Below are positions 1 to 64,000 of a stretch of DNA of 64,000 nt, piece after piece. Every line of letters starts with the position of its first letter. Positions within the stretch are counted from its first letter, which is position 1. The stretch is taken from positions 55,645 to 119,644 of the forward strand of contig CAZSPB010000003.1 of assembly GCA_964608725.1 (NCBI GenBank), in the 5' to 3' direction. This stretch comes from an uncultured archaeon (GTDB lineage: Archaea > Aenigmatarchaeota > Aenigmatarchaeia > Aenigmatarchaeales > Aenigmatarchaeaceae). Both the position numbers and the translations under genes were made by a program. Under the pieces are notes generated by a model that was not told the origin of the DNA, made no database searches, and saw nothing but the letters and a program-made list of their open reading frames with translations.

Positions 1-1635
1 CTTACTATAGCTGGAGCAGGAACCAGACTTATCTGGTATCCAAGAAAAGCAGCCTTCAGAGCTGGAGAAGTAAATTTTGATCAATGGGATGACACTAATA
101 TTGGATGGACCTCAGTTGCAATGGGATACAATACGAAAGCTAGTGGAAGCAGTGCTGTGGCCTTAGGTCAAGGTACAACTGCTAGTGGAACGAGTTCAAC
201 AGCTTTAGGAGGTTATAGCACTGCTAGTGGAATAGCTTCAACTGCAATAGGAAATGGTGCTCAGGCTACAGGTTCTTATTCAGTGGCTTTAGGTGGGAAT
301 AATCCTCGTGCTACTAATTACGGTGCAATTGCAATTGGAAATGATGTCACTGCTAGTGGTCAATTTGCATATGTTATTGGTAAGGGAGCAGGTAGCGGAT
401 CCAATGCTCTCATCAATGATATACAAGACTCACTAATGATTGGTTTTAATAGTAATATTCCTACTTTATTTATTGGGCCAAGTAGTGGTTTAGAGACTAC
501 TGGTAATGTCGGTATTGGAACAGCTAGTCCAAAATCAAAGTTAGATGTTTCTGGGGACATAACACTTAGTGGGACTGCAAGAAAAATATACTTTGGTGTT
601 GCAGGAGAAAATGGACCTCATGGATTAAATTTCTCTAATGAGCTCTTCGTATTCTATAGGACTTCTCCTAACAATCTTGAGTTTGAACATTCGGATGGAA
701 CTGATATCTTAGTTATTGATAGGGATGGAAAAAGGGTCGGTATTGGGACGAACACTCCTGATCCGTATGTTGGTTTGGATATAAGGAATTCTGAACCTCT
801 TGGAAATAGAGGACAGATCATAGCTGATACGTATTTGCTCAGAAATAAGACAGGCTTAGCGTACGTTCCAAGTGATACTGGAGGTTGGATAGATGTTTAT
901 GAAGATAATTTAAACTTAAACTTAATGCATGCTATAAGTGGAAAAGGTATTTCATTTAACATCCCAGGCGGTGTTGGCGGCGTCACAAGAATGTTTATTA
1001 GATCGGATGGTAACGTCGGTATAGGGACAACGAGTCCACAATCTCCATTACATGTTGAAAAGGACATAGATAATTGGGGTAGAATAGCAAGGTTCTATGA
1101 TCCTTCAATGGCTGTAGACGATAATATGGTGATTCACCTTGGAAAGAGTGATGGAGGTCCAGCAGCAGAGATAGGATTTACATACAAAGGGGATACATCA
1201 GATCAAAATATACTATTTCTAGGACATTATAATAACCCATACATAGTTAAGATAAGAAAGGATGGTAATGTATATGTAGAAGGCAATATCTACAAAACTG
1301 GAACTATAAGCTTTGTTCAAGATTATCCTGACCAACCAGGAAAGCAAATAGTATATGTAGCTTTGGAAGGTCCAGAAGCAGCTACTTATATTAGAGGAAC
1401 TGCCGAATGTAAAGGTGTAGCAACTATTCAATTCCCAGAGCATTTCAAATTAGTAACTAGTAAAGAGGGGTTAACTGCTCAACTAACACCGAGAGGTAAA
1501 CCTAACAATCTCTTCATAATAAACTTGAGCAACGAAAAGTTAGTAGTTGGTTGTAGTGAAGAAGGAACTTTCGATTATTTCGTTCAAGGAACAAGAGTTG
1601 GTTATGAGGATTTTAATCCAATAAAGACAAAATAG
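1..1635 (+). CDS. Partial (5'-truncated by window edge) surface/adhesin-like protein with N-terminal Hep_Hag/YadA-head-like repeats followed by a beta-rich C-terminal domain
   Basis: The frame is open from base 1 with no stop before the M at 121. Repeated 'S.A.G..S.A.G / SVA(L/M)G' units and 'WDxxNIGW' resemble Hep_Hag-type fibre/adhesin repeats. Confidence 0.45.
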   Translation, partial: LTIAGAGTRLIWYPRKAAFRAGEVNFDQWDDTNIGWTSVAMGYNTKASGSSAVALGQGTTASGTSSTALGGYSTASGIASTAIGNGAQATGSYSVALGGNNPRATNYGAIAIGNDVTASGQFAYVIGKGAGSGSNALINDIQDSLMIGFNSNIPTLFIGPSSGLETTGNVGIGTASPKSKLDVSGDITLSGTARKIYFGVAGENGPHGLNFSNELFVFYRTSPNNLEFEHSDGTDILVIDRDGKRVGIGTNTPDPYVGLDIRNSEPLGNRGQIIADTYLLRNKTGLAYVPSDTGGWIDVYEDNLNLNLMHAISGKGISFNIPGGVGGVTRMFIRSDGNVGIGTTSPQSPLHVEKDIDNWGRIARFYDPSMAVDDNMVIHLGKSDGGPAAEIGFTYKGDTSDQNILFLGHYNNPYIVKIRKDGNVYVEGNIYKTGTISFVQDYPDQPGKQIVYVALEGPEAATYIRGTAECKGVATIQFPEHFKLVTSKEGLTAQLTPRGKPNNLFIINLSNEKLVVGCSEEGTFDYFVQGTRVGYEDFNPIKTK

Positions 1636-1703
1636 TTTGTTGATATTAAATATTGCTACTGAAAAATTGGCAAATCATGAATTACAATTAAAGAGGGAGA
1701 TGA

Positions 1704-2786
1704 CTAGATTTCAATTTTCCACCTTAAAATAGCAGCTATACCTCCAAGTTGATATAACTGTTTCCCTTCTCTTGTATCTTTAGAAATTATTTCAATTTTA
1801 GTTCCAAATTGTTTTGCTTTTTCCTTAAATTCTTTTGTCTCCAAACCTTCAGAAATGAGAATTATATCAACTGCACCTAATTCTAAAGCTTTCATAACTT
1901 TATCTTTACCATAAGTTACCATACCACTTTCCTTTTTTAATTCTTCAAAAAATTTTTGTAACAAAGCTTTTTCTTTTGCTATAGCAGCTTCAGCTAAAAT
2001 GTCTTGTGACTTTTCAACTAGTTCTTCTAGGCCATGTTCATCTGTGTAACCAGTATTTTTTATACCAAGAACTTGTTTTTTAATATCAGTTAAAAGATAA
2101 TCCCCAGAAAAGAAATTTTCTTTTGCAGGCCCTGGCCCTCCAATTATTATACCTTTCAAATTAAATTTTGAGAAATTATTTCTTACTCTTTCAGCTATTT
2201 TTTTATACCAGTCGTTTATTAACCCTTCCCTAACTCTTTGAAAACGCTGAGCACTTTGACCCCCTTTTATAGTTTTTGACGGGACTATTGATTCTAGTCT
2301 TTCTAATAACTCAATTTTTTTACCTTTTAGCAAACCAATAGAAGCTTCCCTATTATCCATAACTAAAAGACCAAATAACTCTTTTTCTGCAACCATGTCT
2401 TCTAAAGGCCCTAGCTCAAACTTCTTATCACACCAATACTTTTTTATCCTTAACTTTTCTGGAGGTTCTATTGCCCATGCTCTTATATCTGACTCGCCTT
2501 CTTTCTCTGAAATGTTACCTGAAAATATAACAAGTCCATTTTCAGGAGTTTTGCTGTAATGCTTAAGGTATTGTAAAATCTTTTCCAAAGCACCTAAAAC
2601 GTTGTTTCTTACTGTCTTATTCTTAACATTTTCAGTAAGTGTTTGTTCTTGTCTTATCATGTTTATTGCTTCTTGAATGTTGAAGCCTGAAGGTATGTAA
2701 AAGCTAACAAGCTCAGTATGTCTACCTTTAATTTTGCTTAATTCTTCAATTAGTTTCTTTACTTTGTACACCTTTTCCTCAACCAT
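1704..2786 (-). CDS. prf1: Peptide chain release factor aRF1
   Basis: GGQ motif ('KGGQSAQRFQR') and three-domain eRF1-like layout. The NIKS position reads 'NVKN'. Confidence 0.6.
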   Translation of the reverse strand: MVEEKVYKVKKLIEELSKIKGRHTELVSFYIPSGFNIQEAINMIRQEQTLTENVKNKTVRNNVLGALEKILQYLKHYSKTPENGLVIFSGNISEKEGESDIRAWAIEPPEKLRIKKYWCDKKFELGPLEDMVAEKELFGLLVMDNREASIGLLKGKKIELLERLESIVPSKTIKGGQSAQRFQRVREGLINDWYKKIAERVRNNFSKFNLKGIIIGGPGPAKENFFSGDYLLTDIKKQVLGIKNTGYTDEHGLEELVEKSQDILAEAAIAKEKALLQKFFEELKKESGMVTYGKDKVMKALELGAVDIILISEGLETKEFKEKAKQFGTKIEIISKDTREGKQLYQLGGIAAILRWKIEI

Positions 2787-2848
2787 ACTAACACCTAAAA
2801 GAAATAGCTACTCCCTGATTTCAATCTTACCTTTCATAGTTTCCCTAA

Positions 2849-5248
2849 TTATATTCTCACACTTATTTTTATAGGATATCCTTCAACTTCTAAATCTCCT
2901 TCTCCAAATTCTAAATTCTTTACTTTCATAGTACCTTTTATATCATCAAAAAATCTTTCTAGTCTCTTCATTATTACTTCATCACATTTTATAGTAACCT
3001 TTTCCAAAGGTGCATTTAAAGCTAAACCTCTCCTGCTTTTGTACTTCCTAAGGAAAGATATTATCGCAACTACAATATCTCCTATCTCTTCTGCATCTTT
3101 GTCTATAAACTTTTCATTCACTTTTGGCCATTTTGAAACATGAATTGAAATATCTTTTTCAACGTTTCTAAAGTAAATTTGCCACATTTCTTCTGTTATG
3201 TAAGGTATTATAGGGGCTAACATTTTATTAACATTTAAAATTAGATTATATAAAGTGAAAAGAGCAGCATCCTTATTCTTATTTTCATACAACCTATATT
3301 TTATGATTTCAATATAATTGTCAGCAACATCATGCCATAAGAATTTGTGTAAAACTTCAAATGCTCTTGAAAATTGAAAATTTTCATAATAATAAGTTAC
3401 TTCTTTAATGACTTTTTGAAGTTTCGTTAATATCCAATAGTCTATTAAAGTTGGTTCAGCTTCTTTAAAATCTTTCAAGTGCATTCTAGAAAATCTAAAA
3501 ACATTCCACAACTTCGTTAAAAATCTGAATGTGAATTCCATATCTTTCCAAGAAAATGGGACATCATTTCCATAAGCCCCCATCATGATAAGGCCAGCTC
3601 TTATCACATCAGCCCCATGTTTTGATAAGACATCATCAGGCATAACAACATTTCCTAAACTTTTATGCATTTCTCTCCCATCAGGCCCAAGAATCATCCC
3701 ATTTATTAATATTTTTTTCCATGGTTTCATTTTCGTTTCAAGAAAACATCTTAAAATAGTGTAATAGGCCCAAGTCCTTATAATATCATGACCTTGCTGT
3801 CTCAAATCATTTGGATAAAGCTTTTTAAACAATTCATCATCTTTCCAATAACCAGAAATTACTAATGGTGTTATTGAAGAATCTATCCAACCATCACACA
3901 CATCACTTTCTCCAATTATTTTACCACCGCAATCACATTTTTTCAATTTGTACTCCTCTATAGCTGGGTTAACTGGTAAATCTTTTTCTTCTGGTAAATA
4001 TATTTTTCCACAAGATTCACAGTACCAAAAAGGAATTGGGGTTCCATAAACTCTTTGTCTTGAAAATATCCAATCCCAATCCATAGAATCAATCCAATTT
4101 AAAAGTCTCTTTTTCATGTATTCAGGATACCACTCTATATTCTCAGCTATTTCTTTTATTTCTTTTGAAAATTTCACAGCATCTATTGCCCATTGTTTTT
4201 TAGTTAAAAATTCTATTGGATTTAAACAAGTTGATCTTTCAGTGTGACAAAGAACATTATGCTTAAATTTTTCTTCTTTCTCTAGAAAACCAAGAATTCC
4301 AAGTTCTTCGGCTATCTTTATTCTAGCATCTTCTATTTTCATTCCTTTAAACTTTCCTGCATTTTCATTTAACCTACCATCTTCTGTCACAATGTTTATA
4401 GCTGGTAGGCCATATTTCTTTTGCCATTTTATATCAGACTCATCCCCATAAGTACACAAGTAAACAGCACCGCTTCCAAATTTCATATCAACTTCAGGGT
4501 TAGTAAGAATTGGAACTTCTCTATTAAATATAGGAAGTTTGGCCTTTTTGTTAACGAATTTTTTATATCTTTCATCTTTAGGATTCACAAAAATTGCAAC
4601 ACAAGCTGGAAGCATTTCTGGTCTTGTTGTTGCAATAGTTATAAAGCTTTCTTCTACAGGAAACTTTATGTAATAAAGAATTCCTTCTCTCTCAATGTAA
4701 CCAACCTCTGCTTTTGCAAGTGTTGTTTTACATTTTGTGCACCACATAACCGGATGCTCAACTCTTTTTATCAAACCCCTATGATACAAATTTAACAAAG
4801 TTTTTTGAACGAATGCTTTGTATTCTTTACTATCACTCCTATATTCAAAATCCCAATCAGCAGAATACCCCATTTCTATCATTTTATTTTTCATCTTCTT
4901 TATGCAATCTTCTGTCCAAATTTTACATAATTCTAAAAACTTCTCTTTATCCTCCTTATTCACATTAAAATTCTTTTCAACTTGTAGTTCAGTTGGCAAA
5001 CCATGGCAATCCCATCCTTGAGGGAGCAAAACGTTAAAGCCTTGCATCCTTTTAAATCTTGCTATGACATCATTCCAAGTCCACCATAAAACATGGCCCA
5101 TATGAGGTACTCCAGAAGTAAATGGAGGGGGAGTATCTATGATAAAAGTAGGTTTATCACTTTTTCTATTAAATTTGAATATTTTATTCTCTTCCCAAAA
5201 CTTTCTTATCCTAGGCTCCACTTCTTTAGGATTATAAACTTTTTGCAT
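2849..5248 (-). CDS. valS: Valyl-tRNA synthetase (class I)
   Basis: 'PPPFTSGVPHMGH' HIGH-type motif and a 'KMHKSLGN' KMSKS motif; a 799-aa length fits archaeal ValRS. Confidence 0.6.
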   Translation of the reverse strand: MQKVYNPKEVEPRIRKFWEENKIFKFNRKSDKPTFIIDTPPPFTSGVPHMGHVLWWTWNDVIARFKRMQGFNVLLPQGWDCHGLPTELQVEKNFNVNKEDKEKFLELCKIWTEDCIKKMKNKMIEMGYSADWDFEYRSDSKEYKAFVQKTLLNLYHRGLIKRVEHPVMWCTKCKTTLAKAEVGYIEREGILYYIKFPVEESFITIATTRPEMLPACVAIFVNPKDERYKKFVNKKAKLPIFNREVPILTNPEVDMKFGSGAVYLCTYGDESDIKWQKKYGLPAINIVTEDGRLNENAGKFKGMKIEDARIKIAEELGILGFLEKEEKFKHNVLCHTERSTCLNPIEFLTKKQWAIDAVKFSKEIKEIAENIEWYPEYMKKRLLNWIDSMDWDWIFSRQRVYGTPIPFWYCESCGKIYLPEEKDLPVNPAIEEYKLKKCDCGGKIIGESDVCDGWIDSSITPLVISGYWKDDELFKKLYPNDLRQQGHDIIRTWAYYTILRCFLETKMKPWKKILINGMILGPDGREMHKSLGNVVMPDDVLSKHGADVIRAGLIMMGAYGNDVPFSWKDMEFTFRFLTKLWNVFRFSRMHLKDFKEAEPTLIDYWILTKLQKVIKEVTYYYENFQFSRAFEVLHKFLWHDVADNYIEIIKYRLYENKNKDAALFTLYNLILNVNKMLAPIIPYITEEMWQIYFRNVEKDISIHVSKWPKVNEKFIDKDAEEIGDIVVAIISFLRKYKSRRGLALNAPLEKVTIKCDEVIMKRLERFFDDIKGTMKVKNLEFGEGDLEVEGYPIKISVRI

Positions 5249-5281
5249 GAGAGAATTTTATTCTTTCTAATAAATAAATTT

Positions 5282-5848
5282 TTAAAGAATGTTAAAGCTT
5301 TTTAAAAATCTCCTTATTTTCTTAAAATCTTTCTCCATTTTTTCTTTAATTTTTGGAAATCTCATTGCAGCAGAAGGATGAAAAGTTGGAATAAAAATGA
5401 TACCGTTTTTCTTAATAATTTTTCCATGTAATTTTGATATTTTTGCTTTTTCATCTATCAAAGCCTTTAAAGCAGTATTTCCCAAAAGGACAATTACTTT
5501 AGGCTTAATTATCTCAATTTGTTTTTTTGTATGAAGCATACCATGCCTTATTTCTTTTATGTTTGGAGCTCTTTTTCCAGGATAATACTTTACAGGAGAT
5601 GTTATGAAAACTTTTTCTCTTTTTATTCCTATTGAATTAAGCATTTTTGTTAAGAATTTCCCCGCTCTCCCAATAAAAGGCCTTCCAACTTTGCTTTCTT
5701 CTATTCCAGGTGCTTCACCAATGAACATAACTTTAGCATTTGGATCGCCTTCTCCTGGAACAGGCAATCCATATTTATTTTTCCTACATTCTTTACATTT
5801 CTTTATTTCATCAGCTATTTTTTCTAAAGCTCTCTTCTTATCAGACAT
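5282..5848 (-). CDS. udg: Uracil-DNA glycosylase, family 4
   Basis: 'PGEGDPNAKVMFIGEAPG' family-4 UDG motif, with Cys residues upstream that fit Fe-S cluster ligands. Confidence 0.7.
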   Translation of the reverse strand: MSDKKRALEKIADEIKKCKECRKNKYGLPVPGEGDPNAKVMFIGEAPGIEESKVGRPFIGRAGKFLTKMLNSIGIKREKVFITSPVKYYPGKRAPNIKEIRHGMLHTKKQIEIIKPKVIVLLGNTALKALIDEKAKISKLHGKIIKKNGIIFIPTFHPSAAMRFPKIKEKMEKDFKKIRRFLKSFNIL

Positions 5849-6557
5849 ACTTTTTCAGTCCAGGTTTTGGTAAATTTTCAGTATCTATTTCAACTAATTT
5901 TCTATTTATAGTGAAACAAACGTTAAAGACTGGAATAGAATCAACAAAAGCTAAAGGTATTCCATAGTGTGCATGTCCATGAACAGCAAAAGTTGGCTTT
6001 GTCTTAATAAGAACTTTCTCAAGTTTTTTACTCCCTAAGCCACCATAAACTCTAGGATCTTCACCTTTTAATGTTTTATAAGTTGGTGAATAATGAGTAA
6101 GTAGAATTTTTATATCAGTTTTCAAATTTTTTAGTAAAATTTCTATTTTCTTTATCCTTTCTTTGTAAATGTCTTTAATCCCTGGTATGTGAGATGATTG
6201 CCACCAAGTAGGGACATCTAAAGAACCTCTAGAACCAACTATTCCAACTTTTTTATTTTTTATTTTTAAAACTATACTTTCATCATTCAAAAACTTTATT
6301 CTCTTTTTGCAAACTTTCTTTATCTCATCTATATCTTCATCAAACTCTCTGTTTCCAAAAACAGCAACTATTGGACACTTCCACTTCCTTAATTTTATAA
6401 AATCTAATATTAGGCCATACAATTCAGGAGAACGAAATTCGTACATATCTCCAGCAAAAAGCAAAAGATCTGGTTCTTTTGATTCTCTAATCATTTTATA
6501 AAAAGGTTCTAAATCTACACCAAGAGGATCAAGATCTGAAATAGCTTTGACAATCAT
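5841..6557 (-). CDS. Calcineurin-like metallophosphoesterase
   Basis: 'GDMYEF', 'GNREFD' and 'HGHAHYG' metallophosphoesterase motifs. At 238 aa it is too short to be Mre11. Confidence 0.55.
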   Translation of the reverse strand: MIVKAISDLDPLGVDLEPFYKMIRESKEPDLLLFAGDMYEFRSPELYGLILDFIKLRKWKCPIVAVFGNREFDEDIDEIKKVCKKRIKFLNDESIVLKIKNKKVGIVGSRGSLDVPTWWQSSHIPGIKDIYKERIKKIEILLKNLKTDIKILLTHYSPTYKTLKGEDPRVYGGLGSKKLEKVLIKTKPTFAVHGHAHYGIPLAFVDSIPVFNVCFTINRKLVEIDTENLPKPGLKKYV

Positions 6558-6594
6558 AAATATTCTTTTAACTTAATAAATTTAAAATTATGAT

Positions 6595-6666
6595 GGGCCG
6601 GTAGATCAATGGAAGATCGCTACCTTCGCAAGGTAGAGGTTGTGGGTTCGAATCCCACCCGGTCCA
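6595..6666 (+). tRNA. tRNA-Ala (anticodon CGC)
   Basis: Cloverleaf drawn by hand: acceptor GGGCCGG/CCGGUCC with a G3:U70 pair, anticodon loop UUCGCAA, T-loop UUCGAAU, discriminator A. No encoded CCA. Confidence 0.85.
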
Positions 6667-7173
6667 CTAAAAAAGAGTGTGCGATTTAGTTACATCAAAA
6701 GGTTTTCCTTTACTCTTTTTATTTCTAAAAATTCTTTTGAAAATTTTCAGCTCTTCTGGTATCTTTGGCCTTTCCTCTGGAATATATCTTTGTGGTTGTT
6801 CTTCCTTATCAACTTCAATTTTATATGAATTTGGTGCAATAACTTCCAATATACTCCATTTTTCCATATCTTTTTCAGAAGCTGAAAAACTTACATAACC
6901 ATTATTTGATTTTAACCTCCTCTTTTTTCCCATCAATTCTTGCATCTTAACTTTTCTTAAAATTTCTCTAACAGGCTCTTCATCTTCTATTTTAATTTTA
7001 ATTGTGTATTTGTGATTAAATAATCCTCTTTTTTCTCCTTTCACAACATATTTCTCTCCATTACAAGAAAGAGAAAAATTATAAGTTTGATGAAAAAATT
7101 GTTTTATTTTTGATAAAGGAGACCTCATATATGAAATAGAAAAATCAAATTTATATAAGTTCATCAAAAACAT
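6667..7173 (-). CDS. Hypothetical protein
   Basis: 168-aa ORF with no recognisable motif. Confidence 0.3.
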   Translation of the reverse strand: MFLMNLYKFDFSISYMRSPLSKIKQFFHQTYNFSLSCNGEKYVVKGEKRGLFNHKYTIKIKIEDEEPVREILRKVKMQELMGKKRRLKSNNGYVSFSASEKDMEKWSILEVIAPNSYKIEVDKEEQPQRYIPEERPKIPEELKIFKRIFRNKKSKGKPFDVTKSHTLF

Positions 7174-7179
7174 TAATAC

Positions 7180-7252
7180 GGGCCGGTGGTCTAGTGGCTA
7201 TGACGCCACCTTGACGAGGTGGAGGTCGCAGGTTCAAATCCTGCCCGGCCCA
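7180..7252 (+). tRNA. tRNA-Val (anticodon GAC)
   Basis: Acceptor GGGCCGG/CCGGCCC, anticodon stem CCACC/GGUGG with loop UUGACGA, T-arm GCAGG-UUCAAAU-CCUGC. Confidence 0.85.
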
Positions 7253-7316
7253 TTAGTAATAGTTACTTTTGCTATTTCTAGCGAAAAAAGAAAATTTTTT
7301 GTTCATTTAATACTTC

Positions 7317-7520
7317 TTAAAAATTTTTATTAAGTGAATAATACCTTACCAACTTTTCTTCCATTGGAAGAAACTCGATTTCACTTTTTACATAACCATT
7401 TTTTTCCAGTTTACTCAAATAAATTTTTATTAAGTTTTCATCCGAATTAATTGCATCTGCTATTTGTTTTAAAGAAAGTTTTCTTTGATGTTCTAACAAC
7501 TTCATTATTTTACTCTCCAT
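7317..7520 (-). CDS. Small winged-helix DNA-binding protein (putative transcription regulator)
   Basis: 67 aa with an HTH-like 'LSLKQIADAINSDENLIKIYLSKLEKNGYV' segment. Confidence 0.35.
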   Translation of the reverse strand: MESKIMKLLEHQRKLSLKQIADAINSDENLIKIYLSKLEKNGYVKSEIEFLPMEEKLVRYYSLNKNF

Positions 7521-7608
7521 CTAAAACACCTTTTACAAAAATTCGAAAGAAGATTTTTATAATTTGCGAAAGCAAACTATTTTAAAATAGAAAGATAGAT
7601 GTATGATA

Positions 7609-7692
7609 GGGCCGGTAGCTTAGCCTGGTGGAGCGCTCGGCTGATATTAAATAGAAACCGAGAGGTCGCAGGTTCAAATCCTGCCCGGCCCA
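7609..7692 (+). tRNA. Intron-containing tRNA, probably tRNA-Ile (GAU) with a ~10-nt intron after position 37
   Basis: 84 nt. Acceptor GGGCCGG/CCGGCCC, D-arm GCUU..GAGC, anticodon stem CUCGG/CCGAG enclosing 17 nt (CUGAUA + 10 nt + A), T-arm GCAGG-UUCAAAU-CCUGC. Confidence 0.6.
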
Positions 7693-7722
7693 CTATTTTT
7701 CAAAAAGTTTATCCTTATTAAA

Positions 7723-8343
7723 ATGAGCAAAATGAAAATCATAAAGAGAGGTGCAGAAGCAATTTTGTATTTGGAAGATAATAGTTTAGTTAAAGAAAGG
7801 ATTAAGAAAAGTTATAGGATAAAAGAAATTGATACTCAGCTGAGAAAAACTAGAACTAGAAAGGAAGCAAAATTATTATCAGAAGCAAGAAGAATTGGAG
7901 TAGAAACTCCAAAAATATTTCTTGTTAACGAAGAAAAATTTAAAATTTTTATGGAGTTTGTAGATGGTAAAAGACTTAAAGAATTTTTGAATGAATGCAG
8001 CGAAAGCGAGAAAAAAAAGATAGCGAAAAAAATTGGAGAAAAAGTTGGAATTTTACATGAGAATGGGATTGTTCATGGTGATTTAACAACGAGTAACATG
8101 ATTCTAAAAAATGGTAAAATATACTTCATTGATTTTGGCCTTGGTTTTTTCTCGAAAAGAATAGAAGATCTTGCAACCGATCTTTCCGTCTTGAAGGAGG
8201 CATTTAAATCAACTCATTTCAAGTACCTAGATATCTTGTGGAAGAGTTTCATGAAGGGTTATAAAGAAACTTGTAAAAAATGGAAAAAAATCTTGAAAGT
8301 TTTAGAAAAAATAGAAAAGAGAGGAAGATATATTAAAAGATAA
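7723..8343 (+). CDS. bud32: Bud32/KEOPS-type atypical Ser/Thr kinase (RIO-like)
   Basis: 'ARGAEAIL', 'HGDLTTSNMIL' and 'FIDFGLG' kinase motifs; small size typical of archaeal Bud32. Confidence 0.65.
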   Translation: MSKMKIIKRGAEAILYLEDNSLVKERIKKSYRIKEIDTQLRKTRTRKEAKLLSEARRIGVETPKIFLVNEEKFKIFMEFVDGKRLKEFLNECSESEKKKIAKKIGEKVGILHENGIVHGDLTTSNMILKNGKIYFIDFGLGFFSKRIEDLATDLSVLKEAFKSTHFKYLDILWKSFMKGYKETCKKWKKILKVLEKIEKRGRYIKR

Positions 8344-8374
8344 TTATAAATATAAACTAAAAAAATAGTAGGTT

Positions 8375-10225
8375 ATGAAACAATACTTTTCAATATTTGT
8401 TCTTTTGGTTGCACTTTTCTTTGTCTATTTTATTTTAACAAGTTTCAAACCACCAATAACTTTAAAAGAAGATATGGTAACTTTTCTTTCTGAAGAAGAT
8501 TTTAAATCATACCTTAGTAAATCTCAAGAATTGGCAGCTTATCCTTATGGAGCTTTTGGTGCAGCTGCACTAGGAGCTATGAGAGCTGAAGTTGCTAAAG
8601 AAGCCTTGCCTGAAGTTCCTGAAAGAGTATCAACCACAACAGTTCAAGTGAAAGGGATAGATGAGCCTGATATAGTTAAAACTGATGGCCTTAGAATATA
8701 TTTTTCTTATAGAAAGACTAGAGCTATAAATGCTTTCCCTCCTCAGAATCTCTCAATTTTATCAGAAATTGATAAAACAGGAGATATGTTTCTTTACAAT
8801 AACAAATTAATTATCCTCTCTTATAGAGAAATTTATGGTTATGATGTTTCTGATCCTTCATCACCAAAACAAGAATACAAATTAAAATTAAATGGTTCTA
8901 TAGTTGGTTCAAGACTTTACAATGGTAAGATTTACTTAGTTTCTAGAGAGTACATAGATATTTACAAACCATGTCCCATTTATCCAGTTTCAATTAATGG
9001 AAAAAGAGTTGTAGTTAGATGCAAAGAAATATATCATCCTATAAGACCAATTCCTACTGATATTATTTATACTGCCATGGTTTTAAACCCAGAAACAGGA
9101 AATGTCGAAAATTCTATATCATTTGTTGGTTCTTACGGTTCTTCAATAATTTACATGTCAAAAAATGCCGTTTTCGTTACTTACTCCTATTATGGTGACT
9201 ACTTCCAAATATACTTAGATTTTCTAAGAGAAAAATGTAGAGATATAATTCCTTCTTACATTATAGAAAGATTAGAAGAAATTAGTAAATATAACATTAG
9301 CACAACATCAAAACTTTTTGAATTAACAAATATTTTGGAAAAGTATAAGAGAGGATTGAGTGATGACGAAAGGATGAGAATTGAAAATGAACTTGAAAAT
9401 AGGATGGAAGACTATTACAAACAAGCAATGAGAGACCTTGAAAGAACAGGAATAGTAAAGATAAGTTTAGATAACTTGAAAATTTTAGCTACTAATAGCA
9501 TTCCTGGAAGACCATTAAATCAATTCTCTTTAGATGAGTATAATAATCACTTAGGAATTGCAACAACAGTTGGAAGATGGGAAAAAAGTGAGAATGATAT
9601 TTACATTTTAGATAATAACTTAAACGTTGTTGGTTTCATTCAGGGTCTTGCTGTTACTGAAAGAATTTACTCAGTAAGATTCATTGATGATAAAGGTTAT
9701 GTCGTAACTTTTAGAGAAACGGATCCATTCTTTGTTTTAGATTTATCAAATCCAAGAAAACCTGAATTAAAAGGTGAGCTTAAGATACCTGGCTATTCTT
9801 CTTATTTGCATCCTATAAAAGAGAATCTAATTTTGGGTATAGGAAAAGAAGGTAGTAAAGTGAAAGTTTCTTTGTTTGATGTTTCAAATCCTAAAACTCC
9901 AGAAGAAATTGATAAGTATACGCTAAATGAATACTGGAGTGATATCTTATCAACTCATCATGCTTTCCTCCTTGATAAAAAACATGAAATATTTTTCTTG
10001 CCTGGAAGTAGAGGAGGTTATGTATTTTCATATTCACCAAAATTAAGCTTAATAAAAACAGTTTCTACTTACTATGCAAAAAGAGCAATTTATATTGAAG
10101 ATTATCTTTACATTATATCAGAATCAAAAATAATTGTTTTAGATGAGAATAATTGGGAAAGGATAAACGAGATTGAAATTCCTTATTCTTATTATCCTTT
10201 AAGAGGGGTTGAAGAAAAGATTTAA
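8375..10225 (+). CDS. Secreted/membrane-anchored beta-propeller-like domain protein
   Basis: N-terminal hydrophobic segment and a 616-aa beta-rich repetitive sequence. Resembles the archaeal 'beta-propeller domain' family, but the family assignment is from memory only. Confidence 0.3.
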   Translation: MKQYFSIFVLLVALFFVYFILTSFKPPITLKEDMVTFLSEEDFKSYLSKSQELAAYPYGAFGAAALGAMRAEVAKEALPEVPERVSTTTVQVKGIDEPDIVKTDGLRIYFSYRKTRAINAFPPQNLSILSEIDKTGDMFLYNNKLIILSYREIYGYDVSDPSSPKQEYKLKLNGSIVGSRLYNGKIYLVSREYIDIYKPCPIYPVSINGKRVVVRCKEIYHPIRPIPTDIIYTAMVLNPETGNVENSISFVGSYGSSIIYMSKNAVFVTYSYYGDYFQIYLDFLREKCRDIIPSYIIERLEEISKYNISTTSKLFELTNILEKYKRGLSDDERMRIENELENRMEDYYKQAMRDLERTGIVKISLDNLKILATNSIPGRPLNQFSLDEYNNHLGIATTVGRWEKSENDIYILDNNLNVVGFIQGLAVTERIYSVRFIDDKGYVVTFRETDPFFVLDLSNPRKPELKGELKIPGYSSYLHPIKENLILGIGKEGSKVKVSLFDVSNPKTPEEIDKYTLNEYWSDILSTHHAFLLDKKHEIFFLPGSRGGYVFSYSPKLSLIKTVSTYYAKRAIYIEDYLYIISESKIIVLDENNWERINEIEIPYSYYPLRGVEEKI

Positions 10226-10255
10226 ATCTTCTAGTAAAGATAGTTTAAAGGGATA

Positions 10256-10513
10256 ATGATGGATAAAAAAAGTTTAAAAGAGTTTATTAAAGGTAAAAGT
10301 AAAGCAGAATCTCTAGAAAATATTAGCTTCATAATAATTGTTATTTCAGCTATTCTCATTTGTATTGGAATCTCTCTTGGAAGTTTTATAAAGGGAACTG
10401 TTTTCATTGCAAGCTTTGGTTCTTTCACCGTTATGGTAGGAATAGTTATTTATATTATTTCACAATTTATAGGAGAGGAACATGGCGAGAATGCACTCAA
10501 GGAAGAAAGGTAA
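10256..10513 (+). CDS. Small membrane protein
   Basis: 85 aa with two hydrophobic helices; overlaps the start of rps15. Confidence 0.25.
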
Positions 10514-10940
10514 ATCTGGCAGTAAAAAACCATTAGTCCCTGCAAAATGGGTAGAATATGATGCAAAAGAAGTTGAAAGGCTAGTTTTAAAGCTAGCCAA
10601 AGAAGGTTTACAAACTGCATCTATAGGAAGAGTTCTGAGAGACCAGTATGGAATACCTTCTGTAAGAGCTGTGACAGGAAAGAAAATAGCGAAAATTCTT
10701 GAAGAAAATAATATGCTTCCAAAAATTCCTGAAGATTTGTTAAATTTGTTAAAAAGGGCTGTTAACTTAAGAGACCATTTAACTAAACATAAAAAAGACT
10801 ATACTTCTAAACATGGGTTAGAACTTTTGGAAAGTAAAATAAGAAGGTTAATAAAATATTACGTTAGAAAAGGAAAGTTGCCTAGAGACTTTACTTACGA
10901 TCCTGAAAGAGCTAAACTTCTAGTTGAAACAGCAAAATGA
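10482..10940 (+). CDS. rps15: 30S ribosomal protein S15 (uS15/S13e)
   Basis: '[17 protein letters not shown]...' N-terminus and the S15 helical core; a GGAGAGGAAC Shine-Dalgarno-like sequence lies upstream. Confidence 0.85.
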
Positions 10941-10968
10941 TTAAATGTTTTAAATTAATATTATTTCT

Positions 10969-12261
10969 ATGAAAGAGTTAATGAGTTCTATAGAAGCTGC
11001 TATTAAAAAAATAAAGGAAAGTAAAGATATAATCCAAATTGTTTCTCATTCTGATGCTGATGGTTTAGCAAGTGCAGCTATCATAGCTTCAACTTTAATG
11101 AGAATTAATAAAGAATTTCAAATAACTGTGGTAAAAACAATTAATGAAAAGGTTATAAAAAGTTTGAAAGAAAGAAAGCCTAATCTTATCATATTTACAG
11201 ATATAGGATCTGGTTACCTTGATTTAATTAAAGATTTAGATTGTGATGTCATAATAGCTGATCATCATGAAGTGGAAGGTGAAAGTGCTGAAAATATAAT
11301 ACATATAAACCCTGAAATTTTTGATATTCATTTATCAGGAGCTGGGACAACTTACCTTTTAGCAAGAGAAATTTTAAAAAATGATGATTTAGCTCCCCTT
11401 GCAATAGTAGGAACTGTTGGCGATACTATTTACTCAACGAATTCTAAGTTGTTTGAAACTCCCCTTATAGAAGTTGAAATGGGTTTAAATTTGTTTGGAA
11501 GATACTCAAGACCTCTTTATAAAGCATTAGAACTTTCAAAGATACCTGGAGTAAGTGGGAATCCGGCGAGAGCTATACAATTCTTATCAGAAATAGGAAT
11601 TAGCTTACAAAAAAATGGAAGATGGAGAACTTTGGCAGATTTGAATGAAGAAGAAACTAGAAAACTTACAGATGCTATAGTTAAAGAGTGTTTGAAACAT
11701 GGAGATTTTAGCAAAGAAAAAATATTTGGAGATATATTAACTTTAAAAAACTATCCTGAAGAACTGAAAGATGCGAAAGAATTTGCAACTTTACTAAACT
11801 CGTGCGCTAATATGAATGAACCTGGAATAGGTATTGCTGTTTGTTTAGGTAGTGAAAAGGCCTTAAAAATTGCAAAAGGTTTGCTAAAAGGTTACAGAAA
11901 ACTCATTTCCAATTACTTAAGATGGATAGAAGATCACCCAGAAAATATAAGGAGAGAGAAATATGCAAATTATATTCTTGCTGGAAATAACATAAATGAA
12001 AATTTAATAGGAACCATAGTTTCTATGCTTTTTAAGCCTTCAGAAAAAACTTTAATTGGTTTGGCAAATGGAGAAGAAGGTATAAAAGTTTCAGCAAGAT
12101 CAAAAGATGTTAATATAAGAAATGTAATAGTTGAAGCTGCAAAAGAATGTGGAGGGAGAGGAGGTGGCCACAAAAGCGCTGCAGGGGCAATCATACCTTT
12201 TGGAAAAGAGAAAGAATTCATTGAAGTTTGTGAAAGAATATTGAAGAAATTATATAGTTAG
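10969..12261 (+). CDS. DHH-family phosphoesterase, RecJ-like/GAN-like
   Basis: 'SHSDADGLASAAI' DHH motif I and an 'IADHHE' motif, plus a DHHA1-like C-terminal domain with a GGGH motif. Downstream of rps15. Confidence 0.6.
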   Translation: MKELMSSIEAAIKKIKESKDIIQIVSHSDADGLASAAIIASTLMRINKEFQITVVKTINEKVIKSLKERKPNLIIFTDIGSGYLDLIKDLDCDVIIADHHEVEGESAENIIHINPEIFDIHLSGAGTTYLLAREILKNDDLAPLAIVGTVGDTIYSTNSKLFETPLIEVEMGLNLFGRYSRPLYKALELSKIPGVSGNPARAIQFLSEIGISLQKNGRWRTLADLNEEETRKLTDAIVKECLKHGDFSKEKIFGDILTLKNYPEELKDAKEFATLLNSCANMNEPGIGIAVCLGSEKALKIAKGLLKGYRKLISNYLRWIEDHPENIRREKYANYILAGNNINENLIGTIVSMLFKPSEKTLIGLANGEEGIKVSARSKDVNIRNVIVEAAKECGGRGGGHKSAAGAIIPFGKEKEFIEVCERILKKLYS

Positions 12262-12996
12262 CTTCATGATAGACTCATAGACCTTTCTTGGTTCCTTCCT
12301 TACATTCTTCTGGAAAGGTTTCTTGCCTAACCTTGAAAAGTATCTAACAACTTTGAAATAATTTCCATAATCGTATCCAACATACGTTAAGGGTACACCC
12401 CTTTCTATTATATCATCTAGGGAATACTTTTTATCTTTTAATTTATCAAAAACTTTTTCTTCTATTTTTGCTTCCCTGAACCCAAATCTCTCTAAGGCTT
12501 TGTTCTTTGCGGCTGTTGCTACACCTTCTGCAAGACAATAAACGATCTCAACATCTGTGGGTTCTTCTACTTTTCCTACAACTTTTAGAAGAACGTGCTT
12601 AATTATTTCCCCTTCAGAAAATTTTTTGATGAAAGGGTTAACATGAAAATAATACCTTTCGCCTTCTTCATGAGCCAGATTAGAAAAACACAAGGCTTTA
12701 AGAGATATTCCAAATTTTTTGGCTACGGATTCGGATATTTCTATCCCACCAAATATGACTTTACCCTTTTTTGGGTCAAACATAGGAAATGTGCCAAACT
12801 CTATGGAAATTTCCAGATTAGTATCGAATAAAGAATTATAGAAATCTATTAACTGTTCATGAAGACTTGAAAGATTTTTCTTGTAATATTTTTTTGATTT
12901 CCTAATAGCCCTATAATTTTTTACTTTTTCTCTTAATTTTTCCATATAAACTAAAAAATTATAAAAATTATTTAAATAGTTCCTAAAATCAAACAA
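12250..12996 (-). CDS. Hypothetical protein
   Basis: 248-aa ORF with no recognised motif. Confidence 0.3.
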   Translation of the reverse strand: MFDFRNYLNNFYNFLVYMEKLREKVKNYRAIRKSKKYYKKNLSSLHEQLIDFYNSLFDTNLEISIEFGTFPMFDPKKGKVIFGGIEISESVAKKFGISLKALCFSNLAHEEGERYYFHVNPFIKKFSEGEIIKHVLLKVVGKVEEPTDVEIVYCLAEGVATAAKNKALERFGFREAKIEEKVFDKLKDKKYSLDDIIERGVPLTYVGYDYGNYFKVVRYFSRLGKKPFQKNVRKEPRKVYESIMKLTI

Positions 12997-13035
12997 GGAA
13001 AAATTTTATAAAGATGTAAAATGATTTAATCTCTT

Positions 13036-13587
13036 ATGGCTAGAAGACTTAAAGGAAAAGAGTGGTATCAAATAGTTGCACCACAATTCTTTGGAGATTT
13101 TGTTATAGGTGAAACTCCTGCTCTTGATGCTTCTCAATTAATAGGAAGAACTGTAGAAATAAGTTTGAGTGATATAACCAACGATGCAACAAAGTATTAT
13201 ATGAAGTTTTATTTCAGAATTTTTGAAGTAAAAGATAACAAAGCTTTAACAAAGTTTGTTGGGCATGATTGTACAAGAGATTTTCTCTCAAGAATAGTGA
13301 GGAGAAGAACAACAAGAATAGACACTAACGATGTTGTAAATCTTCAAGATAATAAAATAAGAGTTAAATCTATTGCTGTCACAAATAGAAGAGTAAGTCA
13401 AAATGTAGAGAAAAAAATAAGAAAAACTATAAGAGAAATGATAATAAACGAGTTAAGCAAGATGAAAACAGAAGAATTTGTTAGAGAAATGATAGATGGA
13501 AAGTTGCAGCAAAAGATAAGAAAGAATGTAAATAAAATATATCCTCTAAGGCATTTTGAATTTAGAAAAACAGAAGTTATCTTATAG
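13036..13587 (+). CDS. rps3ae: 30S ribosomal protein S3Ae (eS1)
   Basis: 'KGKEWYQIVAPQFF' N-terminal signature of S3Ae. Confidence 0.8.
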   Translation: MARRLKGKEWYQIVAPQFFGDFVIGETPALDASQLIGRTVEISLSDITNDATKYYMKFYFRIFEVKDNKALTKFVGHDCTRDFLSRIVRRRTTRIDTNDVVNLQDNKIRVKSIAVTNRRVSQNVEKKIRKTIREMIINELSKMKTEEFVREMIDGKLQQKIRKNVNKIYPLRHFEFRKTEVIL

Positions 13588-13827
13588 TTCTTCTACTTGT
13601 ATGAGAGTTGTTGATATCCAAAACATTCCACCTAAAAGTATCAAAATGAAAGCTATTAAGTAGGCTATTAACACTGAAGATGGAGTGGCTCCCAGAACGG
13701 ATGGTTCAACACTTCCGGCTATTAAAGCCCCAAAAAATACACATAAAGCTCCTATAAACCAAAAAGCTATAACTCTTGCATCTGCCATGATATGTGGTTT
13801 TGTCTTCACATATTTAAATTTATGCAA
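13582..13827 (-). CDS. Small membrane protein
   Basis: 81 aa with two predicted TM helices. Confidence 0.25.
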   Translation of the reverse strand: MHKFKYVKTKPHIMADARVIAFWFIGALCVFFGALIAGSVEPSVLGATPSSVLIAYLIAFILILLGGMFWISTTLIQVEEL

Positions 13828-13832
13828 TTTTA

Positions 13833-13841
13833 TAAATCTTG
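13833..13841 (+). promoter_or_regulatory. Candidate TATA box for the SRP RNA gene
   Basis: 'TATAAATCT' lies ~20-26 bp upstream of the RNA 5' end. Confidence 0.3.
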
Positions 13842-13858
13842 AAATTTAAACTATTTTT

Positions 13859-14135
13859 GGCAGAGGATTAGGCTGGGGAGCTACCGGTTCCCTGTAAGCA
13901 CAAATCCGGTTTATGGTGCGGCCGAAGCCTGAGGGCGGTGTCAGGAGTCATTGAGGTCCCACCAATCGACTGAGAAGCTTCGTCCCACAGAGTTGTTATC
14001 ATGGCGAACCGACGGAGGCCCGGAAGGGAGCACGTCTAAGTCATGGTAACAGCGTTTGTGGGGTTGCGAAGTGGAGAAGATTGGTGGGAGAAACCTCAAT
14101 GGTTCTTGACATCCACCGATGGCGCATCCTCTGCC
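13859..14135 (+). ncRNA. ffs: Signal recognition particle RNA (7S RNA)
   Basis: A GC-rich island in AT-rich DNA carrying the helix-8 motif 'GGCCCGGAAGGGAGCA'. The 5' GGCAGAGGA pairs with the 3' UCCUCUGCC (helix 1), and a T-run follows. Confidence 0.7.
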
Positions 14136-14146
14136 TTTTTATTTTA
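14136..14146 (+). terminator. Oligo-T terminator after the SRP RNA
   Basis: 'TTTTTATTTTA' immediately after the helix-1 3' strand. Confidence 0.3.
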
Positions 14147-14167
14147 TTGCTTATAATAAAGATAATT

Positions 14168-14962
14168 ATGAGTTACAAATACAAGCATAAAAGAAATAAA
14201 AGAGAGACTTTGCTATTTTTGATAGGTGTAATAATTGGTATAGTTATAGGAAGTGCAGTTAGCTATCACTTTTACAATTTCTATTTTAGTCTTCAAACTC
14301 CGAATGTTACAAATTTACCTAAACTTCAAAAAATAATAATTCCTCAGGCCAATTATACTTACTCTTATGTTGAGTTAGGCTTACCTGCTGTTGATCAAAA
14401 TGGAAACGGTGTTATAACTAAGTTAAGAGTTGAAGCAAGGCCAGGAAATGGAAAAGTTTTAACAAACATAGATAAACTTTTGTTTTGGGTCGATACTCAA
14501 CAATCTATACAAACTGCTAAAATAGTTGCAGAAAATGTTACTGGAATAGATGCAAGTAAATTTGATTTGATTTACACTATTGAAAGTAATGCTTCTCTTG
14601 TTGGTGGGCCTTCAGCTGGAGCAGCTTTAACAATTGCAACTATAGCAGTTTTGGAAAATAAAAGCTTAAAGAAAGGTGTTATGATGACAGGAACTATAAA
14701 TCCAGATGGAAGCATAGGAGAAGTAGGAGGTGTTTTAGAAAAAGCAAGAGCAGCAAAAGAATTTGGTGCAACCGTATTTTTAGTTCCTTATGGACAAGGA
14801 ACAGAAACTTATTTAGAACCTGAAGAAAAATGTGTAAGGAAGTTAAACTTTGTGTTTTGTGAAACAACCTACAAGCCGAAAACAATAAACATAGGAAAAG
14901 AAGTTGGTATTTCTGTTATAGAAGTTAAGAATATAGAAGAAGCATTAAAGTATTTTATTTAA
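14168..14962 (+). CDS. Membrane-anchored Lon-like (S16) serine protease domain protein
   Basis: N-terminal TM segment; 'GPSAGAALTIATIAVL' Ser and 'GEVGGVLEKARAAKEFG' Lys catalytic-region motifs. The longest ORF starts at 14081, but that start overlaps the SRP RNA, so the ATG at 14168 is preferred. Confidence 0.55.
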   Translation: MSYKYKHKRNKRETLLFLIGVIIGIVIGSAVSYHFYNFYFSLQTPNVTNLPKLQKIIIPQANYTYSYVELGLPAVDQNGNGVITKLRVEARPGNGKVLTNIDKLLFWVDTQQSIQTAKIVAENVTGIDASKFDLIYTIESNASLVGGPSAGAALTIATIAVLENKSLKKGVMMTGTINPDGSIGEVGGVLEKARAAKEFGATVFLVPYGQGTETYLEPEEKCVRKLNFVFCETTYKPKTINIGKEVGISVIEVKNIEEALKYFI

Positions 14963-16469
14963 GTACTTTCTTCAGAACACTTTGAGGATCTTTTCTATAT
15001 TGGGCAAGAATTGATGCAACATCTTTAAACTTAGTTATACCTTTTTTCTGCATCCATTCTAGAACAAGCTTTCTCTTTTTTAATTCTTCCCATAAATCTT
15101 CAAGTCTAACTCCTTTATGAGCTGCTAATTCTTGAAGGTACCAAGAGGAACCCTTTCTACTAAATTCAAATTTATCTTCATCAGGAGACCAATAATAAAC
15201 TGCATTTGTCCTTGCAACGCCAGTTTTTGGATCAACTGATTCTATTTCAACAACTTCCTTAACTCTTCTCGCTGTTTCACCTTTTTCTCTTGCATGAATC
15301 ATTATCACAACCATATCAAGAGTATCAACAAGAGAAGGAGATAAGTTTATAGGTGGTGTTTCCAACCTGTAAATAATATCTTCAACTCTTCCAGCGTGCA
15401 TAGTTCCTAAAGCAGGAATTCCAGCTGCCATACCTTGAAATAAAACGTAAGCTTCTTTACCTCTAACTTCTCCAACTATAACATAATCCGGAGTTTGTCT
15501 GAATGCTTCTTTTAATAAATCGAACATAGTTACTTCTCCATAACCTTTTGCAAAACCTATTCTTACAACAGAAGGAACCCAATTTTCATGAGGTAAGTTA
15601 AGTTCTCTTGTGTCTTCAATAGTTATGATTTTTGCTGCAGGTGGTATGAACATTGATAAAACATTTAAAAAAGTTGTTTTTCCTGCTCCTGCCCCTCCAC
15701 CTATTAGTATAGATGCTCCGTTTTCAACAGCTAACCAAAGGTAAGCTAAAACTTCACTACCTACAGTTTTGTTATTTAGTAAATCTATAGGAGAGAAAGG
15801 TTCTTTAACGAATTTTCTTATAGTAAAACTAGGTCCTCTTGCTGTTACATCTTTTGTAAAAGATGCTTGAACTCTTGAACCATCAGGGAGAGTACCATCT
15901 AAAAGAGGCTCAGCATAAGATATAAATCTTCCACATCTTTCAGCTAATTTTACTATAAACTCTCTCAACTCGTTAGAATCTTCGTAGATTATATTCGTTT
16001 TTATTGAACCATATTTTTTGTGAACAACGTAAAGTGGTACCCCTATGCCGTCACAAGAAATATCTTCTATATAAGGATCTTTCATTAAAGGTTCTATCTT
16101 GTTTAAACCAACAAAGTTTCTATAAATGTAATACATTATTTTTGCTTTACTTTTTTCAGAAAGTTTTATTTCATATTCATATAAAATTTTATTTATTTGT
16201 TTTTCTAAGTACTCTATTGCTTCTTCTTTCTTTCTTATAGCAGAAAGTTCTATATCAAGTATTTCAAGCAAACCATTTATGATTTTTTTATAAGTTTCTT
16301 CTTCACTTTTGCTTAATTTAGGTTCAACAACGTTATAAACAAACTCTTTATTTTTTTCATCCCACTTTATATCTGCAAAAACAAAAGGTGGTATTAGTTC
16401 ATATTTTACTCCAGCATTTCCTTTTGGAATATTAGGGAGAATTTCAGGTTTTTCCTTCTTAACTTTCAT
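14955..16469 (-). CDS. Type II/IV secretion-system ATPase (FlaI/VirB11/TadA family), archaeal pilus/archaellum assembly ATPase
   Basis: Walker A 'GGGAGAGKTT', a Walker B/Asp box, and VirB11-like His box regions. Confidence 0.7.
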   Translation of the reverse strand: MKVKKEKPEILPNIPKGNAGVKYELIPPFVFADIKWDEKNKEFVYNVVEPKLSKSEEETYKKIINGLLEILDIELSAIRKKEEAIEYLEKQINKILYEYEIKLSEKSKAKIMYYIYRNFVGLNKIEPLMKDPYIEDISCDGIGVPLYVVHKKYGSIKTNIIYEDSNELREFIVKLAERCGRFISYAEPLLDGTLPDGSRVQASFTKDVTARGPSFTIRKFVKEPFSPIDLLNNKTVGSEVLAYLWLAVENGASILIGGGAGAGKTTFLNVLSMFIPPAAKIITIEDTRELNLPHENWVPSVVRIGFAKGYGEVTMFDLLKEAFRQTPDYVIVGEVRGKEAYVLFQGMAAGIPALGTMHAGRVEDIIYRLETPPINLSPSLVDTLDMVVIMIHAREKGETARRVKEVVEIESVDPKTGVARTNAVYYWSPDEDKFEFSRKGSSWYLQELAAHKGVRLEDLWEELKKRKLVLEWMQKKGITKFKDVASILAQYRKDPQSVLKKVLK

Positions 16470-16501
16470 AAGGATTTATTAGTTAAGTTAATTATTAAAG
16501 T

Positions 16502-17443
16502 TTGCTTCTTCATTTTAATAACATGATACCAGAAAAAGTTAGAAAAATATTGAAGAAACAAAGGTATAAAATAGTAGGTAATCACTCAGCTGCAAAACTT
16601 TGTTTATGGACTAAAAGGTCTATAAAAACTGGAGGAAAAGAACATTGCTACAAAGAAAAATTTTACAAAGATATAGGAATAAAAAGTCATGGTTGTTTGC
16701 AGTGTACTCCAGCTGTAATGTGGTGCACTTTAAGGTGTAAATTTTGTTGGAGGGCCATAGAGTTGACTCTAGGACAAAAAATTGAAAAGGAAGATGATCC
16801 AAAATTTGTTGCTGAAAAGTTAATAGAAGCTCAAAGAGAACTTTTAACTGGTTTGGGTGGTGTTCCTCACGATGAAAAGCTATTGAAAGAAGCTTATAAT
16901 CCCACTAACGTTGCTATATCCTTAAGTGGAGAACCTTTCTGTTATTCTCAACTTTCAGATTTAATAAAAGAATTCCATAAAAGAGGGATGAAAACATTCG
17001 TTGTTACTAATGGCACTTTTCCAAAAAGGATAGAAAGTTTGGAAACTTTACCAACTCAGCTTTATGTTTCTTTATGTAGTAACAGTAAAGAAATGATGAA
17101 AAAAGTTCAAAACCCATTAATACCTGATGCATGGGAAAGGCTAAATGAAACTTTGGAGTTATTGCCAAACCTAAAAACTAGAAAAGCTATCAGGTTAACT
17201 ATGGTCAGAAATCTAAATATGAAAAATCCTGAAAAGTATGCAAAGCTTTTAGAAAAGACTAACGCAAATTTTATAGAAGTGAAAAGTTTTATGAGTGTTG
17301 GTTTTTCTAGGTTGAGACTTCCTTATTCTTCCATGCCATCACATCAAGAAATAAAAGAATTTGCTGAAAGAATTGCGAATTGTTTAAGTTATAAAATTGC
17401 TGATGAGAAAAAAGAGAGTAGAGTTGTTTTATTGAAGAAATAA
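16502..17443 (+). CDS. taw1: Radical SAM tRNA 4-demethylwyosine synthase (Taw1/TYW1)
   Basis: 'CTLRCKFCWR' CxxxCxxC cluster together with the upstream 'HSAAKLCLWTK ... CYKEKFYKDIGIKSHGCLQCTP' TYW1-type auxiliary-cluster region. Confidence 0.6.
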   Translation: MLLHFNNMIPEKVRKILKKQRYKIVGNHSAAKLCLWTKRSIKTGGKEHCYKEKFYKDIGIKSHGCLQCTPAVMWCTLRCKFCWRAIELTLGQKIEKEDDPKFVAEKLIEAQRELLTGLGGVPHDEKLLKEAYNPTNVAISLSGEPFCYSQLSDLIKEFHKRGMKTFVVTNGTFPKRIESLETLPTQLYVSLCSNSKEMMKKVQNPLIPDAWERLNETLELLPNLKTRKAIRLTMVRNLNMKNPEKYAKLLEKTNANFIEVKSFMSVGFSRLRLPYSSMPSHQEIKEFAERIANCLSYKIADEKKESRVVLLKK

Positions 17444-17914
17444 CTTGAAAATGAGAATTAAAAAAATAAAAATTATGTTAAATACTAAAAAGTAATTTTC
17501 AGAAACACCTTTTATTTGCCATTCTTTCCATTTTTCAGAATTTGGAATGAATATACCAAGTCCCTCCCTTTTCTTAACTTTTGAAAATGGTGCTAAAGGG
17601 TAAGTTTCAAAAACACATAAGTAATCTAAGAGTATATGAGTACCATAAGGAACTAAGACTAGAGTAAAAAATAGTTCATTTAAAAAGCTCAACAAAAATG
17701 CTGTAGGGATTGCAATGAAAACAAAACCTAAGGGTTCTTGAATCCAAGTCCTTTGATGAAACCATGGTTTTTTCTTGAAAATTTTATGATCATAATCAAT
17801 AAAAACCGCAAAAATTAGAGTAAAAAGAATAGAATAAAATAAGTTTAAGAAATTAAGTTCTACGAAAATCAAACATAAGGCCAAAGCGAAAATGAAATGA
17901 TTTAGCTTGTTCAT
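17429..17914 (-). CDS. Integral membrane protein
   Basis: 161 aa with multiple hydrophobic helices. Confidence 0.3.
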   Translation of the reverse strand: MNKLNHFIFALALCLIFVELNFLNLFYSILFTLIFAVFIDYDHKIFKKKPWFHQRTWIQEPLGFVFIAIPTAFLLSFLNELFFTLVLVPYGTHILLDYLCVFETYPLAPFSKVKKREGLGIFIPNSEKWKEWQIKGVSENYFLVFNIIFIFLILIFKLFLQ

Positions 17915-17921
17915 GTTAGAG

Positions 17922-18014
17922 TGGGCCCGGCCGGATTTGAACCGACGTTACCAGCACCCCATTCCAGCAGTTAAACTGTAGCTGGTGTCCTAGACCAAGC
18001 TGAACGACGGGCCC
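17922..18014 (-). tRNA. Intron-containing tRNA (93 nt; ~18-20-nt intron in the anticodon region; anticodon unresolved)
   Basis: Reverse complement gives acceptor GGGCCCG/CGGGCCC, D-arm GUUC..GGAC, anticodon stem CCAGC...GCUGG enclosing 25 nt, T-arm GUCGG-UUCAAAU-CCGGC, discriminator A. Confidence 0.6.
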
Positions 18015-18016
18015 TA

Positions 18017-18238
18017 TCATAAATTTATTTCAATGATTTTATTTCTATTTTTCTTTCCTCTTAAAATTAAAATAGAAGATTTAGGGACAGCAAAATGTTT
18101 TGATAGTATTTCTATTAAACGCTTGTTAGCTTTGTTCTTAGATGCAGGAACGTCCACTTTAATTCTATAGTTATTCTCATCAATCTTGATTACTTCAACT
18201 TTCTTTGAGTTTGGAACAACATTAACCAGAATTCTCAT
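18017..18238 (-). CDS. DUF167/YggU-like small protein
   Basis: 'VVPNSKKVEV...VPASKNKANKRLIEILSKHFAVPKSSILILRGKKNRNK' matches the DUF167 pattern. Confidence 0.45.
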   Translation of the reverse strand: MRILVNVVPNSKKVEVIKIDENNYRIKVDVPASKNKANKRLIEILSKHFAVPKSSILILRGKKNRNKIIEINL

Positions 18239-18239
18239 T

Positions 18240-18434
18240 CTATCTCTTATACTTCGCTATCTGTTTATAACTATCGACGTGAGTTAGAAATAAAGTTCTA
18301 CAACAATATTTTTTTAGTCCTAAATCATCTAAAACTTTCTTTGGATCTTCACCAGCTTTAACTCTCTTTTGAAATTCCTCCCACAAATGAGCAACTGGCT
18401 TCCCACAGGTTAAACATCTTATTGGTATAATCAT
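18240..18434 (-). CDS. rpoN: DNA-directed RNA polymerase subunit N (Rpb10)
   Basis: 'MIIPIRCLTCGK' with a 'CC' at the C-terminal metal site; 64 aa. Confidence 0.85.
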   Translation of the reverse strand: MIIPIRCLTCGKPVAHLWEEFQKRVKAGEDPKKVLDDLGLKKYCCRTLFLTHVDSYKQIAKYKR

Positions 18435-18768
18435 ATTAATCCTTATTTTTTTACTTTTCTAAGTTCTTAAATCTTTCTATTTTGAATAGATTTTGTTCAA
18501 AATAGATAAAAAGATTCAAATTTTATGGAAAATATGGGAAAGTTCAAGAAGTTTGGCAAACCTTTAAAATGTGACAAACAGTATAGGAAAAGAAACAAAA
18601 GTTTATCTATCATTTTTCGTGAACGTTTAGGACGTTATCAATTTGGTGGTTTTGATATGGTATATTGTCGTGATAATGATAAAATTTGTCCTTTTAGAGG
18701 TAAAGAAGAAAAATGCAAAAATTATAGACCTCGTAAGACTTAAATTTTTTCTTGATTAATTTTCTCAT

Positions 18769-19224
18769 ATGGATAAGAATCTTGCTAAGAAAATTATAGA
18801 TTGGGATTTAGAGCATGCAGATTTTGTTGGTAGTTTGCCTGGAATCCCTGAAGCAAATTTTTATGAAGCTTTAGAAAATGTGTTTAAGGATGCTGAGAAA
18901 TTGGGAGTTGAGCCACAATATTTTAGAGAAAGGGCCTTAGCTATAGAGAAAAGATACGTAAGAAGGCAAGCTAGAATTTTGAGTCAACATGCTAACAAAT
19001 GCCTAGAAAGAGGAGACTATAAAGGTTACGCTGCTTTCACGATGCTGAAAAATAGACAAGAAAATTTTAGACAAACTCAAAAGCTCACAGGAAAAACAGC
19101 AGTTGAACTTGGAAAAGAAGAATTGTTCAAAAGAATGTTTATTGTTACTCCAATTAATGCTTTGAAAGATGATGTAGTATCTTATGCTTTGTTAGCAGCT
19201 ATTTGTCCTCCTTTAGAAGTATGA
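18769..19224 (+). CDS. Hypothetical protein
   Basis: 151-aa ORF with no recognised motif. Confidence 0.3.
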   Translation: MDKNLAKKIIDWDLEHADFVGSLPGIPEANFYEALENVFKDAEKLGVEPQYFRERALAIEKRYVRRQARILSQHANKCLERGDYKGYAAFTMLKNRQENFRQTQKLTGKTAVELGKEELFKRMFIVTPINALKDDVVSYALLAAICPPLEV

Positions 19225-19327
19225 TTAGAAAAATTGAAGGAACAGAATAAAAATTTAATATCAAAATGAAAAAATGGCAGAAACAGTTAAGAAAGTATAT
19301 GAAGCTTGAAATAAGCTTATACTTCCT

Positions 19328-19747
19328 TTATCTCTTTGAACGTTGCTTATGACGACGGGGACCTTTCTTACTCCTAGAAGGTTTATGTGGTTCTGTTCTC
19401 CTAGAATCAGAAACCAAAAGAGTTCTATCGTATTCTAAAAACTTATCTTTCAAACTTTTATCATATTCAACTAGTACTTTAGCTATTGCTTCTCTTGCAG
19501 CTGTTGCCTGACCAAAAATTCCACCACCTTTCACATTAACTTGAATATCTAAATTGTTAGAAATATTTCCTGCTAAAATTAACGGTTCTTTTATGAAAAG
19601 TTTTACTGGCTCAGGTTCTATTAAATCCAAGGGTTTTCCATTTATGTAAATTTTTCCTGTTCCAAGTTTAGCAAAAGCTCTAGCTATAGCTCTTTTTCTT
19701 TTTCCCACTGTGTGTATAGAGAGTTTTTTCTTAGCCAAGTTTAGCAC
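19328..19747 (-). CDS. rps9: 30S ribosomal protein S9 (uS9)
   Basis: '[17 protein letters not shown]' and a basic C-terminal tail ending in 'SKR'. Confidence 0.85.
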
Positions 19748-20135
19748 CTAATTTTTTACAAACTTCTTCAAGTGTGACGTACTTACATCTTATATCTTTT
19801 AAAGATTTTCCTATTTTTTCTCCTTTTAATCCTTCTGGATTTCCAATGTAAACTCTTAACCTTTTCAAAGCTTTTCTTCCTTTATCTTTTTTATAAGGAA
19901 GCATTCCTCTAACTGCTCTCCATAGTATTCTATCAGGATACCTAGGGTAAAAAGGGCCCTTTTTTGGATCACCTCTCGCCCTCTTTTCCCTAAACCTTTC
20001 AAAAACTGCTTTTGGGTTTCCTGTTACAATGGCCTTTTCAGCGTTAATCACAATAACGTTTTCTCCTTTTAAAAGCATTTTAGCTATTCTTGAAGCAAGC
20101 CTTCCTAAGATAGCATTCTCAGCATCAACTATCAT
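19731..20135 (-). CDS. rpl13: 50S ribosomal protein L13 (uL13)
   Basis: '[14 protein letters not shown]...' N-terminus typical of uL13. Confidence 0.85.
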
Positions 20136-20497
20136 GTTATTATCCTCACTCCTTTTCCTTTAGGATTTTCTTTTATCAACTCTGTTACCGTTAAAGCTCT
20201 CCCACCTGCCTTTTTTATTTTTTCTAAGGCTGCCATTGAAAAGCTTGCAGCAGCTATAGTCAAAGGTTTTTTTAACTCTCCTGTTGACAAAACTTTTCCT
20301 GGAACAACTATTGTTTCATTTTCTTTACAAATCCTGTTTATCTTTGAAAGGTTAACCTCTATCCTTTTTCTCCTTGGTTTTTCTAATTTTTTTGCTAAAG
20401 TTATTAAAAATGGTATTTTTTCTTTATAACCTTTTCTCCTTATTTCTTCTATCACTTTCTTCATTATAGGATTGGTTGGGCCAGTTGGTCTTGTCAT
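20132..20497 (-). CDS. rpl18e: 50S ribosomal protein L18e (eL18)
   Basis: 'TNPIMKKVIEEIRR...' L18e-like sequence at the conserved position upstream of L13 and S9. Confidence 0.75.
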   Translation of the reverse strand: MTRPTGPTNPIMKKVIEEIRRKGYKEKIPFLITLAKKLEKPRRKRIEVNLSKINRICKENETIVVPGKVLSTGELKKPLTIAAASFSMAALEKIKKAGGRALTVTELIKENPKGKGVRIIT

Positions 20498-20566
20498 GTT
20501 AATCTAAAAGATGTGTTTTATCTTTTATATTTTTAAGGCTTTGCCGTAATACTTAAATTTTTTTCC

Positions 20567-21340
20567 TTGAATAAAAGATTTATGAAAAAGCAGAAAATTG
20601 AAACAGGATGTAAGATTATAAGACCTTTTCCCAGAGTGTATCAAGTTGAATTAATGGATGGTAAAGATAAAATCGGACTTAATATAAACTTTAAAGAAAA
20701 GAAGTTTGATTTAACATATTCTTCTCTTGATGAAAATAATGAAGTTAAAGCTTCTGGAACTATGAGCATGTCGCTTAAAGGTATACCATTTGAATTAGAA
20801 ACAAGGGAAAGTTACACTTTATTTGAAAAAATTGAAGAATTAGAAGAAAAAGAAGAGAAAGTTCAAATGAAAGGTTTGGGAGGTCGCACAGCTAAATATA
20901 TCTCTACTTTAAGTTCTTTAATTAAACCTGGAGATTTTATTGAAGAAAAAGATTTGGATAAGGCTTTCCCAGAGAAAAATGAAAGAAGAGGTGTAAAACA
21001 GAGTTTGTATTATCTTGAAAGAAAAGGCATTGTAAAAATTGAAAGTAGTACTGAAGGTAAAAGGTATAGAATTTTAGATAAAAGTTTGTTCGAAAGTTAT
21101 GAACAAAAAGAAATAGAAATAAAAGATTTAGATTTTTTAGGGTGGAAAGAAAAGAAGTATGCTTTGAAACTGTTTAAACTTGAAAAAGATGGTAAGATAT
21201 CAAAAGAAGATATATTTCATGAATTTACAAAAGGAGAAAGGATAGTTATTGGAAGAATAAACAAAAAATTAATAAAGCACGGATTTTTAAAAGAAGAAGA
21301 AAGTGAATATGAAGTAATTAAAAATGTGAAAATTGATTAA
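20567..21340 (+). CDS. Hypothetical protein with a C-terminal winged-helix-like segment
   Basis: 257 aa; 'GVKQSLYYLERKGIVKIE' looks wHTH-like. Confidence 0.3.
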   Translation: MNKRFMKKQKIETGCKIIRPFPRVYQVELMDGKDKIGLNINFKEKKFDLTYSSLDENNEVKASGTMSMSLKGIPFELETRESYTLFEKIEELEEKEEKVQMKGLGGRTAKYISTLSSLIKPGDFIEEKDLDKAFPEKNERRGVKQSLYYLERKGIVKIESSTEGKRYRILDKSLFESYEQKEIEIKDLDFLGWKEKKYALKLFKLEKDGKISKEDIFHEFTKGERIVIGRINKKLIKHGFLKEEESEYEVIKNVKID

Positions 21341-21345
21341 TAATT

Positions 21346-22584
21346 ATGAGTTTTAATTATACTGTTAAAAAAGATAAAAATAACTTACTTCTTGAAATAT
21401 GTTTTTACCCTGATTGTTCATCTGAGCTTAAATTCTTAGATTATGTTCAATTTTCTGAATTAATTTTATATCCAGATAGAATAACAGATAATGTAAAAAT
21501 AAAGATACCTAAAGAAAATATTCCTGAAGATAAACAAGTTGGAATTAAAGTTAATGATAACTTTTATAATCTTCTTTTAGAAGTAAAAAAGAAGACTAGA
21601 AAGAAAAAAGTCGTAGAAGAAGTTGAAGAAAAAGTTGAAGAAGAGTACAAATGTCCAGAATGTGGAAGTGTTAACATAATTCAAGACTATGGCTTGCTTA
21701 CAGAAGGAGAAATTGTTTGTGGTGATTGCGGTCGCGTTATTGGGAGAGAAATAAATTATGGACCAGAATGGAGAGCATTTGATGATGAGCAAAGAAAGAA
21801 AAGAACAAGAGTTGGTGCTCCCATAACTTTTTCTATTCACGATAAAGGCTTGACAACAATAATAGACCCTAGAGATAGAGATCATTTTGGAAAAAAATTG
21901 GATGAAAAACAAAAAGAATTATTTTATAGGTTAAGAAAATGGCAAAAGAGGATTAGGATTAGCGATGGAAAAGAAAGGAGTATGAGCTATGCACTTTCAG
22001 ACATCCATAGAATATCTGAAATAAGTGGAAGTGTTGCAGAAGATGCATCAGTGCTTTTCAGAAAGGCAACTAAAAAAGGTATTATTAGAGGGAGAACGAT
22101 AGAAAATGTTGCTGCTGCTACTGTTTATTTAGCAAAACGAAGTAGAGGAATTCCTGTTACACTAGATGATGTTGCAAGTAAAGCTGTAGGAGAAGATTAT
22201 GCAGAAATAAAAAAAGCAAGAAAAGCTATAGCAAAAAATGTTAGAGAGTTACAGAAGCGTGGTATAATTAAGGATTTGAAAATACTTAAACCTGAGGATT
22301 ATGTTACCTACTTCATAGAAAAGCTTCCTGTTAAAAATAGGAAATTTGTTGAAGAATCTTCGATAAAAACTTTAAGAAAAATGAGAGAAAACTTAAAATT
22401 GAAAAAGCTATTGTTTAGAGATCCAAGAAGTCCCGCTGCTGCATTAATTTACATTTACGATAAAATTTCTGACGGTTATTTAACTCAAAGAGATATATCA
22501 GAAATTTCTGGTTTAACAGAAGTGACAATAAGAAATAGATACAAAGAACTTTTAGAAAACCTTGAAATTGCAGTTTACATATAA
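21346..22584 (+). CDS. tfb: Transcription initiation factor IIB (TFB) with a ~100-aa N-terminal extension
   Basis: Zn-ribbon 'CPECGS...CGDCGRV', B-reader/linker, and two cyclin-like repeats. The ribbon begins about 100 aa into the ORF. Confidence 0.8.
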   Translation: MSFNYTVKKDKNNLLLEICFYPDCSSELKFLDYVQFSELILYPDRITDNVKIKIPKENIPEDKQVGIKVNDNFYNLLLEVKKKTRKKKVVEEVEEKVEEEYKCPECGSVNIIQDYGLLTEGEIVCGDCGRVIGREINYGPEWRAFDDEQRKKRTRVGAPITFSIHDKGLTTIIDPRDRDHFGKKLDEKQKELFYRLRKWQKRIRISDGKERSMSYALSDIHRISEISGSVAEDASVLFRKATKKGIIRGRTIENVAAATVYLAKRSRGIPVTLDDVASKAVGEDYAEIKKARKAIAKNVRELQKRGIIKDLKILKPEDYVTYFIEKLPVKNRKFVEESSIKTLRKMRENLKLKKLLFRDPRSPAAALIYIYDKISDGYLTQRDISEISGLTEVTIRNRYKELLENLEIAVYI

Positions 22585-22613
22585 TTTAAATTTTTAACTT
22601 TCTTACAATTTTT

Positions 22614-23060
22614 ATGAATTTAGTGAGAATTTTAGAAGATGCTGTTAAGAAAAGAAGGTATCCTAAAGTTATTAAAAATCTTAATAAATTGTGTGAAGAG
22701 TTAGATTATGAAGTTGTAGGTACTTGTTCACCAAGCATAAACGCTAGTTTTTCTATTAAAGCTATGGAAATTACACCAGAGAGCATATTAATCATACCAT
22801 CTCAAACTTATTCATTTACAGTAGGAAATTATTGTCGTCATTATTCAAATGAGGGTAAAGAAGGTATAATTTACTCTTTAAAATTTCATGACTTAAGATT
22901 AGACAACTTGGAGTTGTATGCTTATGGAAAAGTTTGGAAAGGAGAAATGATGTTAGCACAAGACCGCTTTAAGTGTATAGAAGCTGAGGAAATTTTGAGA
23001 GTTCCATCTATAATAAAGAAAGTTTCTTTAAAAGAGTTGGAAAGAGTAGTTAGGAGATAA
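22614..23060 (+). CDS. Hypothetical protein
   Basis: 148-aa ORF. Confidence 0.3.
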   Translation: MNLVRILEDAVKKRRYPKVIKNLNKLCEELDYEVVGTCSPSINASFSIKAMEITPESILIIPSQTYSFTVGNYCRHYSNEGKEGIIYSLKFHDLRLDNLELYAYGKVWKGEMMLAQDRFKCIEAEEILRVPSIIKKVSLKELERVVRR

Positions 23061-23472
23061 TTCGTTTTCCCTTTTGCTGCTCTGTTTCTAATGGAGCTCC
23101 AGTTCTTCTCCTTATTTGTCTTTGTACTTCTTCAAAGTTACATCCAAACTCCACACATAACCTTCTTTGCTTTTCAACTTCTTCTTCAATCCTTTGAGTA
23201 TTACAACCTGGCTTCTGTTTACAATATTCTCGTTCTATCTCTCTTTGTGCCATACATTCTTCATGCCACGCTTTTTTATTAGGGTGAACAAAACTAATAA
23301 TTACTTCTCCTGCTCTCATTATACCGTAAGGCAAATCTTCTGGTGTAAATTTAGTTAAACCTTGATGTTGTGCCAGCGCTAAACCACTAGGAATACCTGT
23401 TAGAACGCCTGCAGCTATTAAAGCGTAAATTACAAACAATGCTGGAGTTATACCTTTTTTCATTTTCTTCAC
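23050..23472 (-). CDS. Secreted Cys-containing small protein
   Basis: N-terminal signal/TM 'ITPALFVIYALIAAGVLTG' followed by six Cys; composition is richer in Q/R/E than neighbouring genes. Confidence 0.3.
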   Translation of the reverse strand: MKKMKKGITPALFVIYALIAAGVLTGIPSGLALAQHQGLTKFTPEDLPYGIMRAGEVIISFVHPNKKAWHEECMAQREIEREYCKQKPGCNTQRIEEEVEKQRRLCVEFGCNFEEVQRQIRRRTGAPLETEQQKGKRIIS

Positions 23473-23519
23473 ATGAATATTATTGAGTTTTGTTTAAAAA
23501 AGATTGCTCCATAGAAATC

Positions 23520-23891
23520 CTATTCTTGTTTAAAATTAACTTTATATTCTTTACAGCCTTTTTGGATTAATCTCAAGTGGCCTAGCCCTATTCTTAATGA
23601 TTCTTTAAGAGTTTCCCTTATCTGCTTCCTAACCTCTACTTTCTCTCTATAAAGAGGATGCTGCTCTTCAGGAGATTTGAATGCATTCATAACAGTAAAA
23701 TCATCCCAATCTTCGCAAACAGAAATTGCAAGACCATCTTTATAAGGTTGGTATAAAAAACCTTTTTGAAATATCTTTTCAATTTTTCCATCTATTTCTT
23801 TCTCTTTCATTAACAAACCGTATAATTTGCTTAAATTTTGTTTTTGTTCTGGAGTTAAGTTTTTAATCACTTCATCAGTTAATTCTGCCAT
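23520..23891 (-). CDS. Hypothetical protein
   Basis: 123-aa ORF. Confidence 0.3.
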   Translation of the reverse strand: MAELTDEVIKNLTPEQKQNLSKLYGLLMKEKEIDGKIEKIFQKGFLYQPYKDGLAISVCEDWDDFTVMNAFKSPEEQHPLYREKVEVRKQIRETLKESLRIGLGHLRLIQKGCKEYKVNFKQE

Positions 23892-23956
23892 GAAATCACT
23901 AGGATAAGAAATTTTAAATATTTTACTAAAATCTCAAAGTTATTAAGAAACAAAGT

Positions 23957-24344
23957 TCAATATTCAGGAGATCTAAGTTTGGCAAGTAATTTCAGCTCCT
24001 CACTAGGGTGTTCTCTATATAATTTTCTAGCTAGTTTTATAAGTAAGCTGGCTATTCCATCTTCAAATCTTTCATTATTTATGTCCTTTATCCTATAATT
24101 GTTTTGAGCTGCATGTTTTTCTATCAAAATACGCAACTTATCTAAATCTAAAGGTTCTTCATGATCTAATGACTCCCAAAGGCCTTCTTCAGTTACAAAA
24201 AGAGTTATTGGATCCATTCTTGGTTTTTTTTGCAGCATCTTTAATGATAACATAATATCCTTCTTCAGGAATATCAAGAAGTTCTACTTTTAAATCTCCA
24301 TAAGTTCCAGATGCCCTACGAATACCTTCTTTAGTAAAGCTCAT
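23957..24344 (-). CDS. Hypothetical protein, apparently split by a frameshift at an A8/T8 homopolymer (two overlapping frames)
   Basis: An ORF from the ATG at 24344 (MSFTKEGIRR...KDAAKK) and the listed 106-aa ORF (23957-24277) overlap in different frames across the T8 run at 24224-24231. A 1-nt change in the run would fuse them into a ~125-aa ORF. Confidence 0.3.
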
Positions 24345-24425
24345 AATTTTTTGATAAATATCAATCTTTAAATACTTTTCTTCAAGAATCCTAACGTCTG
24401 CCTAGTTAATTCGCTTAATATATGA

Positions 24426-24586
24426 TGCGGAGGGCAGGATTTGAACCTGCGAAGGGACTAACCCACAGGATTTCTTTCATCTTTTGATCAAAACTTAAGA
24501 GCCAAGTCTTAAGTATCGCACAGCTGTCCTGCGCCTTTGCTCATGTTCGCTATGCGAACATATTGACCTGGCTTGGCTACCTCCGC
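24426..24586 (-). tRNA. Type-II-like tRNA (Leu/Ser class) with ~85-100 nt of intervening sequence; exact intron positions unresolved
   Basis: Reverse complement: acceptor GCGGAGG/CCUCCGC, discriminator A, D-arm 'UAGCCAAGCCAGGUCAA', T-arm GCAGG-UUCAAAU-CCUGC, and a variable-arm-like hairpin GGG-UUAGU-CCC. Confidence 0.5.
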
Positions 24587-24622
24587 GTAATTTAAAATAT
24601 AACAAAAGAATTTATAAAATTT

Positions 24623-25426
24623 TTACATTTTCTTTTTCAACTTTTCTAATTCTTTCTTGAATTCTTTTATCTTATTTTTTAAAATATCTATTGATTGCAA
24701 AACTATTTGCTCTGCCGTTAGTCCTGAAATTGATTCAACGTTAAAAATAAATCTTGTAGGGTCTCCTTCTATTTCTAAAACTTTTGGTTTAGAAACTTTA
24801 ATACATTCTTTACACATATCACAATCTAAAGAAAGAGAAACTTTTTTTCCTTCTATTTTTATAGCTTTTTTTGGGCAAGCATCCATAACTTCCTTAGAAT
24901 TTTTTAATTCACCTTTTAATTTAGCTATAGGATAATATCTGTACCAGGCATTAGCAGCTTGGTACCTAGCATGTTTTTTTCCTAAACCTAAGGATGCGAA
25001 AGCTTCCAATCTCAATTTTTGATCATCAAAAAGTTCTATGATTGGAATGTTATCGTACAAAGGTTTAACTTCTGGATCATCACTTTTCATATCCTTTGAA
25101 TAAACTATTCCTGGCCCTTTTTTATTAATTATGAATTTAACAACGCACAAAGAACATGTTTTTCCATCTTTATGCTCTTCTTTAAAATGAAACTTTTTTG
25201 GTTCAAAAACTAAGGGTATTAATCCTAGTCTATGAGCTATGACTTCATCGTAAAATATTGAATCATTTTCAAAAAAATCAACAGTATCTATAGCTAACAC
25301 AGGAATTTCTGAAATCATTATCCTTCTTAAAGCGTTAGCAAATTGGGGATTTGACTCTTCTAATAAGAATTGCATTTCCCTTTCGTTTTTCTTCAAAATT
25401 TCTATTTTCAAAGTATCACCAAGCAA
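24623..25426 (-). CDS. rpoD: DNA-directed RNA polymerase subunit D (Rpb3)
   Basis: Rpb3-like dimerisation domain with a 'CDMCKEC' Fe-S/Cys motif; located downstream of S11. Confidence 0.8.
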   Translation of the reverse strand: MLGDTLKIEILKKNEREMQFLLEESNPQFANALRRIMISEIPVLAIDTVDFFENDSIFYDEVIAHRLGLIPLVFEPKKFHFKEEHKDGKTCSLCVVKFIINKKGPGIVYSKDMKSDDPEVKPLYDNIPIIELFDDQKLRLEAFASLGLGKKHARYQAANAWYRYYPIAKLKGELKNSKEVMDACPKKAIKIEGKKVSLSLDCDMCKECIKVSKPKVLEIEGDPTRFIFNVESISGLTAEQIVLQSIDILKNKIKEFKKELEKLKKKM

Positions 25427-25464
25427 AGTAATGAATAGTAAAAGAAACTTATTAAGATTTCGGT

Positions 25465-25863
25465 TTATACTCTTCTTCCTCTCCTTCCTCCTTTAGGCCT
25501 CATATAGCCATGAATTATAGGAGTCACATCTTCTATTCTCCCTATCCTTAGGCCTGCTCTAGCTAAAGCTCTTATAGCAGGTTGAGCACCTGCTCCAGGA
25601 GTTTTTGATTTTGTCCCTCCTGGACCCCTAATTTTTATGTGAACTGCATTTATCCCTTTATCTAAAGCTATTTCAGCAGCTTTAGTTGCTGCAAGAAAAG
25701 CTGGATAAGGAGCTCCTCCTTCTCTATCTTTATCTGTCATCATTCCAGAGCTTATTCTTGCTATAGTTTCTGCTCCAGTTATATCAGTAATATGAACTAT
25801 AGTACTGTTGGGAGAGCTAAATATATGAGCTACACCCCATCTCAACTTCTTTTCTTTTTTCAT
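25465..25863 (-). CDS. rps11: 30S ribosomal protein S11 (uS11)
   Basis: '[19 protein letters not shown]...IRGPGG' uS11 core. Confidence 0.85.
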
Positions 25864-25867
25864 AAAA

Positions 25868-26341
25868 TCACTTATTCAACTTGCTTTTTTCATAAAAACT
25901 TATTTTATCTTCATGCCCTAAAGGAACTAGCATGCTCGGCCATCTCACTCTTCTACCATCAAGAGCAATATGGCCGTGAACTATGAATTGTCTAGCTTGC
26001 TTTAAAGTTTTTGCTAATCCTTTTTTATGAACAAGAGTTTGCAGCCTCCTTTCCAAAATATCTTCAACAGTTAAAGCTAAAACATCATCAAGCGTGGCAT
26101 CTTTTTTCTTAAGTATGCCCATTTTGAAGAGCTTATCTATTAAAATCTTTTCCTTTTCTTTATCTCTTTTAGCTGCAAGCTCTCTTGCAATTCTTCTATA
26201 ATTCCTTAATATACTCTCAGCTCTCCAAATTTCTCTTTTCCTCCTTAAACCGTACTTTTCCAAAAGTTTCTTTTCTTCTTCTATCCTGGCCTTATCCCAA
26301 GGTTTTTTTGGTCTCTCATATTTTTTCTTTTGTCTCTTCAT
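25868..26341 (-). CDS. rps4: 30S ribosomal protein S4 (uS4)
   Basis: Basic N-terminus '[12 protein letters not shown]' and an S4 domain. Confidence 0.85.
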
Positions 26342-26420
26342 CTTCTCACTATGAAAGTTTTATTTAAAATCAATGTTTATAAAGCTAACCTTTTTTAAAA
26401 AGGAACGCTAAATTCTAAAC

Positions 26421-26843
26421 ATGAAAAGTGTTTCAACTATTATAGTTTCTGTTTTAATTTTAATGATTGTCATTTCTTTAGCTGGCCTTGCCTATGTTTG
26501 GTTTACTGATATAATGGGAAGAATAACTGAAAGTACAACAGGAGTTATGAACCAAACTATAGTAGCTTTTGGTACTCAATTTAGGATAGAGGTTGCAAAG
26601 TATGACGCAAATAATAACATAACTGTCTCCATAAGAAATACTGGAACTCAAAATATAGATATGAGTAAAATTGCTGCTTACATAGAAGAAGAACCTGCAC
26701 AAATAAACTCTGGTAATAGTGGGATAGCGGAACCTGGAGATGTGAGAACTATAGGTGTTACTAACACAACAGAAGTTTGTGGAAAGTTGTTAAAAATAAC
26801 TACTGCAGTTGGTGTTTCCGATTCTAGAACAGTTAGCTGCTAG
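26421..26843 (+). CDS. Small secreted/membrane-anchored beta-sandwich-like protein, inserted on the opposite strand between S13 and S4
   Basis: N-terminal TM helix and a 'ITVSIRNTGTQNID' CARDB/DUF11-like strand pattern. No class III (pilin) signal-peptide cleavage motif was seen. Confidence 0.3.
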   Translation: MKSVSTIIVSVLILMIVISLAGLAYVWFTDIMGRITESTTGVMNQTIVAFGTQFRIEVAKYDANNNITVSIRNTGTQNIDMSKIAAYIEEEPAQINSGNSGIAEPGDVRTIGVTNTTEVCGKLLKITTAVGVSDSRTVSC

Positions 26844-27411
26844 ACTTTTTCTTCTTCTCTTTCTTTTTCCTTGAAACTCCTACTATCATACCTTTTCTAA
26901 AACTAGTTCTAGTTCTTTGACCCCTTACTGGTAAGCCAAGTTCATGCCTTATCCCTTTATAACTTCTTATCTTCTTCATTAAATCTATATCTGACTTAAC
27001 TGCAATAACAAGGTCAGAACCCACTAAATGCTTATGCTCTCCTGTTACTGGATCAAACCTTCTGTTAAGCATATGATACGGTATTCCATACTTTAAAGGA
27101 TTCTTTATAACATCTTCAAGTTTTTTCAACTCTTCATCACTTAAGCTTCCTATCATAATTTCTGGATCCAAACCAGCAGCTATTGCAATACCTTTTGCTA
27201 AAGAATGACCTATCCCTTTAACATGAAGGAGAGCATTCCTTAATCTTTTTTCTCCAGGAATATCAACTTCAGCTATTCTCACTATACCTTTAATACCTTC
27301 TATTTTCTTTTTCTTCTTAACTACTCTTTCCTTTCTCTCTTTTTTCTTTGCTTTTGCTCTCTTTACTCTCTTTACTTTAGCTTTTTTAGCGCTCATGAAA
27401 CCACTTTTCAT
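26833..27411 (-). CDS. rps13: 30S ribosomal protein S13 (uS13) with Lys-rich N- and C-terminal extensions
   Basis: 'IVRIAEVDIPGEKRL...HVKGIGHSLAKGI' uS13 core, preceded by ~35 K/R-rich residues. Confidence 0.8.
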   Translation of the reverse strand: MKSGFMSAKKAKVKRVKRAKAKKKERKERVVKKKKKIEGIKGIVRIAEVDIPGEKRLRNALLHVKGIGHSLAKGIAIAAGLDPEIMIGSLSDEELKKLEDVIKNPLKYGIPYHMLNRRFDPVTGEHKHLVGSDLVIAVKSDIDLMKKIRSYKGIRHELGLPVRGQRTRTSFRKGMIVGVSRKKKEKKKKSSS

Positions 27412-27465
27412 TTATTATTCGTAATGCTTATAAAGATTTTAGGTTGAAACACTTATATATTAAAG

Positions 27466-28629
27466 ATGGTTTACAATGAAATTTTAATAAAGTATGGAGA
27501 AATATTCTTGAAATCTGAACCAGTTTTAAGAAGGTTTGAAAAAATTCTTAGAGAAAATATAAAGGCTGGCTTAAAGGAGAAGAAAATAAAATTTGAAATT
27601 TTAAGGAAAAGGGGAAGAATTTTTGTTAAGACAAAACAAATAAGAAAAGCTTGTAATGTTTTGAAAAGAATATTTGGGATAGTTTCTTTTTCCCCATGTT
27701 TTCATCTTAAAACGAGTGAATTAAAAAAGATTCAAGCTTTTGTTAAAATGAATTATCCAAAATGGATAAAGAAAAATCAAAGCTTTGCCATAAGAGCTAG
27801 AAGAGTAGGAAAACACAAATATAATAGCCAAGAATTGGCTAAAGCTTTAGGAAATATTATAAATAGGAAAGTTGATTTAAGTAAGCCAGATGTTGAAGTT
27901 TTTGTTGAAGTAAGAGATAACGATACTTACATATACACAAAAGAAATTAAAGGCCCTGGTGGAATGCCATTAGGAAGTGCTGGAAAAGTTGTTTGTCTAA
28001 TATCAGGAGGGATAGATTCTCCTGTTGCTGCTTGGCTAATGATGAAAAGAGGCTGTGTAATAATACCTTTGTTTGCATTTTTTTGTAAGGGTGATAAATC
28101 AGATTTGAAAAGGTTTAAAGAAGTTGTTAAAGAATTGAAAAAATGGCATATTGGAAAGAAAATGAGAATTTTCTTATTTAAGCATGAGTTGAACCTTGTT
28201 CAATTCAGAAAAAAATTTTATAAGTATACTTGTATTCTTTGTAAAAGGATGATGTATAGAGTTGCAAATGAATTGGCTAAAAAAATTGGAGCTAAAGCCA
28301 TAGTTACAGGAGAATCTTTAGCCCAAGTTGCATCTCAGACTTTAGATAATTTAATGGTTATTGACCAAGCATCTGAACTTCCTGTTTTTAGGCCTTTGAT
28401 AGGAGCGGATAAAATTGAAAGTATTGAATTAGCTAAGAAAATAGGCACTTATGAAAAATCTTGTATTCCAGTAAAGTATGGTTGTGGAAAGTTAGAAGGA
28501 TGTTGGGCAAGGCCTAGGAAACCTGCAACTAAAGCAAATTTGAAAAAAATAATAGAATTTGAAAAAGAGCTAGATGTAGAAAAACTTTTGAAGTTAAGTT
28601 TGTTAAGTTTAAGAGAAATTAAAGTATAG
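27466..28629 (+). CDS. thiI: tRNA sulfurtransferase ThiI (THUMP + PP-loop)
   Basis: N-terminal THUMP-like domain and the 'LISGGIDSPVAAWLM' PP-loop SGGxDS motif. Confidence 0.7.
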   Translation: MVYNEILIKYGEIFLKSEPVLRRFEKILRENIKAGLKEKKIKFEILRKRGRIFVKTKQIRKACNVLKRIFGIVSFSPCFHLKTSELKKIQAFVKMNYPKWIKKNQSFAIRARRVGKHKYNSQELAKALGNIINRKVDLSKPDVEVFVEVRDNDTYIYTKEIKGPGGMPLGSAGKVVCLISGGIDSPVAAWLMMKRGCVIIPLFAFFCKGDKSDLKRFKEVVKELKKWHIGKKMRIFLFKHELNLVQFRKKFYKYTCILCKRMMYRVANELAKKIGAKAIVTGESLAQVASQTLDNLMVIDQASELPVFRPLIGADKIESIELAKKIGTYEKSCIPVKYGCGKLEGCWARPRKPATKANLKKIIEFEKELDVEKLLKLSLLSLREIKV

Positions 28630-29092
28630 AGATACTTAAAAGGTATCCTTTTGCATTGTTTATATTTATCTCAGAGAGTTTTCTGAACTTTACAGTATTA
28701 CCTCTTATCCCATACTTCTGAAAAATTATATTTGGAGATTCCCACCTTATTTCGTAAAGAGTTAAAGAACCTTTTTTAATGCATCTCTCTCTTATTCTAC
28801 CGTTCAAATTTGTCCAATCTTTTGGTTCACATATGTCAGTTTCTACAATTTGATAATCTATTATATCATCTTGTAAAGTTAACATGCCTTTTTCAACTGA
28901 AAATTTACACTCTCCAAAAGAGCTTTCTTCAATAGCGTTAAGAATTTTTCTATCACAAAAAAGAAACTCATTCTTAACTTTTTCAATTTCTGAAATAGCG
29001 TTAGATCTTTCAAAAGAAGTATAATTCATCCATATTAAAGAGAATAACAACAAACCTACACCAACATTCCCTATAACAAATAAAGGCTTCAT
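28619..29092 (-). CDS. Membrane-anchored hypothetical protein
   Basis: N-terminal TM helix; 157 aa. Confidence 0.3.
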   Translation of the reverse strand: MKPLFVIGNVGVGLLLFSLIWMNYTSFERSNAISEIEKVKNEFLFCDRKILNAIEESSFGECKFSVEKGMLTLQDDIIDYQIVETDICEPKDWTNLNGRIRERCIKKGSLTLYEIRWESPNIIFQKYGIRGNTVKFRKLSEININNAKGYLLSISIL

Positions 29093-29122
29093 AATTATTC
29101 TATAACATTTCTAATTAAAAAA

Positions 29123-29434
29123 TTAAGTAGGGGTTTCTAAAGTTGGGGGAATATAAGAAAGAGTTAGTAATATCATACCTAACAAAAAGATGTAAATTAA
29201 GAAGAGTAGTAACAATATTTTTGAAGAACCAAACACATACTTTAAAACAAAAAATAAAACTATCGAAAAAATGAAAACTGCTAAAGCGAAGCCTACTGGA
29301 CTTAAGCCAGAAATTACACTTAAAACTATGAAAAGTTCAATAAGCTTAAGGTAAATGAATTGGAAAGTATTGAGCATTTGAAGAATGAGACCAACAATTA
29401 ATTCTATTAACACTACTAGAGGAGATTTTAACAT
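29123..29434 (-). CDS. Small integral membrane protein
   Basis: 103 aa, almost entirely hydrophobic. Confidence 0.25.
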   Translation of the reverse strand: MLKSPLVVLIELIVGLILQMLNTFQFIYLKLIELFIVLSVISGLSPVGFALAVFIFSIVLFFVLKYVFGSSKILLLLFLIYIFLLGMILLTLSYIPPTLETPT

Positions 29435-29464
29435 AATAGTATTTTATCAAAAATATTAAAAATT

Positions 29465-30286
29465 TTAAGTTAAAATATTTCTTGTTGTTCTATAAAATTT
29501 GGTTGAAATTATTCTTGAAAGTGGAGTGTAAATTTTAACTAAAGTTGTGAAACCATTAACTTCTTTTAATTTTTTCCAGTAATCTCTTAAGAAAAAGTCA
29601 ACCTTTTCTTTTTCAACACCTTTATCCCCATCAATTTTATCATCTATTAGTTGAGCTATTATTCCAGAGTTATATGCAATTCTTCTCGTTTCTTCCCTTT
29701 TCTCTTCTAAAACATCTGGAAAGCTTTCTACAATATCACAAATTGTAAGTTGAAGAAGACCTCCAGTTTTTACACGTTCTTCATACTTTTTATTCTTATT
29801 CTCATCATTATGCCAAACTTTTATGAAATTTTCAAAATCATCTTTAAAATTACTTTTACTTTCTTCCCAACATGGTAAGGAACTTAACTCTTCTCCCACA
29901 AGCTTAGCTACTTCTATTGCTCCTTTTACACCAAATTCATTAGGCACAAAACCTTCTTCTCCAAGGATGTTTTCACCTATACTTTTTAAAAAATCATACG
30001 GTTTTGAAAGAGGTTTAACAAAATGGCCATCAATTAAATTATCTGCTACTCTTATCAGAAACAAGTAATCTCCACACAAAGATAAAACAGAAGAGTCGTA
30101 ATATTTTCCTCCTTCCATTTTATAATAATAAACTCCAACTATACCTTTTTCAAAACTTCCTGTACAAGCCAAGCTCCTTTTTAAAAAATCTTTCTCTTCT
30201 TTTTCTAAAATTAAATTGTTTATTTTTTCTTTCATAATTTTGAAATTCTTCCAAGATTCTCTTAAACTTTTCAAGAGAGTTTGCAT
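29465..30286 (-). CDS. Hypothetical protein with 'DNLID' and 'DDKID' Asp-rich motifs
   Basis: Two Asp-rich segments loosely resembling DDxxD motifs of isoprenoid synthases. Not enough similarity to assign a family. Confidence 0.25.
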   Translation of the reverse strand: MQTLLKSLRESWKNFKIMKEKINNLILEKEEKDFLKRSLACTGSFEKGIVGVYYYKMEGGKYYDSSVLSLCGDYLFLIRVADNLIDGHFVKPLSKPYDFLKSIGENILGEEGFVPNEFGVKGAIEVAKLVGEELSSLPCWEESKSNFKDDFENFIKVWHNDENKNKKYEERVKTGGLLQLTICDIVESFPDVLEEKREETRRIAYNSGIIAQLIDDKIDGDKGVEKEKVDFFLRDYWKKLKEVNGFTTLVKIYTPLSRIISTKFYRTTRNILT

Positions 30287-30341
30287 ATTTTTCTTTTGAC
30301 ACTAAATTTTAAAAATAGAACTCTTAAAAAGAATTTTACCA

Positions 30342-30896
30342 TTAAGAGTTAGAATTAAAAGATCGTAAATGTTTCAATTTATTCAACTTCCTTATTCTTT
30401 TAGCATATTCGTTCAGCTCTGAATAAAATTTTTGAAGTTTATTTGATTTTTTTGCTTTTAGTTTAACGTATTCTATTCTCTCCCAAGGAGAAGAATGAAC
30501 AATCTCATCTTTACATTCTACTGAAATCTTGCAATCTTCAAATTCATTTACAGGAAAAATGGGAGTTAAAAGTTTATCAAAGGTAGCATCTATCACCCTT
30601 CCTTCTACTTTTAATGCAAGGTGATATTGTTCTGGAAGATTACGAGATAGTTGTTTTAATCTTTCGCTAAGAAATTTTTGTTCTTCCCAATAGAAGGTAT
30701 AAGTTACATACGAAACGTCCAATCCTATTTCTTCATAAAGTTTTCCGAGGTAAAAATGTTTCGAAGTGCAACTACCTCTCCCATATTTTTCAATACTTTC
30801 TATAGCTTTTTGGTAATCTAATGAAGTTCCTGGAATAACTTCAAACGGTAAATCCCTGACTTTAACAAATAATTTTTTAGAGTGAGCTTCTTTCAT
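30342..30896 (-). CDS. Hypothetical protein, possibly transglutaminase-like Cys protease fold
   Basis: 'GRGSCTSKHFYLGKLYEEIG' weakly resembles a transglutaminase-core Cys motif. Confidence 0.2.
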   Translation of the reverse strand: MKEAHSKKLFVKVRDLPFEVIPGTSLDYQKAIESIEKYGRGSCTSKHFYLGKLYEEIGLDVSYVTYTFYWEEQKFLSERLKQLSRNLPEQYHLALKVEGRVIDATFDKLLTPIFPVNEFEDCKISVECKDEIVHSSPWERIEYVKLKAKKSNKLQKFYSELNEYAKRIRKLNKLKHLRSFNSNS

Positions 30897-31546
30897 TCCA
30901 ACACCTTCAAACAGTAAAACCTCAACCTTTCGTCAGAAGGAAAAGAAGGAGAAAAACGAATTTCAAAGTCTTCTCTCTTTAATAAATCTTCCATAGAAAA
31001 TTTTGTGGGAAAGTACCAATAACGACCATCGTAAAGTATACTATTCTTAACTTTATACTTTTCACATCTCTTAAATCGTGGAGGATAAAGAAGATTTTGG
31101 ATACATATATAAAGAACACCATTGGGTTTTAATACTCTCCAAAATTCATTTATTGCTTTCGCTTTTTCTTTATGGGGAAGATGTACAAGTGATGCGATAG
31201 ATAGAACACCATCAAAAAAATTATCGGGAAATGGCAATTTCCTTATATCAGCTTTGATAAGACTCGTATTTTTAAGTTTATTTTTTGCTAAATTTAACAT
31301 ACCTTCTGATAAATCGACTCCATAAAGTTCTGCAGAAAGATTCTCAAGATAAGCTAGATCTCTTCCTGTCCCACATCCTGCATCTAGAATCTTAGGTTTC
31401 TCTGATTCTGTTAGTTGGTAAAATGCATACAAATAAGGTTTTTCACTTTCACTCAATTCACCGTATTTTTTCTCATACTTTTTCGCTATTTTATCGTAAG
31501 TTTCTATTGTGAAAACTATTTCTCTCATATCTAATTTAAGAAACAA
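30893..31546 (-). CDS. Class I SAM-dependent methyltransferase
   Basis: Motif I 'ILDAGCGTGRD' and a downstream acidic motif. Confidence 0.6.
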   Translation of the reverse strand: MFLKLDMREIVFTIETYDKIAKKYEKKYGELSESEKPYLYAFYQLTESEKPKILDAGCGTGRDLAYLENLSAELYGVDLSEGMLNLAKNKLKNTSLIKADIRKLPFPDNFFDGVLSIASLVHLPHKEKAKAINEFWRVLKPNGVLYICIQNLLYPPRFKRCEKYKVKNSILYDGRYWYFPTKFSMEDLLKREDFEIRFSPSFPSDERLRFYCLKVLE

Positions 31547-31578
31547 ATTTTTATATTTATTCTGAATGAAAAACTTAT

Positions 31579-32226
31579 ATGAGGCTTACTAAAAAAGCTT
31601 GGAATAAAACATTTAAACAGCATGGCAAATTCTTTATAAAACCACAAGAAGATATACCAAAACTAGCTAGAGAATGGAAAAAAAAGAAAGTAAAAAGAAT
31701 TTTAGATTTGGGTTGTGGTTCTGGAAGGCATGTAGTTTATTTCGCAAAAAAGGGTTTTGAAGTTTATGGAATAGATATTGCCGAAGAAGGGATAAAAATT
31801 GCTAAGAAGTGGTTAAAGGAAAAGGAGTTAAAAGCTAAATTAAGAGTTGGCGATATTTACAAAAAACTTCCTTACAAAAGCAATTTTTTCGATGCAATAA
31901 TTTGTATAAGGACTTTGAATCATGGAAAAATTGAATGGATAAGAAAAACTATAAAGGAAATTTGGAGAGTTTTGCGACCATCTGGTTATCTTTTTGTAAC
32001 TGTTCATAAACATATGGGCAAGAAACATATACCAAAAGATAAACTTTATGGAATAAAATGGATTGCCCCAAGAACTTACATAATTTTAGGGGGGCCTGAC
32101 AAAGGAATTCCTCATTATCGTTTTAATAAACAGATTTTGATAAAAGAGTTTAAACCTTTCTTTAAAATAAAAAATATTTGGATTGATTCTGAACACTATT
32201 ATTGTTTATTGGGCATCAAAAAATGA
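31579..32226 (+). CDS. Class I SAM-dependent methyltransferase
   Basis: Motif I 'ILDLGCGSGRH' and 'VYGIDIAEE'. Confidence 0.6.
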   Translation: MRLTKKAWNKTFKQHGKFFIKPQEDIPKLAREWKKKKVKRILDLGCGSGRHVVYFAKKGFEVYGIDIAEEGIKIAKKWLKEKELKAKLRVGDIYKKLPYKSNFFDAIICIRTLNHGKIEWIRKTIKEIWRVLRPSGYLFVTVHKHMGKKHIPKDKLYGIKWIAPRTYIILGGPDKGIPHYRFNKQILIKEFKPFFKIKNIWIDSEHYYCLLGIKK

Positions 32227-33032
32227 TAACAGACTTCAATTGGCTAAAAAATCAAACGGATGAAGATGGAGTAAAAACTCTAGAATTATTAGAGAAAAAA
32301 TATTTTGAAATATATGAAAAAGGGAAAATATCTAAAAATAAGAGTTTATTTTCCCTTAAGTTGGGTGATTACAATTTATGGTTAAGAGAATGTAGCTTTC
32401 ACTCTTCTCTGGACATGTATGTTGATATATTTAAAAATAACAGGCATTTCCTATTGCCAGATTTTTATGAAAATTCTAAAACAGTGATAGATTGTGGTGC
32501 TCATGAAGGTTATTACACTTTGAGAGTCAAGAAAGAATGTCCTCAAGCTAAAATTATTGCTGTAGAGCCCAATTCATTAAATTTTGAAATTTTGTTAAGA
32601 AATGTTAAGTATAATAAATTGAGCGATGTATGTTGTATAAACAAAGCTCTATATGTAGAGCGCAAAACGATTCCATTCTATTTTGTGGAATATGTAGGAT
32701 CAGTGGGTGGTGTAGATCCATCACTACTAAAAAACCTTCATTCTTGGATAAAAGGAGAAATAAAGGAAACAGATATAGAAACTATAACTCTCCCAGAAGT
32801 ATTAGGTTCAATGAAGGTTGATATTCTTAAATTAGATATACAAGGAGTAGAACTAGCAGTATTAGAAAAAGAAAGAGATCTCATAAAAAGTAATGTAAAA
32901 AGAATAATCGTAGAATACCATAAAAAATATGAACGAGATAAGCTTATAAACCTTTTAGAGTCGATAGATTTTGAATTATGTTTAGAAGAAAAAAACAAAT
33001 TCCCTGCTGATTTATATTTCATTAAAAAGTGA
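32202..33032 (+). CDS. FkbM-family methyltransferase
   Basis: 'VIDCGAHEGYYTL' FkbM motif. Confidence 0.5.
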   Translation: MFIGHQKMITDFNWLKNQTDEDGVKTLELLEKKYFEIYEKGKISKNKSLFSLKLGDYNLWLRECSFHSSLDMYVDIFKNNRHFLLPDFYENSKTVIDCGAHEGYYTLRVKKECPQAKIIAVEPNSLNFEILLRNVKYNKLSDVCCINKALYVERKTIPFYFVEYVGSVGGVDPSLLKNLHSWIKGEIKETDIETITLPEVLGSMKVDILKLDIQGVELAVLEKERDLIKSNVKRIIVEYHKKYERDKLINLLESIDFELCLEEKNKFPADLYFIKK

Positions 33033-33503
33033 ATTTCTGTTATAGGTGTTTAGTTTGTGTACTTTACTATTAATAAAATAAAAAACTTCTTTTTCTTTAG
33101 TAAGAAGACCTACAAACTTAACATTTTTATAAGAGGAAAAAATTTTTGCTGCATAATATCGAGTTCCTCTTTTCTCGTTAGGCTTAATCTTTGATTTTTT
33201 TATTAATAGCATCCTACAAATACCTATAAAATGTAACTTTCTGTTAAGAAGATGAAAACCATCATGAAATTCTTTACTTGTTGAAAAGTTTATTAGAGTT
33301 TTAGCAACTGTATCCGTAGTTTTGGGCAAAGAATTTACTTTACGTAGCAATTTTGGTTCTTTTGAAGGTCTTAAAGGAAGGGTTTTTTCTAACAAACTTT
33401 TTGTTGTTATTGAAAAGCCTAATCCATAAAATTTTTTTGAGTAAATGTTAGAAAAGTATATACACTTTTCAAGTATTTCTCTTCCTATCATCTCTACTCC
33501 CAT
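33012..33503 (-). CDS. Hypothetical protein
   Basis: 163-aa ORF. Confidence 0.25.
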   Translation of the reverse strand: MGVEMIGREILEKCIYFSNIYSKKFYGLGFSITTKSLLEKTLPLRPSKEPKLLRKVNSLPKTTDTVAKTLINFSTSKEFHDGFHLLNRKLHFIGICRMLLIKKSKIKPNEKRGTRYYAAKIFSSYKNVKFVGLLTKEKEVFYFINSKVHKLNTYNRNSLFNEI

Positions 33504-34069
33504 TTTGCTAACACCTCTTTCACTCTAAAATGAAACTCCTCTAATTTCTTAGGCCTGGGTAATTTTTTCCTACCTTTAGGTTGAATAAAGATTCTGATGA
33601 AAATCGGGCCTTTTTTCTTAAACGCTAATTCAAACTTTTTTACAAATTCTTTTTTATTTTTAATAACCCAGTAAACTCTATAGCCTGCTATCTTCGCTAC
33701 TTTTTCCAACTTTATGTGGGATGAATACGTCTTCATACCTCCACTCGAGTAATAAACCCCATTATCTAAAAGTATATGGATCAGATTTGGAGGTTTTTTA
33801 TTGCCTATAGTACATATTCCTCCAAAATTCATTAGAAAACTACCATCACCATCTATACTGATAATTTTAACTTTCGGTTTAGAAAGGGCCATACCAAGGC
33901 CTATTGAACTTGCTAACCCCATTGAACCTGCCATATAGAAATGCTTCTCATATCCTCCTATTTCTACTCCTTCACGTCCTATCAAACCAGTTGGCGTTAT
34001 AACTATTGCTTTTCTTTTTTTAATTTTTCTGAAAATAATTTCTAGAACTTCTCTTCGACTCAACATCAA
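33494..34069 (-). CDS. TPP-dependent decarboxylase beta subunit (sulfopyruvate/phosphonopyruvate decarboxylase ComE/Ppd-like; TPP-binding C-terminal domain)
   Basis: 'GSMGLASSIGLGMALS...IDGDGSFLMN' TPP-binding GDG-x(n)-N motif. Confidence 0.6.
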   Translation of the reverse strand: MMLSRREVLEIIFRKIKKRKAIVITPTGLIGREGVEIGGYEKHFYMAGSMGLASSIGLGMALSKPKVKIISIDGDGSFLMNFGGICTIGNKKPPNLIHILLDNGVYYSSGGMKTYSSHIKLEKVAKIAGYRVYWVIKNKKEFVKKFELAFKKKGPIFIRIFIQPKGRKKLPRPKKLEEFHFRVKEVLAKWE

Positions 34070-34683
34070 AATACGCCTCGTTTAACTATAAGAGCTACAC
34101 TCTTATTTTTTTCAAGAATTTTACTAGCCTTTAAAATAAGATTCCTTATGTTATGTTGAAATATGATGAAATATTTTATTTTTAAAAGGGAAAGTATAGG
34201 AAGAGTAATTTTACCATCAATTAAATGATGGGTAGCATCTTCTCCAGGACAACCTCTCCAAGTTATTAAGAATGTGACTGGAATCTTGTAAGTAAGAAGT
34301 AATGAAGATATGTTATGGATAGAATTTAAAAAACCCGAATTTTGCATATATATAACCGCCTTCCTTCCCCCTATTACAGCTCCTGCAGCAATTCCTATTG
34401 CTTCACTCTCCCTTACAGCTGGAACATGAAGAATTTCTCTACGTTTTTCAATTTCTTTGATAATATATTTTTGTACTGCACATGGTACACCCGTTGCAAA
34501 ATTTATACCTACTTCTAATAACACTTCCACTAATTCTTTTGCCCTCTCTTTTCTAATATCCTCTGATAAATGTTTGTAAGTATTGGCCCCCAATTTTTTC
34601 ACCCTTAAATCTTGTGTACCACAATCCACGATAATTCTCCCATAATCTTGGTCTAAGGTTTGTATCTTCAAAAATTTCTTCAA
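34066..34683 (-). CDS. TPP-dependent decarboxylase alpha subunit (ComD/Ppd-like; pyrimidine-binding N-terminal domain)
   Basis: 'GVPCAV...RESEAIGIAAGAVIGG...MQNSG' TPP_enzyme_N pattern. The true start is probably downstream of 34683 because of the overlap with the radical SAM gene. Confidence 0.55.
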   Translation of the reverse strand: MKKFLKIQTLDQDYGRIIVDCGTQDLRVKKLGANTYKHLSEDIRKERAKELVEVLLEVGINFATGVPCAVQKYIIKEIEKRREILHVPAVRESEAIGIAAGAVIGGRKAVIYMQNSGFLNSIHNISSLLLTYKIPVTFLITWRGCPGEDATHHLIDGKITLPILSLLKIKYFIIFQHNIRNLILKASKILEKNKSVALIVKRGVF

Positions 34684-35647
34684 AAATTTTTCTTGCTTTT
34701 AAAAAATAGTCCAATTTCCTAGCTTCTGAACATCTCAAAACTTCATGAGAAGGGTGATACACTTGAAACAAATTTATTACAGGAAATCTTGTTAACAACT
34801 TTTTAAATTTTTGAAAAGCATAAGAAACGTTAGAAAGAGGATCTAAACCAAGTATATAAAGCAATGAAATCTCAAAATTATATTTTTGTAAGCGATGAAA
34901 AAATTTTATAATTTTTTCTATATGAAAGGGGGAAAAACTTTTTCTTTTATCAAGAAATTTATCTTGTTTTAAAGTTTCTAGTGTAAAATAATACGAAAAT
35001 TTTGGAATAATAGCTGAAATTTTCTTTAAACTTTGTTCACTCTTTAGTTGAGCTCCTATATATTTTATTTCTCCTGAAAAATTAAGCAGTGTAGCAGCAT
35101 TATGAATTGCAATTAAATGTTCAACTAGCTCCTTTTCATTTTTGAATAATCCTGTATTAAGGCAAATTTCTTCTAACTCTGAAAACTTTACTTTAGCAAA
35201 AGTTTCAATTTCTTCAAACCAATTTAAAAGCTCTTCAAATTTTAAAATTTTTCTATGAGCCCTTGGTGTTTGATAACGAGTACCACAAAATTTACATTTT
35301 CCTATGCAATTACTTCTTTCATTAGTATTTAACACAAGAACTCTTTTCTTTTTCCTAAAGTAACATAATTCGGCTACATCATTTTCCATTTTTTTTAAAT
35401 TACCTATTACTTCTCCATTTAAATGAACTTTTGAATTAGCTAAGTAAAATGGGGTGTGTGTAGTATTTAGGCATATCATAAGATAAAATGTTTTGTTTGT
35501 GAGTTTTGGAGAAAAATATGATCTTATTCTAAAAAACTGTAAAGGACTTTTGGCACCCCATGTATTTAGTGCAATTAAACATATATCAGTAGTAGGAATC
35601 TCATAATCTTGTGAATAAGTATAAATACTCTTTACATTTCTTAACAT
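34553..35647 (-). CDS. Radical SAM enzyme
   Basis: 'CIGKCKFCG' CxxxCxxC motif about 110 aa from the N-terminus. Confidence 0.5.
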   Translation of the reverse strand: MLRNVKSIYTYSQDYEIPTTDICLIALNTWGAKSPLQFFRIRSYFSPKLTNKTFYLMICLNTTHTPFYLANSKVHLNGEVIGNLKKMENDVAELCYFRKKKRVLVLNTNERSNCIGKCKFCGTRYQTPRAHRKILKFEELLNWFEEIETFAKVKFSELEEICLNTGLFKNEKELVEHLIAIHNAATLLNFSGEIKYIGAQLKSEQSLKKISAIIPKFSYYFTLETLKQDKFLDKRKSFSPFHIEKIIKFFHRLQKYNFEISLLYILGLDPLSNVSYAFQKFKKLLTRFPVINLFQVYHPSHEVLRCSEARKLDYFLKARKIFEEIFEDTNLRPRLWENYRGLWYTRFKGEKIGGQYLQTFIRGY

Positions 35648-35707
35648 ATTAAAATTAAAAATTACAGATTTTTATTTTTTTCTACTTAGAAAGAGTAAAT
35701 AATTAAG

Positions 35708-35898
35708 CGCCGAGGGCAGGATTTGAACCTGCGAGCCCCAAAGGGGCACCAGATAACTTACATCATTCCGCCTATCACTCCACATTTGCCGCCTTTCAGA
35801 GTCAAGCCATCATTTCATCTGTCTCAAGTATCGCTATCATCTCGAAATCAAAACTTGAGATGATTCTGGCGCGTTAAACCTGGCTCCGCCACCTCGGC
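35708..35898 (-). tRNA. Type-II tRNA (Ser/Leu class) with ~105 nt of intervening sequence in the anticodon region
   Basis: Reverse complement: acceptor GCCGAGG/CCUCGGC, Ser-like D-arm 'UGGCGGAGCCAGGUUUAACGC', anticodon-stem candidates CCAGA...UCUGG, variable-arm hairpin CCCC-UUU-GGGG, T-arm GCAGG-UUCAAAU-CCUGC. Confidence 0.55.
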
Positions 35899-35948
35899 GT
35901 AATTTAAATTAATATCTAAGAATTTTTAAATTTTACAGCACTTTATAA

Positions 35949-36095
35949 TCATTTCTTTGCTAGCTTTTTTCTCTTAATGTACTGCCAAATCTTCTTAGTC
36001 ATTTGAGCTGGAGATAAAGGTTTCTTTCCAACTATCTTAGCTAAATTTTCATCTGGTATTATCACATAACCTCCAAAAGGTTTTCTTTTGGCCAT
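35949..36095 (-). CDS. Small basic protein (48 aa)
   Basis: Unlisted small ORF 'MAKRKPFGGYVIIPDENLAKIVGKKPLSPAQMTKKIWQYIKRKKLAKK'; the 'KKIWQYIK' stretch weakly resembles a SWIB-like helix. Confidence 0.25.
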   Translation of the reverse strand: MAKRKPFGGYVIIPDENLAKIVGKKPLSPAQMTKKIWQYIKRKKLAKK

Positions 36096-36108
36096 TTTCT
36101 CACTTTTC

Positions 36109-36930
36109 TTATTTACTTTTCCCCCTATTTAATTGTGATTTTAAATGAAGAATATAAATTCCTCTCAAATTTTTAAACAAATCAGGAAAATCTGGGAAGA
36201 GTTCATTTATAGTTTCTTCTAAAATTTCTGCTTCAAAATAATATTCTTTTTCTCTAGCTACTCTCCTAACATCATTCAAATTCCACTTTTCAGACAATTT
36301 TCTGCCCATGAAATCGGATATAGTTGAAGTTATAGCTGTGAAAAAGTGAGAACATTCTTCAGGTGTCATTTTAATTAAATTCTTTTTAGTAAAGTTCCAC
36401 TTTCTCTTCACAGCTTTTAAAAGATTATTTTTGAAAATTTCATCAAAACTTTTTCTTGGATAGTCTATTTTTTCTCTAATAAATTTTTTTCCAAACTTTC
36501 CTATACCTTCAATATGAGCTCTCCAACAATTGAAGTAATACCAGTACTTATCACCTTCTCTAACATCACCTCTCAAATAAAAAGCATTAAAGTATTTTAA
36601 TAGTTTTTCATCTTCAGAAAAAACTTTAGGATTCAGGTTTCCATGAACATAGTGAGTTATCTCTTCTTCTAAAGAATAAGCAACATACTCTTCAATTTTT
36701 GGTTTTGGTTCAGGAAACTTTTTCTTAAGTTTTTTAAACTCATTATTAACATCTAAAACACCAACTTCTATAACATTTTCTCTAGGATTGTAAGAAAATG
36801 GTGAGAAACTTCTTGTTTTAATTTCAAATTTAGGAAGAGAAGTATCAAAATCCAAAAGATTACAAGCTTCCTCATGTATAACTTCAGAGTATTTATTTAT
36901 AGCTTTAGTTACAGCTTTCTTGAGCTTCAT
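36109..36930 (-). CDS. Hypothetical protein
   Basis: 273-aa ORF. Confidence 0.3.
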   Translation of the reverse strand: MKLKKAVTKAINKYSEVIHEEACNLLDFDTSLPKFEIKTRSFSPFSYNPRENVIEVGVLDVNNEFKKLKKKFPEPKPKIEEYVAYSLEEEITHYVHGNLNPKVFSEDEKLLKYFNAFYLRGDVREGDKYWYYFNCWRAHIEGIGKFGKKFIREKIDYPRKSFDEIFKNNLLKAVKRKWNFTKKNLIKMTPEECSHFFTAITSTISDFMGRKLSEKWNLNDVRRVAREKEYYFEAEILEETINELFPDFPDLFKNLRGIYILHLKSQLNRGKSK

Positions 36931-36961
36931 GTGAATTAAAAAGAGATAAAATTTTAAATTC

Positions 36962-37417
36962 TTAAGCTCTTTTCACTATAACATTTAAAGTTTTCTCTGC
37001 AAGCTTAGTGTTATTGTAATAAAGCTCTATTTTTATAGTGTATGGAGAGTATGGTTGATTACCCATTATCTTACCAAAAACTTTAAATTGAATTATATCT
37101 GAAGAACCCATGTCTATCAAAGTTCTAGTTGTTATTTCCTCTATTCTTTCATTAGTGTAAACTGAGATAGGATAAGCATAATCTGGATCTGAAGGTATGA
37201 ATTTTATGGTAAAGTTTGTAGGAATGTTTTTATTATCCATTTTTTTAATTGTTAAGGTAACTATTTCATTTGACTTTTCACCGTTTAAAGTTTCTATAGA
37301 ATCTTTATTCATTTCAAAGGATATTCCTGGTGTATACTTCCTTTCTTTAAAGAAATAGTAAAAAGAAAAAGCTATTATTAACAAAAAGATGAAAAGAAAA
37401 ATAACTTTCAATTTCAT
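36962..37417 (-). CDS. Secreted/membrane-anchored hypothetical protein
   Basis: N-terminal TM 'IFLFIFLLIIAFSFYYFF'. Confidence 0.3.
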   Translation of the reverse strand: MKLKVIFLFIFLLIIAFSFYYFFKERKYTPGISFEMNKDSIETLNGEKSNEIVTLTIKKMDNKNIPTNFTIKFIPSDPDYAYPISVYTNERIEEITTRTLIDMGSSDIIQFKVFGKIMGNQPYSPYTIKIELYYNNTKLAEKTLNVIVKRA

Positions 37418-37465
37418 AAAATCATTTACGTTTAACTTATTAAAATATTTAAGGTAAATCTTATT

Positions 37466-37714
37466 ATGTTAAAAGATGTTTTAATTTGCATTTTACTTTT
37501 TGTTGGAATAATTTATTCAATACTCTTATCTTTTTTAGTTGGTCTTTACATAAGCTTCATTTTGATTTTGATAACTATTGGATTTGCTTCAACAATTTAT
37601 TTGTTAGATAAGAAATTTGATTACAAAATTATCTTTTACGTTTGGATAGCTATAATAGTAACAGCTATTTCAACTTTAATGGTCGCTAAAGCTTTTCAGA
37701 TGTTAAATCTTTAA
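37466..37714 (+). CDS. Small membrane protein
   Basis: 82 aa with three hydrophobic segments. Confidence 0.25.
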   Translation: MLKDVLICILLFVGIIYSILLSFLVGLYISFILILITIGFASTIYLLDKKFDYKIIFYVWIAIIVTAISTLMVAKAFQMLNL

Positions 37715-38072
37715 GTTCGTACAATGGCTTAGAATCAACTTTAATCTCTCTTTCTTCAAATATTCTTGAAATTGCTCTAGAAAGCTCTGCTTCACTCAAC
37801 TCACTTCTCAACTTTCTAATTTCTCCTGAAAGCTTGTTCTCCAACTCAAATCTTAAAGAATCTATTTTACTATCTAACTCATCTATCTTCTTTTCACTTT
37901 TTTCAAACCTTTTTATCAAGGCATCAACTAGCTCGTTTGAGATTTTCTTTTTCAATTTTATAGCATCCTCTTCATACTCGCTAATACTTTTTCTTAATAC
38001 TTCAATTTGAGATTTTAAGCTTTCAAGTTGTCTTTCAATAAACTTTTCAAATTCTTCGCTCATCACTTTCAC
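37686..38072 (-). CDS. Coiled-coil protein
   Basis: Heptad-rich E/K/L sequence. Confidence 0.3.
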   Translation of the reverse strand: MKVMSEEFEKFIERQLESLKSQIEVLRKSISEYEEDAIKLKKKISNELVDALIKRFEKSEKKIDELDSKIDSLRFELENKLSGEIRKLRSELSEAELSRAISRIFEEREIKVDSKPLYELKDLTSEKL

Positions 38073-38313
38073 TTTGAAGAGCTTTCAACAAAGTTTTATC
38101 AACTCTACTTTTCATTTTCAATGAATTCACTATGAACTCAAGATCTTTAACTTTCTTCTCTATCTCTTTCAAAGGTTCTTCAGACTTAGAACTTTTTAAC
38201 TTCTCTATTTCATCTTTTAGAGATCGAATATCCTTCTCCAAGTTTTTGAACTTCTTGTTAATGAATGTAACTAGTTGATTCAGAAACGCATTTAGCTCTA
38301 TTTTTTCTTCCAT
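38047..38313 (-). CDS. Coiled-coil protein
   Basis: Heptad-rich sequence; overlaps the downstream coiled-coil gene. Confidence 0.3.
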   Translation of the reverse strand: MEEKIELNAFLNQLVTFINKKFKNLEKDIRSLKDEIEKLKSSKSEEPLKEIEKKVKDLEFIVNSLKMKSRVDKTLLKALQSESDERRI

Positions 38314-38418
38314 AACTCTTAGATAGAAGCTAAATTTTAAATACTTATTCCTTTCGAAAATTCAACATTTGTCTAACAATAAGAAAAAATTGAAATTTCT
38401 TTTTCAAAAAATAAAATT

Positions 38419-38679
38419 ATGAGCCAAATTTACATAATTCACTTCAATCTGAAAGATTTGATTTCAGGAAAAACCCTGCATAAAAGTAAAATAGCAAAGA
38501 GTGATAAAGAAAGAGAAGAAATTTTAAAAAACTATATAAGAGAAGAAAATGGAAAAATAAAGTATGTTTCTAAGTATGATCAAGTTAGTGGGATGTATGT
38601 TACACCAGTGAGAGAAGATATTTACATGATGGAAAATGGGAGACTAATATTCTTAACTACAAGAAAACTTTTACTTTAA
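38419..38679 (+). CDS. Hypothetical protein
   Basis: 86-aa ORF. Confidence 0.25.
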   Translation: MSQIYIIHFNLKDLISGKTLHKSKIAKSDKEREEILKNYIREENGKIKYVSKYDQVSGMYVTPVREDIYMMENGRLIFLTTRKLLL

Positions 38680-39336
38680 AATTTTCAACAAATCTTTTAT
38701 ATTATTTATAACAAAATCTGGCTTAACCCTTGCTTTCTCTTTACTACCTCCATACTTGGCAAAGACAGTCTTGAAACCAAGTTTCTTTGCAGGCGCTATA
38801 TCCCTTTTCAAAGAGTCACCAACCATAACGCATTCTTCTGGTTTCAATTTTAATTTCTTTAAGATATAGAGGAATGGTTTTGGGTCAGGCTTCTTTTTTC
38901 TAGTTTCATCATAAGTTATGACAATATCAAAATTGTCTTGGATACCCATTGCAACAAGTCTTATCCATGCTTGTATTTTTGGAGCATCTGAAAGGATTGC
39001 TAGCTTGTATTTTTTCTTAAGCTCGTTTAAAACAGGAACTACATTTGGATAAGGATAGAGCAAACCTTCTTTCACTCTTCTGTAAGCTACTATTCCAGAG
39101 GCCATTATTTTATAGTCCACTCTCCCTATTACTTTTTTCAAGAACTTTTGGAATATTCTTTGATATTCTAAACCATACTTTGAATACAATTCGAAAAGAA
39201 TCTTCATTCCTTTTTGTTTGCTTATGTTTAATCCAGCTGATATCATTGCATCCATAGCTGCTTCACAAGAAAGCCTTTTCATTTTCATGAAATCTATTAG
39301 AGTATTATCAAGGTCAAAAATCACTGCTTTTATCAT
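38671..39336 (-). CDS. HAD-superfamily hydrolase (subfamily IA-like)
   Basis: 'VIFDLDNTLIDF' motif I, 'LSDAPK' motif II region and 'MVGDSLKRDI' motif IV. Confidence 0.65.
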   Translation of the reverse strand: MIKAVIFDLDNTLIDFMKMKRLSCEAAMDAMISAGLNISKQKGMKILFELYSKYGLEYQRIFQKFLKKVIGRVDYKIMASGIVAYRRVKEGLLYPYPNVVPVLNELKKKYKLAILSDAPKIQAWIRLVAMGIQDNFDIVITYDETRKKKPDPKPFLYILKKLKLKPEECVMVGDSLKRDIAPAKKLGFKTVFAKYGGSKEKARVKPDFVINNIKDLLKILK

Positions 39337-39371
39337 AAAAATAATTAACCAAGGAAGTTAAAATATAGGGT

Positions 39372-40043
39372 ATGAAGAAGAGAGTATACTTGAAGAGAGA
39401 GTATAAAGTTATCAAGGTTTCTTCATTAATAAGCAAAAACATTAGGAAGGCTGCCCTTAAGATAATGCCGAAATTTAAGGAAGAAACTCTATTTGCTGTA
39501 TCATTAACTGTTCTCATATTGGATCTCTTGAATCAAAAGCTTTTCTTTCTTCACATTTTTGATATTCCATTTCTAATATTAGCCCTAATAGCTTACTTAT
39601 TATCTATATTTTTCGCGCTAACGCCAAGAAAATTATCAAAAGGTGGCCTCTTATTCACTTTCATAGTTGGGATTATTTTCTTAACGGAACTTCATATGGG
39701 AGTTCTTTCTTCTTTTTATTTCTTTCAAAAGTACTTTAAATTATCAGAAAGTTCTAGTCTTTTGGATAATATATTAATGTTTTTTGGAATTGCCGGAGTG
39801 GCCCACAGCGTTTTAATAGCAATTATTTTCAGGGCCGAATTGGTTCGTTTAGAGGAAATATATATAAGTGGCAATGCTGATAAAAGAATTCTTGCTATCT
39901 GTACTATAATTATTATAATAGTTGTTTTATGGGGAAAATATTGTACAAACTATCTTCCCGAGGTTATTGGATCTACAGCATTAGGTTTTTGTAATATAGT
40001 GATTGGATCAAAGAATTTGTTGGAAATGAGAAAAGAAGGATAA
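39372..40043 (+). CDS. Integral membrane protein
   Basis: Multiple TM helices. Confidence 0.35.
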   Translation: MKKRVYLKREYKVIKVSSLISKNIRKAALKIMPKFKEETLFAVSLTVLILDLLNQKLFFLHIFDIPFLILALIAYLLSIFFALTPRKLSKGGLLFTFIVGIIFLTELHMGVLSSFYFFQKYFKLSESSSLLDNILMFFGIAGVAHSVLIAIIFRAELVRLEEIYISGNADKRILAICTIIIIIVVLWGKYCTNYLPEVIGSTALGFCNIVIGSKNLLEMRKEG

Positions 40044-40054
40044 ATCTTATTTAT

Positions 40055-40351
40055 TTAAAATTCTGACTCTAAGCAATCTGTATCCATTGGCTTCAAGTGG
40101 GAACCTATTATTCTTGAATAAACTCGTTTCGATATCTTAATGCGTTGATATTCATACAACACTGAGCCTGGAAACTTTCTTGAGATCTCTTTTAAACTTC
40201 TCTTAGTTATCAAAAAATCCTTTTTACTTCCACCTTCATTAATGGAAAGTAAAAATACCCTCTCATAAAATTTACCTTCTGTATCTTCTATATTGAACGT
40301 TATGTAATCTTCTTCAAAATGATCTAGAGTTGTTCCACTTTCTTTAAACAT
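40055..40351 (-). CDS. Hypothetical protein
   Basis: 98-aa ORF. Confidence 0.25.
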   Translation of the reverse strand: MFKESGTTLDHFEEDYITFNIEDTEGKFYERVFLLSINEGGSKKDFLITKRSLKEISRKFPGSVLYEYQRIKISKRVYSRIIGSHLKPMDTDCLESEF

Positions 40352-40443
40352 GAAATTTTATACTTCAGTTAAAAATTTAAAATTAAAATGGAGTATGTTT
40401 TCAACAAAAAAGTTTAAATTATTTTTATATTATATTAAGACAC

Positions 40444-40701
40444 ATGTCAGGTAAAACATCAATCGTTTTAGTGAAAGAACATGTGACTGGAAATTATTAT
40501 GATTACATTGGAAGAGTTAATATTATAAGAGGCCAAGATGGTTCTATCAGCTACGTTTTAATAGAAGACAAAGATACAGGAGAAATTCTTGGTCAAATAG
40601 ACACTCGATACAATGATATGTTCGCTAAATACGAAGGTAAAGTGATAAAATTTAGAGGTAGAGAATGCTCTCCAGGACTGATAATTCCTCACACTAAATA
40701 A
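40444..40701 (+). CDS. Hypothetical protein
   Basis: 85-aa ORF. Confidence 0.25.
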   Translation: MSGKTSIVLVKEHVTGNYYDYIGRVNIIRGQDGSISYVLIEDKDTGEILGQIDTRYNDMFAKYEGKVIKFRGRECSPGLIIPHTK

Positions 40702-41910
40702 TTATTCAAACTCTATCGTAGCTGGTGGTTTTGGAGTTATATCATAGTATACTCCAGCTATTTCCCGCATTCTGATCTCGCTGGCTATATCATCTCTTAA
40801 AATATCACGTGGAATTGGTGTTACTTGAGCTGTTGTGAAATCTTTTGTGAGAATTGATCTTAAGATAACAAGGTATTTCCCTCTTGGGTCTCCTCTCCAT
40901 AATAGAGTTGCACACCTTCCTATTCCCTTGTTAATATTATCCTTTATTATCTCTTCTGAATAATCTATCAAATCTTTCGTTTCATCCCATGAATCGAAAA
41001 GGAGGAGTTTGGTATAGCTTCTCTTACCTTCAATCATTCCAGTAACTTTATCTTCTGTTACTCTAGGATCTTCTATGTCAACATCTGGGTGAACTTCTAT
41101 TTCAATTTTATTAGTTTTATTATCCACTAGAGCACATAAACATTGGTAATCCATATCTTCTTGAGAAGAGTAGCGGAGCATACTCGCTGTTACTTCTTCC
41201 AATTTTGGCCTTACTAAAGCATCAACTTCTCTCAAAACTTCCATCTTTTCTACTGTAACTTGACCAATTGCTCTACAATACAAGCCTGGGCCAGGGAAAG
41301 GTTTTCTTTCTGTAACTTCTGATGGTAATCCTAAGTACCTTGCAACTTCTCTGACTTGAGGTTTTCTTAAGTAATATAGAGGTTCTATAACTTCAATTCC
41401 TTCTTCTTTAAATCTTTTCTTTTGCTCTTCTAGCAAAACGTTGTGCTGTCTTTTAAGTTTAAGAGTTGAAGTTTCTAACCAGTCTGGTTCTATAGTTCCG
41501 TGAATGAAAAATTTTGCATCAAACATCTTTGCTTCTTTTAATGCTAAATCAAAGTAAGTTTTGCTAACTACTTCCCTTTTCTTCTCAGCATCAGCTCCTG
41601 CTTCCATTACAGCCTTTAAAAAAGTTTCACTATAATCGTGAAAACTTGTTGGAATTCCACATCCATTGTTTAAATAGTAAATCACATCTTTCCATTCATC
41701 CTTTCTCATACCTCCATGATCAAAATGTCTCCCTCTGAAACCTCTTTCTCCTAATGCTTTAACAGCTAACTTTCCACAAGTTGTTGAGTCTATTCCTCCA
41801 GAAAGAAATCCTAGAACTGTTTCATCAGCAACTGCATACCTTATTCTCTCCACAGTCTCTTCAACAAACTCTTCTGGGCCAGTATATTTTTTCACAGGTT
41901 CAAAACTCAT
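40702..41910 (-). CDS. guaA: GMP synthase subunit B-like PP-loop ATP pyrophosphatase
   Basis: 'LSGGIDST' PP-loop and the C-terminal 'KPFPGPGLYCRAIG' GMP-synthase dimerisation-domain motif. Longer than typical archaeal GuaAb. Confidence 0.55.
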   Translation of the reverse strand: MSFEPVKKYTGPEEFVEETVERIRYAVADETVLGFLSGGIDSTTCGKLAVKALGERGFRGRHFDHGGMRKDEWKDVIYYLNNGCGIPTSFHDYSETFLKAVMEAGADAEKKREVVSKTYFDLALKEAKMFDAKFFIHGTIEPDWLETSTLKLKRQHNVLLEEQKKRFKEEGIEVIEPLYYLRKPQVREVARYLGLPSEVTERKPFPGPGLYCRAIGQVTVEKMEVLREVDALVRPKLEEVTASMLRYSSQEDMDYQCLCALVDNKTNKIEIEVHPDVDIEDPRVTEDKVTGMIEGKRSYTKLLLFDSWDETKDLIDYSEEIIKDNINKGIGRCATLLWRGDPRGKYLVILRSILTKDFTTAQVTPIPRDILRDDIASEIRMREIAGVYYDITPKPPATIEFE

Positions 41911-41946
41911 GTTTTTATTTAAAGAGAAAAAAATTTATTTTTAACT

Positions 41947-42867
41947 TCATTTCTCTTTAAGAAAACTATTAAACTTCATTTCAATCCCTTCATAAACTTT
42001 TTCAAGTTCTGAAAATTTAGTTGGATTTTTAACTTTATCAAGAATTTCTTCAAAATCTTCTCTAAGGCCAACAGCATCAAAAAATTTTACTTGCTTAAGA
42101 TAATCATTTGTTATTTTCCTCATTTTCTTAGCATAACCTTCCTCACCTTTATGTTCAAATGGTACAGGGTAGCTTGAAATTAATAGAACCGGTAGAAACC
42201 AATCTATGGGTCTTGTTCGCCCTTTCTCATAACCTTCAGATTTGAATCTGTTGAAATTGTAGCTCGATGAAATGAAAACATCATCCTTGAAACCAAAATC
42301 AATACAAACTTCATTTGCAGATATATCATCACAAACAATTTTCAAACTCACAAAAACAGAGGTAAAAGCTTCTGAAAATGAGTCATACATGTACTTCTCA
42401 GTGAATTTCATAAATGCTTTTTGAATTGGTTTGTAGTAACCATAATCTATCTCAAACTTGTGAGAGAATTCGTGCTTAATCAAAGGTTTCTTTGCTCTTC
42501 CAGCTTTAAAGAATTCCCTAGCATTTATGATCAAGTTTGGTTTAAGTGTCTTCTCTTCTCTCGTTCCTATGATGTTTTGAATATCCTTCGTTGAATAAGC
42601 CATTCTTGCCACTACTCCCTTGAAGCATTTGAAGGCCTCCTTTGGTATTGATGTTATCAATCTTCCGTGGGCTTCCTCCCATTCTCTATCATTCCTGCAT
42701 ATCCAAACGTTAAGGTACTCGTTACCCCATTCACCAAAATCTTTTAGGGAATCTGATACCAATTTCTGAACCTCATTTAAGCCATATGGCCATGTATAAA
42801 GGTAATTAACCTGAACTTTTTCTTTAGGTAATTTCACAGTTTTCGTTTCTGAAAGCCATCTTACCAT
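41947..42867 (-). CDS. Hypothetical protein with an HExxH motif (putative Zn metallopeptidase-like)
   Basis: 'KHEFSHKFE' HExxH motif. Confidence 0.3.
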   Translation of the reverse strand: MVRWLSETKTVKLPKEKVQVNYLYTWPYGLNEVQKLVSDSLKDFGEWGNEYLNVWICRNDREWEEAHGRLITSIPKEAFKCFKGVVARMAYSTKDIQNIIGTREEKTLKPNLIINAREFFKAGRAKKPLIKHEFSHKFEIDYGYYKPIQKAFMKFTEKYMYDSFSEAFTSVFVSLKIVCDDISANEVCIDFGFKDDVFISSSYNFNRFKSEGYEKGRTRPIDWFLPVLLISSYPVPFEHKGEEGYAKKMRKITNDYLKQVKFFDAVGLREDFEEILDKVKNPTKFSELEKVYEGIEMKFNSFLKEK

Positions 42868-42935
42868 GAAACTTTTTAGTACAAAAAAGAATTTAAATTC
42901 GAAAATCGTTTAAAGATTGCCTTTTTATTTTTTAT

Positions 42936-43688
42936 ATGAATTTTGATTTCAAAGTTCAGAAAGGCCTTGATAAGAAAACAGTTGAATTAGCTAAAAAATT
43001 AAAATCTGATTTCACTAGAACTTTCCCTGTTTTTGTGATGCACTTACCCTATGGCTTTACTTCAGAAACACTCTCAAAGAGAGTAAAGTACAGGATATAT
43101 AAGTTTAATTCAGATAGTAATAACTCTGAAACTTATAACTTTAAAAATGGTTTTGGTTACGTTTCCTTGAACTCTAAAATACTGAGAAGGGATTATCACA
43201 AAGCTTTTCAATACTTTTCGCATGGTGTTGCCCATTCTTTCACTTGCTTTAACAAATTCGGTCTTGAATTCAAAACTCTTATGGAAGAAATGAATGCTGA
43301 GCTAGTTGGCTATAGGGCATTAGAATTTTTATTAGAAAATAATGATGAAAAAGATGTTATTATCGAAAGAGTAAAGAAAGCTTCTCCTTCAAAATATACT
43401 GAAGCTTATGAAATTGGTGAAAGGTTAGAAGAAAAGAAGCCAGGCTTTTTGAGAAAGTTAAATTCTTTGTTATATCAGTTAGAGAGAAATTCTCCAACAA
43501 GTATTTTAAAAAGAATTCCATTCTTGAAATTTCTTGATAAAGAAGAAAAAATAATTGAAAAGGTTGAAAAGGAGTTTTTAGAAGCTTGTAAGGAATTAGG
43601 AATTAAAAAAGAAAAGCTAGAAGATCTTGAAAGAAGATTTGGAAATGAGAAGATGTATTTGAGGGAAGAAATTTTTATCCCAATATAA
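42936..43688 (+). CDS. Hypothetical protein, apparent divergent paralog of the upstream HExxH protein with the motif degenerated
   Basis: 'HKAFQYFSHGVAHSF' aligns with 'HEFSHKFEIDYGYY...KAFMKF' of the neighbouring gene. Confidence 0.25.
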   Translation: MNFDFKVQKGLDKKTVELAKKLKSDFTRTFPVFVMHLPYGFTSETLSKRVKYRIYKFNSDSNNSETYNFKNGFGYVSLNSKILRRDYHKAFQYFSHGVAHSFTCFNKFGLEFKTLMEEMNAELVGYRALEFLLENNDEKDVIIERVKKASPSKYTEAYEIGERLEEKKPGFLRKLNSLLYQLERNSPTSILKRIPFLKFLDKEEKIIEKVEKEFLEACKELGIKKEKLEDLERRFGNEKMYLREEIFIPI

Positions 43689-43795
43689 TTTCAGGTTTTT
43701 TTCTTAGATAAAAAATAGTTTATCGGAATAGTTAATTTTAAATAGTTTAACTTATAATTAAAATATAAGAAATGAATATGTGATGAAGTGATGAT

Positions 43796-44110
43796 ATGGT
43801 GAAAAGAATAACAATAAATGTAAATGATTTATTATATGAAAAGATTCAAAAAATAAGAGCAGATATAATAAGAAGTTTAAGAAAAAATGTTAGCTTTGCG
43901 GCTGTATTTAATGCTGTTGCTTTTGGTGGATTATTGGCAGCTGATAAATTTACTGAAGCTGACTGGAAGTTAATATATTCATTTATTAAAGAATTCGTGA
44001 GATCAGAAAAAGCTAAAAGGCTACCAGAAAAAAAATTCGCGAAAAACATAATTGAGGTAGAAAAACGAATACAAATGATGATAAAAGTTAAACAAATAGT
44101 GAGAGAATGA
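43796..44110 (+). CDS. Hypothetical protein
   Basis: 104-aa ORF. Confidence 0.25.
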   Translation: MVKRITINVNDLLYEKIQKIRADIIRSLRKNVSFAAVFNAVAFGGLLAADKFTEADWKLIYSFIKEFVRSEKAKRLPEKKFAKNIIEVEKRIQMMIKVKQIVRE

Positions 44111-44538
44111 TATTACTCACTATTATCTTGGGTTTAATTATAATCTTTTTAATATTTGTTATACATCATTACAGAAAACAGATAGAAAAAGCGGAAGAAG
44201 AGATAATTAAACTTAGAGAAACTAAATTTTCAAAAGCATTTAGTCTTGGTAGTAACCAAATAAAGGGCTTCTTTGCTCAAATTCTTGGAACCTTCGCAAT
44301 GCTAAATGAGTATGATGAAATAATAATTCTTTCTACCACTTCAAAACAACCTTCACTTGATTTACTAGGAATAAAAAATGACTCACTTGATTTTATCGAA
44401 TTGAAGAAAAGTGGTGCAATGTTGACTTCTAATGAAAGAAAAATTAAAAAACTTGTAGAACAAAAGAAAGTTAAATACAAAATAATAGATGTTGAATTGC
44501 CAGAAAATACGACAATTAAAGAGAGGATTAAAAAGTGA
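44107..44538 (+). CDS. Membrane-anchored small protein with a PD-(D/E)xK-like nuclease motif
   Basis: N-terminal TM helix; the 'SLDLLGIKNDSLDFIELKK' D..(E)LK pattern resembles Mrr/Hjc/VRR-NUC catalytic cores. Confidence 0.3.
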   Translation: MILLTIILGLIIIFLIFVIHHYRKQIEKAEEEIIKLRETKFSKAFSLGSNQIKGFFAQILGTFAMLNEYDEIIILSTTSKQPSLDLLGIKNDSLDFIELKKSGAMLTSNERKIKKLVEQKKVKYKIIDVELPENTTIKERIKK

Positions 44539-44542
44539 TCCC

Positions 44543-45889
44543 ATGGTATCCCTAACCTTCTATGGAGGAGTTAACGAAATAGGAGGAAATAAGATACTAC
44601 TTGAAGATAAAGGTGCGAGAATATGGTTTGATTTTGGCCTATCTTTTAAGAAAGGCCAGAAATTCTATACAGGATTTTTAACAGCAAGAAGAGCAGCTGG
44701 TTGTGCTGATGATCTTGAGTTAGGAATAATACCAAGGATAGAAGGTTTGTATTCAGAAGAAATGTTGAAATTCACTGATTTGAAGTATAAAGAGCCTGAG
44801 TTCGATGGAATAGTTATATCTCATGCTCACATGGACCATTGCGCGCATTTGCAGTACATAGATGAAAAAATACCAATTTACCTTGGAGAAACAACTCATG
44901 CAATAATTAAAACAATAGAAGAAACTAGCTCTGGAGTAAAATTTGGTGAGCATAAGTATAGAAAATTCAGAACAGGTAATAAAATTACTATAGGAAGTGT
45001 TGAGATTGAGCCTATTCATGTTGACCACAGCATTCCAGGTGCTTACGGTTTTCTTATTCACACAACAGAAGGAACAATAGTTTACACAGGAGATATAAGG
45101 TTTCATGGCCCTGCTGCAATAATGAGTATTGAGTTCATTAAAAAAGCTAAGGAATCAAGGCCAATTGCCTTAATAATTGAAGGTACAAGGTTAGGGAGAG
45201 AAGAGAAAACAGAAAAAATGACTGAGGCTGATGTTCAAAGGCTTGTTTGCAAAATATTAAAAAGAACAAGAAAGTTCGTTGCAACAACATTTTATGGAAG
45301 GGATTACGATAGGATAATGAGTTTTTACCATGCTTCATTGAAATGTGAGAGAAAATTTACTGTTTCAATGAGGACTGCTCATTTATTGAATAAGCTAAAG
45401 CATGATAAAAGGTTGAATTGTCCTGATCCATTGAAAGATCCGAACATACTGATATACATTAGGAGGAAGAAGAGTTACTATAAGTGGGAAAGGCCTTACA
45501 TTAACTCTTCTAATGCTGTTAACTATGAATGGATAAGGAAGAATTTTTCAAATGTTCTATTGAATCTTGATCTTTACAATTTTGCTGAGCTTGTTGATAT
45601 AAAGCCTGATGGTGGAGATTTTATTCATTCGATGTCAGAACCTTTTGTTGAAGGTGGGTTGGATCAGATTGAGCAAGAAGTTATGTTGAATTGGCTTGAG
45701 CATTTTAATTTGAAATTTCATCAGGCCCATGCATCTGGCCATTGTTCTGTTAAGGATTTGGGAAAGGTTGTTAGATTCATCAGCCCTAAGGTTGTGATTC
45801 CTGTTCACACGGAGAATGCTAGATTATTTAGAAAGTTTGGAGTAAAAGTGAAACAGTTAAAGAGCGAAAAAGTTAAAATTATGGTTTAG
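44543..45889 (+). CDS. rnj: Archaeal RNase J-like beta-CASP metallo-beta-lactamase ribonuclease
   Basis: 'GGVNEIGGN' RNase J N-terminal signature, the 'HAHMDHCAH' MBL motif and downstream beta-CASP His/Asp residues. The ATG at 44543 is preferred over the longest ORF. Confidence 0.65.
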   Translation: MVSLTFYGGVNEIGGNKILLEDKGARIWFDFGLSFKKGQKFYTGFLTARRAAGCADDLELGIIPRIEGLYSEEMLKFTDLKYKEPEFDGIVISHAHMDHCAHLQYIDEKIPIYLGETTHAIIKTIEETSSGVKFGEHKYRKFRTGNKITIGSVEIEPIHVDHSIPGAYGFLIHTTEGTIVYTGDIRFHGPAAIMSIEFIKKAKESRPIALIIEGTRLGREEKTEKMTEADVQRLVCKILKRTRKFVATTFYGRDYDRIMSFYHASLKCERKFTVSMRTAHLLNKLKHDKRLNCPDPLKDPNILIYIRRKKSYYKWERPYINSSNAVNYEWIRKNFSNVLLNLDLYNFAELVDIKPDGGDFIHSMSEPFVEGGLDQIEQEVMLNWLEHFNLKFHQAHASGHCSVKDLGKVVRFISPKVVIPVHTENARLFRKFGVKVKQLKSEKVKIMV

Positions 45890-45915
45890 AAAGAAAAAAA
45901 AAGATAATAATATAG

Positions 45916-46635
45916 TTACATTTTTTTCGATAATTCTTCTAAAGCTGTAATAATATAATTTATTTCCATTCGAATTTGCTCCATGTAAATGTTAGCCAAA
46001 AAATTATGTGCGGCAGCATCACCTAGAAATTTACTTCTTTTCAAATGAATTGCCGTCTTTGGCGAAATATAAGGGGTGCCATCTTTTCCTTTTTCTCTTG
46101 AGGCTATATTAATCATTTTTTCTAACCCAACAATTTTTTTATGATTTGATGGGTCATTTAACTTTTCAATCATACCTTGTTTTGCAAATGCAAAGTAAAT
46201 GGACTTTTCTATTATTCTTCTTAAAAGAAATGCTGTACAATTGCCACTTTTATTCCAGACTAAATTCAAATCGTTAAAATCTATCTTAAATTTTTCTCCA
46301 AGCTTTCTGAGTAGTTTCTTTGGAAAAAAAGCAAAAAAGGTATTTGGAGTATTTCGTTCTTTAAACTTAACCCAAGAACCATACCATATTCTTTTACCAT
46401 CAACAAATTCGGTTTTTACTATTCCATTTTTTATAAAAGGTTTCATATAGGTAATAACTATACTACTTTTTATTCTTTTTAGCGTGGCGTTCCTTAACTT
46501 TTTAGCAATTTCGCAAGAGTACATTGGTGTATGAAGTATCTCATTTTTAAGAATAAGATTCTTAATTTCATTATATAGAGAGTCTTTTTTAAATTTCATC
46601 TTCATTAATTTTTTTCTAGCTTCTGCGAATTGCAT
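45916..46635 (-). CDS. Hypothetical protein (accessory; possible HEPN/Abi-like C-terminal region)
   Basis: 239 aa; 'RSKFLGDAAAHN' loosely resembles an R-x(n)-H HEPN-type motif. Last gene of a 3-gene minus-strand operon. Confidence 0.25.
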   Translation of the reverse strand: MQFAEARKKLMKMKFKKDSLYNEIKNLILKNEILHTPMYSCEIAKKLRNATLKRIKSSIVITYMKPFIKNGIVKTEFVDGKRIWYGSWVKFKERNTPNTFFAFFPKKLLRKLGEKFKIDFNDLNLVWNKSGNCTAFLLRRIIEKSIYFAFAKQGMIEKLNDPSNHKKIVGLEKMINIASREKGKDGTPYISPKTAIHLKRSKFLGDAAAHNFLANIYMEQIRMEINYIITALEELSKKM

Positions 46636-47042
46636 TATTTCACTTTTTTAAAATTATTTTCAACATATTTTTCTCCAGAATTAGTGAGTTGAAATGCCTT
46701 AAACCCCTCTTTTTCGCCAACTTCCATTATATAGCCTTTTCTTATATTCAAATTTATTTTATCATTAATATTAAGGGGAATTTTTTCCCTTGCCTCTATG
46801 AAGATTTTTTTAAGATCATTCTTATTAAAAGGTGTTAATCCCTTATATTTTTCTAGATAATAACCCATTGCTAAGGTTTTGTCGGTATCACTGTTAGGAT
46901 TTTTTTCATTTAAAAATTCTCTTATTGATAGAGGTTTAATCACAGGGGTAGATTTTCTGAATAAACCTTCTAATTCTGATAATCTCTTTTCATGATTTTT
47001 TAAAATAATTTTAATTCTTTCTATCTCATCCATAAAAACCAC
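46635..47042 (-). CDS. Hypothetical protein (middle gene of 3-gene operon)
   Basis: 135 aa; start/stop overlaps with its neighbours. Confidence 0.3.
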   Translation of the reverse strand: MVFMDEIERIKIILKNHEKRLSELEGLFRKSTPVIKPLSIREFLNEKNPNSDTDKTLAMGYYLEKYKGLTPFNKNDLKKIFIEAREKIPLNINDKINLNIRKGYIMEVGEKEGFKAFQLTNSGEKYVENNFKKVK

Positions 47043-47045
47043 CGT

Positions 47046-47321
47046 CTAATTTAATTTTTTTACCCTTTTATATCTCCATTTTTCTTGTCCTATCCTCTGT
47101 TCTTTAGATAGTTTTTCACGTTCTAACCCTATGGAAGAATCTCTACACATCAATGTTAACTGCCTATTAACCGCACCAATTTGTCTACCTTTGAGAGTGA
47201 ACCCACGAGCTGATAATTTTTTAATGACTTCGATTGAGGTTTTAGGTGTATCAAAAAAACCATCATCCACCAATTCTTTCAAAATTTTCTTTATCTTCAT
47301 ATTATATTTAATACAGCTCAA
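47046..47321 (-). CDS. Small winged-helix transcription regulator
   Basis: 'SIEVIKKLSARGFTLKGRQIGAVNRQL' wHTH-like. Confidence 0.35.
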   Translation of the reverse strand: MSCIKYNMKIKKILKELVDDGFFDTPKTSIEVIKKLSARGFTLKGRQIGAVNRQLTLMCRDSSIGLEREKLSKEQRIGQEKWRYKRVKKLN

Positions 47322-47362
47322 GGGTATTTAAACTTTTCTATTCCTTGTTTTATTATGTGAAT

Positions 47363-47449
47363 TATGAAAAAATCAATATAAATCAAGAGAAAATCGGGAC
47401 AGTCAATTAAATTTGCATATTTTTAATGAGTTACTTATTAATGAAAAAG
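47363..47449 (+). repeat. Direct repeat copy 1 (87 bp; frameshifted duplicate of the 5' end of the gene at 47642)
   Basis: Matches 47641-47725 except for one extra A in the 'ATGAAAAAATC' run. Confidence 0.8.
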
Positions 47450-47640
47450 CGAAGAAATTTTGTTTGTTAAGAATTTTTTGATAAAAAATATGAATTTTTA
47501 ACGTGAAAAAAGTTTAAGTATATTCTACATCTGAAAAAAACATAATGTTCATAATTTCCTTTTTAATTTGTATCGAAAAACTTATTAAGAATATTTAAAG
47601 ATACAGTAAAATTTAAATATTTATTATTTATTATAAATAT

Positions 47641-47725
47641 TATGAAAAATCAATATAAATCAAGAGAAAATCGGGACAGTCAATTAAATTTGCATATTTT
47701 TAATGAGTTACTTATTAATGAAAAG
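47641..47725 (+). repeat. Direct repeat copy 2 (85 bp; includes the start codon and first ~28 codons of the regulator gene)
   Basis: Identical to 47363-47449 apart from a 1-nt indel. Confidence 0.8.
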
Positions 47726-48085
47726 GAATTGTTAATTCAACTTGTCGAAAGGTTGAAAAATAAAGTTAAGTTCTTAGAAGGATCTTCATATCCCATTTTT
47801 CTAATTGACATGAATAGACTAGTAAATGAGGAAAAAATTGCTTTATGGTTAATTACAAAATTTATCTTAAAAAAAATTGGTGCTGTTGAAAATGAAGATA
47901 TGTCTATTGATGAATTAGAGGAGAAATGTAGATTAAGTAGAAAAATTATTATAGCAAGGCTAAAAGACTTAAGAGATAAAAAAATAATTGAAAGGACTAA
48001 AGGAATTAACTTTAGGATAAATTTACCTGCTGCAATTTTCATTTTAGATAAAATAGATAAGAGACTTGAAAAGGAAATTAACTAG
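47642..48085 (+). CDS. HTH DNA-binding protein (putative regulator at the head of the R-M/defence block)
   Basis: 'MSIDELEEKCRLSRKIIIARLKDLRDKKIIER' HTH-like segment. Confidence 0.4.
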   Translation: MKNQYKSRENRDSQLNLHIFNELLINEKELLIQLVERLKNKVKFLEGSSYPIFLIDMNRLVNEEKIALWLITKFILKKIGAVENEDMSIDELEEKCRLSRKIIIARLKDLRDKKIIERTKGINFRINLPAAIFILDKIDKRLEKEIN

Positions 48086-48183
48086 AGGTTTTTTAATCTT
48101 ACTTCCAATTTTTCCTAAAGATTATTATTAAGATTATAAATAAATATTTCTTTTACAAAGAGATTATTAAAAGTGAAATAAAT

Positions 48184-48993
48184 ATGGAAGAAAAAGTAAA
48201 TGATTTAGATCCGAAAAAATGGAGAGAATATGAAAAGGAAGGATTACAATTTTTTACAGTATGGGATACACCCGAAAGAGATCCTTATAATTGGACAAAT
48301 TACACAATTCATGGAAATTCACCAGTAGAAATAGTAAGACAATGTATTCTTAGATTTTCAAGGAAAAATGACTTAGTTTTAGACCCATTCGTTGGCTCAG
48401 GAACAACTTTAATTGTATGCGCAAGAGTAAAAAGAAGAGGTATAGGAATAGAAATAAACCCTAATATAGTAAAGATAATTAAAAAAAATTTTGCACAAAA
48501 GGGATTAGAAAAAGAATATAATGAGTGGTTAACAAAGCAAAAAATTATTTGTGATGATGCAAGAAATCTTAAGAATTATGTGAAGGATAATTCTGTAGAT
48601 ATGGTATTTACACATCCGCCTTACTGGGATTTGATTAATTATAGTAAAGAATATGGGATGGTTAAAGGGGATTTATCGAATATGAGTTTTGAAGAATTTT
48701 TGAATGGCATAGAAGAAGTTTTTCAACATATTTACGATGTACTTAAAAAAAATAAATTCTTTTGTGTTTTAATTGGGGATGATTTCAAAGAAGGAGGAAA
48801 AGTTATCCCTCTTGATTACTATTTAACAAAAATCGGATTAAATGTCGGTTTTGAATTTTATACAAAAATAATCAAAATAACTAGAGAGGCAACTTCAAGA
48901 AGAAACCAGATTAATATTATGAAGTATAGATCTTTAAGAAACAACTTTTTTATATGCATTCATGATTTTGTTCTTATATTTAAAAAGGTATGA
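48184..48993 (+). CDS. DNA amino-methyltransferase (N6-adenine or N4-cytosine), gamma-class motif order
   Basis: Motif I 'LDPFVGSGTT' precedes motif IV 'THPPYWD'. Confidence 0.7.
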   Translation: MEEKVNDLDPKKWREYEKEGLQFFTVWDTPERDPYNWTNYTIHGNSPVEIVRQCILRFSRKNDLVLDPFVGSGTTLIVCARVKRRGIGIEINPNIVKIIKKNFAQKGLEKEYNEWLTKQKIICDDARNLKNYVKDNSVDMVFTHPPYWDLINYSKEYGMVKGDLSNMSFEEFLNGIEEVFQHIYDVLKKNKFFCVLIGDDFKEGGKVIPLDYYLTKIGLNVGFEFYTKIIKITREATSRRNQINIMKYRSLRNNFFICIHDFVLIFKKV

Positions 48994-49949
48994 AAATGAA
49001 ACATGAAGAAGTTGTAGAAGTAGTGGCAGAATGGTTCAAATCCAACCCAAAAGTAATTTTGGTAGGTAAATGTTCCGGAGACTTTCCTGAACCTGATATA
49101 TATGCACAATTTAAAGATAATAGTATAGGGTTTGTAGAATGTAAACCAAGTGATGTTGGAGGTAGAGAATATTTAACTGGCTTTGGGCAAGCAATAGCTT
49201 ATGCCACACTTTCTAACTACTCTTTTCTAGCGATACCAGAAAAAGAGATGAAAAAGTATAAAAAATATTTTTGGGTTGAATTAATAGGTTTATTAGCAGT
49301 AAGAGAAAATGGCATTGTTAAAGTAATAAGAAAGGCTAAAAAGATAGAACTAAAATCAGTCCATGAAAGAAGGACCCGGGCTTATGGATATTATAGAGAC
49401 CTTCATCCTTATGAAATTCATCAGATCCTAGAATCAATCACTCATAGTAAAAATGAATCTTCAAGAAAGAAAGAAATATGGAAAACCATTTGTAAATTGA
49501 GAAACATAAAAAGTATGAAACAGAGGAATGCATGGATACTTAATGTAAAACTCCTTTTAAGAGATCTTGGTTTGGTTAATTATGATCTATCTCTCACAGA
49601 AAAAGGATTTTATTTACTACAAGTTGGTAGATCAAGAAATAAGAAATTATATCTCTCTGAGTTAACACGATGTTTTCTTATAAACGCCAATTATCTCGAA
49701 TTGTTAGCATTAATTCAAAGGTTAAATGACATATATACAGCATTTAGTACTGTAAAAAAATTTAAAATGTTATTAGCAAAAGAAATATTAAAAGAGAAGT
49801 TAGCCACAACACAGACAAATATAATGAGAGATTTACAAGATATACCTAGAATATTGAAAGAACTCGGTCTCATAAATGACTGGCAAAAGCATGGATTTGG
49901 ATACAGATATACTATTAATTGGGATAAAATAACCAAATTGCTAAAATAA
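48990..49949 (+). CDS. Candidate Type II restriction endonuclease (PD-ExK)
   Basis: Start overlaps the MTase stop (ATGA). N-terminal 'EPDIY...GFVECK' PD-(D/E)xK motif. Confidence 0.45.
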   Translation: MKMKHEEVVEVVAEWFKSNPKVILVGKCSGDFPEPDIYAQFKDNSIGFVECKPSDVGGREYLTGFGQAIAYATLSNYSFLAIPEKEMKKYKKYFWVELIGLLAVRENGIVKVIRKAKKIELKSVHERRTRAYGYYRDLHPYEIHQILESITHSKNESSRKKEIWKTICKLRNIKSMKQRNAWILNVKLLLRDLGLVNYDLSLTEKGFYLLQVGRSRNKKLYLSELTRCFLINANYLELLALIQRLNDIYTAFSTVKKFKMLLAKEILKEKLATTQTNIMRDLQDIPRILKELGLINDWQKHGFGYRYTINWDKITKLLK

Positions 49950-49969
49950 TCACATATAGACGAAATTCT

Positions 49970-50254
49970 TTATTTAATCTTAAAGGGTAAGCCTGCTTCT
50001 TTTATTCTTCTTAATATCTCTTCCCTAGATGGCTTTTTATCTCTCAAAGCTTTCTCTAATTCCTTTCTTGTTTTTCCACAATTAGAACACTTCTCGGATA
50101 AAATCTTGTATTTTTCCCTAGTTCTGTAAATTTTTCTTTTCGTTCCTGCTGCAGAAGAATGTGTAGTTGCAAATTGTAAAACTGAAGGTTTATACAAAAC
50201 CTTTATTGTTTCTTTCTTGCAAAAAGGACATTCTATTGTTAAAATTTCAGGCAT
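49970..50254 (-). CDS. Small Zn-ribbon protein
   Basis: 'CPFCKK...CSNCGK' CxxC...CxxC. Confidence 0.4.
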   Translation of the reverse strand: MPEILTIECPFCKKETIKVLYKPSVLQFATTHSSAAGTKRKIYRTREKYKILSEKCSNCGKTRKELEKALRDKKPSREEILRRIKEAGLPFKIK

Positions 50255-50301
50255 AGTATCTATCTATATGTTTATAGAAACTTATAATTTAATGTGATCT
50301 T

Positions 50302-50790
50302 ATGGATTTTGAAGATCTAACAAAATTAATTTTCAGCGAAATGAAATCTGTGTTAGAAAGCAACCAAGGTTTATATATCTTCGCAAAAGAAAGAGCTAAA
50401 TTTGAAGGTTGGCTAAAAGTAGAAATATGTAAAATTTTATCAAAACAGTTCGAAGATGTTATTCCTGAAAAAGATAGGATTGATATTATATTTCAAAATT
50501 GGGTAATCGAATTAAAAACAATCAATACTAACTATAGGTACAAAAATGTTAAGAGAAAAAACCGGCCGATAACCAGAAATATACAGAGACTACTTGATGA
50601 TATTAAAAAATTGAAATCTATTAATTATACTAATAAAGCCGTTTTATTTATCGTTTTCCCAACAAACCACAATAATCAAAAATGGCAAAAACACTTAAGG
50701 AAAGTTTCTAAATTACTAAGAAAAATAGAATATAGTGATTTTAAGTTCAGAGATCGAATTCCTGGAGTTATTTATTTTGGTTTGGTATAA
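50302..50790 (+). CDS. Small PD-(D/E)xK nuclease-fold protein (Mrr/Hjc-like core)
   Basis: Helix 'WLKVEICKILSKQF' followed by 'DRIDIIF...WVIELKT' (D...E-L-K). Confidence 0.4.
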   Translation: MDFEDLTKLIFSEMKSVLESNQGLYIFAKERAKFEGWLKVEICKILSKQFEDVIPEKDRIDIIFQNWVIELKTINTNYRYKNVKRKNRPITRNIQRLLDDIKKLKSINYTNKAVLFIVFPTNHNNQKWQKHLRKVSKLLRKIEYSDFKFRDRIPGVIYFGLV

Positions 50791-50832
50791 ACTGCCAAAT
50801 CAGATATTATTAATTTATTAAAGCCTATTGTT

Positions 50833-51480
50833 TTGTGTGAAGAATATAAAATAAAATCTCCTATAAATATAGATATGATAACATTCGAAGAACAAATTGT
50901 AAAATCTTATTATAATTTAAAGAATTACTTCACAATAGAGAACATTCCTTTTTCTGCTAGAAAGAAAAGCAAAGGTGGGAAGGGAAGAGGAGAAATAGAT
51001 TTGATTGCAGTCAAATTAGATAAAAATAGTGGAATAATAAAAGACATAATTCATATTGAAATAACAGCTTCAATAGTTGAAAAATTTCCATTCGTATCCA
51101 AATATAAAGGTAGTGACGAGATTTATAAACTTCTTAAAAAATTTTTCATAAACAATTCAGATGAGAAACTTAAAGAATTTTACTTAGGTAAATGGAGATA
51201 TCAATTTGTAACCAGTAGGTTTAGAAAAAATATAGAGATTCTTTTAAGAAAAAGGTTAAAATACTGGGGCGCAAAAATTACATATCTAAAAGAAATCAAT
51301 GGAGAACTCTTTACTAGAATAGAATATGATTCGAAGTGTAAGGAAATAGAGATAACTCCATTCACCAAAATTTTGGGAGAGTTCAAAGAAAAAATGAAAG
51401 ATAAAACTGAACATTACTTATCTACGAGTATAAGAGCAATGCAATGGTGGAAAATTATTGAAAGTACCAAAGCCATTTAA
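50833..51480 (+). CDS. Mrr-cat/Hjc-like restriction-endonuclease-fold protein with an E-x-T variant of the E-x-K motif
   Basis: 'SKGGKGRGEIDLIAV...IIHIEITAS' parallels the Mrr/Hjc pattern 'G..DL(I/V)A...IE(V)K', but with T in place of K. Confidence 0.4.
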   Translation: MCEEYKIKSPINIDMITFEEQIVKSYYNLKNYFTIENIPFSARKKSKGGKGRGEIDLIAVKLDKNSGIIKDIIHIEITASIVEKFPFVSKYKGSDEIYKLLKKFFINNSDEKLKEFYLGKWRYQFVTSRFRKNIEILLRKRLKYWGAKITYLKEINGELFTRIEYDSKCKEIEITPFTKILGEFKEKMKDKTEHYLSTSIRAMQWWKIIESTKAI

Positions 51481-51546
51481 TAAAAAATCTAAACCGAAAA
51501 ACTAGAGATTTAGAAAATAACTAGATCCCTAAAGGTTTCAAATTTC

Positions 51547-53025
51547 TCACATAAACGCTCTCACATCTCTCCTTCTCTGCTCTCTTTCTTCAACAGCCTC
51601 CTTCCACTCTTTCAAAACATCAGGATCCTTTCCCATCAACTTTCCCAAAAACTTGTCTATTTTAACTAAAGCTGGAATTTTAACCATCGGCCCTAGAACA
51701 ATTGCTTCACCAACGTTCAAAGATGGCAAATGTTCCATCAACTCATTGCTTAAAGCTTCACTAGCAGCCTGAACATGTCTTTGATCTCCAGGTTCAACCA
51801 ATTTTAAAATTATCATGTTATTAACTTGTGATAACGCATCAGCATCCAAAGCTTTTGGCCTTTGACTAACTAAGCACAAACCTACTCCAAATTTTCTTCC
51901 CTCTCTTGCTATCCTGCTTATGTAATATTTTGATAAAGTACTCCTGTTAGCAGGAGCCAAAATATGAGCTTCCTCAAGAACAATAAAAATAGGTGTTTTC
52001 AATCCTTCTCCTTTTCTCCTATAATTCTTCCTCTCTTCAAGTATCTTTCTTAAGCAATGACTAACAATAACATCTGCCCCATCCTCATCTATCAAACCAA
52101 GATCAATTATGTTAACCTTTCCATAGCTTATTCTATCTATTATATCTGAAACTTTCATATCAAATATCGAGGCCCTATACTCAAGCATGTCATCAAGCTT
52201 ATTCTTAACAGCAACTATCCTATTCTTATCAGACTTATAACTCTCATTTTCCAAAAGATTATCAAGCTCTTTTTGCATTGCATCAAAGAACCCTTCTAAG
52301 CTCATTAAACCTCCTCTTTTCCTGAACTCTTTCTCTGCTTTTTGATAAGCCATTCTAAAATATCTATATTGGATATAAGCATCACTCCATATGTTTGCAA
52401 GGCCAGCTGCTTCACTTATTGACAAATTCAATGGACTTATCTTTGTTTCTATTATATTTTTCTCTCCATTTGGAAAGTTTGCATCCACATACTCAGAATG
52501 CATATCAAATATTAAAACAGTTCCATTGTATTTCAAAAGGCCATTGACTATGACAGCAACAGCATTGCTCTTTCCTGCTCCAGTTAAAGCAAGAATGGAA
52601 AGATGCCTGTTAACTATCTTATTTGCGTCAATAAAAACAGGAACATCTTCCTGAGTTATCAAATTCCCTAACTTAACACCACTTTCTCCAAATATTTTTT
52701 TCAAAATTTCAGGATCAGCTTTCTTAACCTCTGTTCCTGGTGTTGGAGGTGTTCTAGGTATTTTTAGATTCTCAATATCACCAAGAATTTTGATAAAACC
52801 TTTTATGTAATACTCATCACCTTCTATTTCCTTTATCTTTTCAACAACTTTAGGGTCAAAGATATCATCTGTTATGCTAGGGCTTCCCCTAACTAAAGCT
52901 TCAATCATTCCAAGAACCTTTTTTCCATCATACTCAAGGATAACATATTCTCCAACTTTTGGCATTTTCTTTGAAACAAATTCAACTCTAGTTGGCAAAG
53001 CTTCTCCTATACACCTTCCAATCAT
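51547..53025 (-). CDS. herA: HerA-family (DUF87/FtsK-HerA) ATPase
   Basis: N-terminal HAS-barrel-like segment, Walker A 'LTGAGKSN', Walker B 'IFIVLEEAH'. Confidence 0.7.
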   Translation of the reverse strand: MIGRCIGEALPTRVEFVSKKMPKVGEYVILEYDGKKVLGMIEALVRGSPSITDDIFDPKVVEKIKEIEGDEYYIKGFIKILGDIENLKIPRTPPTPGTEVKKADPEILKKIFGESGVKLGNLITQEDVPVFIDANKIVNRHLSILALTGAGKSNAVAVIVNGLLKYNGTVLIFDMHSEYVDANFPNGEKNIIETKISPLNLSISEAAGLANIWSDAYIQYRYFRMAYQKAEKEFRKRGGLMSLEGFFDAMQKELDNLLENESYKSDKNRIVAVKNKLDDMLEYRASIFDMKVSDIIDRISYGKVNIIDLGLIDEDGADVIVSHCLRKILEERKNYRRKGEGLKTPIFIVLEEAHILAPANRSTLSKYYISRIAREGRKFGVGLCLVSQRPKALDADALSQVNNMIILKLVEPGDQRHVQAASEALSNELMEHLPSLNVGEAIVLGPMVKIPALVKIDKFLGKLMGKDPDVLKEWKEAVEEREQRRRDVRAFM

Positions 53026-54050
53026 AATACCTCCCTTCCTGTTCTCTCAAAAAAACCAAAGGCCTTCACGATCTTTTCCATTTCCTTATTGCTTATTAAA
53101 ACATCATTGTGTGCTTTCTTCAACAAGTAAGGATAACCTTCAACACATATCCTTTTTATTTTTTCTAATAGCTTTTCAACATTACTAATTCTTTTAGGTA
53201 TTTCAAACTTTAAAACATTTCTTCTATCTTCTAGCCTGGCATAAAAAATTGTGAATTGAATGTTCCTGAAGAAATCATCTAATATAGGGAAGCTTCTCTT
53301 TAATCTAGCATCTATGCTACCGTAAATAGGAGATGAATAACCTTGTTTATGAGTTGATTTCTCGAATATTGCTATGTCAGGAATGTTTTCCTTGAAATAA
53401 TCTGTTGCTTGTGAGGTCTTTGCTATAGCCACTATTTTATCATTGTTCTTCAACAACTCTTTCATGCATAACAAATGCTCTAAATACTCTAAATAGCTCT
53501 GGGCCTCTGCTTTTTCTTCAAATCTTTCTTCTATTTCCTTGAAGAATTTTCTCGAAGATATTTCTATTCCATTTGAAATTTCTAGCTTAGGTAAGAATTC
53601 TTTTTTTATTTCATTTTTAACCTCAGATTTTGGATTCAACCTGAATGGTAATGGCCTTATTATGTCTCCTATTATTGAACCATCTAGCAAAGCAATATCA
53701 GCATGCTTTAAAGCTTTTAAAAGAGCTTTTGTTTCGAATATGTGCATGTAAAACCTTAACCTTTCTTTAGTGAATTTATAGGGGTATAAAATATCAATAT
53801 CGCAAGCTTTAATTGATTTCAATTTTTCATCAAATACTAATGCTTCTGAAGTCACAGCATAGATAGTGAAACCTCTAAACTCTTTGAAGTTGTAACTTCC
53901 ATCACAAGCTGCTATAGGAACCTTTTCACCTTCTTTTATCTCCTTTTCTATCCATAGCTTTTTTGCATCAAAACTTTTTAAATCAAAATTTACTTTATCA
54001 AGAATTTCCTTCTTTTTTTGAGTGAGTTTTTCAGCTATGAAGTTGAACAT
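53022..54050 (-). CDS. nurA: NurA-like nuclease
   Basis: N-terminal 'IAACDGSYNF' NurA motif I (catalytic Asp). A 342-aa size is typical of NurA, and the stop overlaps the herA start. Confidence 0.55.
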   Translation of the reverse strand: MFNFIAEKLTQKKKEILDKVNFDLKSFDAKKLWIEKEIKEGEKVPIAACDGSYNFKEFRGFTIYAVTSEALVFDEKLKSIKACDIDILYPYKFTKERLRFYMHIFETKALLKALKHADIALLDGSIIGDIIRPLPFRLNPKSEVKNEIKKEFLPKLEISNGIEISSRKFFKEIEERFEEKAEAQSYLEYLEHLLCMKELLKNNDKIVAIAKTSQATDYFKENIPDIAIFEKSTHKQGYSSPIYGSIDARLKRSFPILDDFFRNIQFTIFYARLEDRRNVLKFEIPKRISNVEKLLEKIKRICVEGYPYLLKKAHNDVLISNKEMEKIVKAFGFFERTGREVL

Positions 54051-54214
54051 ATTTCCTTATAAGATTTTCAGAAATAAAAGCTTACTTTGACTAGAAAAAT
54101 CTTTTTCTAAAAAAATTATAAGTTGTTTCTGAAGCTAGTTATCACTTTCTTACCACCTAGAGTAGTTAGAAAATCTGAAGGTAACTTCAACAAAACTTCT
54201 AGAAGGGTGAGTGA

Positions 54215-54394
54215 ATGAGAACTCTTGAGATAAGCTTTGAAGAGGATTTTTTCGCCTGGAAATTCCTAGAATCACAGTTTTTACAAGAAGAAGAAAAGTG
54301 TGCTACTTGCATTCATTACAAAAATGGTAAATGTGAACTTCCTTTTTGTAAATACGAGAGAAAAGAAATTCCTCTTTACTATTTAGCTAGATAG
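54215..54394 (+). CDS. Small Cys-containing protein (59 aa), first of three tandem micro-ORFs
   Basis: 'CATCIHYKNGKCELPFCKY'; a GGGTGA Shine-Dalgarno-like sequence lies upstream. Confidence 0.3.
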   Translation: MRTLEISFEEDFFAWKFLESQFLQEEEKCATCIHYKNGKCELPFCKYERKEIPLYYLAR

Positions 54395-54405
54395 GAGGTG
54401 AAAGA

Positions 54406-54603
54406 ATGAGTGCTTCATGGCACAACTACCATTTAATGCCTGGAACGCCTGAGTGGAGAGCTTTACACAGGCCTGGAACACTAGATGAATTTTTAGATAT
54501 CCACAGACCAATTAGGCCATTAATAGAAGAACCAAAGTATGACCCAAGAACAGATTTGGAAAAGTTATTGGAGAAATACAAGATAGAAAAGGAGTACAGG
54601 TGA
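54406..54603 (+). CDS. Small His/Pro-rich protein (65 aa)
   Basis: A strong 'AGGAGGTG' Shine-Dalgarno sequence 5 nt upstream. Confidence 0.35.
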   Translation: MSASWHNYHLMPGTPEWRALHRPGTLDEFLDIHRPIRPLIEEPKYDPRTDLEKLLEKYKIEKEYR

Positions 54604-54607
54604 AAAA

Positions 54608-54772
54608 ATGTCAGAAAGAGTAATAGAATGGGTAACTAAAACAGATTTTGGAAAGTTTCCAAAAGGAACTGAGCATGTGAAAATAGAAAACCCTTATGGA
54701 GTTGGATACAAAGGAACAATACATGCATATAAGCTCCCTGATGGAAGGGAAGGAAGACATATAGATTATTAG
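54608..54772 (+). CDS. Small protein (54 aa)
   Basis: ATG 5 nt after the previous stop, suggesting translational coupling. Confidence 0.3.
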   Translation: MSERVIEWVTKTDFGKFPKGTEHVKIENPYGVGYKGTIHAYKLPDGREGRHIDY

Positions 54773-54926
54773 GTGTTAAAAATATCTAAGCTGTGCGACA
54801 GACAATTCGAAGCATTGCATCACTTGCTTCACGATCCCGGTGTTAGGTATTGTGAAGAGAGGCAAAGAAGGTATCTAGAAACTTACAGAAGTAAGAGTTA
54901 AATCTTTTTTCCTTAATATTTAAGTC

Positions 54927-55733
54927 ATGAAAATTCTTAGACCAAATCCTTTAAAATTTTTGAAATTTTTGAAAAATGAATTTCTTTCAGTCCATTATGA
55001 TGTACTTGGAAAAAATAGCGCTAATCGAGATGCTTACATTCTTAAATCATTAGAACATAGAATCGAAGCTTTGAAAAATCAAAATTTCCTTTTAAAAGAA
55101 GTTGTTACTTCTGAAGAAAAGAAAAAGGCTTACGATGCTATTTTAAAAAGGCACGATAAAAGAATAATCTTTCTAGAAAATTGCGAAATTTTAACCCCAA
55201 CTCCTCATTTCACAAATTGTTACTCAATAATAGACTTGAGGAATGAAAAAGAGTATCATATGGATAAAATACTTGAATATGGAAATATTCTTTCTGAAGA
55301 ATTGAAAGGAAATGAAAAACAAAAACTTGAAAATTGGTTAGAAGCAGTAGAAATTATTAGGAAAAATAGTGAAGAATATGATAGAAAATGTCTTGATTGC
55401 TTTTCAGAAATTTCAAAATATGCTTCAAAAGAGTTGAGACTAAGAACTTTATCACAATTGCTTAAAAGGCACAGCGAAAGGTTTGAAATGCTAGTTAAAT
55501 TTGCTTGGCCATGCGATCCTTTTAAATCAACAAATTTTTCTTCTTGCTTGTTTGGTGTTGATGTTAAAGATGAACTTAAATATCACGCTGGTATGGAAAT
55601 TCATTATGCTTCTCTAATAGATAAAATTGAAGGTAAAGAAAACTCCAAAAAGATGGAAAAATATTATAAACTTTTTATAGAAAAACCTTATGAGTTATGC
55701 AAGGATTGTTTTTCTCAAAAATTTAGCATATAG
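54927..55733 (+). CDS. Hypothetical Cys-containing protein
   Basis: 268 aa with 'CLDCF', 'WPCDPF' and 'CKDCF' motifs. Confidence 0.3.
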   Translation: MKILRPNPLKFLKFLKNEFLSVHYDVLGKNSANRDAYILKSLEHRIEALKNQNFLLKEVVTSEEKKKAYDAILKRHDKRIIFLENCEILTPTPHFTNCYSIIDLRNEKEYHMDKILEYGNILSEELKGNEKQKLENWLEAVEIIRKNSEEYDRKCLDCFSEISKYASKELRLRTLSQLLKRHSERFEMLVKFAWPCDPFKSTNFSSCLFGVDVKDELKYHAGMEIHYASLIDKIEGKENSKKMEKYYKLFIEKPYELCKDCFSQKFSI

Positions 55734-56925
55734 AATATTTTCCTTTAGCGAGATCCATACAAAATTGTTTTATGTTACTTAACTCTTTATCAATAACTTC
55801 TGTAACTTCTTTTCTAATAGAATCAACTTTTCCAGAATTCATTATTATTTGAGCAGCTGCAACTTTTGGCTGATCTATAGGAGTTCCTATTTGACTTAAC
55901 AACCAAATGTAAATTTCTTTTATTCCTGGAACTTTATTGTAAACTTCGTTAGCTATTTTATGACTCAAAACATTGTAAATCTTACCAACATGACTTACAG
56001 GATTCTTTCCTGCAGCAGCTTCATTGCTTACTGGCCTGTTCAAAGGTATTAACCCATTAACTCTATTTCCTCTTCCAACTTCTCCACAATCAGCATCTTC
56101 AGCACAAGTTCCAGTAACAGTTAAGTAAACTCCACTAATTCCCCTTCCCTTTTCATCTAAAGTGTTCATATAAACGAAAGTTTTTAAGCTAGTTTTATTC
56201 GATAAGAAGTTTTTTACCCTTTCTATTAACTCTTCTTTCTTCCTAAAATAATCATTCTCACTTTCAACAAACCTATCAACTAAAGGCATGGCTATAGTCA
56301 AATGTAACTCACTATTCTTTCTGAAACCCATTACCTTGACATCTTCTCCACTCTCAGGAAACTCTTTCTTAAAATCTTTATCATTTAACAACCTTTCTGT
56401 TTCAAAAACTAATTTTTCAGTTTCAGTTAAAGGAGCATAACCAACAGCAGCAGAAGTATCATTTGCTCCAAGGATTTCTCCTTTTCTTTTGAAAATGTCT
56501 TGCAAAGCAGTAGAACCTCTCTTTAACTCAACTTGATACTTTAAGTGCAACTCAGGATCAACAAACCTCATATTTTTTCTTATCCATTCTTTTGCTGTTC
56601 TTATTGCAATATTTTCAACAGGTATTCTTTCTCCCCCAACTTCAAAAGTTGCTCTATCACCAAAGATTAATAGCATGGGAGTTATTATTTTTCCGCCTCC
56701 AAACTTTTGTTGTGCTTCACCAGCAACTAACATCCCTTTATCAATGTTGTGGTGCATTATAGCTCCAAACCTTTTCAAGTATTCTTTGCACAATTCAACA
56801 GAAACTTGATTCATTATAGCATCACACATGAAATCTGGATGGCCAATTCCTTTCCTTTCAACTATCTCAATTTTTTGTTCAGAAACAGGGGTTGCATGCA
56901 AATCTTCAACTACAATATTCCTCAT
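55723..56925 (-). CDS. mat: S-adenosylmethionine synthetase, archaeal type
   Basis: 'GIGHPDFMCDAI' and overall archaeal MAT architecture (~400 aa). Confidence 0.8.
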   Translation of the reverse strand: MRNIVVEDLHATPVSEQKIEIVERKGIGHPDFMCDAIMNQVSVELCKEYLKRFGAIMHHNIDKGMLVAGEAQQKFGGGKIITPMLLIFGDRATFEVGGERIPVENIAIRTAKEWIRKNMRFVDPELHLKYQVELKRGSTALQDIFKRKGEILGANDTSAAVGYAPLTETEKLVFETERLLNDKDFKKEFPESGEDVKVMGFRKNSELHLTIAMPLVDRFVESENDYFRKKEELIERVKNFLSNKTSLKTFVYMNTLDEKGRGISGVYLTVTGTCAEDADCGEVGRGNRVNGLIPLNRPVSNEAAAGKNPVSHVGKIYNVLSHKIANEVYNKVPGIKEIYIWLLSQIGTPIDQPKVAAAQIIMNSGKVDSIRKEVTEVIDKELSNIKQFCMDLAKGKYSIC

Positions 56926-57041
56926 TAACTCACCTAGTATAGTAAATTTGCATCTATTAATTAGTTTCCATACTTATAAAATTTACTCTTTGTCGAATTC
57001 GTAAAAAATTTTTAAATAATTTCTTTAGTTTTTTTAAAAAC

Positions 57042-57323
57042 ATGGCATTAGAAATGAAAAAGCTTATAGTTAAAAGAAAAATAAAACCTAAGTTGTTAAG
57101 AGAACTTAGCAAAACAGAATTTCAAAAAGTTTACATAAAATTTTCTGAAGGAGTGAACCCAGAATCTTATGCAACTCAGCTATTAGAAGAAGGAACAATA
57201 AGAGAGTATAGGATAGAAAATAGGGGTATTGAAACTGTAGTTAGGAAAATTGAAATTCCCTTACTAGCATCTAGAGAAAAAATAAGTTGGATAGCAAGAA
57301 TAGATGAAAAGATAAATTTTTAG
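57042..57323 (+). CDS. Hypothetical protein
   Basis: 93-aa ORF. Confidence 0.25.
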   Translation: MALEMKKLIVKRKIKPKLLRELSKTEFQKVYIKFSEGVNPESYATQLLEEGTIREYRIENRGIETVVRKIEIPLLASREKISWIARIDEKINF

Positions 57324-57357
57324 AAAATGATTAATTTCTTTCTTAAAGAATATAATT

Positions 57358-57696
57358 ATGCTAACTACTTTAGAAAAATTTAGAAAAAAGTATAATTTTC
57401 ACAAAAAGGAAGTTGAGAATCTTTATGAAAAAGTTAAGAGGGTAAAATGTGGGAACTTTGAGAATTGTTATCTTAAACTTAATTTGTGGAGGAATATTGA
57501 GTACCATTTAGAAATGGAGGAAAGTTATTTAATAACTATTGGTAGAGAGTTGAAAGGACTTTTATCAGAAGAATGTGAAAGTAAGCTTTTTGATGAAATT
57601 AGAAAATTAAGAGAAATTCACAACTTAGCTCAACTTGAGTTAGAAGAATGTGAAAAATGCTTTTTTGAAAAGTTCGCACAAGTTTATAAAGGTTAA
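57358..57696 (+). CDS. Hypothetical protein
   Basis: 112-aa ORF. Confidence 0.25.
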   Translation: MLTTLEKFRKKYNFHKKEVENLYEKVKRVKCGNFENCYLKLNLWRNIEYHLEMEESYLITIGRELKGLLSEECESKLFDEIRKLREIHNLAQLELEECEKCFFEKFAQVYKG

Positions 57697-57762
57697 AAAT
57701 AAAGTTATATTGCCTAAAATGCGTTTTCTGCGTTTTAAGGCAAATGAACGGAGGAGAAGATA

Positions 57763-57990
57763 TTGAGAAGGAAAAGATTCAACAAAGGCTTTAGCAGGCC
57801 ATTTAGGGAAGCCCCTGTTAAAGAGGGTGAAGAATACGATGTAACAATTTCAGAAATTTCAAGAAGAGGAGATGGAATAACCAGAATAAAAAATTTTGTC
57901 GTATTCGTTCCTCGTACAAAAAAAGGAGACAAAGTCAAAATAAAAATAAAAGAGTTAAGAGGGAGAGCGGCCGTCGCTGAAGTTATATAG
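57763..57990 (+). CDS. Stand-alone TRAM-domain protein
   Basis: 'EYDVTISEISRRGDGITRIKNFVVFVPRTKKGDKVKIKI' TRAM OB-fold pattern. TTG start with a GGAGGA Shine-Dalgarno sequence. Confidence 0.55.
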   Translation: MRRKRFNKGFSRPFREAPVKEGEEYDVTISEISRRGDGITRIKNFVVFVPRTKKGDKVKIKIKELRGRAAVAEVI

Positions 57991-57993
57991 GGT

Positions 57994-58926
57994 TTACTTT
58001 CTAGGGTAAACCCCTTTTTTCATTATAACTCTATCAGTCTTTACAGCTATTCCCCTTCTTTTTTTATAAATTTCTTCAGAACTCATAACAGCTTTTCCTA
58101 ACGCTACTAACTCTCCTTTTAAAGAGAATATTGCAACCATATCCCCTTTATTTATATTATCTTCAAGTTTAACTATTCCTGGAATAGCTAAAGGAGCACC
58201 ATTACAAATGTTCCATATAGCAGTATCAGAAATAACTATCTTTCCAATTGTCTCAACTGCTCTTTCTAGTGGTAGTATAACTTCCCTTACTTTTTCTTCA
58301 TCATTCATAGCATGAAACAAGTCTTGTAAAGTTATCGCATCATCTTCACTAAAATTTCCACTTTTAGTTCTTCTTAACTCTTGCAAGTGAGAACCTATAC
58401 CAAGTTTTTTACCAACATCAACTGCAAATCTTCTAACATAAAAACCTGCTTCACAACCTATTTTGAATAAAACATTCCTTCCATCTTTCTCTAAAAACTC
58501 TAAATAATAAATCTCCCTTTCTCTCACCCTTCTTGCAACTGCTGATCTTAAAGGGGGAAGTTGCTTAACTTTTCCTTTAAATTGAGAAAAAACTTCCTTT
58601 ACTTTTCTTTCACTAACATCTTTATGAAAATGAATGACACCAACATACTCCTTTTTTGAAGAAAGCAAAATTGGCATCAACTTTGTTGAATTTTCTAAAG
58701 CAATTATAAGTACACCTGAAACTCTAGGGTCAAGAGTTCCTCCATGAGAAAGCTTTTTCACTCCAACTATCTCTTTCACCCATCTATCAACTTGGTGAGA
58801 AGTTGGTCCAACAGGTTTATCTAAAACTATTATACCATTTCTTATATGCTCGTCTAATGACCTTGATCCTGGATAACATCCAAATGGAGTTAAAGAAGCT
58901 TCTTCTTTTTTTACTAACCAACTCAT
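57994..58926 (-). CDS. cbf5: tRNA/rRNA pseudouridine synthase Cbf5 (TruB family with PUA domain)
   Basis: 'GIIVLDKPVGPTSHQV', 'GGTLDPRVSGVL' and a C-terminal PUA domain. Confidence 0.8.
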   Translation of the reverse strand: MSWLVKKEEASLTPFGCYPGSRSLDEHIRNGIIVLDKPVGPTSHQVDRWVKEIVGVKKLSHGGTLDPRVSGVLIIALENSTKLMPILLSSKKEYVGVIHFHKDVSERKVKEVFSQFKGKVKQLPPLRSAVARRVREREIYYLEFLEKDGRNVLFKIGCEAGFYVRRFAVDVGKKLGIGSHLQELRRTKSGNFSEDDAITLQDLFHAMNDEEKVREVILPLERAVETIGKIVISDTAIWNICNGAPLAIPGIVKLEDNINKGDMVAIFSLKGELVALGKAVMSSEEIYKKRRGIAVKTDRVIMKKGVYPRK

Positions 58927-58998
58927 GATTGATTTAAAATAGAGGGAGCTAGGATTTAAATCTTTAGTATCAACAAATATCGTTTACGGGTTCTCTAA

Positions 58999-59610
58999 TC
59001 ACCATTTAAATTTTTCTCTTCTCAGAAACTTACATAACTTAATAATATTGCCTGCTATTTTTGATGCATCTTTCAGGACCCAATCATCCCATATAACTCT
59101 TCCTTTTTTCACAACTCCCTCTCTACCAGGATAGAATAGTAAACCGTATGGTGGGATAAGTAGTCCGAGATGATTTAAAGCACTTGCCATGGATAATACT
59201 GCATTAACCCTTCCGCCTTCATCCTCTCTAGAAACAGCAAAGAAAACACCTACTTTTCCTTCTAATAAGTAACCACCAGTGGCCATGCAAGTAAGCCTAT
59301 CGATGAAATTCTTCATTAAACCGCTCGTGTTAAACCAGTAGACTGGCGTTCCAAATACAATAGCATCAGCCTGTTCTAACAATGGATAGATTTTTTGCAT
59401 ATCATCTTTCTGTATGCAAGGATACTTGCAAAGTTTGGGACTTTTGCTATAACAACCGAGACAAGGATTGATCTTATGATCAATTAGATGAATTAGTTTG
59501 GTCTGTCCGTTGTATTTTTTGATCTTCCTGAGGAACTTATTAAGCATTAGTGCTGTTGTACCCTCTTTATGAGGTGAGCCATTAATCCCGACAACGAATA
59601 TTTTTGTCAT
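58999..59610 (-). CDS. Flavodoxin-like NAD(P)H-dependent FMN reductase/iron-sulfur flavoprotein
   Basis: 'IFVVGINGSPHKEGTT' flavodoxin-fold N-terminus and a CxxC pair. Confidence 0.5.
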   Translation of the reverse strand: MTKIFVVGINGSPHKEGTTALMLNKFLRKIKKYNGQTKLIHLIDHKINPCLGCYSKSPKLCKYPCIQKDDMQKIYPLLEQADAIVFGTPVYWFNTSGLMKNFIDRLTCMATGGYLLEGKVGVFFAVSREDEGGRVNAVLSMASALNHLGLLIPPYGLLFYPGREGVVKKGRVIWDDWVLKDASKIAGNIIKLCKFLRREKFKW

Positions 59611-59691
59611 AAGTTAAGTTTAGAAATTTTTAACATATAAATCTTGTAATAAAATTTCTAAAGATCAAAGCAGATTGATAGCTAACAATCT

Positions 59692-60036
59692 TTATGAGCT
59701 CTGTTTAGTTTCTTCTTGTTGTTTTTCTCCTTCACTCTTTGGTCTAGTTACCTTAGCAGGAACCTTTATTCCAAGCTTCTCTATCAAACCTGACTTCTTC
59801 CATAACTCTTCTATAACCGAATCTTCAGCTTTTTCATTGATCTCAAACTTATGCTCAGTTGGTTCCAGATGATTGATGTTACAGCGCCTTCTCTTTACTC
59901 CTGTTATCGTCTTGGGGCCTGTTATCAAAACAAAAGTATCATCAATCTTCTCAACTATAACAGCATACTTTCCTGCTTCCCTTCCAGCTATTTTTAAGCA
60001 TATCCTTCCTGGTTCTAACATGATATCACTCTCCAA
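59692..60036 (-). CDS. rpl14e: 50S ribosomal protein L14e (eL14)
   Basis: KOW-like 'GRICLKIAGREAGKYAVIV'. Confidence 0.7.
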   Translation of the reverse strand: MESDIMLEPGRICLKIAGREAGKYAVIVEKIDDTFVLITGPKTITGVKRRRCNINHLEPTEHKFEINEKAEDSVIEELWKKSGLIEKLGIKVPAKVTRPKSEGEKQQEETKQSS

Positions 60037-60241
60037 TTATCAAGTAAGGAATTCTTTTGTAACTAACTATGAAAATCATAGTTATTATTGAAAGGAAAAC
60101 GAAAGCAAAAACTATTCCCATTAACAAGTTTGGCTCATTTCCAAAAAATGCTTCATACTCTATTGAAATTAGTATTGGGATAAAAAGGATTAAAATAAAC
60201 CATGCAACCCACTTTGGTAAGTATATTTTTTTAAATTTCAT
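60026..60241 (-). CDS. Small membrane protein
   Basis: 71 aa with two TM helices. Confidence 0.25.
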   Translation of the reverse strand: MKFKKIYLPKWVAWFILILFIPILISIEYEAFFGNEPNLLMGIVFAFVFLSIITMIFIVSYKRIPYLIIGE

Positions 60242-60334
60242 CTAAAACTTCCTCCACAACTTTTTCAACTAAATCTTTTTCAAAATCATTTTCATATTCT
60301 TCAACTTTCTTTTTTAAAGAGTAAGACTTTTCTT

Positions 60335-60589
60335 TCATTCTCCACCTCTCACAATATTTTTAAAATATTCCCTCATACACTTAGGACATAAATGAGGTAA
60401 GGGCCTTTCTGGTCTTCTTTTAACTTTTGGCAACTTTTTAATTTCGATTGGCCTTAACCTTTTCCTATTAAGCTTTGCTCCACAAACTCCACACCTTGCA
60501 TAACTTGGCCTTTTCTTTTCTTCATGAATAACTTTTCTTCCTCCAGGTGTTTTTTTCTTAATTCTCCTTTTTGATCTTGAAACTCTCAT
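60335..60589 (-). CDS. rpl34e: 50S ribosomal protein L34e (eL34)
   Basis: 'CGVCGAKL...CPKC' Zn motif and a basic composition. Confidence 0.7.
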   Translation of the reverse strand: MRVSRSKRRIKKKTPGGRKVIHEEKKRPSYARCGVCGAKLNRKRLRPIEIKKLPKVKRRPERPLPHLCPKCMREYFKNIVRGGE

Positions 60590-61056
60590 AACTCAACACC
60601 CATTAATTTCCTGAATAATTGTGTGAGAGGGAAAGTTATTACTATGTACCATGCTAAAAACCCAAAATCATCTCCAAAAAATGGTAAGGAAAATGGGAGT
60701 TTTACTATCGGGCCTTTAAAAACATAAGCCATCCACGGTAAAAGTATTAAAATTAAGATGAAAGTTAAAAACATTGGTTTTAAAGTTAACCTCATTTGTT
60801 TATGAGAAAGCATTAACATTTCGCTCAAAAGTCTGTTAGCTTCTTTTGGATTAGTTTTTTGAAGCTCTTTTATCTTCATTTGCTTTTCTTTTTGCTTTTC
60901 TTTAATTTCTCTCAGTTTATTTTGATCTATTAAAAACTTGTAAGGAAGAGTTACTAAAAAAGATATTATTATAGCTAAAATTAACTCGCTAATAAAGGGT
61001 GGTAAAGCTAAAAGAGGGGAAAATATTGAGTCCAAAACTAAAAAATATCCTTGCAT
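60586..61056 (-). CDS. DUF106/EMC3-TMCO1-like membrane protein
   Basis: Conserved position between adk and rpl34e; TM-coiled coil-TM layout. Confidence 0.55.
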   Translation of the reverse strand: MQGYFLVLDSIFSPLLALPPFISELILAIIISFLVTLPYKFLIDQNKLREIKEKQKEKQMKIKELQKTNPKEANRLLSEMLMLSHKQMRLTLKPMFLTFILILILLPWMAYVFKGPIVKLPFSLPFFGDDFGFLAWYIVITFPLTQLFRKLMGVEL

Positions 61057-61060
61057 AAAA

Positions 61061-61702
61061 TCACTTTACACTCAAAATTTTTAATATTTTCTCTACCATA
61101 ACTTCTGGAGGAATATCAATTTTATCACATGAAACTTTTTTTAATATTCCTTTTTCTTCATAATAACTTATTAAAGGTTTAGTTTTCTTTTCATATTCTT
61201 CTAATCTTTTCTTTATAGCTTCTGGAGTTTCATCTTTTCTCCTTATAAGTTTTCCTCCACAAATATCACAAATTCCTTCTTTTTTTGGTTTCAAAGTTCT
61301 TAAGTTATATATTTTCCCACATTTCTCACAAATAACTCTTGATGTTAACCTTTCGAGAAGTATCCATTCTGGAACATCTAAGTAAAGAGCAACATCTGGA
61401 GGTGCTATTTTTTCTAATTCTTTTGCTTGGTTTAATGTTCTTGGGAAACCATCTAGTATGAAACCATTTTTACAATCTTCTTTTTCTAATCTCTTTTTTA
61501 ACATTGAGATTATTATTTCATCTGGAACTAATTCTCCAGCGTTAACATATTTTTCAATTTCTTTCCCTAGAGAAGTTCCTTTTTTTACTTCTTCTCTACA
61601 TATGTCTCCTGTTGAAATGTGGGGAATTCTAAGCTTTGGACTTAACCTTGAGGCATAAGTCCCCTTCCCTGAACCTTGAGGTCCTAATATTATTATTTTC
61701 AT
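61061..61702 (-). CDS. adk: Adenylate kinase (long form with Zn-binding LID)
   Basis: P-loop 'GPQGSGKGT' and LID 'CEKCGKIYN...CDICGG'. Confidence 0.8.
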   Translation of the reverse strand: MKIIILGPQGSGKGTYASRLSPKLRIPHISTGDICREEVKKGTSLGKEIEKYVNAGELVPDEIIISMLKKRLEKEDCKNGFILDGFPRTLNQAKELEKIAPPDVALYLDVPEWILLERLTSRVICEKCGKIYNLRTLKPKKEGICDICGGKLIRRKDETPEAIKKRLEEYEKKTKPLISYYEEKGILKKVSCDKIDIPPEVMVEKILKILSVK

Positions 61703-63232
61703 TCACTCACCTAGGAATTTTCTTAGAGTAGGAGGCATGTCTTCATAGTGTTGAGTAATTATTTGTTGATAAAATTGATAAATTATCATAACAGTTAACA
61801 ATATTCCTGTTCCAGTTCCTATTGCAGAAGTTAAGTCTGCAAAAGCTGCAAGAAAACCTATTAAAGCTCCTCCCAAAACTGTTAAGGCTGGAATATATCT
61901 GCTTAAAACTTTCTCTATTATTCTAGGATCATGCCTAAATCCTGGAATAGTTAAATAAGCAGATTTGAACTGTTCTGCAACACTCTTTGGATCCATACCG
62001 GCTGTATTAACCCAAAAAATAGAAAATATTATTGAGCTTATAACATAAACACTTAAGTGAACTATTGCTCTCAAAGCACTATCAAAGCTTATAGATGGTA
62101 AATTGTAATATTGAAGTAAGAAATAACCAGTTACCATACCAACTATTGCTCCAATTATACCAAAACGAGCAGCATATTTTCTCCATAACCTTAAAGCAAT
62201 TAAAGCAAAACACAAAGCAAAAATGCTTCCAACTACAGTTACTATGATTAGGCCAACATCTCCTGAAGGATTTGAAAGGTAATACATTAAACCAGAGACT
62301 GGAACTCCTCGTTCATTGTAAGTTCCTAAGAAGGTTATCCCTTTACTATATAAAGCTCTTCCTAAGACTTGCAAATTAGCTAAAACAGCTGCTGTTAAAA
62401 TTACTGGAATGTTTGAAGTATACAATAATCTTATTGGCCATCTTCTAGCAGCAAACTTCCCAAAAGGGAGTGAAAATGCCATAGGTATCTCCACTTTAAT
62501 GTCTTGAATGTATAATGTCATTATAAAAACTATGGCCGTTGCTATAAGGGGCAATAAAGAGAAAAATAGTGGAGTTCCTTCCATTAAAGAAGCTATGAAA
62601 CCTGGAATTATTCCTGCTGGTGGCTCACCATAAACAGGTAATTCCCCAGCTTGAGTTAATGGGTTGAAAATTCTTATGAAAATAGTTTTTGAAACTCCTG
62701 CAGCTATAAAAAGAGAAACTCCTGAACCTATTCCCCATTTCGAAGTTACTTCATCAAAAAGCATTATTATTATTCCTCCTAAAGCTAGCTGTAAAATTAT
62801 GAAAAGAGAAAATGATGGATGCATTGGAGGTATAGCACCTGCAAACACATAAGCTACAGCTTCTATGAAACAAAAAGCTATAGTTAACAATTTCTGAGCT
62901 GATGTGAATTTCTTTTGGCCCTCTTCGCTTCTTAAATTCCAATCAATTATTTTACTTCCTACTAAAAGTTGTAATATTATAGAAGCTGTAACTATTGGCC
63001 CTATACCAAGTGTTATTAAAGAACCGAATCTTGAACCAAAAACTATTTCCAAAAATTCAAAATGGGCAACTGCATCAGGATTTACTCCCCAAATTGTTAT
63101 TGAACCTAGAATGTAAAATAAAACTAAAACTAGTAAAGTCCATTTTGCTTTTTCTTTAAAATTTAGTCTGTATTTTGGTTTTTCAACTGTTGGTACAAAC
63201 TTTGTTAAAACTCCCCAATTAAACATGTTCAA
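61703..63232 (-). CDS. secY: Preprotein translocase subunit SecY
   Basis: Ten-TM topology with a SecY-like sequence, downstream of L15. Confidence 0.85.
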
Positions 63233-63626
63233 CTGCCTTTCCTCCAGCTTTTTCTATTTTTTCTTTAGCTTTTTTAGAAAATTTTTTAGCTTTTATTATT
63301 AAAGGTTGAGAAAGTTCTCCTTTTGAAAGAACTTTATCATAACCAAATTCTGACAAATCTATTTCTTTTTTATTCAACTTTTTGGCAAGATTATCAACAT
63401 CTCTCAAATTTATAGCTTTCAATTCTTTTTTAGCTGCAGGAGGAACTTTAAACCCTTTTTTTCCAAAATGGTCTGGCTCATACTTTAGCATCCAAGATTT
63501 CATATGTTTTAGCATACCTGCTTTTCCTCTCCCTCCTCTTGAACCTGCCCCTCTATGATTTTTCCCCCATCCACAAGTTCTACTTCCTCTTTTCTTCCTA
63601 ATTTTTTTTCTTCTCCTAACAACCAT
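63219..63626 (-). CDS. rpl15: 50S ribosomal protein L15 (uL15)
   Basis: Gly/Arg-rich '[13 protein letters not shown]' N-terminal region. Confidence 0.8.
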
Positions 63627-64000
63627 TAAATCATCCTCTTTAACAATTTGTTAATTTCTTTTCCTCTATAACCTAACTCTCCTTTTGGGTAAGGTTGCTT
63701 TATGCTCTTTTTAAAACCTTTTGATGGTGGTCTTAATCTAAAAACTGGCTTTAGAACTTTCGGAATCTTTCCTTCACTCTTAATTTTTTCAAAAATTTCT
63801 TTAACTTCTTCTTTTTTTAGCCTCACATCTCCTTTTTTTCTTCCCCTTCTTTCTAACAATAGTTTCAAAGTTTCATCATCAATTTCTCCCCAAGTAACAT
63901 AATCTTTAACTTTTTTTAACATTCCTTTCAAACTATCTTCTTCCCTTATGAGAACACAATGCATTTTTCTATTCAACCTAAGCATTTTAAGAGTGTCTTG
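63626..64000 (-). CDS. rpl30: 50S ribosomal protein L30 (uL30), N-terminus beyond the window edge
   Basis: 'HCVLIRE...DYVTWGEID' uL30/L7e pattern; the frame stays open upstream of the M at 63985 through to 64000. Confidence 0.7.

Follow-up and report, generated by a model that had tools for sequence, protein, structure and literature searches.

The best explanation of two unusually long genes on the minus strand of the DNA analysed here, a 64,000-nucleotide stretch of an Aenigmatarchaeota genome (the window), is very probably that they are functional class-II tRNA genes, tRNA-Leu(UAA) and tRNA-Ser(UGA), whose archaeal introns are removed by protein enzymes and whose anticodons lie in a micro-exon placed between two introns. 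The reading of both as multi-intron tRNA genes can be regarded as secure. One intron of each gene carries a module complementary to the anticodon loop of its own tRNA, which is considered below as a candidate methylation guide.

Structure and in-silico splicing of the two genes

The window has about 30% G+C and carries the S13-S4-S11-RpoD operon, and the tRNA-Leu gene adjoins rpoD immediately downstream. Homologues of its RpoD assign the window to Aenigmatarchaeota, which belong to DPANN. The initial annotation had described a tRNA-like gene with a long body of 161 nt and a second long tRNA of 191 nt with related internal blocks; both genes were confirmed on the minus strand (Table 1), and the acceptor stem, D-arm, long variable arm and T-arm were perfect in each. 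The intervening sequence of the first gene, estimated at that stage as some 90-100 nt, is in fact 75 nt (26+13+36), and that of the tRNA-Ser gene amounts to 104 nt (36+68).

Table 1. Coordinates of the features of the tRNA-Leu(UAA) and tRNA-Ser(UGA) genes in the window. H, central helix of the splice motif; h', inner hairpin; an arrow marks the cut.
Feature	Position	Strand	Description
tRNA-Leu(UAA) gene	24426..24586	minus	161 nt; 4 exons, 3 introns; product 86 nt, A73
Putative archaeal promoter of tRNA-Leu	24587..24625	minus	UUUAUAAAUUCUU about 30 nt upstream; UAAAUUAC abutting +1
Leu intron 1	24537..24562	minus	26 nt, D-loop, after gene nt 24; BHB with H GGUC/GAGC (3/4 pairs), bulges AA↓U and AA↓A, h' 8-bp hairpin AUGUUCGC/GCGAACAU
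Leu intron 2	24515..24527	minus	13 nt, position 30/31, read from the sequence; H CGCA/UGCG (4/4 pairs), bulges GG↓A and AU↓A, 6-nt loop instead of h' (bulge-helix-loop)
Leu micro-exon ACUUAAG	24508..24514	minus	7 nt, nt 31-37, with anticodon UAA
Leu intron 3	24472..24507	minus	36 nt, canonical 37/38; H CUUA/AAAG (3/4 pairs), bulges AG↓A and AA↓A; UAAG in most relatives (4/4)
Guide-like element UCUUAAG	24494..24500	minus	complementary to anticodon loop C32-A38
D'-like box UUGA	24488..24491	minus	fifth upstream nt pairs with U34
C'-like box region AGAUGAAAGA	24473..24482	minus	AUGAUAAG in relatives; overlaps 3' strand of BHB central helix
tRNA-Ser(UGA) gene	35708..35898	minus	191 nt; 3 exons, 2 introns; product 87 nt, G73
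Upstream element of tRNA-Ser	35899-35935	minus	like that of tRNA-Leu
Ser intron 1	35830..35865	minus	36 nt, position 30/31; H CGCC/AGCG (3/4 pairs), bulges AG↓A and AU↓A, h' 8-bp hairpin AUCAUCUC/GAGAUGAU
Module of Ser intron 1: UCUCAAG	35854-35860	minus	
Module of Ser intron 1: UUGA	35848-35851	minus	
Module of Ser intron 1: AUGAUAG	35834-35840	minus	
Ser micro-exon ACUUGAG	35823..35829	minus	7 nt, nt 31-37, with anticodon UGA
Ser intron 2	35755..35822	minus	68 nt, canonical 37/38; H CUUG/UAAG (4/4 pairs), bulges AG↓A and UU↓A
C/D-sRNA-like parts of Ser intron 2: CAGAUGA	35815-35821	minus	
C/D-sRNA-like parts of Ser intron 2: AUGGCUUGACU + CUGA	35796-35810	minus	
C/D-sRNA-like parts of Ser intron 2: AUGUGGA	35779-35785	minus	AUGAAGA in relatives
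C/D-sRNA-like parts of Ser intron 2: AUGA	35763-35766	minus	

The Rfam tRNA model covered the tRNA-Leu gene end to end, from 24586 to 24426, at 35.1 bits (gathering score 29), with big inserts in the D-loop and the anticodon region, while the tRNA-Ser gene was missed by ARAGORN and by Rfam alike and an Rfam E-value scan around it returned nothing useful. ARAGORN called neither gene in the window and, in intron mode, reported the precursors wrongly as tRNA-Ala and tRNA-Gly. The cloverleaf was absent from unconstrained MFE folds of the precursors.

Splice sites were assigned by the bulge-helix-bulge (BHB) rule, according to which a 4-bp helix H has a 3-nt bulge at the 3' end of both its strands, and each bulge is cut after its second nucleotide. 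The rule was checked on the tRNA-Pro(GGG) gene of the window, read from 18014 to 17922, where CCAG-CU↓A...CUGG-AA↓U delimits an intron of 18 nt at position 32/33. All five junction pairs of the two long genes fit a BHB or relaxed BHB motif with 3-nt bulges; the central helix had 4/4 pairs in the Leu 30/31 and Ser 37/38 introns and 3/4 pairs in the Leu D-loop, Leu 37/38 and Ser 30/31 introns. In-silico splicing at these sites gave class-II tRNAs of 86 and 87 nt, which ARAGORN recognised as tRNA-Leu(taa) and tRNA-Ser(tga) without introns, with full cloverleaves and long variable arms. A73 fits the identity rules for leucine and G73 those for serine. A search for BHB motifs had been named beforehand as the test of the annotation, and its outcome, valid motifs at every junction pair and canonical mature tRNAs, bears out the suggestion of multiple related introns at non-canonical positions, the D-loop and 30/31 being among the positions of the five introns.

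Splice sites directly flanking the anticodon loop (31/32 and 38/39) were also tried and gave no BHB; a shift of one nucleotide, to 30/31 and 37/38, yielded the same product with proper BHBs. A permuted or split gene architecture was ruled out because the exons all stand in linear order. In the proposed pathway, the splicing endonuclease would cut each 3-nt bulge after the second nucleotide after which the exons would be sealed by a ligase of the RtcB type. For the 30/31 intron, the BHB helix would use nt 25-28, which also belong to the D-arm and the anticodon stem; folding and intron removal are therefore probably sequential.

Near-identical elements precede the two genes, with UUUAUAAAUUCUU or UUUAAAAAUUCUU about 30 nt upstream and UAAAUUAC immediately before +1. 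Upstream of the tRNA-Leu orthologues of other genomes TTTATAAA is kept, and the upstream elements of both genes are putative promoters. A 3' CCA is encoded by neither gene.

Other RNA genes were present in the window. The tRNA-Pro(GGG) gene (17922-18014, minus strand), whose intron at the non-canonical position 32/33 has CAG/CUG as its h', was missed by ARAGORN and scored 43.9 bits with Rfam. On the plus strand, the tRNA at 7609-7692 is probably tRNA-Ile(GAU) and contains an insert of 10 nt in the anticodon loop (CUGAUA↓UUAAAUAGAA↓A) with H CUGA/AUAG (3/4 pairs) and a 3-nt loop; some small chance is left to tRNA-Phe(GAA) with a shifted intron. This insert is shorter than the 11 nt quoted as the minimum for an archaeal tRNA intron (PMC4090602). 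The tRNA is clustered with tRNA-Ala(CGC) and tRNA-Val(GAC) within 6595-7692 (plus strand), the acceptor stem GGGCCGG being common to all. An archaeal SRP RNA of only 273 nt was identified at 13861-14133 of the plus strand (Rfam RF01857, 156 bits); about 40 positions of the model are deleted, which fits a reduced DPANN genome.

Orthologues and shared blocks

A contig search with RpoD alone as the query returned no loci, and the same search with an alignment of RpoD homologues returned 19. At 17 of these, all from Aenigmatarchaeota, a tRNA-Leu(UAA) gene followed rpoD, directly or past an inserted ORF; RpoD identity was 51-73% for these 17 genomes, and synteny and splice motifs were conserved across genomes with 51-81%. 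The syntenic tRNA-Leu orthologues contained 1, 3, 4 or 5 introns. Ten relatives (L006, L008, L009, L011-L015, L017 and L018) carried the 37/38 intron only, and H was a perfect CUUA/UAAG in 8 of the 10, the UAAG strand being missing in L009 and L018. The D-loop and 30/31 introns were present as well in seven relatives (L002-L005, L007, L010 and L016).

The exons stayed intact across this range. In-silico splicing yielded the same 86-nt product in every relative computed, a set comprising all but L005 and L018. The H of the 30/31 intron had 4/4 pairs in 7/7 orthologues that carry the intron, and that of the D-loop intron covaries among orthologues (GGUC/GAUC, GGUC/GACC, GUCU/AGAC and GUCU/GGAU). 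For the 37/38 intron, 96.5% of the cells of a 12-sequence alignment were paired in the BHB conformer, against at most 55% for slid partner columns. In relatives without the 30/31 intron, ACUUAAG abuts the anticodon stem.

Two relatives carried introns at further positions. L004 has an extra T-loop intron of 47 nt at about 3500-3546 (tRNA-Leu nt 162-208), with H UUCA/UGAA (4/4 pairs), which holds AUGAAGA...CUGA, a C/D-like box pair. The tRNA-Leu gene of L016, 305 nt long, has five introns (13/14, D-loop, 30/31, 37/38 and variable arm), each with 3-4 of 4 pairs in H.

The D-loop and 30/31 introns of tRNA-Leu always occurred together. The 5' arm and loop of the D-loop intron hairpin (UCGCAUAGC, 24549-24557) are complementary to the 30/31 intron (GCUGUGCGA, 24516-24524) over 9-11 bp, a duplex that first showed up in the unconstrained MFE folds and has equivalents in L002-L005, L007 and L010. 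In 6 of 7 relatives its energy lay between -12 and -16 kcal/mol, compared with about -7 +/- 2.4 for shuffled sequences. The complementarity may stem from a shared origin of the two introns through partial duplication, or it may help to order the splicing steps.

Homologues of tRNA-Ser were sought with a metagenome pattern scan. The pattern was too loose, all but 4 of its 120 loci being chance matches; the four true tRNA-Ser(UGA) homologues (L046, L047, L054 and L127) carried the same two introns. The 3' arm of the Ser 30/31 hairpin (UUCGAGAUGAU, 35830-35845; UUGAGAUGAU in relatives) resembles the anticodon loop together with the start of the next intron (CUUGAGACAGAUGA, 35815-35828), which suggests that the 30/31 intron could have originated by local duplication of the loop/intron junction.

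The shared internal blocks noted at the outset were substantiated in both genes. The 14-mer GCGATACTTRAGAC is matched exactly at just two places in the window, 24506-24519 and 35821-35834, and includes a perfect anticodon loop, which reads CUUAAGA in tRNA-Leu and CUUGAGA in tRNA-Ser; AAGUUUUGAU, AGAUGAAA and GGCUUG/UUGGCU were also found in both. The block GCGAUACUU(A/G)AGAC consists of the 3' BHB strand of the 30/31 intron (GCGAU↓A) and the anticodon loop (CUURAGA), and the loop is exon. This main block is not shared intron interior: half of it is exonic anticodon loop and the other half BHB strand. GCGAU↓A is common to both genes because it is the 3' half of the 30/31 BHB. The similarity of the blocks is not due to chance, since the same blocks are kept in the orthologues of other genomes. 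AAGUUUUGAU and AGAUGAAA are parts of one module, composed of UCUYAAG, 2 nt, xUGA, a loop or hairpin and AUGAUAR.

A module complementary to the anticodon loop

This module lies in the 37/38 intron of tRNA-Leu, downstream of the anticodon loop, and in the 30/31 intron of tRNA-Ser, upstream of it. A complement of nt 32-37 followed by 2 nt and xUGA was present, with invariant spacing, in 18/18 Leu and 5/5 Ser genes, so that U34 is in every case paired by the fifth nucleotide upstream of the xUGA box. According to the box C/D rule, the methylated nucleotide is the one opposite the fifth nucleotide upstream of the D or D' box. In all of these genes (18/18 Leu, 5/5 Ser) a guide G pairs with C32 at position 3 and U34 is at position 5. 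The element tracks the anticodon, being CUUAAG where this is UAA and CUCAAG where it is UGA. The motif occurred in 0.025% of shuffled introns.

The box-like elements agree in part with the consensus sequences of C (RUGAUGA) and D (CUGA). As the D'-like box, most genes have UUGA, whereas L002 and L004 have CUGA, L014 has AUGA and L018 has UCGA; the C'-like box is AUGAUAA or AUGAUAG, with the GA dinucleotides retained. An initial U in xUGA goes together with an A at position 6 of the C'-like box, and a U-A pair thereby replaces C-G. Most relatives have a hairpin between the two boxes in which two pairs are changed on both sides; within the Leu alignment covariation was not significant, as 64 of 500 shuffles reached the same level, and it is too weak to establish the pairing of either the guide or the hairpin.

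Before splicing, the module would constitute a minimal methylation guide of the box C'/D' type. It would pair with the anticodon loop of its own tRNA, the fifth nucleotide before the D'-like box would face U34, and fibrillarin-dependent 2'-O-methylation would produce Um34. The guide and BHB conformers would be mutually exclusive because the 3' strand of the BHB helix shares nucleotides with the C'-like box. That the introns might hold C/D-box guides had been raised in the initial annotation, and the idea is plausible; the element pointed to there, AAUGAUGG...CUGA, is not the sole candidate, and the best one appears to be UCUYAAG-NN-xUGA...AUGAUAR directed toward U34. Judged from these patterns, guidance of Um34 methylation of the own tRNA by the conserved intron module is a possibility that falls only slightly short of an even chance. 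More tentatively, the module could be a portable minimal C'/D' guide with a single k-turn or k-loop, moved between 37/38 in tRNA-Leu and 30/31 in tRNA-Ser and retargeted by one compensatory change.

Several features set the module apart from established guides. Its duplex is short (6-7 bp) and its boxes are degenerate, mostly UUGA for CUGA and AUGAUAA for UGAUGA. Only one box pair is present in each of the Leu 37/38 and Ser 30/31 introns, and efficient archaeal C/D RNPs normally require two pairs per RNA. CUUAAG is a palindrome, and a complement and a duplicate of the loop are therefore indistinguishable within tRNA-Leu alone. No Rfam C/D family matched at its gathering score, the only hit being GlsR6 at 35801-35814 with E=7, and a regex scan of the window gave no convincing candidate for a stand-alone C/D sRNA.

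It is also quite conceivable, if short of probable, that the genes are multi-intron tRNAs in which the anticodon complement and UGAU module is a structural element of the pre-tRNA and does not act as a guide. Possible roles would be to sequester the anticodon loop, to set the order in which folding and splicing proceed, or to stabilise the BHB by binding L7Ae at a k-turn. The overlap of the C'-like box with the 3' strand of the BHB (UAAG or AGCG) means that splicing alone could explain its conservation, and the degenerate boxes, the single pair per intron and the lack of a match to a C/D family agree with a structural role. Splicing, however, requires just the 4-nt 3' strand of H, and a second complement of 6-7 nt to nt 32-38, fixed at 2 nt from xUGA in 23/23 genes, is left unexplained, as is the occurrence of the module at two intron positions and its retargeting between Leu and Ser.

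The 37/38 intron of tRNA-Ser carries no U34 guide and is the only one with a four-box-like order. AUGGCUUGACU beside CUGA was kept in 5/5 Ser genes, and AUGAAGA or AUGUGGA is followed after 10-12 nt by AUGA. From its layout, this intron looks more like a full C/D sRNA, whose terminal stem would be formed by the anticodon loop and the 3' end of the intron. No target for AUGGCUUGACU (complement AGUCAAGCCAU) was found in the window. Matches of 6-7 bp between AUGGCUUGACU and tRNA D-arms, seen by eye, were taken as chance.

The second CUUAAG copy of tRNA-Leu, here assigned to the guide-like element, could in principle be the anticodon loop itself, in which case the two introns around it would measure 27 and 22 nt, and not 13 and 36 nt. 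A spliced alignment chose these boundaries, and they lead to an identical mature tRNA because the duplicated CUUAAG is palindromic. They are nevertheless very unlikely and were rejected because the helices are poor: in the window and the relatives, no more than 2-3 of the 4 pairs of the central helix form, against 4/4 (CGCA/UGCG) in 8/8 genes with the boundaries of Table 1. The first copy, moreover, is the one that abuts the anticodon stem in relatives without the 30/31 intron, and tRNA-Ser has the same GCGAU↓A junction with a single copy of CUUGAG.

That the genes are non-functional tRNA pseudogenes or integration-site remnants disrupted by insertions, as the failure of ARAGORN and Rfam on the 191-nt gene and the miscalling of both precursors in the ARAGORN intron mode might indicate, is extremely improbable in view of the perfect cloverleaves obtained once the BHB-bounded inserts are removed, the synteny and splice motifs kept among relatives, the exons that remain intact while intron number varies, and the conserved TATA-like promoter elements upstream.

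Comparison with known systems

Multi-intron tRNAs in DPANN archaea are already known. Those of Thermoproteales, Methanopyrus, ARMAN-2 and other DPANN resemble the genes described here in their short introns and BHB or bulge-helix-loop junctions; the window and its relatives have 2-3 introns (up to 5 in L016) at the D-loop, 30/31, 37/38, T-loop and variable arm. The occurrence of related introns in two different tRNAs here is comparable to the 'intron transposition' described for Thermoproteales. The present genes differ in the Aenigmatarchaeota host and in a micro-exon of 7 nt that carries the anticodon alone and has introns on both sides. Our literature search found no description of these Aenigmatarchaeota genes. 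With 1, 3, 4 and 5 introns in one orthologous gene, the series cleanly documents recent gains of introns in a reduced-genome lineage.

Standard tRNA finders miss or miscall such genes, ARAGORN missing both and Rfam finding one, and genomes of this lineage will consequently seem to be without tRNA-Leu(UAA) and tRNA-Ser(UGA). The same problem has been raised for those DPANN and Asgard lineages in which prediction of a complete tRNA set was not possible, and DPANN lineages whose EndA has a loop insert were reported to show more tRNA gene disruption (PMC5829648).

A guide-like module that is found in introns of both tRNA-Leu and tRNA-Ser, and at a different position in each, would be new. The intron of archaeal tRNA-Trp guides Cm34 and Um39 (PMC7994747, PMC4090602), and this guide of pre-tRNA-Trp, the only intron-nested one described, has been termed a 'unique example' in reviews (PMC4090602; see also PMC11408192). 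If the guide function proposed here is true, the module would be the first methylation guide encoded in an intron other than that of tRNA-Trp. Wobble methylation by tRNA introns would then extend from that single case to other tRNAs and to a non-canonical position, intron mobility would be linked to modification, and DPANN archaea would have a selective reason to keep and spread their tRNA introns.

The pre-tRNA-Trp guide of Haloferax volcanii and Pyrococcus (sR50) is the closest parallel, as its intron likewise complements the anticodon loop of its own tRNA with the wobble nucleotide at N+5. In Haloferax the guide and BHB conformers exclude each other, as proposed for the present genes, and the Ser 37/38 intron (68 nt), with its C...D'...C'...D-like order, is near in length to the Trp introns of about 65 nt (PMC4090602). 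The systems differ in their hosts, Leu(UAA) and Ser(UGA) here, and in the placement of the Ser module in a non-canonical 30/31 intron; the candidate module has one degenerate box pair (UUGA / AUGAUAR) and a guide of 6-7 bp.

In Pyrococcus, trans-acting C/D sRNAs have been predicted to target position 34 of tRNA-Leu(UAA), Leu(CAA), Met and Trp (PMC7994747). The predicted target U34 of tRNA-Leu(UAA) and the N+5 rule are thus the same as those proposed here (PMC7994747), whereas the Pyrococcus sRNAs are independent genes with canonical boxes in two pairs and the candidate guide described here would act in cis, from within the intron of its target.

Follow-up and report, generated by a model that had tools for sequence, protein, structure and literature searches.

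The stretch of DNA analysed here (64,000 nucleotides, referred to as the window) comes from a genome of the Nanoarchaeota type that belongs to a very reduced symbiont and not to a methanogen. In segment 30342–35647 it encodes a radical SAM enzyme with a CxxxCxxC motif, a split TPP decarboxylase of the Ppd/ComDE family and three methyltransferases, two of class I and one of the FkbM type (Table 1), and the question is what pathway these genes could serve. The gene content listed by the first-pass annotation was found in the window in full. The unit that it placed at 30893–35647 does contain those genes but reaches further, to the 184-aa gene, and of the small genes that it left as unknown, one encodes a PanS-like DAC domain. 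Two aspects had been overlooked, namely that a cross-domain module is built around the radical SAM gene as its conserved anchor and that the methyltransferases, the 184-aa gene and a HAD phosphatase are recurrent members of it.

Table 1. Genes of the locus and their closest assignments (positions in the window)
Feature	Position	Strand	Properties
Radical SAM enzyme	34553..35647	-	364 aa; unnamed family, founding member
TPP decarboxylase alpha (PYR)	34066..34593	-	175 aa; TIGR03845, 118.6 bits; RhiE (9iz3_A), E 6e-27
TPP decarboxylase beta (PP)	33494..34066	-	190 aa; TIGR03297, 168.5 bits; TIGR03846, 140 bits; RhiF (9iz3_B), E 9e-28
Minimal DAC (diadenylate-cyclase-like), PanS-like	33012..33503	-	163 aa; profile against 37jy_A, E 2.2e-25
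FkbM-family methyltransferase	32202..33032	+	TIGR01444, 93.9 bits
Class I SAM methyltransferase MT2	31579..32226	+	70% identical to L002 methyltransferase
Class I SAM methyltransferase MT1, accessory paralogue	30893..31546	-	
184-aa protein, Cys43/His92/Asp103 invariant	30342..30896	-	probably transglutaminase-like
HAD-family phosphatase, possible detached member	38671..39336	-	3 kb off the operon

The genes for the radical SAM enzyme, TPP alpha, TPP beta and the PanS-like DAC form a single operon of four translationally coupled genes, in which the end of the radical SAM gene overlaps the start of the alpha gene by 41 nt and the DAC and beta genes overlap by 10 nt. Both TPP subunits are present where they had been proposed (33494–34683), but public gene calls and a 74%-identical homologue place the start of alpha most likely at the TTG codon in position 34593 rather than at 34683. 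MT2 with FkbM, the start of which overlaps the upstream MT2 gene, and MT1 with the gene for the Cys-His-Asp protein make up a divergent pair of transcription units.

The top NCBIfam match of the alpha subunit is the ComD model TIGR03845, followed by the Ppd model TIGR03297 at 114.4 bits, while beta matches Ppd (TIGR03297) and ComE (TIGR03846) as given in Table 1. Models of the ALS type reach at most 29 bits, which bears out the earlier assignment to the Ppd/ComDE family rather than to ALS-like enzymes. Both subunits lie under the Ppd and ComDE equivalog cut-offs (147.95 bits for TIGR03845, 221.5 for TIGR03846 and 312.5 for TIGR03297), and the two TIGR03297 scores taken together sum to only about 283 bits. 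The best match of solved structure for both subunits is RhiEF, the split Ppd of Bacillus subtilis (PDB 9IZ3/9IZ4). With RhiEF and with environmental split Ppd the window enzyme shares the two-subunit build of PYR and PP domains, and the RhiEF/Ppd motifs (catalytic Glu, QNSG, WRG...H and GDG...N) are kept. The catalytic Glu62 of alpha lies within RESEA (34399–34413) and the thiamine-diphosphate/Mg motif GDGS...LDNG of beta at 33758–33850; the catalytic residues are kept across 27 radical-SAM-linked alphas, and beta has the GDG...N motif. As for the phylogeny of the subunits against Ppd and ComDE, membership in the same family stands, but in neighbour-joining trees without support values the radical-SAM-linked betas branch outside both the PepM-linked/RhiF group and the bacterial ComE group. 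The closest beta relatives that have no radical SAM link are genuine Ppd enzymes encoded within phosphonate clusters.

The radical SAM enzyme carries CIGKCKFC at 35285–35308 (most members of its family have CxxCxxC rather than CxxxCxxC), an N-terminal beta-rich domain of about 105 aa and an invariant C-terminal WENYR motif (34628–34642). No relative of the family was found in Pfam, NCBIfam or the PDB. Among weak HMM matches are CofH and MqnC-type models, which recall MqnE, PolH/NikJ and viperin, enzymes of enolpyruvyl radical addition or nucleotide modification. However, no family membership with these could be demonstrated at the sequence level, and the N-terminal domain and WENYR motif are unique to the window family. 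Members occur in DPANN archaea, CPR bacteria, Gammaproteobacteria MAGs and actinomycetes and were not found in viral contigs.

The DAC protein contains the motifs HDGF (33255–33266) and RGTRYYAA (33147–33170), and Pfam DAC weakly matches 8 of 9 members of its family. The family profile aligns over the full length with PanS, which serves as minimal DAC synthase in Panoptoo, an anti-phage system (PDB 37jy; Ragucci, Haley, Kranzusch, bioRxiv Aug 2026, PMC13640738), and the pairwise comparison gives 27% identity with E 8e-9. Both proteins consist of a minimal DAC domain of about 150 aa with HDGFH and G-x-R-Y-x-A-A motifs. They differ in that the window protein belongs to an archaeon and is set among metabolic enzymes, to relatives of which (TPP-beta, methyltransferase, HAD) it is fused elsewhere.

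The methyltransferases of the window best match small-molecule types (UbiE, UbiG, TehB, ArsM). MT2 is the one kept across the clade; it and FkbM match a fused MT2~FkbM protein of another locus (L105) with E 3e-95 and 1e-73, respectively, and FkbM is 41% identical to the FkbM protein of a Saccharibacteria cluster (L020). The gene for the 184-aa protein was found in 16 of 80 genome loci, and its invariant Cys-His-Asp residues suggest that it is probably transglutaminase-like; Transglut_core matches 2 of 13 family members, and these only weakly. The HAD phosphatase may belong to the module, as it matches the HAD half of a HAD~DAC fusion in L105 (E 3e-14), although a HAD gene near the cluster is not conserved in the closest relative, L002.

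The module genes recur together at 35–70% identity in DPANN, CPR and Gammaproteobacteria MAGs, with the reservation that binning errors could affect MAG taxon labels. L002 (beta 69% identical) retains the radical SAM, alpha, beta, DAC, MT2 and 184-aa genes. More distant relatives with radical SAM enzymes 36–44% identical, in Parvarchaeota, Saccharibacteria, Falkowbacteria and Gammaproteobacteria MAGs, retain the radical SAM, TPP, DAC~MT, HAD, two methyltransferase and 184-aa genes. An independent search with the DAC motif alone returned 16 metagenome loci, 12 of which contain the radical SAM/TPP/MT/HAD genes; the remaining four show the DAC only, three on contigs of at most 3.2 kb and one on a 6.8-kb contig (L106) where only a methyltransferase was seen besides. 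Several pairs are fused: DAC~MT in L016/L017, L020 and L025, TPP-beta~DAC in L019, L022 and L111, and both pairs of L105 mentioned above. Because the same genes recur in the neighbourhood and several pairs are fused, the arrangement is not due to chance.

The type of partner follows the radical SAM tree. Among 78 species loci, a TPP enzyme is Ppd-like in 26 and phosphoketolase-like in about 20, and a DAC, GGDEF-like or GrpB partner is present in 50; GGDEF-like or GrpB nucleotidyltransferase-fold partners and phosphoketolase-like TPP enzymes are found with other radical SAM clades. ORF calls at high-GC loci are crude. About one third of the radical SAM loci, comprising class B (TPP-MT-rSAM) and the fused-TPP loci, lack a cyclase-like partner, so the nucleotide link may be accessory or regulatory. 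We found no description of this module in the literature.

Ordinary coenzyme M or sulfonate metabolism, with the split enzyme acting as ComDE on sulfopyruvate, would fit the ComD and ComE matches and the shared split architecture. A ComDE in a non-methanogen, which had been called unexpected, is not surprising in itself, as split homologues are known in Sulfitobacter. Still, we regard this explanation as highly improbable: neither score reaches its equivalog cut-off, the host is no methanogen, beta lies outside the bacterial ComE group, ComA, ComB and ComC families were seen neither in annotated neighbourhoods nor among the 30 window ORFs scanned, and it would give no account of why a radical SAM enzyme, a DAC and methyltransferases accompany the split enzyme. 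A classical phosphonate pathway is unlikely, though less so. Here PepM would be encoded elsewhere in the genome, the split enzyme, as a true Ppd, would form phosphonoacetaldehyde, and the methyltransferases, HAD enzyme and radical SAM enzyme would tailor a phosphonate for the decoration of lipids or glycans. Beta is 43–48% identical to split Ppd whose genes neighbour PEP_mutase in one locus (L009) and, in another (L006), genes for an aminotransferase of the AEP type, an NTP transferase and a CDP-alcohol phosphatidyltransferase, RhiEF is the best solved relative, and since the family-wide active-site residues are unchanged, phosphonopyruvate could be the substrate. Since the equilibrium of the mutase is unfavourable, the genes pepM and ppd normally lie next to each other, but tblastn over the 64 kb agreed with the first-pass annotation that the window has no PEP mutase, and PepM is likewise missing from L001–L004 and from the 6–10 kb around some 45 independent radical-SAM/TPP clusters. 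The sole exception is an Actinophytocola locus (L060), where PepM lies beside that locus's own fused Ppd and the family radical SAM gene is 6 kb away. No aminotransferase or alcohol dehydrogenase that could handle phosphonoacetaldehyde adjoins the cluster, nor does ComA, ComB or ComC, here or in the related clusters. Together with the translational coupling to a radical SAM gene, the sub-cut-off scores, the branch outside the PepM-linked group and the very reduced host, this leaves the phosphonate, sulfonate or glycan-decoration pathway proposed earlier without support.

Alternatively, the radical SAM enzyme and methyltransferases could act on RNA or protein and produce a hypermodified base in tRNA or rRNA, or a modified residue in a protein, comparable to wyosine or diphthamide. 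Reduced symbionts keep mostly information-processing genes, FkbM and a class B methyltransferase weakly match TRM5/TYW2 and RrnaAD, and a transglutaminase-like protein could have a protein target. We nevertheless consider this quite improbable, as no RNA or protein modification pathway is known to use a Ppd-type decarboxylase, a HAD phosphatase, or a set of enolase-superfamily and phosphoketolase-like enzymes. Moreover, a separate ordinary Taw1 is encoded in the window (16502–17443), the methyltransferases are of small-molecule types, and actinomycete loci with neighbouring B12 radical SAM enzymes and, in some, ABC-transporter ATPases suggest small-molecule clusters. The full-length homology to PanS and the patchy, transfer-like phyletic spread favour decoy signalling against phages as in Panoptoo, where the DAC would be a constitutive source of a cyclic dinucleotide and its neighbours would be effectors or signal-modifying enzymes. 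Panoptes uses a cyclase of a different type from the DAC of Panoptoo, and the GGDEF-like partners of other radical SAM clades recall this substitution. Yet such a role is about as doubtful as the phosphonate pathway, as no locus has a conserved membrane effector adjoining the DAC (PanE itself was outside the search), PADLOC models match only by generic methyltransferase similarity, and the DAC fusions are unlike a synthase-effector pair. Furthermore, the radical SAM family was not found in viral contigs, no defence genes were seen nearby, and the word "radical" does not occur in the text of the Panoptoo preprint (PMC13640738).

These comparisons lead us to propose, with roughly even confidence, that the region functions as a single unit, namely a conserved and horizontally spread biosynthetic module dedicated neither to coenzyme M nor to a classical PepM-dependent phosphonate but to a methylated nucleotide-derived or nucleotide-linked product. 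The data show what the genes encode, that their catalytic motifs are conserved, that they are syntenic and in places fused, and that partner type varies with the radical SAM clade; from this we infer the substrates, chemical steps and product. The radical SAM enzyme would use a SAM-derived radical to form a 3-substituted pyruvate or other 2-oxo intermediate, and by analogy with MqnE and PolH/NikJ its likeliest substrate would be a PEP/enolpyruvyl-type or nucleotide compound. The TPP enzyme would decarboxylate the 2-oxo acid to an aldehyde, and the DAC could form a 3'-5' phosphodiester from NTP, yielding either a cyclic-dinucleotide-type scaffold or a nucleotide handle on an intermediate. O-, N- or S-methylation of the product, removal of phosphate by the HAD enzyme and an acyl or amide step by the Cys-His-Asp protein may complete the pathway. 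The proposed steps do not explain the need for a transglutaminase-like protein or for three methyltransferases, and the module reading is weakened because the closest beta relatives outside radical SAM loci are real Ppd enzymes.

A conceptual parallel, and only that, exists in fosfomycin biosynthesis, which uses the cytidylyltransferase Fom1, the Ppd Fom2 and the radical SAM enzyme Fom3, the last acting on a nucleotide-tagged intermediate; the module would likewise combine Ppd-type, nucleotidyl-transfer and radical SAM enzymes. However, Fom3 belongs to another radical SAM class as a B12-dependent methylase, the nucleotidyltransferase fold of Fom1 differs from the DAC, and PepM, essential in that pathway, is absent from the window. 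The pairing of a radical SAM enzyme with a phosphatase in PolH/PolJ may be likened to the phosphatase partnering of the window family.

The module is shared with other archaea and bacteria that have reduced genomes, and what it makes is probably a small molecule related to nucleotides and not coenzyme M or a classical phosphonate. If this reading is true, such a methylated compound, derived from or linked to a nucleotide, would act as a signal, as an antimetabolite, or as a factor of the cell surface or of host interaction.

The first-pass annotation listed the genes of this cluster correctly, and its assignment of the split TPP enzyme to the phosphonopyruvate decarboxylase (Ppd)/sulfopyruvate decarboxylase (ComDE) type holds, as only Ppd and ComDE models match strongly and models of the acetolactate synthase type stay below 30 bits. 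The beta subunit scores 168.5 bits against the Ppd model TIGR03297 (model positions 171–347) and 140 bits against the ComE model TIGR03846. The alpha subunit scores 118.6 bits against the ComD model TIGR03845 and 114.4 bits against TIGR03297 (model positions 1–155). The two halves sum to about 283 bits on the Ppd model, short of its cut-off of 312.5 bits, and the ComDE cut-offs (147.95 bits for TIGR03845 and 221.5 bits for TIGR03846) are not reached either. The best solved relative is RhiEF, the split Ppd of Bacillus subtilis (PDB 9iz3), with E-values of 6e-27 and 9e-28. One coding boundary needs revision: the alpha gene, previously taken to extend to 34683, most likely starts at a TTG codon at 34593, giving a protein of 175 aa and an overlap of 41 nt with the radical SAM gene. 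The alpha and beta genes share a stop/start overlap, and the beta gene overlaps the 163-aa DAC gene by 10 nt. These overlaps indicate that the radical SAM, alpha, beta and 163-aa genes form one tightly coupled operon.

Positions of the cluster genes and other features in the window and in related loci (L-numbers; L002 is the closest relative)
Feature	Sequence	Positions	Strand
Radical SAM enzyme	window	34553–35647	-
TPP-alpha	window	34066–34593	-
TPP-beta	window	33494–34066	-
DAC, 163 aa	window	33012–33503	-
FkbM methyltransferase	window	32202–33032	+
Methyltransferase MT2	window	31579–32226	+
Methyltransferase MT1	window	30893–31546	-
184-aa protein	window	30342–30896	-
273-aa protein	window	29465–30286	-
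HAD protein	window	38671–39336	
Apparent intron-bearing tRNA	window	35707–35898	-
48-aa ORF, SWIB/MDM2 match	window	35949–36095	-
Archaeal-type SAM synthetase	window	55723–56925	-
Archaeal SRP RNA	window	13861–14133	
tRNA match, 161 nt	window	24426–24586	-
tRNA match, 93 nt	window	17922–18014	-
tRNA match, 84 nt	window	7609–7692	+
504-aa protein, YadA_head repeats	window	121–1635	+
Type IV pilin/archaellin-like small proteins and T2SSE ATPase	window	26421–26843; 14955–16469	+; -
Module beside T2SSE ATPase	L002	4112–8369	
Fused-TPP module	L064	9348–12209	
Radical SAM and GrpB genes	L012/L013	8001–11350	
Type (iii) clusters	L071, L068, L050, L067, L095	about 9000–16000 in each	
Cobalamin riboswitch	L050	1215–1400	+

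The catalytic Glu62 of the alpha subunit lies within RESEA, and in the beta subunit GDGS73–76 and LDNG100–103 make up the TPP motif GDG-x(24–27)-N(N), so that the catalytic apparatus of Ppd is present. All 27 radical-SAM-linked alpha subunits retain every residue (GVP[C/D], the catalytic Glu, QNSG, Y, P, R-G and H) that is invariant in a reference set consisting of RhiE, three environmental or actinomycete Ppd alpha subunits and one Sulfitobacter ComD. Judged by these residues, the catalytic scaffold of the TPP enzyme is intact, and the conserved alpha residues together with the GDG...N motif of beta leave almost no doubt that it actively decarboxylates a 2-oxo acid resembling a 3-substituted pyruvate. 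Beyond the Nanopusillaceae clade, the nearest relatives of beta are true split Ppd enzymes of phosphonate clusters, one adjoining PEP_mutase, Fe-ADH and NTP transferase genes (L009) and another adjoining genes for an aminotransferase, an NTP transferase and a CDP-alcohol phosphatidyltransferase (L006). The radical-SAM-linked beta subunits themselves nest neither in the PepM-linked/RhiF group nor in the bacterial ComE group of a crude neighbour-joining tree, which, like our other trees, carries no support values and includes few labelled Ppd and ComE references and no methanogen ComE, and serves as a consistency check only.

The window radical SAM protein has the three-Cys [4Fe-4S] motif and the partial TIM-barrel fold of its superfamily. 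None of its 61 homologues at E up to 0.01 has a name, and most lack a Pfam match. The best NCBIfam radical SAM model (CofH) matches at E ~0.003, far below its cut-off, and a sequence-profile search of the PDB with the family returned no match at E up to 10. Positions C114 and C121 are invariant and C118 nearly so, the spacing being CxxCxxC in most members compared with CxxxCxxC in the window protein; a beta-rich N-terminal domain and an invariant WENYR at the C-terminus are further features of the family. The family is outside the curated models, and the superfamilies of all module components are known.

A species-level scan with one genome per species yielded 91 relatives of the radical SAM protein, of which 80 loci were kept. 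They occur in DPANN archaea (Nano-, Parv-, Aenigm-, Woese- and Micrarchaeota), in CPR bacteria (Saccharibacteria, Parcu-, Falkow-, Davies- and Nomurabacteria), in MAGs of Gammaproteobacteria and Rickettsiales, in Treponema lecithinolyticum, in many actinomycetes, and in Sorangium and Hoeflea. Viral contigs contained no relative of the radical SAM protein and only one lone DAC. The radical SAM gene anchors a module wider than the window cluster, and four types of gene neighbourhood follow the radical SAM tree. Type (i), that of the window, comprises radical SAM, TPP-alpha, TPP-beta, DAC (often fused to a methyltransferase), HAD, two methyltransferases and the 184-aa gene, with both TPP subunits in one fused protein in some DPANN loci. 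In type (ii), TPP-alpha, TPP-beta and a 274-aa methyltransferase precede the radical SAM gene, which in other loci adjoins a distant DAC-like gene. Type (iii), from actinomycetes, Sorangium and Hoeflea, consists of genes for a GGDEF-like protein, the radical SAM enzyme, an enolase-superfamily protein, a HAD protein, a small unknown protein and a phosphoketolase-like TPP enzyme, and some loci also contain a B12 radical SAM gene; type (iii) probably represents a natural-product cluster not yet characterised. Type (iv), radical SAM followed by GrpB, is found in CPR including human oral Saccharibacteria, with tyrosine-phosphatase-like genes in some loci.

A Ppd-like enzyme is present in 26 of 78 species loci and a phosphoketolase-like enzyme in about 20 of the 78, and 50 of the 78 contain a partner of DAC, GGDEF-like or GrpB type. 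The actinomycete partner gene is GGDEF-like, with matches to diguanylate cyclases of the PDB at E 4e-7. Proteins of nucleotide-cyclase or nucleotidyltransferase fold are a recurrent partner of the module, sometimes physically fused to it, and the cluster genes form a conserved unit that has been exchanged across domains. The GrpB (nucleotidyltransferase-fold) gene lies directly 3' of the radical SAM gene in L012/L013 and in 17 other CPR loci; these GrpB-linked loci have no TPP enzyme, and those of the oral lineage are flanked by Y_phosphatase3 genes. As the group includes relatives of cultivable strains, it is experimentally accessible. A fused-TPP module (184-aa gene, radical SAM, fused TPP enzyme, methyltransferase) was also seen in L064, a MAG labelled Methanosarcinales; either a genome of a methanogen lineage carries it or the contig is a mis-binned DPANN sequence.

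The 163-aa protein is, like the synthase PanS of the Panoptoo anti-phage system, a minimal DAC. The profile of its family (A3) matches PanS (PDB 37jy_A) at E 2.2e-25 over residues 5–142 of 147, followed by DAC-domain proteins and CdaA, and the window protein alone aligns with PanS at 27% identity (E 8e-9). Both proteins have the motifs HDGFH and G-x-R-Y-x-A-A; in the window protein, as in PanS, the canonical DAC motifs DGA and RHR are replaced by HDGF and RGTRYY. The Pfam model DAC (PF02457) is weakly matched by eight of nine family members (best E 2.5e-5), the window protein scoring 15.4 bits (E 0.014) against a gathering cut-off of 27 bits. A phmmer search of 1.84 billion representatives with the 163-aa protein gave only 11 matches; divergence within the family is too great for searches with a single sequence. 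The DAC stands alone in the window, L018, L021 and L029, and is fused to a class I methyltransferase in L016/L017, L020 and L025, to TPP-beta in L019, L022 and L111, and to HAD in L105. An independent metagenome search with the DAC motif only found 16 loci, 12 of which have a radical SAM, TPP, methyltransferase or HAD gene beside the DAC, and three of the four with the DAC gene alone are on contigs of 3.2 kb or less.

Among the remaining genes, the overlapping MT2 and FkbM genes of the window correspond to a single fused protein in L105, and the Saccharibacteria cluster L020 has an FkbM protein 41% identical to that of the window. The 184-aa protein occurs in 16 genome loci with invariant Cys43, His92 and Asp103; two of 13 members match Transglut_core (PF01841) weakly (best E 0.0024), and a single-sequence AF2 model, at pLDDT 35, was unusable. 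The window HAD protein shares homology with the HADs of the clusters (E 3e-14), and its gene lies 3 kb from the cluster; L002, the closest relative, has no HAD close to its cluster, and the window HAD is an uncertain member of the module. The 273-aa protein was rejected as a module member: none of the related loci has a homologue, and it is thus probably outside the module. It has no Pfam or NCBIfam match, and its Asp-rich motifs DNLIDGH and DDKIDGD resemble those of class I isoprenoid synthases. Rfam searches for riboswitches found none in window positions 29000–37000 at E up to 1 and none adjoining 15 related clusters, the sole riboswitch being a cobalamin one in the actinomycete MAG L050, where the radical SAM cluster lies about 9 kb further downstream.

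The SRP RNA and intron-bearing tRNAs mark the window as archaeal. Its housekeeping genes include aRF1, a class I aminoacyl-tRNA synthetase, TFB, HerA/NurA, SecY, Cbf5, Taw1 and the SAM synthetase (PF01941, 580 bits), with which this reduced genome can supply SAM for the radical SAM enzyme and the methyltransferases. Among named sequences, those most closely related to the cluster proteins are from Nanopusillaceae MAGs, and the host is of Nanoarchaeota type. GC content is ~0.30 across the whole window, the cluster included, giving no compositional sign of recent transfer. What appears to be a tRNA gene, with a ~115-nt intron, lies immediately upstream of the radical SAM gene (acceptor stem GCCGAGG/CCTCGGC; T-arm GCAGG-TTCAAAT-CCTGC). 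Neither default ARAGORN nor Rfam, even at E up to 1, calls it; ARAGORN with introns allowed reports tRNA-Gly(gcc), with anticodon and intron placement uncertain. Three further tRNA matches are found by Rfam and not by default ARAGORN, and their lengths suggest that they probably contain introns, which are typical of Nanoarchaeota-like genomes. The 48-aa ORF, between a neighbouring 273-aa gene and the intron-bearing tRNA, has a precomputed Pfam match to SWIB/MDM2; SWIB is a chromatin-associated domain, unusual for an archaeon. The 504-aa protein matches YadA_head repeats (E 2.5e-11) and may be a surface adhesin; YadA is an adhesin motif of bacterial trimeric autotransporters and is unexpected in an archaeal symbiont. 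The window also encodes pilin-like proteins and a T2SSE ATPase, and in L002 genes for a T2SSE ATPase and a polytopic membrane protein immediately precede the module, an adjacency that is probably coincidental.

On sequence grounds, the strongest alternative reading of the module is classical phosphonate synthesis with a distant pepM gene. The absence of PEP mutase from the window, stated in the first-pass annotation, was confirmed by tblastn with a PepM query, which also found nothing in L001–L004; among L012–L097 only L060 matched, where PepM adjoins that locus's own fused Ppd. Against phosphonate synthesis, adjacency to PepM, aminotransferase and ADH genes is wholly lacking in about 45 clusters. 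Coenzyme M synthesis fits poorly, as does RNA or protein modification. No methanogenesis, coenzyme M (comA/B/C), cysteate synthase or PEP-mutase families were detected among 30 window ORFs scanned or in the annotated flanks. Within the window and the neighbourhoods examined, the module does not travel with PepM or ComABC.

The homology of the DAC to PanS and the patchy distribution of the module suggest a Panoptoo-like defence system instead. According to the Panoptoo preprint of August 2026, PanS is constitutively active in producing 3'3'-cUA or c-di-AMP and governs a membrane effector (PMC13640738). Against this reading, no conserved membrane protein accompanies the DAC in the loci examined, and the fusions join the DAC to metabolic enzymes. 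The PADLOC 2023 defence models likewise detected only a generic methyltransferase similarity, to mad2. The word "radical" is absent from the indexed text of the preprint, so that an association between radical SAM enzymes and DACs appears not to be covered there. Our literature search returned no paper that connects radical SAM enzymes to Ppd/ComDE-type enzymes in DPANN or CPR, and the gene combination is matched by no described pathway or defence system. In kind, the module belongs with radical-SAM-dependent small-molecule clusters and pathways using Ppd/ComDE-type decarboxylases, in a variant form.

Confidence is fairly high at the level of the module and low for the chemistry that we propose. 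In the small-molecule pathway envisaged here, the radical SAM enzyme would supply the 2-oxo-acid substrate of the decarboxylase, a step that fits the tight translational coupling of the genes and the replacement of the decarboxylase by other 2-oxo-acid or ketose-phosphate enzymes in other clades. There is precedent for it, as PolH/NikJ and MqnE add radicals to enolpyruvyl groups. A conceptual parallel is the fosfomycin (Fom) pathway, in which a Ppd-type decarboxylase, nucleotidyl transfer and radical SAM chemistry also come together. The DAC would join an NTP through a phosphodiester to provide a scaffold or handle, and the methyltransferases, the HAD and the Cys-His-Asp protein would tailor the product. 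We speculate, as a rather unlikely possibility in its entirety, that the unnamed radical SAM family makes a 3-substituted pyruvate by a new PepM-free reaction (for example, between a SAM-derived or nucleotide radical and PEP or another enolpyruvyl unit), and that this leads, with the minimal DAC, the Ppd-like decarboxylase and the methyltransferases, to a new class of modified nucleotide or cyclic-dinucleotide-like metabolite, which could serve signalling, host interaction or immunity in episymbiotic DPANN and CPR and, in a related form, be a natural product in actinomycetes.

The fusions and the recurring trio of radical SAM enzyme, TPP enzyme and nucleotide-cyclase fold allow the chemistry of the module to be tested directly by heterologous expression. 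For annotation, a DPANN or CPR genome in which these TPP genes are labelled "phosphonopyruvate decarboxylase" or "sulfopyruvate decarboxylase" may be wrongly credited with phosphonate or coenzyme M metabolism. Decarboxylases of the Ppd/ComDE type gain a context beyond phosphonate or coenzyme M synthesis, and a minimal cyclase of the PanS type is now seen within a metabolic operon and in Archaea. Nanoarchaeota and Saccharibacteria have lost almost all biosynthesis. That such reduced symbionts share, exchange and keep a module of eight or nine enzymes indicates that it likely matters for the symbiotic lifestyle.

Follow-up and report, generated by a model that had tools for sequence, protein, structure and literature searches.

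The tRNA-Ser(UGA) gene and its predicted splicing

On the minus strand of the window (the whole 64,000-nt stretch of DNA that was analysed), positions 35708-35898 hold a genuine class II tRNA-Ser gene with the anticodon UGA and two introns, not one (Table 1); RNA positions below are counted from window 35898 as position 1. A preliminary description of this DNA had recognized a Ser/Leu-like class II tRNA gene with an intervening sequence, a Ser-like D arm, a variable-arm hairpin and a T arm, and each of these was found: a D arm GCG...CGC with a 3-bp stem, a variable-arm hairpin CCCC-UUU-GGGG, and a T arm GCAGG-UUCAAAU-CCUGC. The acceptor stem (GCCGAGG/CCUCGGC) comprises 7 bp, a discriminator G follows CCUCGGC, and CCA is absent from the encoded sequence. 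With both introns removed in silico, ARAGORN returned an 87-nt tRNA-Ser(tga), an identity it had already assigned after removal of intron 1 alone, and the cloverleaf fold of the joined exons gave z = -2.6. The anticodon loop of the doubly spliced product is CUUGAGA, with U33, the anticodon UGA and G37, and the discriminator is G73; the cloverleaf, long variable arm, U33, purine at position 37 and UUCAAAU-type T loop are those of an archaeal class II tRNA-Ser. G73 marks tRNA-Ser and A73 tRNA-Leu; the tRNA-Leu of the window carries A73, in contrast to the G73 of this gene.

The gene was not detected by ARAGORN without its intron option or by an Rfam scan at gathering thresholds, and it was mislabelled as tRNA-Gly by ARAGORN with introns allowed. 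An Rfam search of positions 35500-36100 up to E = 10 returned no C/D or other family, its sole match being a T-arm fragment of the tRNA model. The gene and its inserts are nevertheless more than chance, because the cloverleaf z is -2.6, ARAGORN calls Ser(UGA) and the inserts are conserved in approximately 100 other loci. A tRNA-Ser(UGA) gene that these programs miss or mislabel has thereby been recovered; missed tRNA genes are a recognized reason for the apparent absence of tRNAs from DPANN genomes (PMC5829648).

Table 1. Features of the tRNA-Ser(UGA) locus, in window coordinates and ordered 5' to 3' along the RNA.
Feature	Position	Strand	Description
TATA box TTTAAAAA	35923..35930	-	plausible archaeal TATA box, -32 to -25 from first tRNA nucleotide; read from the sequence
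Complete tRNA-Ser(UGA) gene	35708..35898	-	191 nt, three exons and two introns; from ARAGORN on the spliced product and fold z
Exon 1 (tRNA nt 1-30)	35866..35898	-	acceptor 5' strand, D arm, G26, anticodon-stem nt 27-30 (CCAG)
Intron 1	35830..35865	-	36 nt, non-canonical position 30/31; from BHB and homologous insertions
AUCUCAAGU	35853..35861	-	9 nt, antisense to the spliced tRNA at nt 31-39; candidate for guiding methylation of wobble U34, from its sequence and the recurring module
UUGA	35848..35851	-	D'-like box of intron 1; 5 nt upstream is the partner of U34
AUGAUAG	35834..35840	-	C-like box of intron 1, adjoining the H' strand on its 5' side and overlapping its first two nt (AG); weak
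Micro-exon ACUUGAG (tRNA nt 31-37)	35823..35829	-	A31, C32, U33, anticodon U34-G35-A36, G37
Intron 2	35755..35822	-	68 nt, canonical position 37/38; BHB, with box C/D sRNA-like unit inside
Box C AUGAAAU	35812..35818	-	degenerate relative to RUGAUGA, UGA kept
Guide g1 GAUGGCUUGACU	35800..35811	-	12 nt; the 10 nt adjoining D' are UGGCUUGACU, invariant in the family
Box D' CUGA	35796..35799	-	consensus
GGCGG	35789..35793	-	in the loop joining D' and C', 2-3 nt upstream of C' throughout the family
Box C' AUGUGGA	35779..35785	-	forms K-loop with D'; GU in place of GA
Spacer/guide g2 GUGAUAGGCGGA	35767..35778	-	12 nt; shared with L138, not conserved elsewhere
Box D AUGA	35763..35766	-	followed by UGU, pairing with intron 5' ACA; terminal stem abuts the BHB
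Exon 3 (tRNA nt 38-73)	35708..35754	-	A38, UCUGG anticodon-stem 3' strand, 16-nt variable region, T arm, acceptor 3' strand, G73

The number of introns was decided by the anticodon. One insertion of ~105-112 nt between the anticodon-stem candidates CCAGA and UCUGG had originally been proposed; the two strands are present (RNA 30-34 and 146-150), are separated by 111 nt, and would provide a good 5-bp anticodon stem around a single intron of that length, excised in one step. However, all eight single-intron configurations produce anticodons other than those of Ser or Leu (CAU, CGU or AGU), and most of them lack a purine at position 37; the single-insertion reading therefore fails. In addition, homologues without the 30/31 intron have the CUUGAR loop as an exon joined directly to the 5' stem. 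The splice-configuration test refutes a single intron, to which we assign practically no probability. The anticodon that was to be sought by in-silico splicing emerged only with two introns, as UGA behind U33 in a 7-nt loop. Other double splicings would leave UUCGAGA (Ser-CGA, RNA 53-59) or GUGGAGU/A (Ser-GGA, RNA 116-122) as the anticodon loop, and these too give a formally valid cloverleaf that is accepted by ARAGORN. Both heptamers nonetheless fall within intron elements, namely the 3' side of the hairpin in intron 1 and box C' in intron 2; both are without a BHB in register; and neither is conserved in the homologues, where CUUGAR is universal, which makes such splicing exceedingly improbable. 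A BHB scan of all pairs of cleavage sites was too permissive to place the splice sites by itself, and comparative data were required. A further view, that the locus is a decaying pseudogene or mobile-element fragment no longer processed to a tRNA, would accommodate the degenerate boxes, the imperfect H helix of intron 1 and the failure of standard finders, but it is very unlikely: every cloverleaf stem is intact; the gene sits in an intergenic gap behind a TATA-like box; its exons have a G+C content of 64% in a window of 31%; no second tRNA-Ser(UGA) was seen within the window in the ARAGORN and Rfam scans; and the close relatives L071/L099, L118/L141, L149 and L138 keep the organization, with compensatory changes.

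The two introns

The BHB of intron 1 consists of an H helix CGCC/AGCG (3 bp and a C.A mismatch), bulges AG/A and AU/A (the slash marking the splice site), and, as its inner helix h', an 8-bp hairpin, AUCAUCUC/GAGAUGAU (RNA 35-42/56-63), which had been noted before its role was recognized; the fold of this hairpin gave z = -2.4. The two 3-nt bulges and 4-bp helix that define a BHB are seen in full in intron 2 and in relaxed form in intron 1, and the boundary of the latter may shift by 1 nt, A34 and A70 (RNA numbering) being identical. Insertions at 30/31 in 14 loci are of unrelated sequence, and share an identical BHB register, with a perfect H helix (CGCC/GGCG) in 8 of them; nt 31, immediately 3' of this intron, covaries with nt 39 among the homologues (A-U, C-G, G-C). 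The tRNA-Leu(UAA) of the window likewise carries a 30/31 intron. Formation of the intron-1 H helix needs partial melting of the D and anticodon stems.

Within intron 1, the antisense segment, UUGA and AUGAUAG (Table 1) make up a candidate unit that is predicted to place the wobble nucleotide U34 of its host tRNA at the position of methylation. The module recurs in the tRNA-Ser loci L118/L141, L149 and L154, and three tRNA-Leu(UAA) introns (window, L118 and L109) contain it as well; a hand count on the sequences put U34 at N+5 in 8/9 distinct Ser/Leu cases. The tRNA-Leu(UAA) intron of the window has the same module and spacing, a C-to-U change in the antisense matching the change from G35 to A35 in the loop, and AUGA(U/G/C)AG recurs at the place of the C-like box in window-like introns, as weak evidence for that box. 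The module is off register by 1 nt in one lineage (L071/L099), few independent sequences stand behind it, and a loose genome-wide search for the guide-UUGA-GAUGA pattern found no enrichment over shuffled guides. The minimum-energy fold pairs RNA 39-46, within the antisense segment of intron 1, with 70-77; introns antisense to the anticodon loop are common in pre-tRNAs for structural reasons.

Intron 2 has the BHB helix CUUG/UAAG with bulges AG/A and UU/A, and lacks a stable Watson-Crick fold (z = +0.8), as is expected of C/D sRNAs. Its layout, C-12 nt-D'-loop-C'-12 nt-D, follows the canonical archaeal box C/D order, and both guide spacers, at 12 nt, agree with the approximately 12 nt of archaeal box C/D sRNAs. 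Judged against the consensus (RUGAUGA/CUGA), D' conforms and C, C' and D are degenerate, and the terminal stem is limited to ACA/UGU. The C/D-box-like words pointed out in the preliminary description, AAUGAUGG (RNA 85-92) and CUGA (100-103), do lie in this intron and are meaningful, although the choice of box C had to be shifted. AUGAUGG (86-92) is better-looking, but it runs into the guide and leaves only 7 nt to D'; from the spacing across the family, box C was reassigned to AUGAAAU (81-87), 12 nt from D'. The GGCGG of the D'-C' loop may be able to pair with exon nt 25-28 (CGCC).

A family of related introns

Intron 2 belongs to a family of approximately 100 loci, nearly all of them introns of tRNA-Ser(UGA) genes. 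The hosts are apparently Aenigmatarchaeota-like DPANN archaea, and the closest named relatives of the window are Aenigmatarchaeota. A genome scan with the exons only found 7 long tRNA-Ser(UGA) genes that share intron blocks, and a metagenome scan with the intron motif gave 93 matches. The 92 genes parsed as tRNA-Ser(UGA) comprise 84 metagenome matches and 8 genes from the exon-only search; the remaining metagenome matches were cut off at contig ends (7) or looked like chance (2). The CUUGAR loop was found in every parsed member. Within the family, UGGCUUGACU is invariant in 8/8 genes from the exon-only search, this invariance being limited to the 10 guide nt adjoining D'. GGCGG was part of the metagenome search pattern, yet it is also present in all 8 genes that were found independently of that pattern. 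The UGA of box C (box positions 2-4), which the pattern did not require, lies exactly 12 nt 5' of D' in 90/92 genes. The K-loop covaries, a C at position 2 of D' accompanying a G at position 5 of C' in 18/19 distinct cores, and the nucleotide following position 5 of C' is a G, pairing with guide position N+2, in 72/75.

Members were of two types. Those of type A, to which the window belongs, have a D box and a terminal stem of 2-5 nt, the most frequent length of their C'-D spacer being 12 nt; the window has no U39 guide such as the well-supported one of its type B relatives. Type B members have the D box upstream of the C box, on the other side of a hairpin; the result is a permuted k-turn whose covarying stem ends exactly 3 nt before GA in 39/45, other bulge sizes accounting for at most 5/45 each. 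These counts, together with the K-loop covariation, agree with the k-turn/K-loop geometry of archaeal box C/D sRNAs. In most family members, though not in the window, a second guide brings U39 of the host tRNA into the position of methylation: in type B, the NNGA box is exactly 5 nt from the partner of U39 in 53/55 genes, and the guide pairs in 86%, as opposed to 25-43% in slid registers. Doubly changed cells indicative of compensation numbered 21 in this guide vs 6.6 in shuffles, although the covarying rows probably represent few independent events. The 5' element of type B pairs across the 3' splice junction, so that remodelling is needed before the BHB forms. The family offers a compact natural series for the study of C/D RNP assembly on unusual topologies, and of the order of modification and splicing on one precursor, spanning standard and permuted k-turns, single-guide units and guide pairing across a splice junction.

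Proposed function, targets and known systems

What the sequences show is the architecture of the gene and of its boxes, the places of splicing, and the conservation and covariation set out above; the binding of an RNP, methylation and the succession of the steps are inferred, as follows. It is quite likely that this is a functional two-intron tRNA-Ser(UGA) gene in which the 68-nt intron serves as a box C/D guide RNA and the 36-nt intron as a guide unit for U34. The archaeal splicing endonuclease would cut the primary transcript at the two BHB motifs, 30/31 and 37/38, releasing the 36-nt and the 68-nt intron, respectively, and the three exons would be ligated to the 87-nt class II tRNA, with the 7-nt micro-exon supplying the anticodon. 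The terminal stem of the 68-nt intron would also serve the splice motif as its inner helix, and this intron would most likely bind L7Ae, Nop5 and fibrillarin, either in the precursor or after excision, its invariant guide UGGCUUGACU then directing the 2'-O-methylation of a conserved RNA. The 36-nt intron would act as a minimal second guide, with the antisense to nt 31-39 followed by UUGA and AUGAUAG, and with U34 at the methylation position. Neither genes for L7Ae, Nop5 and fibrillarin nor those for EndA and RtcB were seen among the 20 larger ORFs of the window that were scanned.

Alternatively, the introns and the tRNA may be real, while the element of intron 2 is not a methylation guide but an L7Ae-binding scaffold (k-turn/K-loop) or an RNA chaperone that aids a splice-competent fold of the pre-tRNA or sets the timing of splicing, with UGGCUUGACU and GGCGG as sites of protein or RNA contact. 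Consistent with such a role, no target of g1 was found in the sequences searched, and a conserved GGCGG occupies the D'-C' loop, where to our knowledge canonical C/D sRNAs have no conserved sequence; g1 also contains CUUGA, the sequence of the anticodon loop, and could compete for the H' strand (CAAG/UAAG), and the type B element across the 3' splice junction must be remodelled before its BHB can form. Against it, the 12-nt C-D' spacing, the 10-nt invariance and U39 at N+5 in 53/55 genes are signatures of fibrillarin-guided methylation, and the precedent, the intron of tRNA-Trp, does methylate. We regard the scaffold or chaperone role as rather unlikely, and favour the box C/D guide RNA.

As guides, the elements differ in their targets: an N+5 relation was found for U39 in type B relatives and for U34 with intron 1 of the window, and no target for g1 or g2 of the window. 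The g1 sequence is not complementary to the host tRNA-Ser(UGA), and therefore it presumably acts in trans. From the invariant 10 nt, a conserved and directly searchable methylated site, AGUCA*AGCCA (the asterisk marking the nucleotide predicted to be methylated), is predicted, as a AGUCAAGCCA-like site in stable RNAs. Searches of the window, of an RNase P RNA, of a Haloarcula rRNA operon and of related loci totalling approximately 1 Mb did not find it; within the window, the tRNA-Ser(UGA) gene itself held the only sequence complementary to g1, and no site complementary to g2 was found there. A literal sequence search of papers returned PCR primers only.

Several near-matches to g1 were set aside. 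Within the window, the closest was in the tRNA-Leu, whose D arm (AGCCAAGCCA) has a C.A mismatch at N+3; three genomes share this mismatch. The sequence GGAAGUUAAGCC, which we take to be a segment of 5S rRNA, would pair with one G.U, and was seen in only one 5S-like gene (L002); approximately 0.25 is estimated to be expected by chance, and the match therefore does not count as evidence. A site in the RNase P RNA of L051 is part of a stem whose sequence varies, and the best site of the Haloarcula rRNA operon, UUAAGUCAGGCAACG in 16S rRNA, has an A.G mismatch at N+9 within the GCAACGAGCG block, presumably a universally conserved part of 16S rRNA. A scan of viral contigs for GTAGTCAAGCCWGGT gave 80 matches, of which only two were a tRNA, namely an archaeal-type tRNA-Leu(CAG) whose D arm holds a perfect target of g1; it is a lead only. 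It is possible, as a tentative extension, that the tRNA-Ser(UGA) intron family constitutes an undescribed, lineage-wide guide RNA whose invariant guide modifies another essential RNA in trans (e.g., 5S rRNA, or class II tRNA-Leu in its D arm), and that the numerous tRNA introns of these reduced DPANN genomes are retained as a store of modification guides, with cis guides for U34 and U39 and one guide acting in trans, in standard and circularly permuted box arrangements. For at least some of the unusually numerous tRNA introns in these genomes, the present gene suggests a function, in that they appear to be carriers of box C/D guides.

In the literature searched, no conserved box C/D-type RNA was reported from introns of tRNA-Ser(UGA). 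The closest precedent is the intron-encoded box C/D sRNA of archaeal pre-tRNA-Trp, known from Haloferax volcanii and as Pyrococcus sR50 (Clouet d'Orval 2001; Singh 2004; both as described in PMC7994747 and PMC11408192). As far as these accounts describe it, that RNA also lies inside a 37/38 intron and adjoins the BHB; most members of the present family place the host U39 at N+5, in the manner of tRNA-Trp Um39, and the second unit of the window places nt 34 there, in the manner of Cm34. Unlike the euryarchaeal pre-tRNA-Trp, the host here is tRNA-Ser(UGA) of apparently Aenigmatarchaeota-like DPANN archaea; the conserved D' guide has no complementarity to its own tRNA, type B has its D box 5' of the C box in a permuted k-turn, and the position-34 guide of the window occupies a separate 30/31 intron. 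[quoted passage not shown] The host tRNA differs and no sequence relationship was seen, and that case concerns one organism, whereas the tRNA-Ser(UGA) family has approximately 100 loci with an invariant guide. Relative to the literature searched, intron-borne guides would be extended beyond tRNA-Trp and, tentatively, one tRNA-Met.

Multi-intron tRNA genes and non-canonical introns are known from Thermoproteales, Thaumarchaeota and DPANN archaea (Marck and Grosjean 2003; Sugahara 2008; PMC5829648), and disrupted tRNA genes are a known trait of DPANN lineages (PMC5829648). The present gene shares with them its several introns, non-canonical positions, relaxed BHB with alternative folding and invisibility to standard finders; it is unlike them in the conserved, guide-like cargo of its introns, and its 7-nt micro-exon with the whole anticodon is an extreme arrangement. 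In Pyrococcus, trans-acting C/D sRNAs target nt 34 of tRNA-Leu(UAA), tRNA-Leu(CAA), tRNA-Met and tRNA-Trp (PMC7994747). Guide-directed 2'-O-methylation of the wobble nucleotide, that of tRNA-Leu(UAA) included, would be common to both; the putative one-guide D'/C' unit, unlike the trans-acting Pyrococcus RNAs, lies within an intron of the target tRNA itself.

A split tRNA-Ser(UGA) gene

The window is archaeal DNA: at a G+C content of 31%, it carries an archaeal SRP RNA, SecY, an archaeal AdoMet synthetase, HerA/NurA, TFIIB and aRF1, and the nearest named relatives of the AdoMet synthetase are proteins of Candidatus Aenigmatarchaeota (75-79% identity). The motifs that a preliminary description had placed at 35708-35898, as a class II tRNA gene with a single insertion, were all found on the minus strand (see table), in an intergenic region with a minus-strand ORF on each side. 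The gene escaped both ARAGORN without the intron option and an Rfam gathering scan; a permissive Rfam scan matched only its T arm, and ARAGORN with introns allowed mislabelled it tRNA-Gly.

Enumeration of all possible 7-nt loops left between CCAGA and UCUGG yielded a Ser or Leu anticodon in none of the single-intron configurations, which refutes the single insertion; the class II tRNA with inserted sequence was upheld. A 7-nt loop with U33 and such an anticodon was obtained with two introns; the heptamer CUUGAGA (RNA 71-77, or 71-76 plus A145, where RNA position 1 is window 35898) provides C32, U33, anticodon UGA, G37, and A38. A scan for bulge-helix-bulge (BHB) motifs alone proved too permissive for choosing splice sites, and comparative data were therefore used. 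A species-representative genome scan with the 3' exon as query recovered 69 tRNA-Ser genes, and searching metagenomes for the intron motif added 93 matches. In seven long genes among the 69 (L014, L017, L037, L038, L055, L057, and L067; three labelled Aenigmatarchaeota), CUUGAR is joined straight onto CCAGA and is followed by a long intron having conserved blocks in common with the window. Fourteen loci carry an insertion exactly at nt 30/31, in constant register despite otherwise unrelated sequences. Its BHB helix H is CGCC with GGCG, perfect in eight loci (the window group has AGCG or AGUG instead), its bulges are 3 nt, and its inner helix covaries; downstream of it, nt 31 covaries with nt 39 (A-U; C-G in L149; G-C in L126/L154). 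The 37/38 intron of the window has a canonical BHB, with H as CUUG/UAAG and bulges AG/A and UU/A (slash, splice site).

Excision of RNA 34-69 (intron 1) and 77-144 (intron 2) leaves 87 nt, which ARAGORN identifies as tRNA-Ser(tga), and removal of intron 1 only already returns Ser(tga) with an intron. Fold z-scores were -2.6 for the spliced tRNA and -2.4 for the intron-1 hairpin. Alternative heptamers with CGA or GGA fold too, but by construction, and they are sited within intron elements and are unconserved. Given this, together with the enumeration, the comparative loci and the splicing test, the gene is divided into three exons, which cover nt 1-30, nt 31-37 (a 7-nt micro-exon), and nt 38-73. 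It is very probably a tRNA-Ser(UGA) gene with introns at 30/31 and 37/38.

Extra insertions are common in tRNA-Ser(UGA) genes that share a related intron 2 (L014, L055, L057, L070, L074, L078, L092, L153, and others), at the acceptor/D junction, D loop, variable arm, and T loop; several are long hairpins. Such genes have at least three introns each and reach 262 nt among those recovered whole.

Features of the tRNA-Ser gene, its second intron, and the tRNA-Leu(UAA) introns of the window
Feature	Position	Strand	Details
Class II tRNA gene	window 35898 to 35708	minus	191 nt; read from sequence
Acceptor stem	tRNA-Ser gene	minus	GCCGAGG/CCUCGGC, discriminator G
D stem	tRNA-Ser gene	minus	3 bp
CCAGA and UCUGG	RNA 30-34 and 146-150	minus	flank 111 nt of inserted sequence
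Variable region	tRNA-Ser gene	minus	16 nt, hairpin CCCC-UUU-GGGG
T arm	tRNA-Ser gene	minus	
TTTAAAAA	-32 to -25 relative to tRNA-Ser gene	minus	
Box C	RNA 81-87		intron 2
g1	RNA 88-99		intron 2
D'	RNA 100-103		intron 2
C'	RNA 114-120		intron 2
g2	RNA 121-132		intron 2
D	RNA 133-136		intron 2
tRNA-Leu(UAA) intron	D loop	minus	about 24-29 nt, borders approximate
tRNA-Leu(UAA) intron	30/31	minus	13 nt, H = CGCA/UGCG, perfect
tRNA-Leu(UAA) intron	37/38	minus	36 nt, antisense-UUGA-N6-GAUGAAAG module, U34 at N+5

Probable box C/D layout of intron 2

The 68-nt intron is probably a box C/D-type RNP RNA. When 92 family members were parsed, the UGA of box C (positions 2-4) lay exactly 12 nt 5' of D' (CYGA) in 90, a spacing that was no part of the search pattern. 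The 10 nt adjoining D', UGGCUUGACU, are invariant, including in 8/8 genes from the exon-only search, and the 2 nt of guide g1 adjoining box C vary across the family. D' acts with C' (AUGNNGA-G) as a K-loop: C at D' position 2 accompanies G at C' position 5 in 18/19 distinct cores, and the G following C', the partner of guide position N+2, is present in 72/75. The window intron lacks a stable Watson-Crick fold (z = +0.8), which fits the box C/D class, and matches no Rfam family.

Two architectures were recognized. Type A (31 members, the window among them) has the standard layout of a short 5' stem, C, 12 nt, D', loop, C', spacer (mode 12), D (mostly AUGA), and 3' stem, with the terminal stem adjoining the BHB; both spacers are 12 nt in the window. 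Type B, analyzed with 55 members, opens with 6-11 nt complementary to the final nucleotides of the intron together with the 3' anticodon-stem strand, and its NNGA box lies exactly 5 nt from the U39 partner in 53/55. This guide helix is paired in 86% of cells compared with 25-43% in slid registers, and doubly changed cells number 21 against 6.6 +/- 1.8 in shuffles; the register of this alignment was set by the pairing itself, and the variant rows probably come from a single clade. After the NNGA box, a covarying stem ends exactly 3 nt 5' of the box-C GA in 39/45 distinct sequences, any other bulge size occurring in at most 5/45. This arrangement is a k-turn in which the D box precedes the C box. 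The U39 guide is missing from the window.

Within the D'-C' loop, GGCGG (window 35789-35793, minus strand) stands 2-3 nt 5' of C' and is conserved in all family members, with a second copy within g2 in the window and L138. Pairing would be possible with CGCC of exon nt 25-28, the exon strand that also forms H of the 30/31 intron. We know of no conserved sequence in this loop of canonical C/D sRNAs. The only two motif matches without a tRNA frame (L073 and L101, metagenome contigs of 56% G+C) are apparently chance occurrences in coding DNA.

Candidate guides and their targets

In the 5' arm of intron 1 (36 nt), AUCUCAAGU is antisense to spliced-tRNA nt 31-39 and is followed by UUGA, 6 nt, and GAUGAUAG. 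Wobble U34 pairs with the fifth nucleotide counted from UUGA (N+5), whose partner would be 2'-O-methylated. The same module and spacing, CUCUUAAGUU-UUGA-UCAAAA-GAUGAAAG, occur in the 37/38 intron of the three-intron tRNA-Leu(UAA) at window 24426-24586 (minus strand; spliced product called tRNA-Leu(taa) by ARAGORN), and the antisense has U for C precisely opposite the G35-to-A35 change of the loop. The module was also found in tRNA-Leu(UAA) of L118 and L109 (boxes UUGA/GAUGAGA and CAGA/AUGAUGA), and in the 30/31 introns of L118/L141, L149, L154, and, with a degenerate box, L126. By hand count, U34 is at N+5 in 8/9 distinct cases; L071/L099 is off by one. A loose genome-wide pattern search found no enrichment over shuffled guides, and the case for U34 therefore stands on these tRNA introns. 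The chance that intron 1 carries a U34 guide appears about even.

The invariant guide presumably acts in trans. Its predicted target site, AGUCA*AGCCA, was not found in the window, approximately 1 Mb of related loci, one Haloarcula rRNA operon, or one RNase P RNA; no target of the window g2 was found. One lead, the D arm of class II tRNA-Leu, matches perfectly in archaeal-type tRNA-Leu(CAG) of viral-collection contigs but includes a C.A mismatch in all three family genomes that show a tRNA-Leu. Another, 5S rRNA helix III, needs a G.U pair and was compared in one 5S-like gene only. In L198 and L210 (IMG/VR contigs classified as viral), the tRNA-Leu(CAG) D arm GUAGUCAAGCCAGGUC is a perfect complement of the invariant guide, with A13 at N+5. 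A 5S rRNA-like region with swapped halves (profile 49-106 before 8-53) lies at 3460-3610 (plus strand) of L002, a Ca. Hodarchaeota MAG contig (JBHLKN010000001.1), just downstream of an intron-containing tRNA; its flanks are complementary (AACGCCUGCU / ACAGGCGUUG), and circular permutation of a 5S gene may explain the order. An archaeal RNase P RNA gene at 4985-5282 (minus strand) of L051, from an uncultured Nitrososphaeria, directly follows the 23S rRNA 3' end, with about 44 nt between the two Rfam matches.

Relation to known systems and neighbouring genes

Since disrupted tRNA genes are a known trait of DPANN archaea, whose tRNA sets prediction leaves incomplete (PMC5829648), the window gene is an ordinary though extreme example. 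Intron-borne C/D guides have been described for tRNA-Trp of Euryarchaeota, directing Cm34 and Um39 (PMC7994747, PMC11408192), and proposed for elongator tRNA-Met of N. equitans (PMC3491384); the literature searched contained only these cases and none for tRNA-Ser or Aenigmatarchaeota. The principle is common to tRNA-Trp and the tRNA-Ser family, whereas the host tRNA and lineage are new. The family differs further in the presumed trans action of its invariant guide and, in most members, the permuted k-turn, and the window gene in having a separate candidate mini-guide in a second intron.

Two other tRNA genes of the window also appear interrupted. At 17922-18014 (minus strand), an insertion of approximately 18 nt (the Rfam tRNA model leaves 24 nt of the anticodon loop unaligned) was placed by eye at the non-canonical position 32/33, and ARAGORN with introns allowed reports tRNA-Pro(ggg). 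The 85-nt tRNA at 7609-7693 (plus strand) is missed by ARAGORN without the intron option and called Ser(aga) with it; its loop, CUGAUA/UUAAAUAGAA/A, suggests a tRNA-Ile(GAU) with a canonical 10-nt intron.
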